Assembly: GCF_030028105.1 (NCBI RefSeq)
Contig: NC_092386.1
Span: forward strand, 24,899,721-24,963,720
Direction of reading: 5' to 3'
Source: Mobula birostris
Lineage: Eukaryota
Length of the DNA stretch: 64,000 nt
The notes under the pieces are model-generated. The model searched no databases and was not told the origin of the DNA. It saw only the letters and a list, made by a program, of their open reading frames with translations. This document shows positions 1 through 64,000 of the stretch, in pieces. Position numbers and translations under genes: made by a program. Each line of letters begins with the position of its first letter. The first letter of the stretch is position 1.

Positions 1-489
1 CTGCTGGCAGGCCTGACTGAGGGGTGAATATATTTCTTGGCAGTTCCATGGCTGCTTTTATTTCTGTTTTAATATTCCCTTGGAATGCCAAGGTTGCTCC
101 TTGGAGGTTCTAATGCAGCCAAGCGTGGAACACAAATTGGTTTTGGTGGAATTAACATCGGGAAGCCCCTGGAACTTGTTGACTAGATCTGTAGGTTGTT
201 GAAAGAACAGATGGTGGAAACTCTGTCCACAATACTTGTTAATTTTGTCCCAAACTATGGAGTGGGGGCTGGAGAAGAATTGGTGTAATGAAGGAGAGAG
301 GAATAAACTTGATAAGTAAAGTTAGTGCTAAGCTTTAAACATTAATCCAGGTTGTTGTCTTGATCCCTATGGGCTCTGATCCTGATCAGATCTCAGCTGT
401 CCTCCTCCTCTACACAGTCCTGGACCTAACTGTCAACCTGAAGCATCAGGTACCTATCAGGCCCATAACTGTTGGATCTCATAAAGACA

Positions 490-620
490 AGAGATTCTGG
501 AGATGGTGGAAATGCAGAACAATGCACACAAAATGCTGGAGGAACCTAGCAGGCCAGGCAGCATCTATGGAGAGGAATAAACAGGTGACATTTCAGACCG
601 AGACCCTTCATCAGAATCCT
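490..620 (-). mobile_element. Penelope-like element terminal fragment with degenerate hammerhead motif
   Basis: Matches the recurrent CACACAAAATGCTGGAGGAAC..CAGCAGGCCAGGCAGCATC..CCCTTCATCAG repeat, which is linked to GIY-YIG coding sequence at 7078-7595 and 55305-55901. Confidence 0.75.
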
Positions 621-1119
621 TCCCCGTTGATCTTCCATAAATGTTGAAGTTTGCAGTGGCAGACCCATGACTGAAAATCTTGCTCTAACTCCGTGCAACG
701 ATAAAAGTGGTGCTCCCACATCAAGACACTACAATCTCCGTGTCAAAATCAACAAAGTAATTCTTTCCCCTGGCAATGAAGTAAGGCAGAACATTCAACT
801 TTCTTGGCAATTAAGAGACCTGATAATTAAATCAGGATACTTTAATATGTATGAGTTTTGAGAATACTTATTCTGATTAAGGAGAAAAACAGCCAACATA
901 GCAGATCTTGTTCAGATAAATGAGTTTCATTTATTACTCTGAAATATTTCTTTTTTCTATTGCACAGGCATTCTGTCAAAGTCGATTACTTTGATTTGTG
1001 TAGGTTTTGGCAAAAGTAGCCTTCATTAAGATCACGAGACATGTAAACCGTAAAGATAAATAGCAGTTTAGGTCATTAGGCTTTTCAAGGATTCTATGCC
1101 ATTTAATAAGCTCATAGGT

Positions 1120-1500
1120 ACTAAATTGATTCCCGGTGAGAGACATTCATCTCTTGAGGAAAGGGATGAGCAGATTGAGCTGTACTCAATTGAACAGTTT
1201 AGTAGTGTGAGAGGTGATCTCATTAAATCACAAGAGATCCTGAGGAGAGGAGCTTGACAGGGGAGATGCTGTGAAGATGTTTCCCTTGGGGGTGGGGGGG
1301 GGATGTGCGGGAAGAGGCTGAACTAGAGATAAGAGATCTGCCATTTGGATTATTGAAGACTTGTGAATCTTTGCAATTCTCCTCAGAGAGCTGTGGAGGA
1401 CGAGCCACTAAGGTATTTTTGAGGAATCGAGGACTATAGGGATCAGGTGTAGAAGTAGAAAGGAGGTTAACAGTCTGGTTAGTTGTGATTTTAATGAATT
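1120..1500 (+). mobile_element. Old CR1 LINE 3' fragment
   Basis: Degenerate similarity to the CR1 ORF2 C-terminus (GAGAGGTGATCTCATT..., TTGCAATTCTCC..AGAGAGCTGTGGAGG). Confidence 0.55.
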
Positions 1501-1659
1501 GTACTGTCTCAAGAGGCCAGAGGGCCTATGTGTACGAATGATGCAGAAGGCCTCACTGTGCCATTCAGCACATTGTTCCATTCAGATTCCCAGGGGGACA
1601 ATCGGTCCCATTTCCTCTCTCCTATACTCTTGCCACTTACTCTCTCGTGTGTCCATCCT

Positions 1660-1870
1660 TTTATTTTGGCATTTCTCTACACTGGAGGATAATTTACAGT
1701 GGTCAATTAGTCTACGAGCATGGCTTTGTGAAGCGGGGATGGAGAGAAGAACCTAGAGGAAACCCATGCCATCGTGAAGTACCTGAACTCAAAATGGAAT
1801 CTGAGGGCCTGAGGCTTATGGAACCAGCAGTAAATCATTTTGCTCTCTGTCCTACCACATCTCCACCGTT
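1660..1870 (-). mobile_element. Degenerate V-SINE-like element
   Basis: AATTTACAGTGGTCAATTA...GAGAGAAGAACCTAGAGGAAACCCA resembles the reverse complement of the SINE at 57478-57720. Confidence 0.5.
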
Positions 1871-3159
1871 GCGTCCCATCCACAGAGTTCCTATCTTTTA
1901 CTAATTGAGAGCCTATGAACCTCCACTTTATTTCTGCCCTAATTAATAGACTACCTAACCAACAAAACAGGTAGAGTACCTGGGTGGTTTATGGATGGGT
2001 TTCAAATGTTTTTCACGGCAAATCATATGGTCAAAGAAAGTGCGGGAATTCACTAGCATACAACTCATAGCACTGAACTATGCCTGTGGTCAAAAGACCG
2101 TCCCACTAAAGCACAGGCTGAAGGTGAGGAATCCACACATCGGTTGTACCGGCCCTCGCTATGTCACAGAACTTTGCCCTCCAGTCTTTATCTGATCATT
2201 TATTACCAATGCAATTCCTGTCCAACCCTCTCAGTTATTACTTTTACTGCATTGATTGGATGGGGGAACTGCTGGCAAGGTCAGCGCGTTGCGTTCCTCT
2301 CTAACTGCCCTTTAAAAGATAGACCTGGCACTCTCTCTTCAGCTGATGCTCAATGCCCGATGGCAAAACTATGTGGAAATGCTGTTGGTGAGTCCGTGGG
2401 GTGTGACCCAGACATCAGGATGCAAAGAGTTACACAGTTGCTTGGCATGGTGTATACAGTAACTTGGAGAGGAAAATAGATAGTGGACCTGATAGAGGAA
2501 GCGGCTGTGGATTTGGGTGTGCTGTCAGAGAAGTTTTAATTAATAGCTGCTTTCCATTTTGTGCATACTCTAACCGTAGGGTGAAATGAGGAAGTGAGTG
2601 AACATTTAGAGGAGGGGACGCTAATTAAACCGACTGCTTAATCCACGCTGGTGGGAAATAGTCTATAGTACTCCTTACTTATAACGTTTTGATTCTGGAG
2701 CAGCATCGTAGTCAAAAAGTGACTCAGTTGTCATAGATTCCCATCTCTGAAGTGGCCTGGCAGTTGTATTTAGTTTCTGTTCAATAGTGGCCACTGGGAT
2801 ATTAATAGTGGGGTGTTCAGCGAGGATGAGGGAATTCAGGGATGTGATGCTGTTGAATGTGATGAGGCAGGATGCCACCGACATCATTCATGGGCATTCA
2901 CTTCATGGTGTTCCTCACATCACTTTGCCGAGGCAACTTCAAACACAGAACCTCTGCTACAGTCACATGATCCATTGTCTTCACTAGCAGTTAGCAATTC
3001 AACCTAATTTTCACTGGTGTTAGCCACTCATGACTTCTGCTGGAGCATGCAGCCAATAAGCAGTATTATCTTAACTAGTAGGTTTCTTAGAGTTGGTATT
3101 ATTCTTAAATGTATCTTAAATCTTCTGCCTGTTTTCAAAAACAGTCAAGTTTAACTTAG

Positions 3160-3510
3160 CCATTCTGGCTCCCCTCTTATCTCTTCTTCTATAACTTCCC
3201 TCTGGTGCCCCTTCTCCTTCCCTTTGTCCCTCTTCTCCTGACAGGTTCCTTCTTCTTCAGCCCTTTACCTTTTCCATCTATCAGCTCCCAGCTTCTCACT
3301 TTATCCTCTCCCCCATCCACCTGCCTTCCCCCCGCACATGGTTTCACCCATTCCCTTCTAGTTTGTACCGCTTCTCCTGCCCCCACCTTCTTATTCAGTT
3401 ACATTTCCCCTTCATTTCTAGTTCTGATGAAGGGTCACGGCCCAAAATGTCGACTCTTAGTTTCTTTCCATACCATAGCTGCAGCTGAGTTCTCCCAGCA
3501 CTGTCCTCAC
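3160..3510 (+). mobile_element. Penelope-like element 3' UTR/terminal fragment
   Basis: Pyrimidine-rich tract followed by CTGATGAAGGGTCACGGCCCAAAATGTCGACT and GCTGAGTTCTCCCAGCA. Confidence 0.75.
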
Positions 3511-4289
3511 TGTCCGGTTTGTGTCGAGGTTGTTTAAATCACATCTCTCACTATTAGACTCTTAAAGCAATGGTGAAGTCTTTTGATAAGTTACTTAGAA
3601 TATGCTCTAGATCAGGGGCTCCCAAACTTTCTTTATGCCATGGAGCCTTACCATTAACCGTGGGATTCATGGACCGCAGGTTGGGAACGCCTGTTCTAGA
3701 TTGTCTTGCATAGGGGTGGCATGTACTCATCATTGGACAACTTAAGTGAATAGCTTGGCTCTCTCCTGTGGAAGCATAAATCAATGTACTCTTTTAAATT
3801 CCTTGCCCTTCTCTACAGGATCTTTGGGAAAGAAGCAATTTTGTTTCCTACCCTTGTTCCAGCTACTCCCCAGGGTAGCAGCACAGCTTTGAGGACAGTT
3901 GGCAGCTTTTGATGGCTGCTGTCACCAAACACTCTGCCTCATCTCTCAAACCATGTAGGTGAAGCCAAGAGCACTGTGGACTTCATACTGGTTCCAATGA
4001 ATTCAGAAAAATTACAGACTCTCAGTCAGGTGTACTGTTCACAGCGCTTTGACCCTAGAACAGGAAAAGAAGAAAGCAAATTGATGTCTGTGGGTGAAAT
4101 TCAATATGAGCATATTTCCATAGGTAACATGTACTGCTTGGATGAAAGTCAAATGAAGTTGATTTGATATTATCGTCTTGCCTGCAGTTCAAACTCAATT
4201 CAAATTGCTATTTCTGGTGGCTTGTTAGAATTCTGAATTTTGATTTTGCATCATTGATTAATTCACACTGAGCTTGAATTAAAATATTC

Positions 4290-4560
4290 CTGGAACAGAA
4301 ATTTTATCACAATGAACACCACCGTGTCTTTGCAGGCACAGCATGACCCTGTCATGCTCCTGGGAACAGGAATAAATGGATAGAGCAGATGAATTTGTGG
4401 CTGCAGAAATGAGGGATGGAGATTCCTGAGGAATCGGGACTGTTTCTGGAAAAGATGGGTCCTCCGCAAGTTATGAGTTACATCTCAACAGGAGTGGGAG
4501 GAATATCCTTTTGGGGTGTTTTTGGCTATTGCAGTTGAAGAGGTTTAAGCTCGTTTGGTA
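4290..4560 (+). mobile_element. CR1 ORF1 (esterase-like region) remnant
   Basis: Degenerate GGATGGAGATTCCTGAGGAATCGGGAC...TTACATCTCAAC, typical of the CR1 ORF1 end. Confidence 0.4.
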
Positions 4561-4629
4561 GGGGATCCTCAGGGTGGAATGAAGGTAAATGGTAAGCTGG
4601 AAGTAAAAGGCTTACGTTTCAGGATATTT

Positions 4630-7077
4630 AGAACATTGAATATAGAACATAGAACCCAAAGAATACAGTGCAGGAACAGGCCATTCAGCCCACAATGTTG
4701 TGCTGAACCAACAAAAAAGCAAATCAAAAACACCCAAACAGTAATCTCTTCTACCTACACCATATCCATATCCCTCCATCTTCCTCACATCCATGTGCCT
4801 ATCTAAATGTCTCTTAAAAGCCTTTAATGGATTTGCCTCTACCTCCAGTTTAGGCAGCACATTCCAGGCATACACAACTTTCTGAGTAAAAAACTTACCC
4901 CTCACATCCACCATGAAACTACCCCCTCTCATCTTCTGATATCAGACATTTCAACCCTGGGAAAACAGATACTCTCTGTCCACTCCATCTGTGCCTCTCA
5001 TACTCTTGTAAACCTTTATCAGATATTCCCTCAGCCTCCGATGCTCCAGAGAAAACCCAAGTTTATCCAGCCTTTTGTGACAGCACACACCCTCTAAACC
5101 AGGCAGCATCCTGCACCTTCTCCAAAGCCTCAACGTCCTTCCTATAGTGCGGCAACCAGAACTGTATGCAAAACTCCAGAAGAGTTTCATAAAATTGTAA
5201 CATGACTTCCTGACTTTTGAACTCAGTGCCTCGGCTAATAAAAGCGAGCATTTCTAAGCCTATTTAACCACTTTATTGACAGTACCCACCTTCAAGGAGC
5301 TATGAACTTGGATCCCAAGATCTCTCTGCTCAGCAACACTGATAAGGACATAGAAACATAGAAAACCTACAGCACAATATAGGCCCTTCGGCCCACAAAG
5401 CTGTGCCGAACATATCCTTACCTTAGAAATTACCTAGGGTTACCCATATCCCTCTATTTTTCTAAGCCCCAAGGTCCTTGCCCTTAACAGTGTACTGTCT
5501 CCTTGCATTTGCCCTACTGAGGTGCAACAGCTCACATCTATCTGGGTTAAACTCCATCCGCCATTTCTCAGCCCAAATCTGGAACACATCTATATTGTGC
5601 TGTATTTTTTGCCAGTCTTCTACACCATCCACAACTCCACCAACCTTGGTATTATCCGCAGATTTACTAACCCACATATCTATGTTTTCATCCAGATTAT
5701 TTCAATACCTTGCAGACAGCAGCGGTCCTGGCACACATCTCTGGGAAACTCCACAAATTACAGACTTCCAACTCGAATAAGTTCCTTTAGCCATTACCCT
5801 CTGTCTTCTATGTGCAAGCCAGTTCTGAATCGAAGCCGCCAATTTACCGCAGATCCCATGCATCTTAAACTTCTGCATTAGACACCCATGAGGGATTTTG
5901 TCCAACACCTTACTAAAATCCATGTACACAACATCCACTGCTCTACCCTCATCAATCTCTCTCATCATCTTGTCAAAAAACTCAGTCAAGTTGGTAAGAC
6001 ATGACTAGCCACGCACAAAACTATGCTGGATCTCCTTAATTAGCCCATGGGTTTCCAAATGCTCATATATCCTATCCCTAAGAATTTTCTCCAGCAATTT
6101 CCCTACAACCAATGTGAGACTTACCGGTCTACAGTTCCCAGGGTTTTCCCTTGTTCCTTTCTTAAACAGAGGCAAAACATTAGCCACTCGCCAGTCTCCT
6201 TGGACTTTGCCTATGGCGAGAGAGGGCACGAAGAAACTGGTCTAGGACCCAGCAATTGTGTCTCTTGCCTCCTTCAATAACTTGGGGTAAACCCCATTAG
6301 GCCTTGGCGTCTTATCCACTTTAGTACTCATTAGGAGGACCAACCCTTCCTCCTCCTTGACTCTAAACACCCTAGCGTATTTATACAATCAGTATTGATC
6401 TCCTGGTCCACCATATCCATTTCCTCGGTAAATACTGAAGCAAAGTACTCTTTAATTACCTCACTCACATACTCTGCATCCAAACAAATGTTTCTCCTTT
6501 AGAGTGGTCCTACCATCTCCCTAGTTATCCTCTTACTCTTGATGTATGTAATGCATGTCTTGGGATTCATCTTGATCTTACTTGCCAAGTATGCTTCATG
6601 GCCCCTCTGGCTTTCCTAATTCCCTTTTTAGTTCTTTTATGGCTTCTTTATACTCCTCATGTGCTTCATTTGATCCTAACTTCTGAAACTTTACATACTT
6701 TCCCTTTTTCTTCTTGACTAAATTCTTCACCTCTCTGGATATCTGAGGGTCACTTGTCTTTTCATCCCTGTCCTTCCTTCTAACAGGAATATATCTTTCT
6801 GTGCAATTGATCTTCAAACACCCTCCACATGTCTGATGTGGACTTGCCAGAGAAAAGGTAGTCCCAATTAACACTTTTTATTTCCTGCATAATGTCCTTG
6901 TAATTTGCCCTATTCCAATTTAAAACTCTCCCACAAGAACTATACCTATCCTTATCTATAGTATCCTGAAAGTTAACCCATGGCCTAATTAGGGAGAGCC
7001 AGCATGGAGTTGTGGTCACTGTTCACCTGTCCAGGCTCATTATCCAACTCTAGGTCCAGTATAGTCCCTCCTCTTAC
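4630..7077 (-). mobile_element. CR1 LINE ORF2 (RT) pseudogene with 3' tail; nested CR1 tail at ~5349-5467
   Basis: Fragmented ORFs VDVVYMDFSKVLDKIPHG, SKSADNTKVGG, WRVANVLPLFKKG, QFWLPHYRKD; tail (CATAGAA)n at ~4630-4655. Confidence 0.93.
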
Positions 7078-7595
7078 AACATGCTGGAGGAACTCAGCAG
7101 GTCGGGCAGCATCCATGGAAACGATCAGTCAACATTTTGGGCCGGAAGTCTTCATCAGGACTGTAGAGGGAAGGGGCAAAGGCCCTATAAAGAAGATGGG
7201 GGGAGGGTGGGAAGGAGAAGGCTGGTAGGTTCCAGGTGAAAAACCAGTAAGGGGAAAGATAAAGGGGTGGGGGAGGGGAAGCAGGGAGGGGATAGGCAGG
7301 AAAGGTGAAGAAGGAATAGGGGAAACACAATGGGTAGTAGAAGGAGGCAGAACCATGAGGGAGGTGCTAGGCAGCTGGGGGGAGGGGGCAGAGTGAAATA
7401 GGGATGGGGAAGGGAGGGGGAGGGAATTGCCGGAAGTTGGAGAATTCTATGTTCATACCAAGGGGCTGGAGACTACCTAGACGGTATATGAGGTGTTGCT
7501 CCTCCATCCTGAATTTAGCCTCATCATGGCAGTAGAGGAGGCCATGTATGGACATATCCGAATGGGAATGGGAAGCCGAATTGAAGTGGTTGGGA
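7078..7595 (-). mobile_element. Penelope-like element 3' fragment (GIY-YIG C-terminus, 3' UTR, hammerhead motif at 7126-7163)
   Basis: ORF segment HFNSASHSHSDMSIHGLLYCHDEAKFRMEEQHLIYRLGSLQPLGMNIEFSNFR; closely similar to 55305-55901. Confidence 0.88.
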
Positions 7596-7744
7596 TCACT
7601 GCCATGGTCAGGATGATATTGGCTCAGAAGTTGAAATACGAGTGCTTGAATCACTGAGGCATAGAAGGTTATGGATGAAGTAAAGATGGGCACTTGATGG
7701 TTTTTTTGTGCTGTGTAAATCTATGGCCACAAATCTATCTAGAA

Positions 7745-7878
7745 ACAAGAGAAAACCTTCAGATGCTGGAAATCCAAGCAACACGCACAAAATGCTGGAG
7801 GAACTCAGCAGGCCAGGCAGCATCAATGGAAAAGAGTAAACAGTCAACATTTCAGGCCGAGACGCTTCATCAGGACTC
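7745..7878 (-). mobile_element. Penelope-like terminal fragment with hammerhead core (7841-7878)
   Basis: Reverse complement reads GAGTC CTGATGA AGCGTCTCGGCCT GAAA TGTT GACTG. Confidence 0.8.
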
Positions 7879-7890
7879 AGCCTCAAATTC

Positions 7891-8136
7891 AAAAAGGGGG
7901 AGTCCTGATGATGTGTATTGAATATTGCAGTAATATTTGAGTAATGTTGTAAATATCTTGTTTGATTAATCATCCTTTGTTATTTAAACAATTAATCACG
8001 GGTTATATGTAAAAGTACATGCATAGCGAATGTCATCGCGACTCCATGTCATAAGTGCGCGCTTCGCTGAAAGTAAAAATTAACACACGCGTTATCTCCC
8101 AGCTCTCTTTATGTTTAGGCGTTAAAAATGCTAACA
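7891..8136 (+). mobile_element. Gypsy 3' LTR with preceding polypurine tract
   Basis: AAAAAGGGGGAG then TG...TAACA; homologous to the LTR at 51585-51827 (TTTGAGTAA..GTAAATAT.TTGTTTGATTAA). Confidence 0.75.
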
Positions 8137-8754
8137 CTTTCCTGATGTGTGCGGGCTCATATTTCTGGGATCGCCCTTGTAAATCTCCAGATTTGATTTG
8201 GGATTACCACATCTTTTCAATTCTCTCTTTAGAAATAAACCTTAGTTTGCTTTTTCTCTGGCCTTGGCAACCCGTAGTGCAACCTCTTGTAATAGTGAAA
8301 TGTAACATTTCCTCTTGCAAGCTGCGATGTTTGCAGCAAGGGCATGTGTCAGATTCCATTTATAAATATTACCAACAGAGCAACTTCATTGGGTTAGGCA
8401 TCGAAAGACCCAGCATGGGAAATTTAATATTCACTCGCAAATACCATGCTGTCATAGCAACGGGAAATCACTGTTAGCTAATGAAAATTGCCCCAAGATT
8501 GTTATCATTTTTCAATGACTTTAGTAAGGCTGAGTTCTGAGCCTGTGTGTCTCTTCTCACAGATTTTAATAGGTAGGAGGCCTGCAGGCTTGTGGAAATC
8601 CCATATGTCTCCTGGGAAATCTATTGTGCACACATGAATAATGCATCATCTCTGCTGGTGCTGCATGAAGATTTCCCAGTGCCTGCACATGATAAACTAC
8701 AGTATAAGGAGTCTCCGCTAGCTGTGACTTCATGGGTGGGAGTGCTTATCCAGC

Positions 8755-9080
8755 CTCCAGTCTCTTTTCTCTGTCCCAATCTAGAATATTGGACAGGGAT
8801 CGGAAGTCCGACTGTGAAAGCCTGTCACAGGAGGCAGGCGGCCTGTCCTGGGGTGGGAGGTCTGCCCACGTGTGTGGGTGGGGAGGGGAAAGGGCCCTTG
8901 CTGCTTGCTGTGTTCTGTGCTGCCCTGCCGAGCACCATGTCGGCACCAGAATGTGTGGTGACACTCGCGGGCTGCCCCCACCTCATCCTTAGGTTGTGTG
9001 GCTTGGTAACGCACACGGCGTGTTTCACTGTGTGCGTTGATGTGCACGCGATAGATGACTATTAACCTGAACTCAAATCT
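8755..9080 (+). mobile_element. Non-autonomous retroelement 3' portion
   Basis: Homologous (inverted) to 63790-64000: GCGGGCTGCCC..CCTTAGGTTGTGT..TTTCACTGTGTG..GATGTGCAC. Confidence 0.6.
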
Positions 9081-9739
9081 GACGGGTGCCGAGACGGGAG
9101 GACTTTCTCGGTGAGCTTTGTTTCCACCCATATGAATGCTGAGCGTTTATCAGTCTGAGCTAACGACTTCAAAAGCCACTGCTCTTTTTTTTTCCTTCTG
9201 CAGTTTGACAACTTTCTACAATAGAAATAACCTACAATTCTCACCATGAACTGAACCTGCCAACAGCCAGATTGTGATCACCACATCATTACTACTGCTG
9301 GCAGCCAAGCCAGTAGGCCTTGCACCTTTCCGTGAGACAGCCTTCTGTTCCCCCTCTCAAACTAATCAGCTAAAATCAGCACTGAAAGATTAAATGTGAT
9401 AAATCCCTGGTGCTGCCAAGCAGTGGTCCAGCATATTGTCCCAGAAACAATGAAATAGCGTTGGAGTAGTCAGCACTTGCCTGGCCTGAGCCAATTCCAG
9501 TATGGCACAGGTGCTGTTTAGGATAAGATTTCTAATTCATTCATCAAAGCACTGAGGATAGATGCATTGTTTATGGATCAGTGCCATTGACTGAAAATGC
9601 AAATGTCAAACTAAAAAATAGCAAGGGTGGCCAGCTTCAAAGAAAGAGAAATTATGTGATGAAAATCCCCACTTCCATCTCTCCCAAGCTTGGATAATTG
9701 CATTAGTGATGAAGAACAGCATGACATAAGCCTCCTTCA

Positions 9740-10440
9740 TTGCCTTCTCTACTATGATTCAACATTAAGGGAACTATGCATCTGCTCGCCAAGGTCCCTC
9801 TGTTGTACAACATAACCCAGGGCCCTACTGTAATATAAAAGTCCTACCTTGATTTTTCCTTCCAAAATGTAGCACTTCTGTCAGGAACAGTTCGGACCAG
9901 TGCAGGGCATCAGAGAGCTTCAGGCCCTGGGGCTCTGATGCACCTGAACATTATTGATTTGTTTTAACTAGAACTCACGACCGGTTTAGTTGTTAAGTTT
10001 TCCTTGAGTTTATTTTACCACTTGCTTTTTGAATGTGGGTTCTTGCTTTCTGAATGTGCATTCCTCATTCATCCTGTTTTGAGTTTGTTGAGTTTTGGTT
10101 TTGATATGCACTGGGCTCCCATGCTATATGCACTATTTAAGTTCGTCGCTATTGGTGTTCAGGGCTGAGTCCTCAGTTTGGGTTCCGAGTGAACTAATAT
10201 TCTGTGTATTCTAGCCCACTCAAGTAAGTACACTCAGGGCCATTTGTTATTTCTCCGTTACGTTCTTCAAGTAAATCTTTGTCATTAGTTTGCACCTTCG
10301 AATCTCGAATTTACTCCACACCTAGGTTTGTTTTCCTGAAGATCTCGTTACAGCTTCACACATCCGAACTAAATTCCACTTTCCATTCTTCAGCCCACCT
10401 ACCCAGATGATCAAGACCTCTCTGTAATTCTTGATACTCT
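9740..10440 (-). mobile_element. CR1 RT fragment interrupted by a solo LTR
   Basis: CCAAGGTCCCTCTGTT..TCCAAAATGTAGCACTTC | CACACATCCGAACTAAATTCCA; collinear across the insertion. Confidence 0.6.
9879..10352 (+). mobile_element. Solo LTR (~474 bp)
   Basis: Termini TGTCAGGA...TCGTTACA; 5-bp TSD ACTTC/GCTTC; TATTTAA and AGTAAA signals inside. Confidence 0.75.
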
Positions 10441-10479
10441 ATGACATCGCCCATTTTCTTTACATACCCTCATCCAACT

Positions 10480-10680
10480 CTAAGTTCAAAGTTCATTTTC
10501 TTACAGCCATTCATAGTCGAACATTCAATGTGCAAAAGAAGACAAACTGTGCAAATATAAAAAGAAATAAGCAAATAAATAATACTGAAGAATCCTTGAA
10601 AGTGAGCCCATAGGTTGTGGAATCAGTTCAGAGTAGAGGTGAGTGAAGTTATCTGTGCTGGTTCGGGAGCCTGATATTAG
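10480..10680 (-). mobile_element. Rex1/Babar-like LINE 3' UTR fragment
   Basis: AAGTTCAAAGT tail and CCTTGAAAGTGAG.CCATAGGTTGTGGAATCAGTTCAG, shared with other copies. Confidence 0.65.
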
Positions 10681-11134
10681 AAAGGATTGGTGCTGAACTT
10701 CAGGACCTGAGCTGGGGATTGTAACTTCGAGGATTGACAATGGGCAGACAATGACTAAAACGTAAAGAGCATATGAATGGTGCACAACAATTGTTCATTC
10801 TGGTCTAGCACAAAAGAAAACTGGGAAAGGCGGCTCATCTCTGGATAACAAAAGAAATTAGATACAGTATTAGATTCAATGGTGGGAAGAAGTAGCAACC
10901 CTGAGCAATGGGAGCAGTTTAGAATTCAGTAATGGTGGGCAGAGGAATTGATTAAGAAGAGGAAAATAAAATACGAGGTTGAGTTTGCAGATAATATAAA
11001 ACTTATGCAGTAACAAAACACTTACCATAAGACATAGGAGTAGGATTAGGCCATTTGATCCATCAAATCTGCTATTATCCTTCTCAACTCCATTCTCCTG
11101 CCATCTGCCCTTAATCTTTGAATGAATAGACATC

Positions 11135-11428
11135 TGTTAGCCTCATGAGACCATGGATTTGCACCTTGGAAGGTTTCCAAGGCGCAGGCCTGGGCAAGAT
11201 TGTATGGAAGACCAGCAGTTGCCCATGCTGCAAGTCTCCCCCTCCATGCCACCGATGTTGTCCAAGGGAAGGGCACTAGGGCCGATACAGCTTGGCACCA
11301 GTGTCGTCGCAGAGCAATGTGTCGTTACGTGCCTTGCTCAAGGACACAACACATTGCCTCTGCTGAGGCTCGAACTAGCGACCTTCAGATCACTAGACCA
11401 ACACCTTAACCATTTGGCCACGCGCCAA
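11135..11428 (-). mobile_element. tRNA-derived CORE-type SINE with RTE-related 3' domain
   Basis: Minus strand: A box TGGCCAAATGG, B box AGTTCGAGCC, CORE-like TGTGTCCTTGAGCAAGGCAC; 3' part similar to 21750-21870. Confidence 0.75.
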
Positions 11429-11849
11429 CACTTTGACACCCATACGAATCAAGAAACTATCAAACTCCATTTTAAATATACTCAATGACTTGACCTTCAC
11501 AGCCACCTGTGGCAATGAATTCCAAAGATTCACTACTTTGTCTGAAGAAATTCCTCCTCACCTCTATTCTAAATGGATGCGCTTCTAGTCTGAGGCTGTG
11601 CCCTCTGGTCCCAGACTCCCCCACTATAAGAAACATTTCCCCCACATCCACTCTTTCCAGACCTTTCAATATTTGATAGGTTTCAATGAGGTCCTCCCTC
11701 AATTTCCTAAACTCCAGTGGGCACAAGCACACATCTATCAAATGCTCCTCATACATTAACCCTTTTATTTCCAAAATAATTCTCTTGAACCTCTTTTGAA
11801 CCATCTCGGTTGCCAGCACATCATTTCCTAGATAAGGGGCCCAAAACTT

Positions 11850-12728
11850 CAAAGGCTCGATGGTTCAATTTAATATCGGAGAATGTATACAGTATACAAC
11901 TTGACATTCTTACTCTTCGCAGACATCAACAAAACAGAAGAAACCCCCAAAAAATGAATGACAGGAACACATTAGAACCCCAAAGCCCCCGTCTCCTTCC
12001 CCCACACAAGCTGCAGCAAAACATCACCCCTCCCTCTTCCTCTCCCCCCCACTTGTTCCAGCAGGAAGCATCAGCGTCCACCACGCATCAATCAAGCAAT
12101 AGCAAAGCTCCCAAAGACAAACCATGATCTGCAGTCCAACAGAAAACATTATTCACTCAACAGTTCAACATGCTACAGGCACTCTCTGTCTCACTAACAC
12201 GGGTCAGAGAGGAGTTGCTCTTTCCACAGTGAGAGGGGAGATCAACAAACAGCTCGCTGTTATGATGTTACAGTCTGCAGCGTTGCATTCATTCTGAGTT
12301 TCTCTGATCTGAGGATTGGCAACAAACTCCCTCCTCCCACCATCAAGAGGTGGTTGGGAAGGGGAGAGAGATGGCTCTAGTGCAGAGGACTCCGACGGCC
12401 ACACCCGCTCTCACGGTGTTCCGTTCTCCCGCAACGCCTCAGTTGGTGACACCAGTGAGGAATCAAGTCCACAGGTCTGGAGAGCCACACCCTGAAGGCG
12501 CCCGTCTTCTAAGCAGTTCCTAGAGGTACTGAAAACGGCCGGTCGCCGTGCTCTGGAAGTGGAACCCATTGCCGTGAAGAATGGCAGTTTGGGTGCAGAT
12601 GTCGATCACTGAATACGGTACACCACCAGCCCCCTTGAAAAGGAAAAAAAAGAGACATTGAAGAGCGGAATTTAAGCTGTTTTGCAGATGATCTCAATGG
12701 AGTCGCCTTCTGGTGCCATCTTAAATCC
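11850..12728 (-). mobile_element. Non-autonomous LINE-derived element nested in CR1
   Basis: Interrupts CR1 between GGGGCCCAAAACT and CTATTATATTCCCAATG; 5' end AAGATGGCACCAG; LINE-like 3' tail. Confidence 0.6.
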
Positions 12729-13429
12729 ACCTCTCTATTATATTCCCAATGCAGTCTGACCAATGCATTATAAAGCCTCAACATTACATCCTCTCAAAAC
12801 AAAAGCTAACACTGCATTTGCCTTTCTTACCACTGACTCAACCTGCAAGTTAACCTTTAGGGACAAGGACTCCCAAATCCCTTTACATCTCTGATTTTTG
12901 AATTTTCTCCCCATTTAGAAAATAGTCTACTCCTTTATTCCTTCTACCAAAATGCATGACCATCCACTTCCCTACACTATATTCCATCTGCCACTTCTTT
13001 GCCCATTCTCCTAATTTGTCAAAGTCCTTCTGCTTCCCCAGCACTACTTGCCTTTCCACCTTTCTTTGTATCATCCACAAAGTGGTCAGAAAGCCGTCAT
13101 CCAAATCATTCACATGTACTGTAAAAAGAAGCAGCCTGAACATCAACCCCTGCAGAACACCACTAGTCACTGGCGGCCAACTAGAAAAGGGTCCTTTTAT
13201 TCCCACTTTTTGCCTCCTGCCAGTCAGCCAATCTTCTATCCATGCTAGTATCTTTCCTGTACTACCATGGTCTCTTATCTTGTTAAACAGTTACATGAGC
13301 GACACCTTGTCAAAGGCCTGAAAATCCGAGTAAACAACATACTCTGACTCTCCTTTCTCTACCCTGCCTGTTATTTCCTCAAAGAATTCCAACAGATTTG
13401 TCTGTATGGTACAGTCAATTACTGTAGGT

Positions 13430-14530
13430 CTTTATTAGACAGGGAACTGAGTTCAAGAACTGCGAGGTAATGTTGCAGCTCTATAAAATCATTGTTAGAC
13501 CACACTTGGAATATTGTGTTCAGTTCTGATCACCTCATTATAGGAAAGATGTGAAAGCTTTAAAGTGGGTGCAGAGGAGATTTACCAGGATGTTGCCTGG
13601 ATTAGGGAGTATGTCTTATGAGGATAGGTTGAGTGAGCTAGGGCTGTTCTCTTTGAAGAAAAGAAGGATGAGAGAGGTGTACAAGATGATAAAAGGAATA
13701 GATTGAGTGGACAGCCAGAGACTTTTTCCCAGGGAGGAAATGGCTAATACAGGGTGCATAATTTTAAGGTGATTGGTGGAAAGTATAGAGGAAAATATCA
13801 GATGTAAGTTTTTTTATAAAGAGTGGTGGGTGCGTGGAATGTCCTGTCAGGGGTTGTGGTAGAGGCAGATACATTAGGCACATTTCAAAACTTTAAGTGG
13901 AGGTCTATGTATAAAGGAAGAGTTGGATTGATCTTAGAGTTGTTATGAGACCAGTGCAACATTGTGGGTTGAAGGACCTGTTCTGTGCTGTAATAATCAT
14001 ATTCTATAAAACCAGAGGAAGGGAATTTATAATAGGGGACAAGAAAATGACAGAGCTATTAAATTCATCTTCAGTTTTGCCTTTCCAAAGAAAGACACAA
14101 ATGACCCCCTAGAACCTTTGGAAACATAAGATTTAGTTATAGGCAGGAACTGAATAAAATCAATACAAGGAGTGAAACGGTATTAAGGGAATTGATTGAT
14201 TGAAGACAAATAAATGCCCATAGCTTGGTAATCTATATCCCAGCGTAGGGAAGAAGTAATAGATGCTTTGCTGGATGTTTTCCAATGTTCTATAGACTCT
14301 GGAGCAGTTCCAGTTGATGAGAGGGTAGCTAATGTAACCTTACTATTTAAAGGAAAAAAGAGAGAGAAACTAGGAATTACTGACTTAGCTTGAATTTGGT
14401 AGTGGGGAAAATGTTACAGTAAAAAAGGTGGAATAGAAAAACACATAGGAACGTTATCAACATGGTTTATGAACAACAAATCATGCTTGACAAAACTTCT
14501 GGTGGGAAGTAGATTAGGGAGAACTTGTGG
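13430..14530 (+). mobile_element. CR1 ORF2 fragments (3' end 13430-14005; older internal piece 14010-14530)
   Basis: TTAGACCACACTTGGAATATTGTGTTCAGTTCTG..., GAGGGTAGCTAATGTAACC..TATTTAAA, AAATCATGCTTGACAAA. Confidence 0.8.
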
Positions 14531-14628
14531 CTAACTTGGTAATTGCTTTATTATTGTTGCATGTACCGAAACACAAGGAAATACTTTCGTTTGTGTACCA
14601 TCCATACAGATCATTTCATAGCATAGAT

Positions 14629-17600
14629 ACAGTGTTGTGCAAAAGTCTTATAAAGCTAGGATGCCTAAGGTTATTACACAGTACCATGGTAATTTAGAAA
14701 CCATGGAAACCATAGAAAAACTACAGCACAGAAACAGGCCTTTTGGCCCTTCTTGGCTGTGCCGAACCATTTTCTGCTTAGTCCCACTGACCTATGCACA
14801 TGGACCATATCCCTCCATACACCTCCCATCCATGTATCCGTCCAATTTATTCTTAAATGTTAAAAAAGAACCCGCATTTACCACCTCATCTGGCAGCTCA
14901 TTCCACACTCCCACCACTCTCTGTGTGAAGAAGCCCCCCCCTAATGTTCCCTTTAAACTCCCCCCCCCTCACCCTTAACCCATGTCCTCTGGTTTTTTTC
15001 TCCCCTCGCCTCAGTGGAAAAAGCCTGCTTGCATTCACTCTATCTATACCCATCATAATTTTATATACCTCTATCAAATCCCCCCTCATTCCTCTACGCT
15101 CCAAGGAATAAAGTCCTAACCTATTCAACCTTTCTCTGTAACTGAGTTTCTCAAGTCCAGGCAACATCCTTGTAAACCTTCTCTGCATTCTTACAACCTT
15201 ATTAATATCCTTCCTGTAATTTGGTGACCAAAACTGAACACAATACTCCAGATTCGGCCTCACCAATGCCTTATATAACCTCATCATAACATTCCAGCTC
15301 TTATACTCAATACTTTGATTAATAAAGACCAATGTACCAAAAGCTCTCTTTACGACCCTATCTACCTGTGATGCCACTTTTAGGGAATTTTGTATCTGTA
15401 TTCCCAGATCCCTCTGTTCTACTGCACTCCTCAGTGCCTTACCATTTACCCTGTATGTTCTACCTTGGTTTGTCCTTCCAAAGTGCAATACCTCACACTT
15501 GTCTGTATTAAACTCCATCTGCCATTTTTCAGCCCTTTTTTCCAGCTGGTCCAAATCCCTCTGCAAGCTTTGAAAACCTTCCACACTGTCCACTACACCT
15601 CCAATCTTTGTATCATCAGAAAATTTGCTGATCCAGTTTACCACATAATCATCCAGATCATTGATATAGATGACAAATAACAATGGACCCAGCACTGATC
15701 CCTGTGACACACCACTAGTCACAGGCCTCCACTCTGAGAAGCAATCCTCTAATTCTCTGGCTTCTTCCATTGAGCTAATATCTAATTCAATTTACCACCT
15801 CTCCATGTATACCTAGCGACTGAATTTTCCTAACTAACCTCCCATGCGGGACCTTGTCAAAGGCCTTACTGAAGTCCATGTAGACAGCATCCACTGCCTT
15901 CCCTTCATCCACTTTCCTGGTAACCTCCTTGAAAAACTCCAATAAGTTGGTCAAACATGACCTACCATGCACAAAGTCATGTTGGCTCTCCCTAATAAGT
16001 CCCTGTCTATCCAAATCCTTGTAGATTCTGTCTCTTAGTACTCCCTCCAATAACTTACTCACTACCAACGTCAAACTTACAGGCCTATAATTTCCCAGAT
16101 TACTTTACAATCCTTTTTTAAACAATGGAACAACATGAGCCATTCTCCAGTCCTCTGGCACCTCACCCGTAGACACTGACATTTTAAATATATCTGCCAT
16201 GGCCCCTGCAATTTCAACACTAGTCTCCTTCAAGGTCCGAGGGAATACCCTGTCAGGTCCTGGGGATTTATCCACTTTAATTTGCCTCAAGATAGCAAGC
16301 ACCTCCTCCTTTTCAATCTGTACAGTTTCCATTATCTTACTACTTGTTTCCCTTAATTCCATAGACTTCATGCCAGTTTCCTTAGTAAATACAGATGCAA
16401 AAAACCCATTTAAGATCTCCCCCATTTCTTTAGGTTCCACACATAGTCAACCACTCTGATCTTCAAGAGGACCAATTTTATCCCTTACAATCCTTTTACT
16501 CTTAATATACCTGTAAAAGCTCTTTGGATTATCCTTCATTTTGACTGCCAAGGCAACCTCATGTCTTCTTTTAGCCCTCCTGATTTCCTTAAGTATTTTC
16601 TTGCACTTTTTATACTCCTCAAGCACCTTATTTACTCCCTGTTTCCTATACATGTCATACAACTCTCTCTTCTTCTTTATCAGAGTTGCAATATCCCTTG
16701 AAACCAAGGTTCCTTATTCCTATTCACTTTGCCTTTAATCCTGACAGGAACATACAAGCTCTGCACTCTCAGAATTTCTCATTTGAAGGTTTCCCACTTA
16801 CCGATCATATCCTTGCCCGAGAACAACCTGTCCCAATCCACGCTTTTTAGATCCTTTCTCATTTCTGCAAATTTGGCCTTCTTCCAGTTTAGATCCTCAA
16901 CCCTAGGGCCAGATCTATCTTTATCCATGATCAAGTTGAAACTATGGTGTTATGATCACTGGAACCAAAGTGCTCTAGTTGGTACCTTTATATATTGATT
17001 TAGAAAACTTTCCTGAACACATTTTACAAACTCTAACCCATCTAGACCCCCAACAGTATGGGAGTCCCAATCAATATGTGGAAAATTAAAATCCCCTACC
17101 AACACAACTTTATGTTTCCTGCGGTTGCCTGCTATCTCTCTGCAGATTTGCTCCTCCAATTCTCGCTGACTATTGGGTGGTCTATAATACAACCCCACTA
17201 ATGTGGCCATACCTTTCCTGTTTCTCAGCTCCACCCATTAGGACTCAGTAGACAAGCCCTCTAATCTGTCCTGCCTGAGCACTGCTGTAACATTTTCCCT
17301 GACAAGCAATGCTCCCACCCCCCACCTTTCATTCCTCTGCCTCTATCTCATCTGAAACATCGGAACCCTGGAATATTAGGCTGCCAGTCCTGCCCCTCCT
17401 GTAGCCAAGTTTCACTAATTGCTATAACGCCATAATTCCACGTGTCAATCCACGCCCTCAACTCGTCTGCCTTCCCTGCAATACTCCTAGCATTGAAATA
17501 TATACACCTTGTTGCATTGCACTGTGTGAGAGATGATAGACATGATTCTGATATGGGTCTCTACTGTGGACTGAGAGTGGGAAGGGGGCAGGGAGAGAAG

Positions 17601-17867
17601 AATCGTGGTTGGGAAAAGGGGAAGGGAGCAGGAAGCATCAGAGAGACATTCTGTAATGATCAATAAACCAATTGTTTGGAATCAAATCACTTTGCCTGGT
17701 GTCTCAGGGCTGGGTGTGTCTGCATCGGTAACACCTTCCACCCCTGGCACTCCTTCTCTGCCTCCTGCTCCACACCCCTCCTGCCCTCCACCCTTGCCAT
17801 CCTCAAAAACCTTCTCACCCGCCACATTTACAAACTCGCTCCCAGTGCCACGTTGACAAATACAGTA
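14629..17867 (+). mobile_element. Composite Tc1-type MITE (14629-14694 plus 17510-17867) split by a CR1 insertion
   Basis: The two halves together match the element at 23507-24053 in reverse orientation. Confidence 0.7.
14695..17510 (-). mobile_element. Young CR1 LINE, nearly full ORF2 (APE + RT) with frameshifts and an internal deletion
   Basis: ORFs YYRPPNS..VGDFNFPHIDW (APE), YMDFSKAFDKVPHG, QGSVLGPLLF..KFSDDTK; tail (AAACCATRG)n. Confidence 0.96.
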
Positions 17868-17934
17868 CAACAGGAAAGCAATAACAGAACACAGAATATA
17901 ATGTTACATTTGCATTTACAGAGAAAGTGCAAGG

Positions 17935-18570
17935 TACATCACCATGGAGATACAGGAGCCTTAAGACACACACTCAGCATTTTAGGAACAGCTTCTTTCC
18001 CTCTGCCATCAGATTTCTGAATGGTCCATGAACCCAAAAACACCACCTTACCTTTTTTGCTATCTTTTTACACTATTTATTTTTTTCATATTTCTTACTG
18101 TAACTTATAGTAATAATGTATTTCAAAAAAACATATTTCATGATATATGTCAATGATAATAAACCTGATTCTGATTCTGACATGGACAAGAAGGTACAGA
18201 GATAGAGTTAATATTTATCGTACAAGAGGTCTGCTAAGTAGTAGTAAGTCCCTGTTGATCCTCACCAATTTTTATAGATGCACCATGGAAAACTTTCGAC
18301 CTGGACACATCACCACTTGGTGTAGCAACTGCTCTGTCCAGGACTGTAAGAAATTGCGGGAAGTTTTAGACACAGCTTAGCACGTCACATGAACTCTGCC
18401 TGCTCTTCTTGCCACCTCAAAAGAGCTGGTCGGTGACTTGAGAAAGTTGTGCAGAGCTTATGCTTCTGTATGTATCAATGATGCTGAGAAGGAGATAATT
18501 GAGAGCTTCAAGTTCCTAGTGGAAACATCACCTATAGCATGTCCTGATCCAAGCACATTGACACTATGGT
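17935..18570 (+). mobile_element. Rex1/Babar-like LINE fragments
   Basis: 3' tail ATAAACCTGATTCTGATTCTGA at ~18160-18180; ORF LTNFYRCTMEN..HITTWCSN. Confidence 0.65.
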
Positions 18571-18579
18571 CATGAATGG

Positions 18580-18940
18580 AGATGATGGAGTGTACCTGAA
18601 AAGTCAGATAAAGTCCTACAGAAGAGATTAGAGTACAAAATTAAAGCACATGTGATTGGGATTATGGTACCTATAGGTCACAGGTTTAAAGTGAAAGGTG
18701 AGATCATTAAGGGGAATCTGAGGGAAATCTTCTTCAGTTAGAAGGTGGTGTAATTGTGGAACAAGCTGCTAGTGGTAGTGGTTGGGGCAGATTGAAGTGC
18801 AAATTTAAGAGAAGTTTGCATGAAAAGGGTCCGGAAGGTTACGTGGATGTGGGTGGTTGGGACTAGGCAGAAAAACAGATGGGCATGGACTGGATGGTCT
18901 GAGGGAACCTGTTTCTGTTCTGACTCCTCAATGACTCTAT
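18580..18940 (+). mobile_element. CR1 3' fragments
   Basis: GGTCACAGGTTTAAAGTGAAAGGTGAG..TTCTTCAGTTAGAAGGTGGTG..TGGAAC. Confidence 0.6.
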
Positions 18941-19552
18941 GATGCTGCTTTGGCACTGGCACAGGATTGACGCAGACTACAGACGGTCTTCTGCCAGGAA
19001 CTTCTCCCAAAGACAATTATTTACCTTGATTGATTTGTCAGCTGTCATTCTGTCTGGTTCAAGATCTAGATTCATTGACTAGAAAAAGGCCCAGAGCCCA
19101 GAGATTGAGTATTGAGAATTAATTTGAATGATACAGCTAAATCACGTTCCTGTAAAAGACGTTTTATATTTAAGTGCAGCAAAGTATGTCAGAAGATTGT
19201 ACCATGGATTCTGGTTAAAGGATAGTAATTGACTGATCCATTGATATCTGGAGAGATGTGCTTGAATCTTCAATTTTATGACCATGTAATAGGTCCTTGA
19301 TTTTGCTTTGGAGATGCCTTAATTACTTGACAACCTGGTTTAATCCCATTGCACTAGCACAAGGGATAAGCAGGCAATTAAAATGGAAGGAATATTCTGT
19401 GCTACGTTCTGACACCAAACCATTTTAATTGCTGGAGCCCAAGCTGTGAGAAAATGTATGTGTTTCAGTGACAGAGGGACATAATTAAAATGGGCAGGTT
19501 ACGGCTGGACTGGATTCAGAAGTCTGAGTTTAGCTGCCAGTGCAGCACTGTA

Positions 19553-20087
19553 CACTGAGTGGTCCTGGACCTAATAAAGTGGCCCCTGGGTGCATGTTTG
19601 TGGTCTTCTGCTACTGTTGCCATCTACTTTAAAGGTTGATGTTTTGTGTGTTCACAAGTTGCTTTTCTACTCACGGTTGTAATGCGTGATCATCTGTGCT
19701 ACTACCACCTTCCTGTCAGCTTGAACAAGTCTGACCATACTCCTCTGACCTCTCCCATTAACAAGGAGTTCTTGCTCACTGGATGTTTATTGTTTTTCAT
19801 ACCATTCTCTGTAAACTCTAGGGAGTGTTGTACATGAAAATCCCAGGAGATCAGCAGATTCTGAGATACTCAAACTGCCCCATCTGGCACCAACAATCAT
19901 TCCATGGTCAAGGTCACTTAGCTTACATTTCTTCTCCTTTCCAAAGCTTGGTCTGAACAATAACTGAACCTCTTGACCATGCCTGCATGCTTTTATGCAT
20001 TGAGTTGCTGCCACATGATTGGTTGAATGGATCATTTGCAGAAACAATCAGTTGTACTGGTGTACCTAATAAAGTGGCCACTAAGTG
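19553..20087 (-). mobile_element. Non-autonomous Tc1 derivative retaining the transposase N-terminal HTH
   Basis: TIRs CACTGAGTGG../..CCACTAAGTG; ORF LSDLDHGMIVGARWGSLSISESADLLGFSCTTLPRVYREW. Confidence 0.85.
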
Positions 20088-21134
20088 TGTGTCCATCCAA
20101 ACCTGGCAACCAGAGGAGGTCTAGTTAAATCGCTTTTACACACTGTTAAGGGTCTTTAAATATTCTGCCTAATTCACCTCACAGTTCAAAGTAAATTTAT
20201 TATCTAATTACATATACGTCACCATATACAACCCTGAGGTTCATTTTCTTGAGTCTCCTCCTCTCTCCCATGGGCTGCTTCTTCTATCAGATTTCCTTTT
20301 CTTGTATATTGATTACTAAATCATTACCATCAGATTTAGCAAAGAAATGTAAATGAAACCCCATTTAAATTAGCCTGAAAACGTGACAGGTGTCAGTGAA
20401 AGTTTCCCCTGTCTCCAAGGGAAACCTGGCCCAGGATGTCTCTGTACAGTATAAGATCTGTGTGAATCCATCATGTTAACCCTAGTTCCTGGGAAAAGAG
20501 CGTCATTTGAAGTAACCAGAGATCTGCTGATTCTCCATCTGAATGCTCTTGTGACTTCATTTAGCAAGATTTTGATTCAGGATTTCGCTTGATAAGATTC
20601 AAATATCAAGCTGACATGAATGATTATTTCTGCCTGGTAGCTGCATAATCTATGTCTCAGAATGCTGAAAGTGCAAATGGGTGGTGAATTATCTGTGCCT
20701 GACACTGGAAAGGCAAAACAATTAGCCAAGATTCAGTGTTTGAGAAAGGTAGGAAATTACACTGTCAATGGGATGAGGAAGTGATACTTAACCTAGTGAT
20801 CCCATAGTTCATAAATCAAATCATACCTGTTTCTTCCATGGTTCTTTGGGAATTCTCACTGAGTTGTCTGCTGAACGATTTGGTGTTAGATCATGCAGTG
20901 AAATGAGTAGATGCTATTGCCATATTGTTTCATAAAGTACCAGAAAAGAAATAATCCAAAACTGAGGATCATTATCCATGTCTATCTTTTCTGGTCAGTC
21001 ACAATATGAAAAACAGGATGTCAATTACTTTGTGGTGTGCTCTGTCATAGAATCTATGCATCTCACTGGTCATTTTTTAACTCAGTAAACGCTGCTGGTT
21101 TGGCTCTGCGTTGTCACCTGCTGGTGGACTTAAA

Positions 21135-21400
21135 CATCGAACATAGAACATTAGAGCTCAGTACAGGCCCTTCAGCCCATAATGTTGTGCCGACCTTATA
21201 ACCTAATCTAAGATCAACCTAGCCCCTCCCTCCCACAGAGCCCTCCATTTTTCTAGCATCCATGTGCCTATTTAGGAGTCTCTTAAATGCTCCTAATGTA
21301 TCTGCCTCTACCACCAGCCCTGGAAGAGTATTCCGCGTACCTGCCACTCTCTGTGTAAAAAATTCTTACACCTGACATCTCCCCTATACACTCCTCAGTT
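21135..21400 (-). mobile_element. CR1 3' end
   Basis: GAACATAGAACA..CAGTACAGGCCCTTCAGCCCATAATGTTGTGCCGACC. Confidence 0.8.
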
Positions 21401-21694
21401 ACCTGAAAAATATAATAATTATCTATCGGTTATTCAAGATCTTTGTAACTAATCTGTGGAAAAACTGGCTATCGCTTTGATCCTCACAATACCACAGTGC
21501 TCAGTATGAAGCCCTTCTCCTGTTTATCTCCTCAATACACTTGGCATGACCACTTAACATGACTTAGAAGGTAACAAAGGAAGTAAGTGCCCAAATTTTG
21601 TTTTTCTTTTTTAAATTTTTTTAGAAGTGTCAGATATGTGTGTTATTATGATAAACTGCCAAAGGAATAGAGAAGTTCCAAATTTTGGTGAAGG

Positions 21695-22260
21695 TCTCTG
21701 TCAGTCAGAGTTCACCATGGATATTGCATCCTAGCTGTCTAGATATGCAAGCCTGGGCAGTACGATATGGAGAGCAAGCTGTGCCCATGTAGCAAGCTCC
21801 CCCTCTTCATGCAACTGATGAATCCAAACTAACGGCAGAGACCGATACAGTTCGGTACCAGCAGCGTTGCAGGAGTTGCCAGTCAGCATTGAACTCAATG
21901 TAGGACTGCCTTAGGGATTCCAGCTCCGGACTTTTCCCTTGGAGTTTACTCCCAAAGCTTTTCCCATGGATGGATATAGCTACAAGGTAGCGGAGGCTTG
22001 AGATCTGAGTTTTCCTTCTCCTAGTTGAGTTGCCAAATATGTCAGTGGAGCCCCATTTACCTGAAGGGACTGGTTTTAAGGCACCAGTAGCCCACCTTTG
22101 CCACTTCTCCTGTCAGTAGAAATGGTTCCACCAGGCTTTGTAGCTAAGCCACATGTGAAGGCCAGGAGTTGTCAGAGATTATTTGAGGTGCACGCCATTG
22201 GGAGTATCTAATAGGTAGTGAGAGCTTGTCCCCATTACCACACCCGGCTATAACAACCTT
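21695..22260 (-). mobile_element. Non-autonomous RTE-related element (5' UTR-derived)
   Basis: Shares GCCTGGGCAG..GTATGG..GCCCATG..GCAAG.TCCCC..CCGATACAG..GGTACCAG with the SINE at 11135; no ORF. Confidence 0.6.
22107..22248 (-). ncRNA. Candidate HDV-like self-cleaving ribozyme
   Basis: Minus strand, in canonical order: P1 GCCGGG, P2 CUCCUG, P3 GCC, L3 UUCACAUGU, P3' GGC, 12-nt insert, P1' CCUGGU, GGAA, J4/2 CUGA, P2' CAGGAG. Confidence 0.55.
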
Positions 22261-22815
22261 AAATTCTGTGGGAATAAGCAAAGGTTGGTCCTTAACTTAA
22301 AGTTGCAATAGCACACACCTACTACACAATTAAGCATCTCCTATTATATAGCCAGGGACAAAGAAACTTGGCTTATAAATGACACAGACACAAAACTTTT
22401 TCAGCACACATCACCATTTGTTTTCTTGGTCTGAGGATACTGAATGGAACGTGAATCTGATGTGACAAGGCATGTAAAATGTGAAAACACTTGGGCTAAT
22501 GGTAGGTCATCAATTGCGCATTAATGCAATATACTTCCAGCATGGATTTCAAGAGACTGAACTATCCTCAATGTTAACCCAAGCTGAAAATTTCTTAGTG
22601 GTTACCATTTATTCACTCCATTGCACATTCACAACACCTTGATAGAAATGCATTCTACCCAAGATGGTAATACTTACTTTAATGAAAGAACAGCTAGAAA
22701 TATTGTAAGATCAGTCATTTAGTGCAGTAGTGCACATATTCATTTAGACAAAACCAAGCACTAGTGAATTAATTTTATAAGATAGGCTAATTGTACATTG
22801 TTGTGAGACCATAAG

Positions 22816-23104
22816 CAGACATCCCACCTCTCCCGGAACTTCCGGGAGTCTCCCGCATATGAATAGTGGCTCCCTGATGCCGGCAAATTATATACAATAT
22901 CACGGAAATCAATTTTATTGAGAGTGAGCGAGAGAAAAGCAAGAGAGAGCGACCACGAGAGAGAGCGCGCGAGAGAGAGAGCGAGAGAGAAAGCGAGAGA
23001 GAACGAGCGAGCAAGAAAGCAAGCGAGAGCGAAAGCAAGCGAGAGAGGGAGAGAGAGCGAGCGAGAGAGAAAGCAAGCGAGAGCACTTGAGAGCGCATGA
23101 GCGG

Positions 23105-23138
<34 letters not shown>

Positions 23139-23486
23139 CAGCGCGCCATGACAGAGTGTTCCAAAAAAAATATAAAACGTACGTCACCCCATACTATAAT
23201 AAAGTGTACCCCTGCCTAATAGGGGTCAAACTAATGACGGTGTTGCTCGCTGCACTGTTTGCAACAATGACTTTTCTATTACCCATGGTGGGTTAAGACT
23301 GTAAAAGACATGTTGAGGTGAGTTTAACAGGTGTCATTCGTTCATTAGCATAGCTAACGTTATTTAAACTAGCTGGCTAGCTGCTAAGGAGCTACTCTAT
23401 TGCAGACATCCCACCTCTCCCAGAAGTCTCCCACAAATTGATGGTGCTACCTCCCTGAAATGAGTTTTTGCAGGGTGGGATGTCTG
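22816..23486. mobile_element. Non-autonomous DNA transposon, 13-bp TIR, 7-bp TSD
   Basis: CAGACATCCCACC...GGTGGGATGTCTG flanked by CCATAAG on both sides. Confidence 0.88.
22920..23135. repeat. Compound (GA)n/(GAGC)n microsatellite
   Basis: Directly visible. Confidence 0.95.
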
Positions 23487-23506
23487 CCATAAGACCATAA
23501 AAAATA

Positions 23507-24053
23507 TAGTACTGTGCGAAAGTATATATAGCTAGGGTGCCTCATACTTTTGCAGAGTTTTGTATTTGTCAACGTGGAGCAGAGATCGAGCTTGTAAATC
23601 TGGCAGGAGCAAAGGATGTTGGGATTGGCGAGGAAGGAGCACCCTGGAAGGAGTGTGGGTCAAGTGGCAGAGAAGGAGGTCTGGGGCAAGGGGAGGGTGT
23701 GGCATGGGTGCAGACACACCCAGCCCTGAGACACCAGGCAAGGTCATTTGATTCCAAATAATCAGTTTGTTGATCATCACAGAGTGTCTCTCTGGTGCTT
23801 TCTGCTCCTTCCCCTCGCCATTTCCCTTTCCCCAAACATGAATCCCTTCTCCCTGCCCCCTTCCTACTCTCAGTTCACAATTAAGACCCTTATCAGAATC
23901 AGATTTATCATCATTCACATATGTCATGAAATTTGCTTTTTTTGTAGCATCTGTACAGTGCAATATTAATAATTACTACAGTACTGTGCAAAAGCCTTAG
24001 GCACCCTAGCTATATAGCTATATATACATGCCTAAGGCTTTTAAGCAGTACTG
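23507..24053 (-). mobile_element. Composite Tc1-type MITE (mini-palindrome, cargo, mini-palindrome)
   Basis: (C)AGTACTGTGCAAAAG-type TIR pairs at 23507-23572 and 23979-24053 bracketing ~400 bp. Confidence 0.78.
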
Positions 24054-24057
24054 CACA

Positions 24058-24880
24058 ACCAGAATTAGACTATTTGTTCCAAGGAGTCAATTCTACCATT
24101 CGATCATGACTGATTTATTATCTCTCTCAACGGCATTCTCTTGCCTTCTCCCTGTAATCTTTGATGCCCTGACTAATCAAGAACCTGCCAAATTTCACTC
24201 TAAATAAACCCAATGACTTAACCTCTAAAGCTATTTGTGGCCATGAATTCTACAGATTCACCACCGGCTGGTAAAGAAATACTTCTTCATCTCTGTTCTA
24301 ATGAGACTCCTGGTATTCTGAGGCTGTGCCTTCTGATCTTAGACTCTTCCGCTATTGGAACCTTCCACTCTATCAAGGCCTTTCAATATTGAGTAGGATT
24401 CAATAAGCGCTTTTAAACTCCAACGAGTAAGGCCCAGAGCCATCAAACACTCCTCATATGTTAACCTTTTAATTCCAGGGATTATTCTCATAAACTGTCT
24501 CCAATGCTAGCACATCTTTGTATTGTAAATTGTCCCATGATTGGATTAGGGTTAAACTGGGGTTGTTGGGGATCGCTGGGGTGGTGCTGTTTGAAGGCTC
24601 GGAAGGGCCTACTCCAAGCTGCACCACAAAATAAATAAATAAACAACCTTCGGGGGATTCTACATGAGGCTCCCAAGGTCATTTGCTCCTCCAATTTCTG
24701 ACTTTGCTTGCTGTCTAGAAAATAGTCTGCACCTTTACTCCTTCTACTAAAATGCATGGCCATAGAATTCCCTACACTGTAATCCATCTGCCACTGCTTT
24801 GCTAATTCTCTAATCTGTCTAAGTCCATCTGCACACTCCCTACTTCCTCAACCCTGCCTGCCCCTTCACCTCTCTTTAGT
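24058..24880 (-). mobile_element. CR1 3' fragment with nested SINE tail (~24520-24642)
   Basis: Similar to 11020-13400; ORF DYSVGNSMAMHFSRRSKGADYFL. Confidence 0.75.
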
Positions 24881-25844
24881 AACACATTTACTTTTCCAAA
24901 ATCCACCTGGAAAACGTGAGCAGTAAAGAATTTCAAGATACCATATTTACAAATAGATTAGATAGGATTTTGGAGAAATGGGGAATGGAAGGATCTTTGA
25001 ACAGGTACGTGAGTTTAGGACAACTGTCCAACAGATTGTTTGAGTATTATAACCCAGGGTATTTTAATTTGTATGTTATTCATTAACATATTTCAAATAA
25101 CCATGGAGGCAGAGAGCAGGAAAATAAAAAGATTGGAAGCAAAGACAAGTTGAAAATCACACTTCTGGTGTATTTTACATTTAAGCTATGCCCTTTTTAC
25201 ATTTTGCCTAAACCAGCGTAGTTTTGAGATTAATTAAGAATAAATTATGTTTAACAAAATTAAATATACATGAAGGTTTATGTACCTAATGCTGAAGGGC
25301 TGTTACTTTATCAAAGAAATCAATGAAGTAAGTCTGTTAGGATGAACGCCTTATAAAGCCATATTGATTGCCGCCTAATAGGTTGTTGTTGTTACCAAAA
25401 GTTCTTAAGTGCAGCCTTGATCATTGATTTAATAATTTCAACAGGGGTAAAAGCTAAATCCTGCCATCAGCCTGAATCTGCTTTGCCACCCATTTTGAAA
25501 CTAGAATCAATGAGATTCAATGCTAATGTCATATAAACCCCTGCTTACTTCTCTCAAAACAATGGTAAAACTATATAAACCATGCGGAGTTATCTGTGGT
25601 AACTCTGTTCAGCTTACAGAGGGGTTCTACCACAGAGATATTGGAGTCCCAATATATTTTTTCAGGTGAAGGCATGATGTTCATGCGTTCACGTTTCCTT
25701 GAGTGTATTTCAATGGGCTGGCCCTTCTCCATGTTAACGTTTAGTTATCCTCTGTATTAAGCCCAATCCACCCCTCTTATTACATTGCTGCAGTTCATAA
25801 GATGTGTTTCTTTTCTACCCTATTAAATCTATGTCTTGATAGTA

Positions 25845-27125
25845 TACGCCCGAGAGCTATTAAAACATGGCTGCCCTGGCAAGTACTTGCAAATACTGAG
25901 GCTACTGCAAGAGGGTATGTCAGTCACAGTATTCAGCAATAGTGATGCTGAATCAGAACCCTTCACTGTGAAGACAGAGTTCAAACAGGGCTGTATCTTT
26001 GTGTCCACCCTATTTGCCATCTTTATTGCTGTCATCCTTCACCTCATTGGCCAAGACCTGCCACAGGGAATCCCAATCATGTCCAGAATGCTGGTTCAAG
26101 GCCAAGAACAAGGTCAGCGCCACCACTATGCTCGAGCTTCAGAGTGTGATGATAATGCCATCGCAGCACACTCTGAAGAAAGTACTGAATTCCAATGCCT
26201 CCTCAATGCCTTTGTCCAGGGATATCTGGCCCTGCGTCTTGTTTCAAATAGAAAAAAAGCACAAGTCATACATCAGCCACTGCCCAACTGCCAGCTCTCC
26301 ATAAAAGCTGATGATATCACACTTGAAAATGTCAACCACTTTCCCTACCTTAGCAGCATTCTCTCCTTTAAATCAGATATCAACTCAGTGACCAACTAAT
26401 GCCTGAGTAGTGCTGGTGAAGCCTGCGCAAGATTAAGGAAAAGAGTCTTTGAAGTCTGTGACCTACAGCTCCAAACTGAGCAGTCGTTCTTCCTATATTA
26501 CTGTATGGAAATGAATCGTGGACCATTTACAATATACACCTGAAAGCCTGGACCAATACCACCAAAGGCTTATGAAAGACTTTGAGGATCATCTGGAACG
26601 ACACACATACCAACATCAGTGTACTGGAGGAAGCCAACATGAACAACATCTCCACCCTGATAAAGCAACACCAACTCCTATAGACAGATCATGTCATCTG
26701 GATGCCTGACTCACATCTCCCAAAACAGACCCTTTACTCCCAGTTGAAGGAAGGTCAACAAGCCCCAGGTGGGCAAAGGAAACTTTTCAAAGTTAACATC
26801 AAAATCAGCCTGAAGAAATTCAACAGGACACCTAAAAACATTACACTCAGTAGATACACCTGCAGGAAATCTGTTCAAAGAGAGATCTTCGATACATAAG
26901 AGCAACCTCCACCCCGTGCTGCAGAGAACAAGGAGCAACTGCAAAAAGAGAAACTGAACCACCAGAAGACCCAGCCACTAACCACAACCACCACTTACTC
27001 TTCCCCACACTGCATCAGAATACGTGGATCCCTGATCAGCCTCTAAAGCCATCCGAGGACCTACCAATAGTCAACTCTGTAGGAGAACATCATACTCGAC
27101 TTGAGTGATTGAACTTCTACTACCT
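25845..27125 (+). mobile_element. RTE-clade LINE, 5'-truncated RT pseudogene
   Basis: ORFs GCPGKYLQILRLLQEGM..SEPFTVKTEFKQGC..TLFAIF, LENVNHFPYLSSILS, MPDSHLPKQTLYSQL. Confidence 0.88.
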
Positions 27126-28067
27126 GTATGTGTTCTTGGCTGAACAGGTCACTGACTATTCAGGTATCATGACTCACCCTATTTCCAGTTCATCTGCTAT
27201 TCAATTAATGTTGATATTTCTCTATAGTTCTCTTAGTATTCAAGTAGGTTTTTAATTTGATACTAAATTTGTCTCTTCTGTTAAACCCTTGAAGTGTATC
27301 AGTTAAATCAACTTTACATTTTCCACCTTTTGAGCTTTAAGTCTTTAAGATTCTTGAATTGTTTTTCCCCCATGTTGATGTCTAAATTAAATTGAAATAA
27401 TGTGAAAGATGAAAGTTTTTGATGCTCAACTTGGCATTCCTGTGCTACACATACCCAGTCAGCTGCCAAGTTTCAAAGCTTATTGGCATTGATCCGATTA
27501 CATCCTTTTCACTGTCACTACAAGCCAGTCCATCTTAGTTCTACTCTGGCAAGGATAAACTGAACAACAATGACATAGCTTTTATGTTAACTTATGAGAT
27601 TAAAGTCAAAGACTTTTGACTTTCAGAATCAAATAAAAGCAATAAAGAAATACTGTTATATTCTGTGGGTTTCTATAATGCATAATCCGTTGGAATTTTC
27701 ATTGGGTTTGACAATGTATATTATCGGTGAGGCTGAGTGCTCCTAACATAATTTGAATGCCATTAAGGCAGTTTTCAGGAAACTGAGAAAATATCACCGT
27801 GGAGCAATGTGGTGATCAAGTATGAGAGTAATGAAATCGGGCTTCATTACAGGGATAAAGTTATTTAAAATGTGGAAGTCAGTAAGACGTTGTGAATTAT
27901 GGAAAAAGCTGATTAAAGCTTTATATTTTTACATAAGTGGTATGTGTGTTACTGTGGAGGCCAGCATGTCTGTTGCTGACTCTCCTTGCTCTTTTGTTGA
28001 ATGTGCTCTGACGAGAACAGGGTTCCAGGATTTTGACCAATTGTCAATTTCTTTGTTTTACGATTAC

Positions 28068-28285
28068 AACGTAGAACATAGAAATCCACAGCACATTACA
28101 GGCCCTTCGGCCCACAATGTTGTGCCAACCATGTAACCTACTCTAGAAACTGCCGGGAATTTCCCTACTGTATAGCCCTCTATTTTTTCTAAGCTTCATA
28201 TACCTACCTACGAGTCTCTTAAAAGACCCTATTGTATCTGCTTCTACCACCGTCGCCAGCAGTGCATTCCACACACTCACCACTT
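28068..28285 (-). mobile_element. CR1 3' end
   Basis: GAACATAGAAATCCACAGCACATTACAGGCCCTTCGGCCCAC. Confidence 0.8.
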
Positions 28286-28404
28286 CTCACTGGATTATTA
28301 AAGAAGATGAACAAATTTTAGACTATAATTAAGATAGAATATTCTTAAGGTTTGTTTTTAAAAAACAAATAAAACATCTGAGAGTTTAATCATGTGACCT
28401 AGTT

Positions 28405-29575
28405 TTCTTGCTGCTGCCATCAGGAAGGAGGTAGCGGAGCCTTAGGCCTTGCACCACCAGGTTCAAGGACAGTTATATACCTCTCAAGCATCAGGCTCCT
28501 GAAACAGTATGGATAATTTCACTTACCTCAACACTGAAATGATTCCACAACCTATGGACTCATTTTCAAGGACTCTTCGATGTATGTTCTCAGTATTTTT
28601 TATTTAATTAGTTATTTTTGTGTATTTGCAATGTTTATCTTCGTTTGCACATTGATTGTTTGTCAGACTCTGAGTTTATTTATCATTGATTCTGTTGTAT
28701 TTCTTTGTTCTACTGTGAAAGCCTGTGAGAAAATGGATCTTAGGGTAGTATGTGGGGACATGTATGTACTTTATACTTTATTGTCGCCAAACAATTGATA
28801 CTGGAGCGTACAATCATCACAGCGATATTTGATTCTGCTCTTCGTGCTCCCTGGAGTACAAATCGATAGTAAATATTAAAAATTTAAATTATAAATCATA
28901 AATAGAAAATAGAAAAGGGAAAGTAAGGTAGGGCAAAAAAACCGAGAGGCAGGTCCGGATATTTGGAGGGTACGGCCCAGATCCGGGTCAGGATCCGTTC
29001 AGCAGTCTTATCACAGTTGGAAAGGAACTGTTCCCAAATCTGGCCGTACAAGCCTTCAAGCTCCTGAGCCTTCTCCCAGAGGGAAGAGGGACGAAAAATG
29101 TGTTGGCTGGGTGGGTCGTGTCCTTGATTATCCTGGCAGCATTGCTTCAACAGTGATAGCTGGTGTGTGTTCCTTTGACTTCCCCTCCCTGAAGTCCACA
29201 ATCCACTCCTTGATCTTACTGACGTTGAGTGTAAGGTTGTTGTCGTGACACCACTCAACCAGCTGATCTATCTTGCTCCTGTACGCCTCCTCGTCACCAT
29301 CTGAAATTCCGCCAACAGTTGTGCCATTGGCAAATTTATAGATGGCGTTTGAGCTGGCTACTCCTTCATGGGTGCAGAGAGGGTAGAGCAGTGAGTTGAG
29401 CACGCAACCTAGAGGTGCGTCACTATTGATCGTCAGTGAGAAGGAGATATTTATTTCCGATCTGCACTGAGTGGGAGTTCCTGATGAGGAAGCCAAGGAT
29501 TCAATTGCAGAGGGAGGTACAGAGGCCCAGGTTTCAGAGCGTGTTGGTTAGTACTGAGGGTGTGATGGTGTTGTA
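28405..29575. mobile_element. Cluster of Rex1/Babar-like LINE pieces (28405-28770 +, 28770-29150 -, 29150-29575 -)
   Basis: ORF APLGCVLNSLLYPLCTHE..YKFANGTTVGGISDGDEEAYR..WCHDNNLTLNVSK; shared 3' UTRs. Confidence 0.8.
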
Positions 29576-30537
29576 ATAAATAAACAATAAATCAATAAAT
29601 CTTCTGGGAAAGAAGTACATCCTCTGCTGAACCTTTTTGTTAATAAAGGAGATATAATACCACATATATTGGTGGTGTAAAGCTAAGGGACTAGATATGA
29701 AAAGTATTAGTTTCTTGGTTTAGTCTAGAAGTGGAATAAGGCGGATGATGCACCTACATTATGTTTTGTTGCAGTACACAGACATGGAAATCTGGAACAC
29801 ATTCCTATGAGAGCTGCAAGTTTACAGCAGTTCTCTATGGAATCACAAGCCATCAGTCAGTGTCACTCACCCAAGTTACCTGGGGAGATCTTGAAGTGCT
29901 GGCCTGCTTTGACTTGCTCCAAAGCTATCAGAATTAAGCAGTCTGCTTCATGACTTACTGAAGAAAGTTGCTTTGGATTGTCACTGTGAATTGAAGAAAA
30001 GGATATCAATCATTTACCAATATTAAAGTTGAGAAAGATCATTAAGGATCATCAGTTGTGTGTCTTAACTGAAGGAGGTATGCTAATATATTGTACAAAC
30101 AGGTCAGCTTGAGTGACTGCAACAGATGAAAACCTGAATTTGTTAGTGATAATTATCAAAGATTCAGTTCCCACAGGGGACAAAGCATCACACCGATGTC
30201 TCTATGATTCAACTTGAAAGGTGAATCTTGCATTCGCAATAGATTAATCTTGAAAGAAGATTGATTATTTTTGCCACTTCAAGTGAGAGTTGAGGTGAAG
30301 TATAATGCTCATTTAGGTCATTTCCAAATTTGGAGAAGTGAAAACGATTTCCTGTCTTCTGATGAACAGGCCAGAGACATGTCAAAGTTTTTCTGGTAGT
30401 GTTTCTGTGAAATACCTTAATATATAGTGCTATGTATAAGACAGTTATTTTTACACAATGATCCCTTCAAGGGCTGACAAACTGTTTTTAATATAGTTTT
30501 TAATGACTTTTTCTCACTTTCCATGGAATATTTATTG

Positions 30538-30812
30538 TTGTCATAGAGTCATAGAACACTCCAGCACAGAACAGGCTCTTCGGCCCATTTAGTCTGTGCT
30601 GAACTATTATTCTGCCTAATCCTATTGACTTGCACCCAGACCACAGCCCTCCCCATCCATGTACCTATCCAAATTTCACTTAATTGTTGAAATTGAACCC
30701 CTATTCATCACTTGCACTGGCAGCTCGCTCCACACTCTCATCACCCTCTGAGTGAAGAAGCTCCCCCTCATGTTCACCTTAAACATTTCACCTTTCACCC
30801 TTAACCCATGAC
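30538..30812 (-). mobile_element. CR1 3' end
   Basis: GTCATAGAGTCATAGAACACTCCAGCACAG..CCTTTCACCCTTAACCCATG. Confidence 0.8.
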
Positions 30813-32101
30813 TATTTTTACTATTACAGTCCCTGAGGTTGAGATGTTTAATGGAAACGTGACAATTTCTCAGGCCTTAGGGAGGCCTCTGATGACCTTG
30901 CGCTGATCATGATTTCCAATGTGCTTGACTGCTTACTGGCCTTGGATATGGTTTAGTAAGTCACATGATACAAGGGCAGTGATGGATTGGCAATAAAGGG
31001 TAACCTTGCAAATATGTGAGCTGATAAGGAAGACTTTTACAATAAATAACTTCGTGAGGTTGTACGAGTGAAAGGAGGTGAATTGTCTCTCGAGAATAAT
31101 TTTGTTTTGTGGATTTTTTTTTATTTGTTGAGTACATAAGCACACGATTTCCTTTAGCTGCTGGTCATGCAGTTGCATTTTCCTTCAGTGCCCAGCCACT
31201 CATTCATTATTTCATTTGGAAGCTGATGGGTTGCAACAGTTAACCAGCTAAGGCAAACTTCAGGTTGCTGACAATTCCCTTCACAGCAGCTTGTAGTTGA
31301 TTAGTTTTCAGCATGTGAGTTGTTTCTGTTTGTGAGTAAAAGCCTTACATGGACAATGCAAAGGACTTCTCAAATGACCAGTCAACCATCCTTTACACTG
31401 GATAAGAGCCCAGGGCAAGCAGCTCACGTGACAACGCCAAGAGAAAATCTTGGGTATCTAGAGTTGATCAGCAGAATAAGATGATTGGAAATTGGTCACT
31501 AATTGTGTACTAGTTAATTGGGAAACCACCCACCGACAGGACACAGCTGCAGGAACCCAGCAAACATGACACTCATCCAGAAGACTGCATTGTACATTTA
31601 TACCTTTATTTTGATTCACTTCTTCATTTTGTTCCTTGCTGCCTTTCAAACTCAGATTCCGATTCATTTATTTATCATGGGAACATCGAAACCAAAGGGG
31701 ACAACTTCACTCAATTTCACTTGCCTCATCGTTGAAATGTTCTCACATTCAATGGACTCACTTTCAAGGACTCCATCTCATGTTCGCGATATTAATTGCC
31801 TATTTATTTATTATACCAAAATCAACAACAACAAAGCAAGCCCTTCCTCCCTCCCATCCACCCCCACACATGGACAGTCCTCCAACACCAGGTCAGGCTT
31901 CCACTCTCGATCCTTCAGCCTTTGGCTTCTGGACTTCCGATCAACCTTTGGGCTTTGATCTTCAGAATTGTCCTCAGGGCTAGCCCATCGCAGGACCCTG
32001 AATTCTGGGCTTGCTGACTCACCGGCTCTTGTGCCTCCTGTTTGCATTGCCACCTGATCCTGGAATCCGCTGACCCGGGACAGACAATGCGACAAACCAC
32101 G

Positions 32102-32428
32102 GATGTCCTTTGTCCCCTGTCCTCATCACTGGCCTTTGAGCATGGAGCGTAGGCTTGGATTCCAAACGTCTTTCATCCCATGACCATGTTGCTGGTCATC
32201 GAGTGAGGAGGGGAGGCCTAGAGTTCAGATGTCCTTCATCACATGTGCACATCATTGACTTTTGAGCATGGAGTGGAGGGCTAGGCTCCAATGTCCTTCA
32301 TCCCATGTCCATATTGCTGGCCTTTGAATGCGGAGCATAAGTCTAGACTCCAGATTCCTTTGTCTCATGTCTATGTCTCTGGCCCTTGAGCACGGAGCGG
32401 AGGCTTGGACTCCTGATGTCCTTTGTCA
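32102..32428. repeat. Degenerate minisatellite, ~62-bp unit, ~5 copies
   Basis: Repeating GATGTCCTT..TCCCATGTCCAT....TGGCCTTTGAGCATGGAGCGGAGGCTTGGACTCC. Confidence 0.85.
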
Positions 32429-33503
32429 TCTTTCAGTTGCTGTCCAACTTCACGCCGTGCTTTTGCTTAAGTAGTTGCTCCATCTTCACCTTGTCTCTGT
32501 AATTCCCTGGCTGCATGGCACAAGGAATTCAGTTTTGAGGTGGTGTTCGTGTCTTTCCATGTCCCAGCAATTGTAGATTAGCTGAACCAGGGATTTCTGG
32601 CGAAGCCAGAAATAGGTCAGATGAAATCTAACTCCATCAGACCTACAACCACGGGACACAGAAATACGAGGCAAATTGTATCCCTGTGCTACTATTACAG
32701 CATCTTTCCTAATGCTAATATTGTGATATAGAGCACAGCCCTGACACTGGATACATCTTAATGGAAGATGATAAATAATAGAAGCAAGTCATCCAAGGAC
32801 ATACGCATTAAAAAAGAATTGTAGCTGTTTTTTTGATTAGAGCAAAAATTTATGCCAAATAATTGACACTTAAAACTACTTTAAATGTAACTGTTTTAAA
32901 TATTTTGAGTAAGTTTTAAAGGTGATTAAGGAAAATCCATCCTTGTTGTTTCTGTTAATAATTATATTTTTCTTTTCTTGTGCGGTGCAGATGGTTTCGC
33001 ACAGTGTCAGAAGGGAATCCCCCTACAATTCACTCTCCATGATTCATGTGTTGTCTCTGACTTTATATTATGTGTGGGTTGTTTGTCATGGCCATTTGTT
33101 CTCACAATGCATTAGTCGCACAATTGAGGCAGCCTCCTCGAGGAGATGTGCACAAAAGCTTCTTTCAAGTCGCAGCCTCGGTTGGTGTCTTCCATGACTT
33201 TTCGAGCAATAAAGGAAATGTAAATTCACAAAGTAATTGTATAGCCTATAGTAACACTGCTTGCTCTAACTGCCCAGAAATCAAGCCGACTGTGACTGTA
33301 TATTATGCACAAACTATATGCATTAAATCTAATTTTCCTTCGTGAAAGTTGGCCCACTTGTGATTCACCTTCACGTGGCTGGTGTTTGCCCAGTGCGAGT
33401 CAGCTGACCAATGATGTCGCAGGATGCTCAGTCCACGTTTTCCAAGTGCCGGCGTTTGTGTGGAACCTGTTCCCTCTGCATATTGGACAGGGATCGGGAA
33501 TGA

Positions 33504-33735
33504 GAGTCCCGATGAAGGGTCTCGGCCCCAAACGTCGACTGTCTACTCTTTTCCACAGATATACTCACAACACGCTGGAGGAGCTCAGCAAGTCGGACAG
33601 CATCTGTGGAAACGATGAGTTGACGTTTTGGGCCGGAACTCTTCATCAGGACTGATGAGTCGATGTTTCGGGCCGGAACCCTTCTGCCTAGATGCTGCCT
33701 GGCCTGCTGAGCTCCTCCAGCATTTTGTGTGTGTT
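33504..33735. mobile_element. Two Penelope-like terminal fragments nested in opposite orientation
   Basis: Outer + copy 33504-33560 plus 33689-33735; inner - copy 33561-33684. Confidence 0.8.
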
Positions 33736-34269
33736 TCTCAGGGATGAGGACGATCAGTGCTGGCACACTGCACCAGCCAGTCTCAGTTGGTACTGCCTGT
33801 CATTAGGGAGCAGAGTTCAATGGTCGTCCCTTCACTGACTGCATACTCAAATCAGTTCTGAGCTGTGTACTGTCATCACTGGACTGACACCTTAAAATGG
33901 CCAGAGGTCTTGTACAACACTGGCCTTGGTCAGACCACATCAACAGATGGAGCCAGCCCAGGCCACTGGAGCCTTTTGTGCAGCTTCACTGAGACACCCA
34001 TGGAGAGGGTTCTCTTTCCAGCAGTCAACACGGCATCTATGAACCCTGTATGGAGCTCCTGATGGAACCCAGATCCCATTTCAGTGCTGGACTTTGGATA
34101 TAACATGTAAATTGTACATTTTTTCTCTCCTGCAGGCATCGGCGCTATCTGCAACATGTGTTCAGCACAATTAAAGTGGTTGAAATCTAACTTCTAGGCA
34201 GATCTTTCCATGTACAGAGAGGAAAATAATTTGTCCCTGAATTATACACCATTCATATCTATATTATCT

Positions 34270-36222
34270 GAAACAGGGGGTAAATCAGGTGCTTGAGGAG
34301 TATAAGAAGTGCAAGAAAATACTTAAGAAAGAAATCAGGAGGGCAAAAAGAAGACATGAGGTTGCCTTGGCAGTCAAAGTGAAGGATAATCCAAAGAGCA
34401 TTTACAAGTATATTAAGAGCAAAAGGATTGTAAGGGATAAAATTGGTCCTCTTGAAGATCAGAGTGGTCGGCTTTGTGCGGAACCAAAGGAAATGGGGGA
34501 GATCTTAAATAGGTTTTTTGCGTCTGTATTTACTAAGGAAGCTGGCATGAAATCTATGGAATTGAGGGAATCAAGTAGTGAGACCATGGAAACTGTACAG
34601 ATTGAAAAGGAGGAGGTCCTTGCTGTCTTGAGGAAAATTAAAGTGGATAAATCCCTGGGACCTGACAGAGTGTTCCCTTGGACCTTGAAGGAGACTAGTG
34701 TTGAAATTGCGGGAGCCCTGGCAGAAATATTTAAAATGTCGCTGTCTACGGGTGAAGTGCCGGAGGATTGGAGAGTGGCTCATGTTGTTCCGTTGTTTAA
34801 AAAAGGATCGAAAAGTAATCCGGGAAATTATAGGCCGGTGAGTTTAACGTCAGTAGTAGGTAAATTATTGGAGGGAGTACTAAGAGACAGAATCTACAAG
34901 CATTTGGATAGACAGGGGCTTATTAGGAAAAGTCAACATGGCTTTGTGCGTGGTAGGTCATGTTTGACCAATCTGTTGGAGTTTTTCGAGGAGGTTACCA
35001 GGAAAGTGGATGAAGGGAAGGCAGTGGATATTGTCTACATGGACTTCAGTAAGGCCTTTGACAAGGTCCCGCATGGAAGGTTAGTTAGGAAAATTCAGTC
35101 GCTAGGTATACATGGAGAGGTGGTAAATTGGATTAGACATTGGCTCGATGGAAGAAGCCAGAGAGTGGTGGTAGAAAATTGCTTCTCTGAGTGGAGGCCT
35201 GTGACTAGTGGTGTGCCACAGGGATCAGTGCTGGGTCCATTGTTATTTGTCATCTATATCAATGATCTGGATGATAATGTGGTAAATTGGATCAGCAAGT
35301 TTGCTGATGATACAAAGATTAGAGGTGTAGTAGACAGTGAGGAAGGTTTTCAGAGCCTGCAGAGGGACTTGGACCAGCTGGAAAAAAGGGCTGAAAAATG
35401 GCAGATGGAGTTTAATACTGACAAGTGTGAAGTATTGCACGTTGGAAGGACAAACCAACGTAGAACATACAGGGTTAATGGTAAGGCACTGAGGAGTGCA
35501 GTGGAACAGAGGGATCTGGGAATACAGATACAAAATTCCCTAAAAGTGTCATCACAGGTAGATAGGGTCGTAAAGAGAGCTTTTGGTACATTGGCCTTTA
35601 TTAATCAAAGTATTGAGTATAAGAGCCGGAATGTTATGATGGGGTTGTATAAGGCATTGGTGAGGCCGAATCTGGAGTATTGTGTTCAGTTTTGGTCACC
35701 AAATTACAGGAAGGATATAAATAAGGTTGAAAGAGTGCAGAGAGGGTTTACAAGGATGCTGCTGGGACTTGAGAAACTCAGTTACAGAGAAAGGTTGAAT
35801 AGGTTAGGACTTTATTCCCTGGAGCGTAGAAGAATGAGGGGAGATTTGATAGAGGTATATAAAATTATGATGGGTATAGATAGAGTGAATGCAAGCAGGC
35901 TTTTTCCACTGAGGCTAGGGGAGAAAAAAACCAGAGGACATGGGTTAAGTGTGAGGGGGGAAAAGTTTAAAGGGAACATTAGGGGTGGCTTCTTCACACA
36001 GAGAGTGGTGGGAGTATGGAATGAGCTGCCAGACGAGATGGTAAATGCGGGTTCCTTTTTAACATTTAAGAATAAATTGGACAGATACATGGATGGGAGG
36101 TGTATGGAGGGATATGGTCCGTGTGCAGGTCAGTGGGACTAGGCAGAAAATGGTTCGGCATAGCCAAGAAGGGCCAAAGGGCCTGTTTCTGTGCTGTAGT
36201 TTCTGTGGTTCTATGGTTCTAT
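34270..36222 (+). mobile_element. Young 5'-truncated CR1 LINE
   Basis: Uninterrupted RT frame, 3' tail TTTCTGTGGTTCTATGGTTCT; near-identical to 14695-16645 inverted. Confidence 0.97.
34289..36142 (+). CDS. CR1 ORF2 reverse transcriptase frame (617 aa, lacks APE, begins at GTG; probably not expressed)
   Basis: NYRPVSLTS, YMDFSKAFDKVPH, GVPQGSVLGPLLF, KFADDTK, DLGI motifs. Confidence 0.8.
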   Translation: MLEEYKKCKKILKKEIRRAKRRHEVALAVKVKDNPKSIYKYIKSKRIVRDKIGPLEDQSGRLCAEPKEMGEILNRFFASVFTKEAGMKSMELRESSSETMETVQIEKEEVLAVLRKIKVDKSLGPDRVFPWTLKETSVEIAGALAEIFKMSLSTGEVPEDWRVAHVVPLFKKGSKSNPGNYRPVSLTSVVGKLLEGVLRDRIYKHLDRQGLIRKSQHGFVRGRSCLTNLLEFFEEVTRKVDEGKAVDIVYMDFSKAFDKVPHGRLVRKIQSLGIHGEVVNWIRHWLDGRSQRVVVENCFSEWRPVTSGVPQGSVLGPLLFVIYINDLDDNVVNWISKFADDTKIRGVVDSEEGFQSLQRDLDQLEKRAEKWQMEFNTDKCEVLHVGRTNQRRTYRVNGKALRSAVEQRDLGIQIQNSLKVSSQVDRVVKRAFGTLAFINQSIEYKSRNVMMGLYKALVRPNLEYCVQFWSPNYRKDINKVERVQRGFTRMLLGLEKLSYRERLNRLGLYSLERRRMRGDLIEVYKIMMGIDRVNASRLFPLRLGEKKTRGHGLSVRGEKFKGNIRGGFFTQRVVGVWNELPDEMVNAGSFLTFKNKLDRYMDGRCMEGYGPCAGQWD

Positions 36223-36964
36223 ATATCATCAAGTCACATTTATTCCCTGTCCTTACGCTGTCTAATAATCAGGCTTTCATCTACAGTTCGCAGTAGAAAT
36301 TATTAAATGTTAAAATCCTTCCTTTGCCATTTTGAAGCTTTGTCCTTTATCTTGCTGTTGTGACCTAAAACAATATTTTTGAAGGCACTTTAGATTTTTT
36401 CTTTGCTTCAGAGTCAGAATCACAATTGGGTTTATTGTCACTGACATTAGTCGTGAAATTAGTTGTTTTATGGCAGTGCTACAGAGCAGGTATAACAAGT
36501 TATCATAACGTGGTGGTGAGTCCTACAAAGGACCTGCAGAATTATGTTCAGGAATATGCCTCATAGAGAGATAGTACAATAAACAGATAGTGAATGGGAT
36601 TGAAGAGTGGCTTAACCATCGAAACTTGTTGTGATCTGAACTGTATTTTATAGTTGCTGTCAAACGTAATATTTCAAGCTTTCAGAAGTGGGACACAATT
36701 CACTTTATGAGCTGGGAAGAAGATTTATTTTCTAGATTGCGGGTGATACCTTTAATCACTCCCAGCTTGCTTCAACACTCTTCCCGGTTGATGAACCTGA
36801 GAGAAAAAAAATGTGAGAATGAATGCGACAAACTAAGTCAGCCTTTTGGTTCTCCCTGGGCCAGGATACTTCCTTCAGTAGGTTTGGTCCTCTCCGACCT
36901 CAAATGGATTAACCCAAAGTACTACTTTTTTCTGTTTTTAATGCAGATTTCCTGTATCTGAAGA

Positions 36965-37590
36965 TTAAACAAAAACAGGCAAACTGCTGCAGGAGCTCGG
37001 CAGACCCTTGTAGTACCTATGGAGAGAAATAAAGTCAATGTTTTGGGCTGAGATCCTTCATCAGGACTGGAAAGGAAGTGAGAAGGAGCCAGTGCAGTAA
37101 GGTAGGGAGAGAGGAAAGAGTACAGCCTGGCAGATAAGGGGCGAAGCCAGGTGAGGAGGAAGGCGAGTGGCTAGGGGAGGGGTTTGAAGTGGGAAGCTGG
37201 GAGGGGAGAAGTGGCAAAGGTAAAGGGCTGAAGAAGAGGGAGTTTGATAGGAAGGGACAGTGGACCATGGTAGAAAGGAAAGGAGGAGGAGTAGCTGATG
37301 AGGTGACAGACAAGTGAGAAGAAGAGGAGGGGTAAGAGGAGAGTCCGCATGGGAATGGAAAAAGAGAGAAGGGGGGGTAGAAATTACTGTAAGTTAGAGA
37401 AATTAATGTTGGGGGCTACTCAGATGGAAGAGGAGATGTTGCTCCTCCAAACTGAGTGCCTCATCATGGCAGAAGAGGCCATGGACCGACATGTTGGAAT
37501 GGGAATGGGAATGGGAATAGAATTCAAATGGGTGGTCACCGGGAAATACCACTTACTGTGGCGGGCAGAGCGAAACTTCTCAACGAAGCA
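36965..37590 (-). mobile_element. Penelope-like element 3' fragment
   Basis: ORF YFPVTTHLNSIPIP; purine-rich UTR; degenerate hammerhead at 37033-37069. Confidence 0.8.
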
Positions 37591-38204
37591 CCCTTTTTTC
37601 GCAATTTTGTTTTGTAATTCTTGCCTGAAGGGTGTGTGAAATATTTTCATTCATTATTACCTGAATTAATTTTATCATTTGCCCTAATCCTTGCTGGTGG
37701 AGGTTTTTCAGAACATTTTTGGACCAGATTCAGCTGATTACCAATTCCAATGTAATAGATGCCAGTAGGGAAATTGTGATGTTATATTATATTGGATACT
37801 GTCGGATATAATTTCATCAACTTAAAAAGTAACCTCCATTTCTTGACCTGTTGAGTACTGACAACATTACTCTTTTGTTTTCAGATTACCTACAGTCTCA
37901 ATGTTTATAAATATAATCAAAGGAGGAAGATATCCTCTGGGGTCTGGTGTTCAGATTAGTTCAAAAGGGATCAATAATTCTGACTGTATCCTGTTTTGCA
38001 TTCTGCTATAGTTTTAACTTGGTTGGGGCTACCAGAGCAGTGACTGGTTTAGGTCATAAAGGGAAGAAAAGGAACATTTCAGCCCAACGTTCTTTGCTTT
38101 AGATGTACTTGCTACAGATAAAACTTGGAGTTACTTACCGCATTCCCAGAATGCCAGATAAAGTAAATCAGTTCAATAGCTTGTTTGCTTGACAGTCTTT
38201 GACT

Positions 38205-38668
38205 ATAGAAACATAGAAAACCTACAGCACAATACAGGCCCTTTGGCCCACAAAGCTGTGCTGAACATGTCCTTACCTGAGAAATTACCTAGGTTTATCC
38301 ATAGCCTTCTATTTTCCTGAGCTCCATATATCTGTCCAGGAGTCTCGTATCCACCTCCACCACTGTCGCCAGCAGCCCATTCCATGCACTCACCACTCTC
38401 TGTATAAAAAACTTAACCCTGACATCTCCTCTGTACCTACTTCCAAGCACCTTAAAACTGTACCTCCCCTGCTAGTCATTTCAGCCCTGGGAAAAAACCT
38501 CTGACTATCCACATGATCAATGCCTCTCATCATTATGTATAGTTTTTCACAAATTCTATTGCATTTCATAACTTTCCTGTGAATGCTTGCAAGAAAATGA
38601 ATCTCAATGTAATAATATATGGTGATATATATGTACTTTGATAATAAATTTACTTTGAATTTTGACTT
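38205..38668. mobile_element. CR1 3' end (-) abutting a Rex1-like tail (+)
   Basis: TAGAAACATAGAAAACCTACAGCAC; ATAATAAATTTACTTTGAA. Confidence 0.75.
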
Positions 38669-38984
38669 GACTTTGGTTAAAGAGCAAATTCCTCTTTTCT
38701 TCACAAAATTCTCTTCAACTGAAGGTTTCTAATGATTTGTGGTTTCGCATAATTTCTTTTCAGTTCTTGCTTTTACAAATGAAAATGAGAAACCTAGTAG
38801 TAAGTTATGGTTGTCCAGTCCAGCTGGATCACCTTACCCACAGGTTGATATTACTTTCTCATTCTTTAACACTCATCCCCATTAAACACATTACCCATTG
38901 AAACAACTTTAACCTTCAAAGAATGAGTGAGTTGGGATTTGTGTAATATGTAAAAATGATATAAATCTCAAACTGTTATGATAG

Positions 38985-40342
38985 TTATGGGGGTTTTCAA
39001 TATGCAGGTCTATTGGGAAAATTAGGTTAGTTCTGGATCCTGAGAGAGGGTATTTGAAGAATGCCTATGAGATGGCTTATTAGAGCAGCTTGTGTTTGAA
39101 CCCACAAGTGAAAAGGCAATTCCAGATTGGGTGTTGTTTAATGAAACAGGTTTAATTAGGTAGCTTAAGGTAAAGGAACCCTCAGGAAACAGTGATCATA
39201 ATATGGTAGAATTCACCCTGCAGCTTTAGAGGGAGAACCTAAAGTCAAATGTTTCGGTATTACAATGAAGTAATGGCATTTACGGAGGCATGAAAGAGGA
39301 GCTGGCCAAAGTTGATTGGAAAGAAACACTAGCAGGGATGATGGCAGAATAGCAATGGCAGGAGTTTCAGGGAGCAATTTGGAAGGTGCAGGATAGATAC
39401 ATTCCAAAGAATAAGTATTCTAAAGGGAGGATGAGACAACCACGGCTGACAAGAAAGGTCAAAGACAGCATAAAAGCAGAAGAATAAGTGTATAATACAG
39501 CAAAATGTATCTACATATTTATTTAGTGGTATAGGGTGGATTAGGCCCTTCTGGCCCTTTGAGCCTCACCACCTCAGCAATCCCACAACCCCCATTAACC
39601 CTAACCTAATCACGGGACAACTTACAGTGACCAATTAACCTTCCTGGTATGTCTTAGGACTGTGGGAAAACCGGAGCACCCGGATAATATCCACGTTTAT
39701 AGGAATGATGCACAGAATCTCCTTCTGGAACAGTGTCCGAACTGAACTCTGAACCCTGGAATGCCACAAGCTCTGATAGTGCCGTGCTAACCTCTGTGTT
39801 ACCGTGGCGAAGTTATAGAACTAGGAAGCTCTTACAAACCAACAGATGCAACTAAAAAAGCCACAAGGGGAGAAAAGATGAAATATGATGCTAAGCTAAA
39901 AGAGGATACAGAATATGTTCAGATATAAAGAGTAAAACTGAGGTGCGAGTTGGTCTGCTGGAAATATTGCTGGAGAGGTAGTAATGATGGGCAACAAAAG
40001 AGTCAACAAACTTAATAAATATTTTGTATCCGTCTTCACTGTGGAAGGCACTAGCAATATACCAGAAACTCAAGAGTGTCAGGAGGCAGAGGTGTGTGTA
40101 GGTGATGTTATTAAGAAGAAGGTGCTTGGGAAGCTGAAAGGTCGGAAGGTAGATCAGTCACCTGAACCAGACGGACAACACGCCAGGGTTATGAAAGAGG
40201 TGGCTGAAGAGATTGTGGAGGCATTAGGAGTGTTCTTTCAAGAATCACTAGATTTTGGAATGGTTCCAGAGGACTAAAAATTTGCAACTGTCACTTCATT
40301 TTTTAAGAAGGGAAGGAGGCTAACAAAAGAAATTACAGGCCA
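38985..40342 (+). mobile_element. CR1 ORF2 internal fragment (APE end to RT start) with nested V-SINE (39515-39808, -)
   Basis: CAGTGATCATAATATG (SDH motif); ORF LNKYFVSVFTVE..KVDQSPEPDG..GMVPED. Confidence 0.82.
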
Positions 40343-41204
40343 AAAAGTTCTATTCAAAAGGTTCAAAGGAAATCTAAACAAGCCTGATGTATGTTTGAAA
40401 CAAGTCCTGTGGACTGATGAAGTTAAAATAGAACTTTTTGGCCGCAACGAGCAAAGGTATGTTTGGAGAAAAAAGGGTGCAGAATTTCATGAAAAGAACT
40501 CCTCTCCAACTGTTAAGCATGGGGTGGATCGATCATGCTTTGGGCTTGTGTTGCAGCCTGTGGCATGGGGAACATTTACTGGTAGAGGGAAGAATGAATT
40601 CAATTAAATACCAGCAAATTCTGGAAGCAAACATCCAACCTTCTGTAAAAAAGCTGAAAATGAAGATGGAAAGAGGATGGCTTCTACAACACGATAATGA
40701 TCCTAAACACACCTCAAAATCTACAATGCACTACCTCAAGAGGCGCAAGCTGAAGGTTTTGCCATGGCCCTCACAGTCCCCTGACCTAAACATCATTGAA
40801 AATCTGTGGATAGACCTCAAAAGAACAGTGCATGCAAGACGACCCAAGAACCTCACAGAACTAGAAGCCTCTTGCAAGGAAGAATGGGTGAAAATCCCCC
40901 AAACAAGAATTGCAAGACTCTTAGCTGGCTACAGAAAGCGTTTATAAGCTGTGATACTTGCCAAAGGGGGTGTTACTAAGTACCGACCATGCAGGGTGCC
41001 CAAACTTTTGCTTCGGCCCCTTTTCCTTTTTTGTTATTTTGAAACTGTAAAAGATGGAAATAAAAAGGTTTTCTTGCTTAAAATATTAAAGAAACGTGTC
41101 TTCTTTAACTTTATGCCTTTTGGAAATCAGTTCATCTTTTATTTGCTTAGCTATTCACAGTAAAAAATTTTGACCAGGGGTGCCCTAACTTTTGCATGCC
41201 ACTG
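40343..41204 (+). mobile_element. Tc1 (DD34E) transposon, right half with IR/DR-type right end
   Basis: LWTDE..IELFG, QHDNDPKH, SPDLNIIENLW (34 residues between D and E); GGGTGCCC.AACTTTTGC repeated at ~40994 and ~41178; ends CCACTG|TA. Confidence 0.93.
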
Positions 41205-42322
41205 TATGTCACCATATACAACTCTGAGATTCATTCTCTTGTAGGCTTTCACAGTAAATACAAGAAATACAATAGAATCAAAGAAGGACTGCACCCAACA
41301 GGATGGACAAACAACCAAAGTGTCAAAGACAACAAACTGCAAATACAAAAAACTATAATAAGAAATAAATGAGCAATAAATACCAAAAACAGGAGATGAA
41401 GAGTCCTTCAAAGTGAGTCCATTGGATGTGTGAACTGTTTAGTGATGGGGTGAGTGAAGTTGAGTGAAGTTCTCCCCCATGAATCAAGAAGCTGATTGTT
41501 GAGGGTTACTAACTGTTCCTGAATCTGGTAGTGAGAGTCCTGATGTTCCTGCACCTTTTTTCCTGATGGCAACAGTGAGAAGAGAGCATGACCTGGGTGA
41601 TGGGTGCTGGTTTCCTGCGACAGCCCTGCTTATAGATGTTCTCAATGATGGGGAAGGCTTTACCCATGATAGACTGGGCTGTATCCACTACTTTTCGTTG
41701 GAGTTTCTGTCCAAGAGCATTGGCGTTTCCATACCAGGCAGTGACGCAATCAGTCAACATACTCTCTACTGCACATCTATAGAAGTTCGTTAAAGTTTTT
41801 GATGTCATGCTGAGTCCTCACAGACTTCAAAGGAAGTAGAAGCATGGCCATGCTTTATTCATAATTGCACTGATGTACTGTGCCCAGGACAGGTCCTCTG
41901 AAATGATAACACTGAGGAGCTTAAACTTGTTGACCTTCTCCACCTCTGATTGCCTGATGAGGACTGGCTTCTGGACCTCCAGTTTCCTCCTCCTGTAGTC
42001 AATGATCAGCTCCTTGGTCTTGCTGACATTGAGAGAGAGGTTGTTGTTGTGACACCACTCAGTCAAATGTTCAAACTCCTTCCTATATGCTGATTTGTCA
42101 CCACCTTTGATAACAGTGGTGTTGTCAGCAAGTTTAAATATGGCATTGGAGCTGTGCTTAGCCACACAGTCACAAGTGTAAATTGAGTAGAGCAGTGGGC
42201 TAACACACAGCCTTGTGATGCAGCTGTGCTGATGGTGATTGGGGAGGAGGTGTTGTCACCAATCCAAACTGAATGCGATCTACAAGTGAGGAAATTGAGG
42301 ATCCAATTGCGCGAGGAGGTAT
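41205..42322 (-). mobile_element. Rex1/Babar-like LINE 3' part
   Basis: ORFs FKLADNTTV..WCHNNNLSLNVSKTKELIIDYR, LTNFYRCAVESMLT..AWYGN. Confidence 0.88.
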
Positions 42323-42344
42323 TGAGCTAGAGGGGGTGCCGAAA

Positions 42345-42755
42345 AGATTTACGAGGACGATGCCAAGAATGGAGGGAAGGTTTGAATTGCAAGGAAAGAC
42401 TGGATGGGTTAGGCTGTCTTCCCCAGGGTGAAGGAGGATGAAGGCTGACCGCATAGAGGCTTATTAAATCATGAGCACCATATATAGGGTAGGTAGTCAT
42501 TGTCTTTCTTTCCAGGGTAGGGGAGTTTAAAACGAGAAGGCATAGATTTAAGATGAGATATGTATTCAGAGCTATCTGTCATAGGAAGTGGTAGATGCTA
42601 CAGTTACAATGTTTAAAAGATATCTGGATGGTGACCTGGAAAGGAAAAGAATTGCAGGAATATGAGGTAAGTGGGACTAGCTCAGTTAGACATCTTGGCT
42701 GGCATGAGTGAATTGGGCCAAAGAGTTCGTTTCCATACTGCATTACTCTGTCTCT
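42345..42755 (+). mobile_element. CR1 3' fragment
   Basis: AGATTTACGAGGACGATGCC..AGGAGGATGAAGGCTGAC..ATAGAGG. Confidence 0.65.
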
Positions 42756-44144
42756 GGAAAAACAAAAGGTATTCAGAGCAGTAGCTTTCCCCCAATCCAT
42801 TCTGTAGAATATTGTGAGCAGAACAATCTCCACTGAGCAATTTTCCACTCAGATGCCATCCACGAATTCTGACCCATCAAATAAGATAGTGAGCTTTGAG
42901 CCAGCAGATTAATTCCTGATTAAAACCTGTATTTCCTGGGGCCTAGCAACTGAAAGCAGGCTCAGTGGGTATGGTGTGAGGGGCAGTACTAACCCAGACA
43001 GAAAAGTGTAGGTAAATGCAATTCTGTTCACCTTTTGTGATTTGATGAACTGGTTGTGATACTGAATCCAGGAGAGGGCAGGAACATTCTGGTTGCTCAT
43101 TTGTGAGAAATCTTCCATCAGGCAGGATTTATCGGCTTCTCACTGGGGAGTGTAACAGACCCACCGTTCCCCGTAACCTGCTTAGACTGATGTCTGGCAT
43201 GTAATCTTAAATTGCATAGCAATGACCCGTGACAGTGGAAGAAGAGCACTGGTGTGTGTCTCATTTGTCTTGCTCAGCTACATCCATTGAGAAGCCCGAT
43301 AATAATAGGATTTCAATGGCTGTACTGAAAGAGCTCTGGCAAAATTCTCTGCAGTCCACTGGGGATTCTCTCCAGCCTCCATCAAAAAAACCTTTCTGGT
43401 GGCTGTCCTTGCGCTGTCATATCTCTGCGCTCAACATCTTTATTGACAGCAGTGCCGATATTTCCAAACATTCCCAGTCCATTCAACTCATTAATGTCAG
43501 GTCAATCCTGACCTTTAAATGTATTCTTTTGGAGATGACCCTCTGCTGTATGCGTTTATAAATATTTCCCACTATTGGCTTCTCGTCACATATTTTTCAT
43601 ACCTCTTTACTAAGGGTCACTATTCATTTTGCAGGGGTTTAATTGTCATTTGGGAAACACAGGAAGCACTGGGCATTAGTAAAAATGCATGAGCTCTCAA
43701 AGGTTATTTACAAATGTCTAATCTTCTGATGGGTTTATTGCAACTTTATTTGATTAAAAAGAAATACATTGTCTTTCTATAAAGTAAAATCTAACTAAAC
43801 TAAACATAGTGCTCTTATTATCGTGGAAACCCAGCTAATGGATTTTCTGTCTTCTAAATGGACATGAGTCATCGATGCAATTTCACAATTGATTTTAAAG
43901 AGAGCAGACTGCCCAGTGTTAGAGACACAGGCAGACCTTACAGTAGCACATTAGTTAAGTAAAGCACAGCTTAAAAGAAAAACACATCATTAAAGGTACT
44001 TTAGATGAAAATGAAATAGTTCCAGACACCCTGACATGTCTGGGGTAATTTGAAACTTGCTCAGGCCAGTTATTTTTGTGTGTTACCGGCAAATGCAAGG
44101 TTGTGTGTAAATAATACAAATAATATAGCAGGACAAGCTATGTT

Positions 44145-44368
44145 ACAGAGGTGGGGGGCGTGGAATGCACTGCCAACAACAGTGGTAGAGGCAGAGACAA
44201 TAGGGTCTTTTAATAGACTTTTAGATAGGTTTTCTAATAGCTTAGAAAAATAGAAGGCTATACGGTAGGGAAAATCTAGGCAGTTTCTAGAGTAGGTTAC
44301 ATCGTTGGCACAACATTGTGGACCAAAGGGCCTGTAATGTGCTGTAAATTTCTATGTTCTATGTTTCT
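44145..44368 (+). mobile_element. CR1 3' end
   Basis: WNALP frame; tail TTCTATGTTCTATG. Confidence 0.8.
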
Positions 44369-45309
44369 ACAAGTGAGGGGATTAGATTGTTTTGGATTGC
44401 TTGATCTTATTTTACACGACATTGGATTCCACTATTATTGCTAAACCTGCAACTTATTTGTTGGTTTTGACCTGGGCAGTTAGCTGAGTAGGGGGCAGAT
44501 CAAGTGATGGTATAAATGAGTAATCCTGAGTCAATTATCCATTATACATCTCTCTCAGTTTTCACATTCATTGATTTCAATAAACATAAAAGGAGTGCAG
44601 AATGAGGGATTTTATATTATCCAAGATCAAAATGACTTTCAAAGAGTGTAACTAACTTGAGTTTATTTATGTGATAAAGGAATCTATATACCATAAAAAT
44701 GATAAGCCTGGTGAGAATTTCAGTGAATAGCCACCCTTGAAGTAAAAATATTGATGAGGACCAGACTTGCTCCAACCTTAAGCTTGTTTCATCTTTCAAT
44801 GAAATCATGTCTGTTCTGTCATCTAACTCTACATTGTATTCCTTAAACCAGTGATTATCAAAGGCTTCAGATTTGACAAGAACATCAATTGTCATTGCAG
44901 AAGAGATTTCCAGATCTCTAACATCTTCTGCATTTAGAAATGTTTCCTATCTTTATCCTCGAAAGGACTGTCATAGTTCTTAGGTTCTTCCCTTAGTGCG
45001 ACAAAAATGTTTCTCTCTCTCTTGTCAGACTCGTTTGTATCTTAACAGTTTCAGCTGTCACTGCTTAACTTCTAATGGACCCCCAAATTCTGGGGAATAT
45101 AACTTAATTAGTGTGATTTTTCCTATTAGTTTAATTTCTGAGAGTCAACGTATCACTCTTGTGATCTTCGCTGTAGTTCTTCCAAAGCCAAAGTATCCTC
45201 ACCAAGGGAAGATGCTCACAGCTGTTCAGAGTATTCTAGGTATGAGCGAACTCTAGGTTTATTTATTCAGCATAACTTCTAAAATCTCCAACCTGACAGC
45301 ATGAATATT

Positions 45310-45720
45310 AATTTCTCTAACTTCTGGTAATTTCTCCACCCTTCCCCCTTCTCTCTTTTTTCCATTCCCCATTCTGGATCCTCTCTTATCCCTTCTCCTC
45401 ACCTGCCCAATGACACCTTCTGGCGCCCCTCTTCCTTCCCTTTTTCCCACAGTCCACTCTCCTCTCCTGTCAGATTCCTTCTTTAGCCTTTTACCTCTTC
45501 AACCTATCATCACCAGCTTCTCACTCCACCCTCCCACTTTCCTTCTCACCTGGTTTCACCTGTCACCTGCCAGCTAGTACTTCTTCCCCTCCCACTCACC
45601 TTCTTGTTCTGGCTTCTGCCTCCTTTGTTTTGAGCCTTGATGAAAGGATTCTGCCTGAAACGTCAACCATTTACTCCCCTCCAGAGATGCTGCCTGACCT
45701 GCTGAGTTCCTCCAGTGTCT
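45310..45720 (+). mobile_element. Penelope-like 3' fragment with decayed hammerhead
   Basis: Pyrimidine-rich UTR, TTGATGAAAGG..CCTGAAACGTC, GATGCTGCCTGACCTGCTGAGTTCCTCCAG. Confidence 0.78.
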
Positions 45721-45724
45721 CCAG

Positions 45725-46945
45725 CACCATCCTGGCAATTCTCGACAATGTTCCTCAACCCCTTGGCTGAACAGAGGAGCACTTTTAGTAAAACACTAAG
45801 ACAAATGTGCTGCTCTGAAGAGCACTCCATGAGGTCATTCCCACCCTTAGCCATTAAGCTCTATAATGAGTCAACCTATAGCTGGGGAAGTGACAACCCC
45901 ATTGTGTTAGACCATTTGAGGTAACTTACTTTTTGTTTTTTCTTTCTTCTTTTCTAATATCTGTATATCTGTGCATTTGTAATGCTACTGTAATAATTTC
46001 CTTTGGGATCAATACCATATCTATCTGTCTATCTATCTATCTACAACACTCTCTTACTCAATGTCAGCAAGATCAGGGAGCTGATTATTGACCAGTCAGA
46101 GGAAACCAGAGGTCCATGATCCATTCCTCATCAGATGACCAAAGGTGAGAGGGTCAGCAATTTTAAATTCTTCGGTGTTTTTATTTCGCAGAACCTCTCC
46201 TTGGCCCGGCACCTAAGTGGAATTATGAAGAAAGCACGGCAGCATCTCTATTTCCTCAGTAGTTTACAAAGATTCGGCATGCCATCCGAAATTTTGACAA
46301 ACTTCTATAGAAGTGTAGTGGAAAGTATATTGACTGGCTGCACAGCGCCTGGTATGGGAACACCAATGCCCTTGAATAGAAAATCCTACAAAAAGTAGTG
46401 GACATGGTCCACTCCATCACGGGTCAAGCTGTCTTCTTCATTGAGCACATCTACATAAAACGTTGCCTCAGGAAGGCAGCATACACCATCAGGGACCCCA
46501 CCACCGATGTCATACTCTCTTCTCACTGCTGTCATCAGGAGGAAGGTACAGGAGCCTCAGGACTCACACCACCCGGGTCAGGAACAGTTATTATCCCTCA
46601 ACCATCAGGCTCTTGAACCAAAGGGATAACTTCACTCATTTTCACTTGCCCCATCATTGAACTGTTCTCACAACCTATGGACTCACTTTCAAGGACTTTT
46701 CATCTTATTTCTTGATAATGATTTCTCATTGATTTATTATTATTATTATTATTATTTCTTCTTGTATTTGCACAGTTTTTTGTCTTTTGCTCATTGGTTG
46801 AATGCCCGAGTTGATGCAGTCTTTCATTGATTCTATTATGGTTATTATTCTATTCTGAATTTATTGAGTATACAGACAAGAAAATGAATCTCAGGGTTAT
46901 ATATGCTGACATGTGTGTACGTTGATAATAAATTTACTTTGAACT
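45725..46945 (+). mobile_element. LINE 3' end with (CTAT)n tail (45725-46042) followed by Rex1/Babar-like 3' part (46043-46945)
   Basis: ORF ERVSNFKFFGVFIS..KKARQHLYFL..LTNFYRSVVESILTGC; tail ATAATAAATTTACTTTGAAC. Confidence 0.82.
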
Positions 46946-47231
46946 TTTGCCTTTGTATGTGTTGACTTAAAATGTTATACTCCAGACCTCCAGACATAAG
47001 ACTGCTATAATGTTAGATTATGCCTTACCCACGACATTGCCATTTTGGAGTGGCCATTATCGGGAGAGATGGGTTTCACCTGAGTAGGGTGTTTGAATAA
47101 GTGCTTTGCCTCATTAGGCTTCAGGAAGAGAAGATTAAACATAGGAAGGAAACAAGTAAGGTTTGATATTTTCATTTTAACTTTTCTATTTAGAATGAAA
47201 GTATTTCGGATGCGTCTTACAGCAGTGGTAT

Positions 47232-50200
47232 GTGCTATGCATTGTAGCTCCATAAACTAATTGAAAGAAAAACCTATGAGCCAGGAATATTCATGGACTT
47301 AATTTTTCTTTAGTGAGGCCAGTATACTACATAGTATATATACTAAATAGATATTCACAGCATAGTAAATTTTAAGTTGTCTCATTCAGGCCTAAAAATT
47401 TAGTTGCATGGAGGATTTCTTACTCTTGTGGGACAAGGGGGATCACTCTGCTTGGCAGGTGAGACTTGTGGCTGTGGAACAATCTCAGGCTCTGGGGCTT
47501 CCTCTGTGGTGGTTGCAATAGTTAACTCTGGGACTGCAGGAGGTAGTTCTGACAGGTCTGGACACCTTTCTTCTCTTAGAAATGACTCTGCTCTCCTTAA
47601 CTGATCGATGTGTTGTCTCCACTGTGAGGAGAGTGGTTCCAATTCTGTCCTTAATCTTTCCAAATACCCACTTTTGATCACTTCTGCAGTTGCTCTCCAA
47701 GGCTGTTTGTCCAGGATTGAAAAGTCGAACGAATGTCCCTGACTGAGGAGCCCTCAGTTTGTCCCAGCTGATTGTCCCGCATACCCCTCTGACATTGTGA
47801 TTTAGGAGGTCCAAATGTGAGTGCAGGGGGTGACCCAGGAACAGCATAACTGGTGAGTTGTTAGTTTTGGGGTGTGCTGCATTGCCATATGCAAGGAGGA
47901 AATTGGTAAGCTTTTGATTCAGTTTTAGTGTAGAGTGTTCAGCTGATGTTCTTTGAAATACATTTTTTAGACTCTGGACAAATCTTTCCATCAAACCATT
48001 TGTAGCTGGGTGGTATGTTGCAGATGTAATATGTCTTATTCTGTTCATTTTCAAAAATGACTGAAACTGTTCCACAACCTGCTGTGGTCCATTGTCACTG
48101 ACTAAGTGTTCTGGAACACCAGTCCTTGAGAAGAGGCTTCTCAAAACATGGACAGTGTGCAAGGCTGTAGTGGAGTCTGCTAGGAACATTTCAGGCCATT
48201 TTGTAGGTGCATCAACTATTACCAAGGAATTTGTGCCCATGAATATTCCAGCAAAATCCAATGAATCCTCTGCCAGAGCAATGCAGACCATTCTCAGGGA
48301 TAGAGAGTCGCTGCTCTTGACATCTTTTCGACGTGATGACATCTCGAACCGTACATGGTGAGCTGCTCGATCAGCTGATATATCCCGGGCCACCAGAGAA
48401 AGTTTCGCGCCAATGCTTTCATTTTGACCACGCCTAGATGACCGGCGTGTAGGTCCTCCAACACCTTAGCTCTCAGCTTGGATGGTACAACACCTCTCAA
48501 TCCCTGCGTAAGGCAACACCCCTGTTAACGGCAAGTTCATCCCTGCGCTGGTAAAAAATGGTGGGACTGGAGCTTCTGCTGCACACTTCAGCCAGTTTGG
48601 GTTGCCATGTAGGTTTAAGACAGTGTGGGGTCTTTTCTGGGTTTCCTTTGGATCATCTCTACCATAATAGGGAGACTTTTGATTTGCATTAGGGAGAATA
48701 CTTCAACAGGAGTGTCCTCCTTTGTAAATTTTTCAGGTATTTCATTTTCTAAGGGTAAACGGGACAATCACCTGCATTTCCATGATTAGTTGTCCTCTTG
48801 AATTTGATCTTGTGATTGTGTCCTCCAAGATAAAGAGCCCATCTCTGCACTTGTGCATCTGCTGTTGAGGAGCTCTCTTCTGTGGATTGAAAATGGACTC
48901 TTGTTGCTGATGGTCAGTAATAAGGATAAAGTCTCTTCCACACAGGTACTGATTGAAACATTTTACACCCTAAACCAGACTCAAGGCCTCTCTGTCAACC
49001 TGTGCATAACTTTTCTCTGCAGCAGTAAGGGAACATGATGTAAAAGTATGTGGCGTTCACTTCCATCACTCATATGTGACATGAATGCACTATACCATAA
49101 GGCGAGATGTCACTGGACAATGTGGATCATAACATGTAAGTGCAATGTCTGATGTCACCATTTCCTTTGCCTTTTGGAAAGCTATCTCACACTGATTTGT
49201 CCATTGCCGTTTCTTTCTGACCTGTAGTAATCTGTTCAAGGCGTGGAGCTCAGTAGCTAGGTTTGGCAGGAACCTTTTATAATAATTGGCAGTCCTAAAA
49301 AGGACCACAGCCGTGACATGTCTGTTGGCCTTGGGTTATCCACCACTGCTCGAATTTTCTTATCAGACTTGTGTAATACTTGTGCGCCAATGTTGTGACC
49401 ACAGTAAGTGATGCATGGATTTCAAGAATTCACACTTGTAGTGTTGTGCTCTGAGCCCATAATCTTCTAATCTTTTTAACACTGTCTTGAGATGTTGGGG
49501 ATGTTCTTTGTTACACTTACCAGTAACTATCATGTCATCCAGGTAAAACTGAATGCCTGGGGAACCTTGCAGCACCTAGTCGATAACTTTCTGCCAGAGT
49601 GCTGGAGCAGATGCTACTCCCAAAATAAGCCTATTATAGCGATAAAGCGATTTCTGAGCATTTATGGTGAGAAACACTTTGGATTCTTCTTCCATCTCCA
49701 ACTGTAGGTAGTCCTCAGCTAAGTCTGCTTTGTCAAAGTGTTTTCCTCCTGAGCGGTTTGCAAAGATATCATCTATCCTGGGCAATGGGTATTAATCTAC
49801 TTTCAGTACTGTGTTGGTGGTAACCTTAAAATCATCAGAGATCCTGACAGACTCATCCTTATTGGCTACTGGGATCACTGGTGTTGTCCATGGTCTCCAG
49901 ACAACCCTGGAAAGAATTCCCTCAGCTTCCTTACGATCTAGCACACTGAATTCTTCATCATGGATGGTATATAGAACTGCTCAGGCTTTGTAAAACTTGG
50001 GTGTGGCATTTTCATTTAATATTATTTTATCTTTGCTATATTTGAGTTGTCCAATGCCATTCTTGAACATTGCTGTGGCATCATTCAGTACCTTTCTTAG
50101 TTCACTTTCAGTTGACTCTATTGCAGGAGATGTGACCTACAAATGATGGATGGATCTCCAATCAATTTGCAGTGGTCTCAGCCAATGTTGGGCCTCCTGT

Positions 50201-51450
50201 TTGTATCACATACAAGCCTTATTTGGTTTGTTGACTGTTGTTTTTCACTATTATGAATGTCATTCCCACAGGAAGCTATCTTCTCTCCATTATATCTTCT
50301 TAGTTGGATAATGCAGGCTTCAGTTCAGTATCTTTGAAATGTTGTTCAAACTCATTTTGTGGAATGTAGGAGACAGCGGAGCCAGTGTCCAATTCCATTT
50401 TAAGTAATTTGCCATTCACTTCTGGTGTAAGCATGTTGTTTGTTTCCTTTTAGTTTTCACATTGTAAATCTCAAGGTTACTCAGTACTGTGTCACTGATC
50501 ATTATCAGATTTTTTCATCAACAGTATGCAAATTACTGCTCTTTTTGCAACTGCACCTTGACTTCTTATCTTTATTTCTTCCCTGTGCAGTCCATTTATT
50601 TTTGTCTGCCTGACATGTTCTTCATATGTGTCTACTTTGTTGCATTTTCTACAAATTTCACCTTTACGTTTGCATCAGTCTGGTGTATGAGAGCCCCCGC
50701 CATAACAATAGCACAATTTGTTCAGACAGGCAGTTTTCTGTTTAGATGTTTCAATTTTGTTCTCGCTGTGCCATTCCTGACTGCAACTCAGTTGCCCCTC
50801 TGACTGGTGCTTCCATTGATACAGCAATTTCAACTGCTCTTTTAAATGTGAATCTTGCCTCAGTTAGGAAATATATTTGAATGCTTTATGTAAGATTCCA
50901 TGAACTAAACAATCCCCCAGTACATCAGAAAGTCCATCACTGAACTGGCAATGCTTGGACAATTTCTTCATATCAGTCACATAAGCTGAACAGGACTCCT
51001 CTTCCCTTTGATTCAGCTTATGAAACCTAAAGTGTTCTGCAAGCAACAATGGTTTTGGTTCTAAGTATACCTGCATCACGTTCACAATATCAGCAAAGTT
51101 CATTTTTGGCTGGTTTGTTTGGAGCAGTTAATCTTCTAAGTAAACTCTATGCTCCTCCACAAATTGCACTCAGCAAAGCGGGCATTCATTTCTCATCGCC
51201 GATTCCATTTGCTTTAAAGTACTGCTTAATTCATTCAGTATACATCAGTTAGTTATCCCTTGTGCGATTGAACACATCTATCCTTCCAATACAGCTACCG
51301 ATTTCTGCTTGCTTATTTATTTATTTATTTAGTATTACCACCTGGTACTCACTGGATATGAAGCTGTGAATTTTATCCATTTTGTGCCTTTTTAAACCTA
51401 GCTGAATCTGTCCTTTCCCAAAGAACAGATGGTATTTCTTTAACTTGAAC

Positions 51451-51505
<55 letters not shown>

Positions 51506-51827
51506 CCCTTGCGAAAAGAAAACTTGCTGCACTTTAACAGCAAGTAGTTGTCTCGGGTTTGTTTGAAAGCTACCCTGTTGCCATTGTTATATTTTGTAAC
51601 TCCATGAAAATTATCAAAAGAAAAACACAGGAGCTGTGGATTTTTTGTCAACTTCGTTTTTCTTTTAGTGAGGGGCTCACAGGTGGCGTAATAATGTATG
51701 CTATTCATGTACTTCTTACAGTACATATAATCCCTAATGAATTATGTAAACAAACAAGAATGCTTAATCAAACAATATATTTACCATTTTACTCAAACAT
51801 TATTGAAGTATTAAATAAACTACGGCA
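47232..51827 (-). mobile_element. Decayed Ty3/Gypsy LTR retrotransposon (gag, protease, RT, RNase H, integrase)
   Basis: Gag-like LEPKPLLLAEHFRFHK; protease MELDTG (~50381-50398); RT FYLDDMIVTG; integrase LHAGHLG, LVSDNGPQ, YHPATNGLMERFV; 5' LTR 51585-51827, PBS-like TGGCAACAGGG, partial 3' LTR ~47232-47320. Confidence 0.93.
51452..51505. repeat. (CT)n microsatellite in the Gypsy 5' leader
   Basis: Directly visible. Confidence 0.95.
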
Positions 51828-51859
51828 TACGCCTCCTACAGGGTGTGAGAGATCAAGGA

Positions 51860-52182
51860 GATTCCCAGGTGCCCATAAGGATTACACTTGTGGGGAGGTG
51901 CACCCAGATATTGTTCCTGGAACTAGTTTAGGACCTGTACATGGAGAGGGTGCAACTCTAGATCTCCTCATGGGGGGACGAGTTAGTGCATTTGTCTGTC
52001 AATGATCCAGTGACCATAATTCTACTAGTTTTAAAATAGTTATGGAGAAGGATATGATTGGCTTACAGGATGGGGTCATGAACTGTGGCAGAGCTAATTC
52101 TGGAAATATTAGGCAGGATCTTGTGGTGGTTCTTTGGGTGAGACTGTGTGCAGTGAAAGGAGAGTCTGCCATGCGGAAAGTC

Positions 52183-52186
<4 letters not shown>
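51860..52186 (+). mobile_element. CR1 APE-region fragment
   Basis: GAGGGTGCAACTCTAGATCTC..CAGTGACCATAATTCT (EGATLDL, SDHNS). Confidence 0.65.
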
Positions 52187-52238
<52 letters not shown>

Positions 52239-52244
52239 TATATA
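52187..52244. repeat. (TA)n(CA)n microsatellite
   Basis: Directly visible. Confidence 0.95.
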
Positions 52245-52699
52245 CTGTGCATAAGCAATTGGAAACTATTAACTCTCTGGCAAAACACACAAAATGCTAG
52301 AGGAATTTCAAGTTTAATTGCCGCGGTGGTAGATTTGGACTTGAACTCAGGTTTATGATGTGTTCTGGTTCTGTTTGGTCCTTTTTTTGTTGCTTTTTTG
52401 GGTGATTTTTTTTTGAGTCGGGGGGCCTGCGGATGATGAGCACTGAGCTAAGCTGAAATATGTCTTTTGATTTTGTGTTTTATATTCTCGCCTTTTTTGT
52501 TGCTGTTTGCGTGATTTCTTTTGCGTGCGAGGGGTGGGGAGGGAGGGGGTTTGACGTTTTTCTTTGAACGGGTTGGATAATGGTTCTTTGTTTCGAGCTG
52601 CATGTGGGGAAGACTAATTTCACAGTGTATTCTGCATACATACTTCAATTTCTGCATACATACTTCAAAGTGTACTTGAAAATAAATTTGAGTAAACCT

Positions 52700-53710
52700 C
52701 TTGGTGATCACAACAAGTATAGAAGTTCACTTGAGAAAGAAGTTATGAGGGCAAAACAAAAGCGTATAAGAATGATCTGACAGACAAGGTGAAGAAAATC
52801 CCAATATTCTATAGGTATATTAAAAGTAAAATGGTTAGGGAGACAATAGGCCCCCTTGAAGACCAGCATTGTGATCTGTATGTGGAACCAAAAGACATTG
52901 GAGAGATCTACTCCCCAGCCAACTGCATATTACAGACAAAAAGCAAGAATAGCTCCACACAGTTCATGTAGCAATTGAATACCATCTTTAAATTGAGGAC
53001 ATGTTTCATTGTATTGTGAGACGTCAATACCATACTAAGTGGATTTATTAGATTTGTAAGCTCAAAACTAGACACCTTTGCAGTGTTCAGCAGATTTGAT
53101 CAGCAGAATCAATTAGGTGAAATGTTATCAAGAGCAGAGTTGAGTTTTACTTGGAGGGTTGCCAAGATCTGGTGCAGGAAATGGCAAGGAAAACTTAAAT
53201 AGTTTTATTAGAATCATAGAGTCAGAGTTATACAGCAGGGAAAAAGGCCTTTCAGCTCAACTGGACCATGATAGCCAAGATGCTTCTTCCAAGCTAGTCC
53301 CATTTGCCAGCATTTGGCCTATATCCTTCCAAGTTCATCATGATTTCTTAACTTGTATACTGAATGCCCTTACTTGAAAAGGCCAACAAACCTTCTTCAC
53401 CATTCTGTCTACCTGTGAATCTATTTTCAGTGAATCATATACCTGTACTCCAAGGTTCTTCTGTTCAACAACACTTCCCTGGGTCCTGCTGTTCATTGTG
53501 AAAATCCTACTAAGATCTGACATATCAAAAAGCAACACCTTGCACTATCCGAATTAAACTCCATTTGCCATTCACTGGCCCACTTACCCAGCAGATTAAG
53601 ATCTCTCTTCATAATTTTTGATGACCTTCTTCATTGTCCACTACACCAAATCTTTGGTATCATACAAACTTACTAACCATGCCTGAACATTACTATCCAA
53701 GTGATCAATA
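52700..53710. mobile_element. CR1 fragments (52700-52908 +; 53210-53710 -)
   Basis: FYRYIKSK..IGPLEDQ; QKNLGVQVYDSLK..QVDRMVKK. Confidence 0.75.
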
Positions 53711-55304
53711 CCAATACTTGTGTAGTCCTACTAAATTATTTAATCAATGGCTGTCAATTAGCTTTTGCTGATTTTTAGGTATACTTCATCCCAAAGTCTA
53801 TCTGCTAATGCACTGATCTATTTTTCTTTAGTCTCATATGGATGGGTTACAAAGCAGATGGCCATCTTAATGCTATTAACAATACTGTATGTGAATCTCC
53901 AGTTCTTTTCAGTAAAGGAATGCGAACTGATGATCTTCTGCATTACAATGCTCCTGTCTCCCAATTTCACAATACGATTTAGACAGCTGAGCTTGCTTGG
54001 ACTGTTATAAAGAACATTATAATAGCAGATTTGGTTTAGTTTAAATTTATTACTCACAGGATCTAACAGTCTGAACTGTAAGTGCACCAGGAGACTCTTA
54101 CTGAAAATCAGAATTGCCAGTACATTCTCACGTGGTGACTATAACACTTTAGTGTGCAAAGGAGCCCAAAAATATCTATCTAAATAAAACTCACTCTATG
54201 ATAAGTTTATACTGAGATGAAGTATCCAATATTGCTTTATAATCTGGCGTTAAATTTCTTCCAAGCTTAAATTTCTAAAATATGGTTTTATTATCTGTTG
54301 TAATTCCAAAATTCACAAGATGAATCATTGGAGCCTTTCTTCCCGGAGAGGATATTGTTATTTACAATATTCGTAAGGAACCTGATTGCACAACAGGGTG
54401 ATAATCATACCAGTGACCGAGAAGAGTAGGGTGAGCTGCCTCAATGACTAATTCATAGTGGCACTCACAGTGTGATGAAATGCTTTGAGAGGTTGGCCAA
54501 GGCTAAGATCAACTCTTGCCTAAGCACGGACCTGAACTTGCTACAATTTGTCTATCACCATAATTGGTCTACAGTAGACACAATCTCTACTTGGGCTTGG
54601 ATCACCTGGACAACAATAATGCCTTCGTCAGGCTGCTGTTTATTGACTACAGCTCAGTGTTCAACGCACTCGTACCCTCAGTTCTAATCAATAAGCTCCA
54701 AAACATGGACCTCTGTAACTGACCCTGCAAATGGATCCTTGACTTTTTCACCAGAAGACCATAGTCTGTGGATCAGAAAGAACATCTCCTCCTTGATGAC
54801 AATCAACACTGGTGCACTTCATGGATGTGTGCTTAGCCCACTGCTCTACTCTCTCTACACCCATGACTGTGTGGCTAGGCACAGCTCAAACGTCATCAAT
54901 AAATTTGCTGATGACACATCTATTATTGGCAGAATATCAGAGAGTGATGAGGAGGTGTACAGGAGCAAGACAGATCAGCTGGTTGAGTGGTTTCACAGCA
55001 ACAACCTTGCACTCAACATCAGTAAGACCAAGAAAATGATTGTGGACATCAGGAAGGGGAAGTCGAGGGGACACACGCCAGTCCTCATTGAGGGATCAGA
55101 AGTAGACAAGGTGGACAGATTCAAGTTTCTGGGTGTCAACATCTCAGAAGATCTATCCTAGGCCCAACATATTGATACAATTACAAAGAAGGTCCAACAG
55201 CAGATATATTTCGTTGGGAGTTTTAAGTAGAATTGGTATGTCACCAAAGACGTTCACAAATTTCTACAGATGAAGAAGTTTAACTAGGAAGCATTCTAAC
55301 TGGT

Positions 55305-55901
55305 GAAACATCGTGAAACCTGACGCAGATTGGGGGACCACTTCGTCGAGCACCTCCACTCTGTCCGCCACAACAGACAGGATCTCCTGGTAGCCAGCCA
55401 TTGCAACTCTGCTTCCCATTCCCATTCAGATATGTCCATACATGGCCTCCTTTACTGCCATGATGAGGCTAAACTCAGGTTGGAGGGGCAACACCTCATA
55501 TACCGTCTAGGTAGTCTCCAACCCCTTGAAGTGAACATAGAATTCTCCAACTTCCGATAATTTCCTCCCCTCCCTTCCTCTATCCCTATTTCACTCTGCC
55601 CCCTTCCCCAGCTGCCTATCACCTCCCTTATGGTTCCGCCTCCTTCTTCTACTACCCATTGTTTCCCTGCATATGATATCCCTGCTTCCCCTCCCCCACC
55701 CCTTTGCCTTTCAAATTACTGGTTTTTCAACTGAACCTACAAGCATTCTTCAAATCGTTCCCCCTCCTTCTTTCTTCAGTCCTGACGAAGGGTTCCGGCC
55801 CGAAATGTCGACTCATCATTTCCACTGATGCTGCCCGACCTGCTGAGTTCCTCCAGTGTGCTGTGAGTGTTGCTTTGATCCCAGCATCTGCAGATTATTT
55901 T
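55305..55901 (+). mobile_element. Penelope-like element 3' fragment (GIY-YIG remnant, UTR, hammerhead)
   Basis: ET*RRLGDHFVEH..HLIYRLGSLQPLEVNIEFSNFR; flanked by diverged direct repeats GCATTCTAACTGGT/GTATTCCAACTGAT. Confidence 0.9.
55777..55814 (+). ncRNA. Minimal type-I hammerhead ribozyme motif
   Basis: AGTC-CTGACGA-A-GGG(TTCCGG)CCC-GAAA-TG-TC|GACT: complete core, stem I, stem II, GUC site. Confidence 0.75.
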
Positions 55902-56399
55902 GTATTCCAACTGATTGCAGCACCACCTGGTACGGAGGGACCACTGCACAGGATTGAAAAAAGCTGCAGGAAGCAGTAAACTCAGCCAGTTGCATCATGG
56001 GCATTAGCCTCCCTAGCATTGAGGACACCTTTAAGGGGTGATGACCCAAAAAGGCGACATCTGTCATTAAGGACCCCATCACACAGGACATACCCTCTTC
56101 CCATTGCTACCATCCAGGAGCAGGTACAGCAGCCTGAAGACACACACTTAACGTTTCAGGAACAAATTCTTCCTCTCAGTTATCAGATTTCTGAATGGAC
56201 AATGAACCCACGAAGGCTTCCTCAGTATTTTTTTACCTCTCTTTTTGCACTACATATTGTAATATATAGTTTTTGTTGTGATATATTGCAGTGTTCTGCT
56301 ACTGAAAACCAATGAATTTCATGATATCTGCTAATGGTATTAAACCAGATTCTGATTCTGAACATCTAAGAGACAATGTATATTTAAACAATCTCCCTC

Positions 56400-56795
56400 A
56401 AAGGAAAATTGGCAGGTCAGCTTCTTTAAGCTATGCCCCTAAACTGTGGAACTTTAAGGGATGCAGCCTCAGTTGACACTTTTAAAGCTTATTTATTTAA
56501 CCCTACTTTTAACTAACATAATTTTGTCTTTTATTTTTATGTTTGCACTTTAATCCTTTGTAAACCACTTTGAACTACATCATTTTTATGAAAGTGCTCT
56601 ATAAACAAGTTATTATTATTGTTATATTCCTTTTGTACATTGGTTGTTTGTCCATTTGTGTTTGTGTGTAGATTTTCATTAATTCCATCGTGTTTCATTA
56701 TATCTATTATGAATGCCTGCAAGAAAATGAATCTCAGGTTAGTATATGGTGACATGCAATTACTTTGATAATAAATTTACTTTGAACTTTGAATA
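56400..56795 (+). mobile_element. L2-like 3' end with (TTA)n tail followed by a Rex1-like tail
   Basis: AAAGTGCTCTATAAACAAGTTATTATTATT; ATAAATTTACTTTGAACTTTGAA. Confidence 0.6.
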
Positions 56796-57477
56796 TTTGA
56801 GTACCCAATTTAAATGGACATTTATGCATTGCTTTCCTAGTATAAACACCTGTCACTGATCGGTACCTCAGCATACTGCTCATTTTGTACTGATGTTAAG
56901 CAGCTGACTTTATTCAGGAGACTGATGTTAGATTGGTCACACAGTCTTTGTACTGCTCTTGAACCACAATCAGCAGCCCGTGAAGGATATGACAATCTGC
57001 TCTTCAAATGCAGATTGATTCTCTCATTGGGTAAAGAACAAAGCAGTTTTAATTTCCCAGTTCCAATACAAATTGGCCAGGCAAGTCAGATGGCCATATT
57101 CACGGCATGAAGCCAGACAAAGGGAGAATCCAGAGAAAAAAGAATGCTCAAAGGACGGCATATCAAATTTTTGCAGTTTTTGTCTTGTTGTTTAGCTCAT
57201 TGATCAGCTTTACATTGCTGTAACATACAGTCCTTTTGGTTTCTATTGTTTACTGTCTAAGGGCTGGCCGAATAGTTCTGACGGTGTCACTAGCATCATA
57301 TTCCTTGATTCAAACGTGTATTTACAAACTGAAGCTTAATTAAATGATCCAGAATAACTGAGAAGTGTGTCCATTTGTTTAATGTTTTCTGAACTTTTGC
57401 AACTACTTCTTAATGCTGACCACTCTGCATGAATTAAACATCTCTGGTGTCAGCATTAATGTCGCCTTTCTTTAATA

Positions 57478-57720
57478 GGGGTAGCATGGTAGCATAGTGG
57501 TTAGCATAACAGTTTACAGTATGGGCAACCTGGGTTCAATCCCCACCGCTGCCTATAAGGAGTTTGTACGTTCTGCGTGTGACCACAAGGGTTTTCTCCG
57601 GGTGCTCCGGTTTCCTCCCATAGTCCAAAGACCTACCGGTTGGTAGGTTAATTGTAAATTGTCTTATGATTAGGCTAGAAATAAATGGGAATCGCTGAGT
57701 GGCGCAGCTCAAAGGACCAG
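57478..57720 (+). mobile_element. tRNA-derived V-SINE
   Basis: A box TAGCATAGTGG, B box GGTTCAATCCC, V-domain TCCGGGTGCTCCGGTTTCCTCCCATAGTCCAAAGAC. Confidence 0.85.
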
Positions 57721-57724
57721 ACCT

Positions 57725-58760
57725 TCACCCACTTACCCACTTGCTCTACGCTTATGACTGTGTGGCTAAGCAGAGCTCCAATACCATATTGGTTGCTGAT
57801 GCCACCGCTGTCGAATCAAAGGTGGTGGCAAATCAGCATATAGATGGAAGATTGAAAATCTGGCTGAGAGGTGCCACAACAACAACCTCTCACTCAATGT
57901 CAGCAAGACCAAAGAGCTGATTACTGTCTTCAGGAGGAGGAAACCAGAACTCCATGAGCCAGTCATCATTGGAAGATCAGAGGTGGAGAGGGTCAGCAAC
58001 TTTAAATTCCTTGGTGCTATCATTTCAGAGGACCTTTCCTGGGCCACACAAGAGCAATTATGAAGAAAGCATGGCAGCGTCTCTACTTCCTTAGGAGTTT
58101 GGGAAAATTTGGCATGACATCTAAAACTTTGACAAACTTCTATAGATGTGTAGTGGAGAGTATATTGACTGGCTGCATCACAGCCTGGTATGGAAACACC
58201 AACGCCTTTGAATGGAAAATCCGCTAAAAAAGTAATGGATATGGACCAGTCAATCCCCACCATTGACACATCTAGAGAAAATGCTGCCATAGGAAAGCAG
58301 CATCCATCATCAGGGACCCCCAGGACATGCTCTCTTCTCACTGCTTCCATCAGGAAGAAGGCATAGGAAACTCTGAACCCACACCACCAGGTTCAGGAAC
58401 AGTTATTATCCCTTAACCACCAGGCTCTGGAACCAAAGTTCTCTCAACTCCACTTGCCCCATCAATGACATGTTCCCACAACCTACAGACTCTCCTTCAA
58501 GGGCTCTTCATCTCAGGTTCTTGATATTTATTGCTTATTTATTGATTATTATTATTGTTATTTATTTTTGTATTTGCACAATTTGTTGTCTTTTGCAGAT
58601 GGTTTGAATGCCAAAGTTGGTGTGGTCTTTCATTGATTCTGCTATGGTTACTATTGTATGGATTTATTAAGTATGCCCACAAGGCAACAAATCTCAGGCT
58701 TGTAGGTAGTGACATATATATACTTTGATTACAAATTTACTTAGAAGTTTGAACTTTGAA
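57725..58760 (+). mobile_element. Rex1/Babar-like LINE 3' part
   Basis: CACAACAACAACCTCTCACTCAATGTCAGCAAGACCAAAGAGCTGATT; same UTR and tail as 46043-46945. Confidence 0.85.
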
Positions 58761-58902
58761 TGCCCTTGATGGCAGGTAGGCTGATGCTGGTGATGTGTTG
58801 GACAATTTTGACTACTCGTGGTAGAGCAAGGTTGTGTCATCTTCCCTTTCCTTTTTCTCTATCTTAAGATATACCGTCCTGTACAACGGTCTTATGCACG
58901 TG

Positions 58903-59375
58903 TACAGTATATATAGCCAGGGTGCCTAAGACTTCTCACAGTACTGTACTTGACGAGGTGGAGCAGCGAGGAAGTTCGTAGATCTGGTGGGAACGAAGGA
59001 TGTTGGGAATTGTGATGGTGGAGTGCTGTGGGAGTGGTGGTAAATATGGTGTGCCAGGGTAGGGTGCAGACACACCCAGTTCTGAGGCACCAGGCAAGAT
59101 TATTTGATTCCAGACAATTGGTTAATTGACCATTACAGAATGTCTCTCTGATGCTTCTCACTTCTCCCCACCTCTCCCTTCCCCTTTTACCAACCATGAT
59201 TCCCCTCTCCCTGCCCCCTTCTCACTCCCAGACCACAATAGAGACCCAGATCAGAATCAGGTTCATCATCGCTCACATAAGTCCTGACATTTGTTTTTTG
59301 TGCGACAGCTGTACAGTGTACTACATCACCGCCCTAGCTCTATATTCGTGGCTAAAACTTTTGCACAATGCAGTA
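58903..59375 (-). mobile_element. Composite Tc1-type MITE, third copy
   Basis: GGGTGCCTAAGACTTCTCACAGTACTG + shared cargo + CCCTAGCT..AACTTTTGCACA. Confidence 0.72.
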
Positions 59376-60724
59376 TTTCAAGCATTGATCAAGGCTCAAT
59401 GTCAGTGTAGTGCCTGTAGCTTTTCACATTTATTTTCTCTTTCTACACACAACAATAGAGCCTTGTTTCTGAAAAGTTTTGCATCTGATGCTGCCATCCC
59501 GTTGGCTGGGATTGTAGCTGCTCACTTAACTTTTAAGTGTTTTCAGTGTGATTAAATTGTCAAAGTTAGCAGTGAGGGAAATAACTTATGAGACTTGAGT
59601 GACGGAGCAAACCAAAGCACCTTATATCTCCTTCACAGATCAGACTGAGGATTAAGAAGATTATTCTGAGAACAAAATTTGGATTAAGTGAAGTCAATTT
59701 AAAATCAGGTGAATATATGCCTAGAAATCGTAACTGATCAATTCTGAGTGTGCTAAGCAAGTACATTAAACGAGTGTATTAACACAAAATCGGATTGTAG
59801 CTCCTACATACAACAGATCTATTGCCAAAAAGAACTGCAAGAGTTGGCCTTATGTACAATAAAATGGCACCACAGTGGTTCATGTGCTAAAATGAGGCCT
59901 GGATTGTTTTCCAATGGCACTGCCCAGAAAACTCCCAACTACTGTATCTTTGATAGGGTCAGTGGTAGGAATGGCTTCAGGGATTAAAGGAATTCCCTCT
60001 GTGGAGATATTGATTTCTGAGTCTGATTCTGAACAGCACTATTACTGGCTGTGAGGGTGGTGAGAGAAAATGTAGGGGGGGTGTGGTTTGTAGAGACACA
60101 GGAATTTTAACTATGTGTGGGGTCTCCAAGATGAGCACCCATCCTAACTGAGTCATGTGTGAGGAAAGTCTCTGTACCACTGTGAAGGTAAGGGTCATCA
60201 CTGAACAAGGTCACAGCATGCAGTTCTGATATCCATTATACACACAGTATCATTTCTGTGATGGAACATTTAGTGACAAGGTTTCAAATAAGCTCAGCAT
60301 TGAAAATAGTGATTGGACTGTCAGAATGGAAACCCTTTAATTGACATGTCCTTGACAATCGCATTGTATTATGTTTCTATAATGTTTCTGACTTTTCAAT
60401 AAAGGTTGTGGGTTCTACCTAAAGTTCCAATTTAATGTTGGTGTGGGAGGAAATATCTAGTGTGGAACTTGTGACTGATTAGTGAGTGAACGGTGCAGTA
60501 GAAACATCAGGTGAATTATACAAATTCTCCATTTCACCCTAAAATGACCATCTGTATAATCTGACTCAGCTAAACAACTGTTATACTTGACTTGTGCAGT
60601 TATGAAAAATGAGGGCTGATAGATTTGATTTCTAAATCAGAGAGGTTGCATTGAAACAGAGAAAGGAATAGACAAAATAAAACTTAAAAAAGATGACATT
60701 TCCAACAAGTAAAATCCGGAAGAT

Positions 60725-61815
60725 GTTTTTTCTTTCGTTTTTGAGATACTGATGTCTTAGGCAAGTCCAGGATTTATTGTTCATTACTAACTGCCTATGG
60801 GAAAGTGGTGGTGAATTGCCTATTTGAACTGCTGTAGTCTTACTGATGGTGATACTCCCACAATGCATTGCAGAAGGAATGCCAGAATTTGGAACCATTC
60901 ATGCCATTGGACTAACTATATCAGGATGGCTTGTGGCTTGGAAAGGAGCCTGCAGCTGGCAGTGTTCTAATGCACCTGCTACCCTTGCCCATATGGTAAA
61001 GGTTGCAAGGCTTGGCAAGTACTATTACAGTAGCCTGGGTGAGTAACTGCAGTGCATGTTATAGACTTCACCCTAGAGCTGGGATTGAATGCTTAGGGCG
61101 GCTTTTTGTGAATTGTTGGAACTGCACTCATGCAGGCAAGTGAAAAGGATTTCTGTCCTGACCCTGACTTTTGCCTTTGAGCTGGCCTTAACTCTTTGGG
61201 GTCTCAGGTGGCTGCTTGAGAACAGGAGTCCCAGAACTGCTCTTGCAGCCAGGATACTTATGTGGCTGGTCTAGCTGAGTTGGTTAATGGTGATCCCAGG
61301 ATATCGATAGTGAGATCCCGAGCAACATTAATGCCAAGGGTATGTTGTTTAATTTTTCATTCTCATATTGTATTTCAAATTAAGTCTTCTGGGTCTTGCT
61401 GCTTCATTTGCTGAGGAAATGTGAAAGAAATCAAGCACTGAGTGAGCATTATCTAGCATCTCCATTTCTGATCTTATGATGCAGGAAAGAATCATGGCTG
61501 AAATAATTAAAGATGGTTAGGACATTGCCCTAAGGAACTCTTGTATGAGATTCTGGGGCTGGAATAATTGACCTTTGACAACTTTACAACCATCACCTTT
61601 TGTTTGAAATATGATTCCAGCTACTGGAGAGTTTTCACTTTGATGTTCATTGCCTTCAGCGTCACCAGGGTATCACATTCATCAAATGGGAAAGAGTCGT
61701 AACTCATTTCAGGAATTAATCCCATTGATCCAAGTTTGGGTTAAGGCTGTGATAAAGTCCAGAGGGGAGAATCCCTGTCAAAATCCCAAACTGGGAATTG
61801 GTGAGCAGGTTATTG
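60725..61815 (-). mobile_element. Ancient LINE (CR1/L2-group) remnant
   Basis: Degenerate LINE-like sequence (TGGTGATCCCAGGATATCGATAG, also seen at ~2770-2810); family uncertain. Confidence 0.45.
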
Positions 61816-61821
61816 GTGATT

Positions 61822-61955
61822 TAAGTCCAGCTGAAGGGTCTTGGCCCAAAAGGTTGGCTCTGTATTTCTCTCCATAGCTGCTGCCTGGCCTGCTGTCTCC
61901 AGCATTTTGAGGGTGTTGCTCTGGATTTCCAGCATCTGCAGAATCTCTTGTGTGT
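61822..61955 (+). mobile_element. Penelope-like terminal fragment
   Basis: CTGAAGGGTCTTGGCCCAAAA..GCTGCCTGGCCTGCTG..TTCCAGCATCTGCAG. Confidence 0.7.
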
Positions 61956-62959
61956 TGATGATTAAGTTCTATTCATTAACACCACTGTATTGAAAACAGT
62001 TTCCATCACCTTGCTGAATTGGATTGTGACTTGTATTTGCTAACTTTCAGAACCAGAAACATTGTCAAACAGTTACGACACATGCAATACTATGGAAAGG
62101 GTACTTTGACAGAAATGGACAACTCTTCACTTTCAGTGGTAGGAATCGCTGGCTCCTATTGTGTGAGTACTATTTCACACTGCTCTGTGTTGAGCAATGC
62201 TGAGGCAAACAGCAAGTTGCAGTTTTAACAAAGATAACAACAGAGCCACACAACGTGAGCTGCAGTGTTCGATTATTTGCTTTTAACCACGTGTCTGTCT
62301 CTTGCCAGTTGTCGGGACGCTGTTTCCTCATAAATAACAGTGAGTGCTATTAGCTTCTCAGTTACTTTGACAGGGAAATATGGGCTAAAATAAATCTTAT
62401 TTGAGTAAAGCTTTTAAATTTGGTCCTCTGGGGGCATTTCTGCAAACCCTTCTGGAGGCCATGAGGAGGATTTTGTTGGAGGTAGCAAGAAAAAGATTCT
62501 GTCATTAGATCAGGTTAAAAGTTGCTGAGTCCTGCTAAAAAAATGTTACACATACAGACTGCAGGCCTAACCTTTAGCTCACATTTTTACTGTCCTGTGC
62601 AAAAATATCAAAAATATCAATCTTAAACCATTGGGAGAAGTTATGAAAATTATGGAGATTATACTGATTTAAATATTTCTTGCAGACACAATAAAAGTTT
62701 ACTGAATGAACAAAGTTAGATGGAAATATCTAGGGGGAAAACGCAACTTGAGTGATTGTGTGTTGCTTGGATTGCCAGCATCTGCAGATTTTCTTGTGTT
62801 TGTGATTAGAACTTCAGTGATTCATTTGTTTCAGCAATAATATTGCAATCAGTTGACCAAAGGGAAATTGAAAGTGTACGTTGGGATTTATAATGTGAAA
62901 CGCTGACACAGAATTGTGGCAAGCATGGTAGCAATGGAAAACTTCCACAAACTAGGTTC

Positions 62960-63215
62960 ATTTATTTATTGAGACACAGTGTGAATAGGCCCTTCGAGCC
63001 ATGCCGCCCAGCAAACCCCCCATATTTAATACCAGTCTAATCACGGGACAATTTACAGTGGCCTATTAATCTACCAGATGGGGCATTTTTGGACTGTGGG
63101 AGAAAACAGAGCACCTGGAGGAAATCCACATGGTCACAAGGAGATCGTACAAACTCCTTGCAGGCAGTGGTGGGAACAACCAGTATGCTACCTTGCCACC
63201 AACTGTGATCACGCT
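62960..63215 (-). mobile_element. V-SINE copy
   Basis: GGACTGTGGGAGAAAACAGAGCACCTGGAGGAAATCCAC..CGTACAAACTCCTT. Confidence 0.75.
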
Positions 63216-63789
63216 ATATCAGAAGAACATCCATATGGAGGGGATATGATTTTTTTTACTGAATAGTGGGTAAATGGACTATAGAATGAATTCTCTAGAT
63301 TGCTTTTTAAAAATTTATTATAAATTGTGTAATATTACAGTATGTTCATTTAAAAAAAAACAACACCATGCTTGGCAGAACAACACAGAACTGAACACCA
63401 CAAGCAACTAAACAGCAGCAAAATAAGCTTGATACCATCACAAGAAGACAGGACAAGTCCAACCCGTCAGATTACTGTCCGATTAATCTTCTTTTGATCA
63501 TGAGCAAAGTGATGGAAGGAGAATCAATGGTGCTGTCGAGCTGCTCTGCCTTCGTGACAACCTGGTGACAGAAGCCTTAGTCCAAACATCAGCAAAATAG
63601 TGAATTCCAAAGGTGAAGGGAGAGTAACTACCCTCAGGATGTCAAAGTTTATGGGGAGAAGGCGGGAGAAGGACGTTGAGAGGGATAATAAATCAGCCAT
63701 GATGGAATGACAAAGCAGATTCGATGGGCTGAGTGGCCTAATTCTGTTCCTATGTGACCACTGACTATCGACCAGTGACATTAGATATA

Positions 63790-64000
63790 GATTAGATTTG
63801 GATTCAGATTTATTTATCACATGTACATCGAAACACACAGTGAAATGCATCATTTTCTTTAACAACCTACACACCTAAAGGTGTGCTGAGGGCAGCCCGC
63901 GAATGCCGCTACACATTCTGGAACTAATGAAGCATGCCCACCATGCTTGGCAGGACAACGCAGAACTGAACACCACAAGCAACTAAACAGCAACAAAATA
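63790..64000 (-). mobile_element. Non-autonomous retroelement 3' part (runs off the window)
   Basis: Inverted homologue of 8920-9075. Confidence 0.6.

What the first reader, a model, noticed from the sequence alone, without database searches (positions are those of the whole stretch)
22107..22248. HDV-like ribozyme fold at the 5' end of a non-autonomous RTE-related element, with an atypical insert
Seen on the minus strand, all elements in nested double-pseudoknot order: P1 GCCGGG (22248-22243) / CCUGGU (22135-22130) with a G1-U wobble; P2 CUCCUG (22168-22163) / CAGGAG (22112-22107); P3 GCC/GGC around L3 UUCACAUGU; GGA able to pair with UUC (P1.1); J4/2 CUGA with a putative catalytic C at 22116. 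Atypical: 12 nt (UUAGCUACAAAG) between P3' and P1', a 9-nt L3, a long J1/2 and a vestigial P4. Known: RTE and R2 LINEs use HDV-like ribozymes to process their 5' ends. Inference: a variant architecture carried by an ORF-less element.
Basis: partly seen in the sequence, partly recalled or inferred. Interest (0 to 1): 0.82.

Follow-up and report, generated by a model that had tools for sequence, protein, structure and literature searches.

The report
Truncated copy of ribozyme-headed retroposon

Summary
As a set they are no more than chance gives. A descriptor loose enough to accept them finds 15 sites in the window, against a mean of 13.8 in 12 shuffles. Rfam finds no HDV-like match.

Laying contigs of four runs shows a family with tens of thousands of contigs covering about 21690-22262. 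Family homology does not stop at G22248. It runs on to 22262. There, 356-453 contigs per run continue with six or seven shared letters (GGUUCC on the element strand) before unrelated A/T-rich flank. The window copy lacks those letters.

GGUUCC is the exact complement of GGAACC (22129-22124), which follows GGU (22132-22130) directly. This gives a canonical order. P1 is the lost hexamer with 22129-22124. P3 is GCC/GGU.

Earlier notes of this scan describe the same family on other pieces of this genome. No covariation test was possible, and cleavage is untested.

The parts
21685..22262 (-). This copy of the repeat family, about 578 nt. Its 5' end is at 22262. The 3' end is approximate.
   Evidence: Summed contig depth is 1e4-1e5 inside 21704-22262 and about 11-40 outside. 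Loose ends with low agreement mark both ends: 0.46 at 22262, about 0.52 at 21704. The window diverges and has a small deletion in the last ~20 nt (my reading of the loose-end letters).
22263..22268 (-). Where the family's 5'-terminal hexamer (GGUUCC, the P1 5' strand) would lie. The window has unrelated letters here, so this copy lacks P1.
   Evidence: table 7: 412, 375, 453 and 356 contigs (X1, X2, X5, X9) continue beyond 22262 with + strand GGAACCA, then A/T-rich letters of low agreement; the window reads CAGAAU on the minus strand.
22169..22262 (-). J1/2, 94 nt here. A possible closing helix pairs 22256-22248 with 22177-22169.
   Evidence: Position follows from the refined fold. The closing helix is read. 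Its fold energy is not better than shuffles (z -0.33). Many copies carry 10 more nt just before P2 (loose ends at 22168).
22163..22168 (-). P2 5' strand, CUCCUG.
   Evidence: No majority difference in the family among the rows shown.
22160..22162 (-). P3 5' strand, GCC.
22133..22159 (-). L3, 27 nt, with an internal hairpin GUGGC-UUA-GCUAC (22152-22140).
   Evidence: hairpin -5.7 kcal/mol, z -1.06, 32 of 200 shuffles fold as well, which is weak. L3 = 27 is the only solution for this anchor.
22130..22132 (-). P3 3' strand, GGU. It pairs with GCC, including one G-U pair.
22124..22129 (-). P1 3' strand, GGAACC. It is the exact complement of the family's 5'-terminal hexamer and occurs only once in the element.
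   Evidence: single occurrence, at element position 134..
22117..22123 (-). Seven nt in the place of J1/4 and P4. No P4 helix is possible.
   Evidence: P4-less R2 ribozymes are described in PMC3774820, section 16.
22113..22116 (-). J4/2, CUGA, with the candidate catalytic C at 22116.
   Evidence: a C four nt before P2'.
22107..22112 (-). P2 3' strand, CAGGAG.

Best explanation
The stretch is the head of one old copy of a short, non-coding retroposon family that is extremely abundant in this ray genome and its relatives. The copy has lost its first 6-7 bases. In full-length members the first roughly 160-170 nt can fold as an HDV-like nested double pseudoknot. Its parts are:
- P1: the element's first six nt (GGUUCC) with GGAACC (22129-22124 here).
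- J1/2: a long domain of 94-104 nt.
- P2: CUCCUG with CAGGAG.
- P3: GCC with GGU.
- L3: enlarged to 27 nt, carrying a 5-bp hairpin.
- P4: absent.
- J4/2: CUGA, with the catalytic C (22116 here).

Inferred mechanism, as for R2 and RTE elements: the element is read through from upstream transcription, and the ribozyme cuts just 5' of P1. This makes the exact 5' end that is then copied into new insertions.

This copy has unrelated letters where the P1 5' strand should be, so it cannot cut at the family site.

Shown: the family boundaries, the terminal hexamer and its complement, and the order and adjacency of the helices. Inferred: the fold itself, catalysis, and the link to RTE.
For::
- 26,082-31,924 contigs per run lie on 21690-22262 at 80% likeness or more.
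- At 22262, 356-453 contigs per run continue with GGAACCA (+ strand) and then low-agreement A/T-rich letters (agreement 0.46, against 0.70-0.75 at internal break points). Family homology therefore ends 6-7 nt beyond the window copy's end, 20 nt upstream of G22248.
- Among the 40 of 104 difference rows shown, none falls in P2, P3, P1', J4/2 or the L3 hairpin stems. Only 22139 and 22154, both in single-stranded L3, differ.

- The complement GGAACC occurs once in the element.
- It is directly preceded by a P3' whose partner directly follows the P2 5' strand, and a C lies four nt before the P2 3' strand.
- Only 42 of 5000 dinucleotide shuffles of the element give any such arrangement.

Papers:
- PMC3774820 (sections 12, 16, 18 read): P1' lies immediately after L3/P3; P1 is 6-7 bp; P2 is 5 bp or more; P4 may be too short to fold; P1 and P1' lie 23 to over 700 nt apart; RTE ribozymes cut at the element's 5' end.
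- PMC4908430 (abstract and Results read): the cleavage site is the first nt of P1, and large J1/2 domains occur.

Earlier notes of this scan describe the same architecture, including a hairpin in L3, on other copies. These are leads, not evidence.
Against: - No family copies could be fetched, so there is no covariation test. The helices are merely unchanged in the rows shown.
- No Rfam HDV-like model matches.
- No convincing P1.1: the two nt after P1' are A and U, and the canonical L3 partners do not pair with them.
- The L3 hairpin and the J1/2 fold are not more stable than shuffles.
- The first P1 pair would be G-C, not the G-U wobble that I recall as usual for this family.
- A 27-nt L3 is not described in the two papers I read.
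- Across the whole window the refined descriptor is at chance level: 2 sites against 1.34 per shuffle. Only the link to the element's own terminus makes it notable.
- The exact 5' terminus is uncertain by up to 3 nt, because the flank is A/T-rich.
Confidence: 0.6

Rival explanations
1. There is no ribozyme at all. The family's sharp 5' end comes from a defined transcription start or from the retrotransposition machinery, and all the HDV-like pairings, refined ones included, are chance matches of short helices.
For: Short helices of this kind are common. No Rfam match. The folds are not more stable than shuffles. P1.1 is unclear. No covariation data exist.
Against: The hexamer that ends the family is exactly complementary to the six nt at the one place where P1' must lie. 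Only 42 of 5000 element shuffles give this. No tRNA-like head that would suggest an internal promoter. HDV-like heads are known in RTE and R2 elements (PMC3774820; PMC6765202, passages read).
Confidence: 0.2
2. The family head is an HDV-like ribozyme, but with helices other than those drawn here. It might have another P3/L3 register, a 7-bp P1 starting one nt earlier, or a P1.1 next to the L3 hairpin.
For: P1.1 could not be placed. The 5' terminus is uncertain by 1-3 nt.
Against: With P1' fixed at 22129-22124, the scan over L3 6-40 nt and a 6-bp P2 gave a single solution.
Confidence: 0.14
3. One reading: a variant HDV-like ribozyme that cuts 5' of G22248 and has 12 nt between P3' and P1'.
For: The pairings exist. 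The P1' strand ends in U followed by GG, which resembles the HDV arrangement as I recall it. GCCGGG and CCUGGU show no majority difference among the rows shown.
Against: Family copies keep about 20 conserved nt upstream of 22248. Cutting there would remove those nt from every new copy. P1' is not adjacent to P3', a defining feature (PMC3774820, section 18). The set of pairings is at chance level. GCCGGG pairs at least as well with CCUGGC 22166-22161.
Confidence: 0.04

Closest known systems
HDV-like ribozymes at the 5' ends of non-LTR retrotransposons (R2, RTE, R4, L1Tc, Baggins). Sources: Eickbush 2013, PMC3774820; review PMC6765202, passages read; Ruminski 2011 cited there but not held in the library.
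   Same: The position at the very 5' end of the element. The order P1-J1/2-P2-P3-L3-P3'-P1'-J4/2-P2'. A 6-bp P1, a 6-bp P2 and a 3-bp P3. A C four nt before P2'. P4 can be missing, as in some R2 ribozymes.
   Different: L3 would be 27 nt with an internal hairpin. P1.1 is not evident. The first P1 pair is G-C. No Rfam model matches. This copy lacks the P1 5' strand.
Large HDV-like ribozymes with a structured J1/2 (P1.2) domain, such as Agam-2-1 (PMC4908430).
   Same: A long J1/2 (94-104 nt) whose two ends can pair: 22256-22248 with 22177-22169.
   Different: P2 is 6 bp, not the extended 12 bp. The J1/2 fold here is not more stable than shuffles.
The same family as noted earlier in this scan on other pieces of this genome (s1-145255, s1-145449, s1-145706, s1-895651 and others).
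   Same: A non-coding element of roughly 560-580 nt, an HDV-like head of about 150-190 nt, and a hairpin in L3.
   Different: This copy is cut short by 6-7 nt at its 5' end and lacks 10 nt before P2, which led to a different drawing. Sequence identity with those copies could not be checked, because the look-up by sequence was blank.

Membership tests
HDV-like self-cleaving ribozyme | Nested double-pseudoknot order with a 6-7 bp P1 whose first nt is the cleavage site. | tested here: not met
   In this copy the P1 5' strand is absent; 22263-22268 are unrelated letters. At family level it is met on paper: the terminal GGUUCC read from loose ends pairs with 22129-22124.
HDV-like self-cleaving ribozyme | P1' immediately downstream of P3'/L3. 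| tested here: met
Met for the refined fold: GGU 22132-22130 is followed directly by GGAACC 22129-22124. The rule is from PMC3774820, section 18.
HDV-like self-cleaving ribozyme | P2 of 5 bp or more, flanking a 3-bp P3, with a C in J4/2 just before P2'. | tested here: met
   CUCCUG/CAGGAG, GCC/GGU, and C22116 + UGA + P2'.
HDV-like self-cleaving ribozyme | L3 of about 7-8 nt with a conserved U...G reverse wobble, and a P1.1 of 1-2 bp to the nt after P1'. | tested here: inconclusive
   L3 is 27 nt. It begins with U22159 and has G22136 near its 3' end. No canonical P1.1 partner exists for A22123 and U22122. The usual L3 length is recalled; the G/U pair is from PMC3774820, section 12.
HDV-like self-cleaving ribozyme | Match to a curated covariance model (Rfam HDV-like families). 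| tested here: not met
   0 matches at gathering score. No HDV-like family at E up to 10 on 1301 nt or on 186 nt.
HDV-like self-cleaving ribozyme | Compensatory changes in the helices among relatives. | not testable with these tools
   No copies could be fetched. There is one copy in the window.
HDV-like self-cleaving ribozyme | Site-specific self-cleavage. | not testable with these tools
   This needs a bench experiment. No run on record as RNA holds the stretch.
RTE-clade LINE or its deletion derivative | Homology to the RTE endonuclease/reverse transcriptase ORF or to an RTE 3' end. | tested here: inconclusive
   No Pfam domain in 4 open stretches. phmmer of the 59-aa stretch gave 10 weak hits, none above 47 bits. 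Seven of the ten were scanned against Pfam and none showed an RT or endonuclease domain. Two are translations of related repeats. The family's 3' end is followed by A/T-rich simple sequence. 'RTE' rests on earlier notes.

The most novel reading that the evidence does not exclude
Full-length members of this ray family carry an active HDV-like ribozyme of an undescribed build. Its catalytic loop L3 is enlarged to about 27 nt by an inserted hairpin. It has no P4, and it has a roughly 100-nt J1/2 domain. This would show that the HDV active site tolerates a helix inside L3.
Probability: 0.35. Interest if true: 0.6.

Novelty: new member of a known kind. Interest (0 to 1): 0.25.

Why it matters
For this locus it matters little. 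It is a dead, shortened copy of a family this scan has already met many times, and HDV-like heads on RTE-type elements are known.

The useful result is a correction. The 'insert between P3' and P1'' is not a new architecture. At family level the open point is the hairpin inside L3. If such ribozymes cleave, that would widen the known limits of the HDV catalytic core and of the descriptors used to search for it.

Tried and rejected
- A second copy in the window: none found. BLAST of 21300-22799 against the window gave only the self-hit and two hits of an unrelated repeat at 21300-21413.
- Family copies from public collections: two metagenome scans, one bacterial/archaeal genome scan and one viral scan were all blank.
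- Family copies through proteins: the search for homologous proteins with the 101-aa open stretch was blank. It only sees proteins of 0.55-1.75 times the query length. phmmer of the 59-aa stretch gave 10 weak hits. Two of them, P0002 and P0007, translate related repeats: 47% and 41% identity over 62 and 61 aa.
- tRNA-derived SINE head: rejected, 0 tRNA genes.
- The match of the refined descriptor at 34064 (+): read and taken as chance, since 1.34 sites are expected per window.
- The weak Rfam similarity to ST7-OT3_4 (E 0.16-0.5, 15-16 bits against a gathering score of 80): not significant and not pursued.
- Look-up of earlier notes by sequence: blank, which means nothing according to the operators.
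- Three papers were not held: Webb & Luptak 2011, Ruminski 2011 and Webb 2009. Whether an L3 hairpin is already in print was therefore not settled. My two searches listed nothing with one, judged from titles and abstracts only. Supplementary files were not opened.
- I did not fold a family consensus, because that would need typing a changed sequence.

Full report
**1.
On the minus strand every stated pairing is present.
- GCCGGG 22248-22243 pairs with CCUGGU 22135-22130. This needs two G-U pairs, not one.
- CUCCUG 22168-22163 pairs with CAGGAG 22112-22107.
- GCC 22162-22160 pairs with GGC 22150-22148, around a 9-nt loop.
- CUGA lies at 22116-22113.
- Twelve nt (22147-22136) lie between the drawn P3' and P1'.
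- Only about 10 nt sit where P4 should be.

**2. Is that more than chance?** It is not.
- I wrote a descriptor just loose enough to accept the drawing: P1 6 bp starting with G and up to 2 G-U; J1/2 up to 120 nt; P2 6 bp; P3 3 bp; L3 7-9 nt; insert 0-12 nt; 3-60 nt to a C; three nt; then P2'.
- Twelve dinucleotide-preserving shuffles of the window give 5-21 sites, mean 13.8.
- With the insert limited to 0-1 nt there are 4 sites against a mean of 3.25.
- The minimum-energy fold of 22100-22250 has z = -0.20, and 75 of 200 shuffles fold at least as well.
- Rfam 15 gives nothing at gathering score in the whole window. No HDV-like family appears at E up to 10 on 1301 nt or on 186 nt.

**3. What the surroundings are.**
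- The window holds a single copy.
- Earlier notes of this scan say the genome is a ray's. They describe, on other pieces of it, a non-coding element of about 560 nt with an HDV-like head and 'a hairpin in L3'. I used these notes as a lead only.
- I laid Logan contigs of four DNA runs on 21500-22500 at 80% likeness. The runs were X1 and X2 (one organism, one sample), X5 and X9 (two other organisms). Between 26,082 and 31,924 contigs per run were laid.
- Summed depth is about 11-40 outside the element. It is 1e4 to 1e5 and more between about 21704 and 22262.
- So this is a very abundant interspersed family, shared by at least three organisms.
- Single-copy contigs of X5 (21500-21721 and 22229-22500) and of X9 (22244-22500) cross the junctions with 2-6 differences. 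The insertion itself is therefore shared and old.

**4. Where the family begins.**
- The best-supported loose ends at the upstream side are at 22262, not at 22248. There are 412, 375, 453 and 356 contigs in the four runs.
- Their unaligned continuation reads GGAACCA on the + strand, then A/T-rich letters.
- Mean agreement there is 0.46. At internal break points (21782, 21937, 22168), where homologous sequence simply continues, it is 0.70-0.75.
- I read this as follows. Other copies go on for six nt, GGUUCC on the element strand, possibly one to three more. Then unrelated flank begins.
- The window has CAGAAU at those places.
- The copy is therefore cut short, or rearranged, by 6-7 nt at its 5' end.
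One caveat: contigs do not show molecule ends, and 3084 further loose ends were not listed.

**5. The fold that fits the family's end.**
- GGUUCC is the exact complement of GGAACC at 22129-22124. That is the only GGAACC in the element.
- This stretch is directly preceded by GGU 22132-22130, which pairs with GCC 22162-22160.
- GCC 22162-22160 directly follows CUCCUG 22168-22163.
- Seven nt after GGAACC come C22116-UGA and then CAGGAG 22112-22107.
- The result is the canonical nested order, with P1' immediately after P3'. The R2 work states that requirement (PMC3774820, section 18).
- The helix lengths fall within the stated ranges: P1 6-7 bp, P2 5 bp or more, P4 sometimes too short to fold, and P1 and P1' separated by 23 to over 700 nt (PMC3774820, sections 16 and 18).
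It holds a hairpin GUGGC-UUA-GCUAC (22152-22140).
- With P1' fixed as GGAACC, I scanned L3 6-40 nt, a 6-bp P2 and a 3-bp P3 with at most one G-U each, and a C four nt before P2'. This is the only solution at this anchor.
- 42 of 5000 shuffles of the element give any solution. In the whole window the descriptor is at chance level: 2 sites, against 1.34 per shuffle in 100 shuffles. The second site, at 34064, was read and looks like chance.
- The weight of the argument therefore rests on one coincidence. The element's own terminal hexamer is the P1 partner of the one place where P1' must lie.

**6. Conservation.**
- 40 of 104 difference rows were shown. None of them falls in P2, P3, P1', J4/2 or the hairpin stems.
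- In the core, the window copy differs from the majority only at 22139 (about 94% of depth) and 22154 (57% in X1). Both lie in single-stranded L3.
- Loose ends at 22168 (274-381 contigs per run, agreement 0.73-0.75) show that many copies carry ten more nt between ...GACAA and P2. The window copy has a 10-nt gap in J1/2.
- With those letters, the two ends of J1/2 could pair over 8 bp, one mismatch and 2 bp. In the window they pair over 6 bp, one mismatch and 2 bp (22256-22248 with 22177-22169).
- This recalls the structured J1/2 domains that activate large HDV-like ribozymes (PMC4908430, abstract and Results). It is my reading of the letters, and it is not supported by energy (z -0.33, 69 of 200 shuffles fold as well).

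**7. What speaks against the refined fold.**
- P1.1 is not evident.
- The L3 hairpin is weak: -5.7 kcal/mol, z -1.06, and 32 of 200 shuffles fold as well.
- The first P1 pair would be G-C.
- A 27-nt L3 is not in the two papers I read.
- No covariance model matches.
- Cleavage is untested, and no run on record as RNA holds the stretch.

**8. The element.**
- Its open stretches have no Pfam domain.
- phmmer of the 59-aa stretch 21910-21734 against 1.84 billion representatives gave 10 hits at E up to 0.001, and none at 1e-10.
- Two short hits, P0002 and P0007, are translations of related repeats: 47% and 41% identity over 21967-21782.
- Of the other eight hits, I scanned five against Pfam. They are low-complexity or unrelated proteins.
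- There is no tRNA-like head.
- The family's 3' end runs into A/T-rich simple sequence (loose ends at 21704).
- I could not test 'RTE' myself. HDV-like ribozymes at RTE 5' ends are in print (PMC3774820, Discussion; PMC6765202, section 11).

**9. Verdict.**
- It is wrong on the feature that made it interesting. The 'insert' is part of an enlarged L3.
- The true P1 strand is missing from this copy, so the copy is a dead relic.
- The family-level oddity, a hairpin inside L3, remains an untested candidate variant. This scan has already noted it on other DNA of the same genome.

Noticed in passing
window 3420-3464, 33505-33549, 45633-45677, 55778-55822, 61824-61868 (and the inverse family at 7127-7169, 7842-7884, 33618-33660, 37033-37075): A repeat family whose copies carry a CUGAUGA...GAAAC core like a minimal hammerhead ribozyme, as in Penelope-like elements. 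That comparison is from my recall. Rfam gave no hammerhead at gathering score.
   Followed up: no
window 34289-36142 (+) and 14795-16590 (-): A LINE fragment with a 617-aa open frame carrying a reverse-transcriptase domain (RVT_1, E 1.7e-35). There is a 92-95% identical inverted copy (I1/I2). It shows no DNA similarity to the element studied here.
   Followed up: partly
window 22095-22151 (-): A weak, non-significant Rfam similarity of the ribozyme core to ST7-OT3 conserved region 4: 15-16 bits against a gathering score of 80, E 0.16-0.5. Probably chance. Not pursued.
   Followed up: no
window 22263 onward, in other copies (loose ends at 22262): The flank upstream of the family's 5' end is strikingly A-rich on the + strand, which is T-rich on the element strand, in all four runs. 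A target-site preference or an artefact of the consensus; unexplained.
   Followed up: no
window 22922-23146: A GA-rich, degenerate microsatellite-like array about 700 nt from the element (D1).
   Followed up: no
window 47485-48393 (-) and 40438-40947 (+): Open frames with an integrase core domain (rve) and a DDE_3 transposase domain: remains of an LTR element and of a DNA transposon.
   Followed up: no

Follow-up and report, generated by a model that had tools for sequence, protein, structure and literature searches.

In a 64,000-nt stretch of the Mobula birostris genome (contig NC_092386.1, hereafter the window), the motif at 55778-55813 is very probably a minimal type-I hammerhead ribozyme in the 3' pseudo-LTR (pLTR) of a 5'-truncated, Neptune-type Penelope-like element (PLE). 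In the parent element, cleavage after GUC likely requires a dimer and is likely helped by the element's own protein; this lone copy (the window copy) is probably inactive, a fossil in neutral decay. The motif is a real, decayed member of a kind published in 2014, and we do not claim the family as undescribed. As one decayed instance of that class, the single copy matters little. Its family offers a practical system for testing the role of PLE hammerheads, with dated copies in the tens of thousands: these indicate that the motif was under selection in the master lineages, and their ends bear no footprint of cleavage. The absence of a footprint agrees with the 2024 finding (PMC11167929) that uncut RNA serves as the template.

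The element occupies 55308-55903 and is nested within a LINE (Table 1). Two sister loci are collinear across the insertion junction. The truncation at 55308 removed the 5' pLTR, and with it the element's own promoter region. What is left of the endonuclease has a premature stop (55321-55323) ahead of the normal stop (55558-55560), and these 77 amino acids alone gave no Pfam match. The 3' ends of 97 sister copies fall into two clusters, at 55862-55880 and at 55903-55906, which are about 35 nt apart and correspond to the optional PLE tail; the window copy has the tail. The probable target-site duplication starts with ATT, which is described as the preferred cutting motif of PAc, a Poseidon PLE from the lizard Anolis (PMC11167929, in part). 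No host gene was found among the long frames scanned (22 of the 32 in the window, and one more), which encode transposon domains or nothing. The other transposon frames in the window (34241-36142, 14898-15791, 25827-26399, 41827-42255, 47485-48465, and 40432-40947) comprise four reverse transcriptase (RT) fragments, an integrase core, and a DDE_3 endonuclease.

Table 1. Features of the element, its hammerhead motif, and the insertion site (window coordinates).
Feature	Position	Strand	Basis or remark
Host LINE-type RT fragment, target of the PLE insertion; resumes past 55903	54688..55292	+	RVT_1, E = 4e-11
Left copy of probable 12-bp target-site duplication	55293..55304	+	10/12 letters match the right copy
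C-terminal remnant of PLE GIY-YIG endonuclease	55308..55560	+	Translation; longer sisters ~91% identical where their ORF ends
Pyrimidine-rich 3' UTR part of pLTR	55561..55777	+	77% pyrimidine; 90% in last 20 nt
Stem I, 5' arm, AGUC (AGTC in DNA)	55778..55781	+	Sequence; base-paired to 55810-55813 when folded
Core box C3-U4-G5-A6-N7(C)-G8-A9 (CTGACGA), intact	55782..55788	+	Sequence
Extra A between A9 and G10.1	55789	+	Sequence; a listed trait of PLE minimal hammerheads (PMC4209133, in part)
Stem II, GGGU/GCCC (G10.1-C11.1) with 4-nt UCCG loop; DNA GGG-TTCCGG-CCC	55790..55801	+	Fold, subfamilies
Core box G12-A13-A14-A15.1 (GAAA), intact	55802..55805	+	Sequence
Loop-less stem III segment AUGU (TG at 55806-55807)	55805..55808	+	Most of the family has palindromic ACGU
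Predicted cut site GUC|G (C17 / G1.1), 55809/55810; TC at 55808-55809	55809..55810	+	Hammerhead consensus
Stem I, 3' arm, GACU (GACT in DNA)	55810..55813	+	Sequence, fold
Rest of pLTR 3' of the ribozyme, with optional ~35-nt PLE tail from about 55870	55814..55903	+	
Right copy of probable 12-bp target-site duplication	55904..55915	+	

Searching the genome (4.0 Gb), whose repeats seem to be of a cartilaginous-fish type, gave 10,639 first-look candidates; 40 of these were scored, and the 39 best, the window element itself aside, share 91-93% identity with it. The ORF of longer sisters matches RVT_1 (E = 3e-8) and, more weakly, GIY-YIG (E = 0.005, below the Pfam cut-off, plus motifs), and all of the sisters seen have frame breaks in this ORF. 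Between the RT and the endonuclease lies a CX2-5CxxC linker (CKRKCYTC, or CX3CxxC, in locus L062). As for the CCHH endonuclease motif, the CxxC inside GIY-YIG is found in L061 and L103 and is mutated in L062, and EH..HF is present. At the sister loci, the hammerhead is located in the PLE pLTRs: two of the seven long loci fetched (L103 and L104) are pLTR-ORF-pLTR partial tandems with two hammerheads in direct orientation, 3538 and 3487 nt apart. In a set of 30 copies spanning the 5' junction of the ORF, 15 have the whole hammerhead directly upstream, and 29 have an ATG, the likely start codon, ~135 nt past the cut site. Inverted copies were found at 10 of the 12 loci fetched around close opposite-strand pairs.

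An RT followed by a CX2-5CxxC linker and a GIY-YIG endonuclease is the layout given for Neptune and Nematis in the relevant sections of Craig et al. 2021 (PMC8557442). According to those sections, Neptune-clade EN+ PLEs share with our family this layout, the C-terminal position of a GIY-YIG domain with an internal CxxC and two histidines, and also the partial tandems, the inverted truncated copies, and the 30-40 bp tail. All of these habits (partial tandem and inverted insertions, and an optional tail) are seen here, although the window copy is merely a 600-bp 3' remnant. In contrast, Poseidon is described as missing the zinc-finger motif of the linker. By its motifs, rather than by a tree, the element appears to be a Neptune-type EN+ PLE; the linker is common to Nematis as well. 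We also considered a non-LTR retrozyme. As outlined in a preprint (bioRxiv 10.64898/2026.07.22.740005), which includes PLE-derived hammerhead repeats from one chondrichthyan, animal retrozymes likewise have a type-I hammerhead derived from a PLE pLTR, but they consist of tandemly repeated units that each contain a hammerhead. We rejected this identity, as tandem units with complete hammerheads are absent and this locus instead has the end of one truncated PLE, which retains endonuclease codons and is flanked by a probable target-site duplication.

The motif has the layout of a type-I hammerhead: it is closed by stem I, stem II is a hairpin with G10.1-C11.1, and both core boxes and a UH cut site are present. 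Cleavage after GUC, between C17 and G1.1, is the consensus placement for hammerheads. An earlier note, made from these letters, had identified a minimal type-I hammerhead in a PLE, and this is supported by the sequence, by the domains of the sister ORFs, and by the layout of the sister pLTRs; the letters and positions it gave for the hammerhead all agree with the window sequence. Some details need revision. Stem II pairs as described, but the predicted fold has 4 bp instead of 3, closed by U.G around a UCCG loop. The note's span of 55777-55814 is right for the inner letters, but its outermost pair is a C.C mismatch, also in the subfamily. The palindromic ACGT that it ascribed to sister copies is found in just 3 of the 10 other copies in the window (4 of the 10 have ATGT); family-wide, C is the majority letter at 55806 (80/92 copies in one set and 25/30 in another). 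In the window copy, a CpG-type C>T change at 55806 disrupts the palindrome, leaving UG at 55806-55807, which can self-pair through two wobbles only. At the family level, positions 15.2-16.2 are palindromic without a loop 3, with CG as the majority in all five subfamilies described below.

Cervera and De la Pena reported minimal hammerheads in the pLTRs of metazoan PLEs in 2014 (PMC4209133). The traits set out in the portion of that report on these ribozymes include the type-I arrangement, a loop-less stem III, a palindrome at 15.2-16.2 (kept by our family, lost in the window copy), a short stem I, an extra base between 9 and 10.1, and G10.1-C11.1, as well as presence in both pLTRs of full elements and thousands of solo copies from truncated ones; all are shared with our family. 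All four of the traits listed in 2014 are present at the family level, except for covariation. The predicted stem II has 4 bp here, versus the 7-8 bp given for Schistosoma. For Xenopus tropicalis, about 9,000 are reported in the published counts; perfect copies alone are more numerous here, with 12,572.

That number comes from a pattern search of the genome that required an unaltered core, the inner stems, and ACGT. With ATGT in place of ACGT, the defect of the window copy, the pattern matches 2,120 sites, or 14% of otherwise perfect copies; the two classes together make over 14,000 near-perfect copies. The 14% share equals the CpG decay rate. To quantify decay, we used 97 copies that were chosen by their downstream sequence alone; they came from 360 pattern matches, of which the first 100 were taken. 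Of the 76 that span the motif, 38 retain the core, 27 the core and stems, and 22 the palindrome as well. Core positions in CpG context (G8, G12, and C17) are mutated in 46 of 226 cells (20%), versus 173 of 968 (18%) for CpG positions outside (p = 0.39). At non-CpG core positions, 15 of 681 cells are mutated (2.2%), which is less than in all outside columns (1127/23950, or 4.7%; p = 0.001) but the outside value falls to 3.2% once subfamily-polymorphic columns are removed (p = 0.15). The window copy differs from the column majority at 23 of 499 outside positions (4.6%, versus a sister median of 5.0%) and ranks 26th of 61. Since the core is lost at the background rate and the window copy is in the middle of the ranking, we infer that the copies decay near-neutrally and that this one is of average age.

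Comparison of subfamilies gives a different picture. Among 315 downstream-anchored sites, 265 have a hammerhead-like stretch (up to 14 mismatches, which gives a mild bias towards conservation). After dropping 24 motif-picked sites and excluding 17 unassigned ones, we obtained five subfamilies (A1, A2, A3, B, and C) with 146, 25, 17, 18, and 18 copies. All five have the same majority letter at the 12 core columns, in the pairs of stem II, and in the CG palindrome. The CUGANGA box is unchanged save at N7, and the extra A at 55789 is the majority letter in five of five. The changes between subfamilies are at N7, at two loop bases, at the outer positions of stem I, and at one stem I base. One subfamily has an A.C mismatch in stem I. 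Constrained columns changed in 1 of 30 cases, versus 5 of 8 for free columns (N7, the two loop bases, and outer stem I; p = 0.0006, for a grouping that was made post hoc). For the core versus all other motif columns, p = 0.08. No compensatory double change was seen in the stems across the five subfamilies. The earlier note had proposed that a lack of excess conservation in the core, along with no cleavage in Mg2+, would count against it; there is no excess among copies, but the constrained positions are kept across subfamilies. Catalytic bases disappear from individual copies as fast as the background, while subfamilies keep the core and stems; this pattern is consistent with purifying selection on master elements, not on individual copies.

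Two other explanations for particular letters were rejected. Compensation of 55806 C>T by 55818 G>A showed no association (p = 0.78; 138 of the 146 A1 copies have those letters). And although the reading frame is open through the motif in subfamily A, a coding role is inconsistent with the length of the 3' spacer, which varies among subfamilies (12, 14, or 16 nt) and breaks the frame between them.

Instead of cutting, the motif might be kept mainly as a signal in the pLTR for protein binding, splicing, or translation, with cleavage being vestigial. Copy 5' ends show no pile-up at the predicted cut site: no copy starts exactly there among the 97 anchored copies or the 30 ORF-junction copies, and genome-wide junction patterns number 3, 0, and 2 at 55810, 55811, and 55812 (p = 0.21). 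The three junctions at 55810 are one clean start with a 14-bp duplication, one fold-back, and one internal insertion. Also, catalytic mutants of the lizard element are reported to have had no effect on insertion in vitro, and stem I opens with YAG after a pyrimidine run. Against this, the columns that vary between subfamilies are those that a hammerhead leaves free, including N7, and the lizard motif is reported to cut and to show C3/G8 rescue (PMC11167929). Nor was any genomic copy found to be spliced from the candidate donor, which lies at the ORF stop: the gap pattern from this donor to stem I has one genomic match, which is not a precise splice. We consider the signal explanation unlikely. 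The clean start is in the centre of L194, where an insertion of ~55 bp begins at the predicted cut site between 14-bp duplications; this single case could reflect a cleaved template or chance.

At 55760-55779, the pyrimidine run and CAG end inside the 5' arm of stem I. This tract resembles the intron end of the Penelope element of Drosophila virilis, which was mapped to helix I according to a passage in PMC4209133. The whole UTR of the pLTR is pyrimidine-rich, not just the tract before stem I. Subfamily A3 retains the A of this CAG although it is unpaired there. In eight contig runs, whose kind is uncertain, at most 0.16 of the words were present. Five of these eight were compared to a full-length sister and to 46000-64000 of the window, and they covered repeats only, in which ends cannot show. 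The candidate splice acceptor was absent among the joints listed for these contigs of uncertain kind (15 of 48 and 15 of 639).

Our preferred reading remains a family ribozyme that likely works as a dimer. Without loop 3, two copies are needed to form stem III, as argued in PMC4209133, where monomers are described as inactive and dimers as weak. We propose that two copies on a tandem transcript would pair their ACGU palindromes to form stem III, with one strand providing CUGANGA, stem II, and GAAA, and the other providing GUC|GACU. For a copy on its own, the prediction is an off state, with G5-A6-C7-G8 paired to 15.2-17: the lone copy folds as a rod with this pairing (-10.8 versus -8.5 kcal/mol). 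By a nearest-neighbour model that excludes the tertiary core, dimer folds have energies of -15.9 kcal/mol for two sisters with ACGU, -14.1 for the window copy with a sister, and -11.6 for the window copy with itself, so the loss of the palindrome costs +1.8 to +4.3 kcal/mol in stem III of the dimer. Cleavage at the 5' copy, upstream of the likely start codon, would trim or release the element's RNA. Given that the ribozyme is whole in inserted copies, such cleavage probably happens seldom or late. The PAc hammerhead offers a parallel: as summarized in Frangieh et al. 2024 (PMC11167929), its cleavage requires the element's protein, the template is mainly uncut RNA, and no reads end at the site. 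Both families have a pLTR hammerhead upstream of the tail that is kept uncut in copies, without ends at the cut site. However, the start codon of PAc is at stem II, whereas ours is probably well past the cut site, with spacers that break the frame between subfamilies.

The earlier note had also judged the window copy to be the most likely to be still active. If transcribed, it might work by cutting with a partner in trans or with the PLE protein. Of the 11 copies in the window, 3 keep both core boxes and 1 also keeps stems I and II. That copy is the one at 55778-55813, so it is indeed the most intact, and it is the only one to pass the full descriptor (both boxes, a 4-bp stem I, a 3-bp stem II, and a UH site). 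With both boxes and these stems intact, and with an ACGU partner leaving one U.G wobble in stem III, our model allows that some cutting in trans may be possible; the heterodimer penalty is just 1.8 kcal/mol, and every perfect copy in the genome is a possible partner. However, the copy lacks the 5' pLTR and promoter region. On the plus strand, the window has four more copies, all with damaged cores, so there is no same-strand partner with an intact core within the window, and none could be the catalytic strand in cis; the copy at 33504 could be a substrate. In a context of 171 nt, stem I has a pairing probability of 0.03, and GAAAUG is held by a downstream CAUUUC at 0.39. Furthermore, intact minimal hammerheads are weak even as dimers in cis, by the assays described in PMC4209133, and only one of nine frog retrozyme dimers was cleaved, with no product from the other eight, in the account of the preprint (10.64898/2026.07.22.740005). 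We give little credence to a working copy. The claim of activity is not supported: the palindrome has a CpG transition, the divergence of 4.6% is ordinary, an intact same-strand partner is lacking, and 12,572 copies are better. The window copy is special within the window, narrowly (1 of 11), and not in the genome.

More elaborately, the family ribozyme could be a locked switch, held shut both by pairing between G5-G8 and the cut site and by a hairpin that covers GAAA, and unlocked by the PLE protein or through splicing at the stem I YAG; given more than 12,500 perfect copies, those that are transcribed, the window copy included, could then pair in trans and cut host pre-mRNAs in which a copy is present. 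We regard this as highly improbable. At 55802-55822, GAAA(C/U)G can pair with a downstream C(G/A)UUUC, which could hide the second core box; this pairing is perfect in subfamilies A1 and A2 and only partial in A3, B, and C.

As for a chance resemblance, the two core boxes by themselves are at chance level in the window, with 9 matches versus 7.2 expected (29 of 100 shuffles reach 9), and the folding energy of the motif is ordinary (z = -0.68). A scan of the window against Rfam (E up to 5) gave no hammerhead match and four chance matches, which means that the models miss this form at that threshold, and nothing more. In contrast, the full descriptor has one match in the whole window, at 55778-55813, and none in 200 dinucleotide shuffles. 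Given this result, the fixed position of the motif in the pLTR, the pLTR-ORF-pLTR arrangement of sisters, the conservation across subfamilies, and the agreement of the extra base at 9/10.1, G10.1-C11.1, and the palindromic 15.2-16.2 with the class as published (PMC4209133, in part), chance is almost certainly not the explanation.

Other arrangements of the hammerhead were seen. On the minus strand of L180 (700-1420), eight head-to-tail units of 56 nt contain the catalytic half (the 5' arm of stem I, both boxes, and ACGU) and are followed by one complete copy; such an array could supply a partner in cis. In the window, the plus-strand copy at 33504-33541 faces a minus-strand tandem duplication of the motif (40 nt; 33617-33694), and these three cores are damaged or incomplete. 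In several copies (for instance, L113, L154, L161, L056, L039, and L195), the sequence switches to the opposite strand within the hammerhead, folding back at short stretches that are self-complementary.
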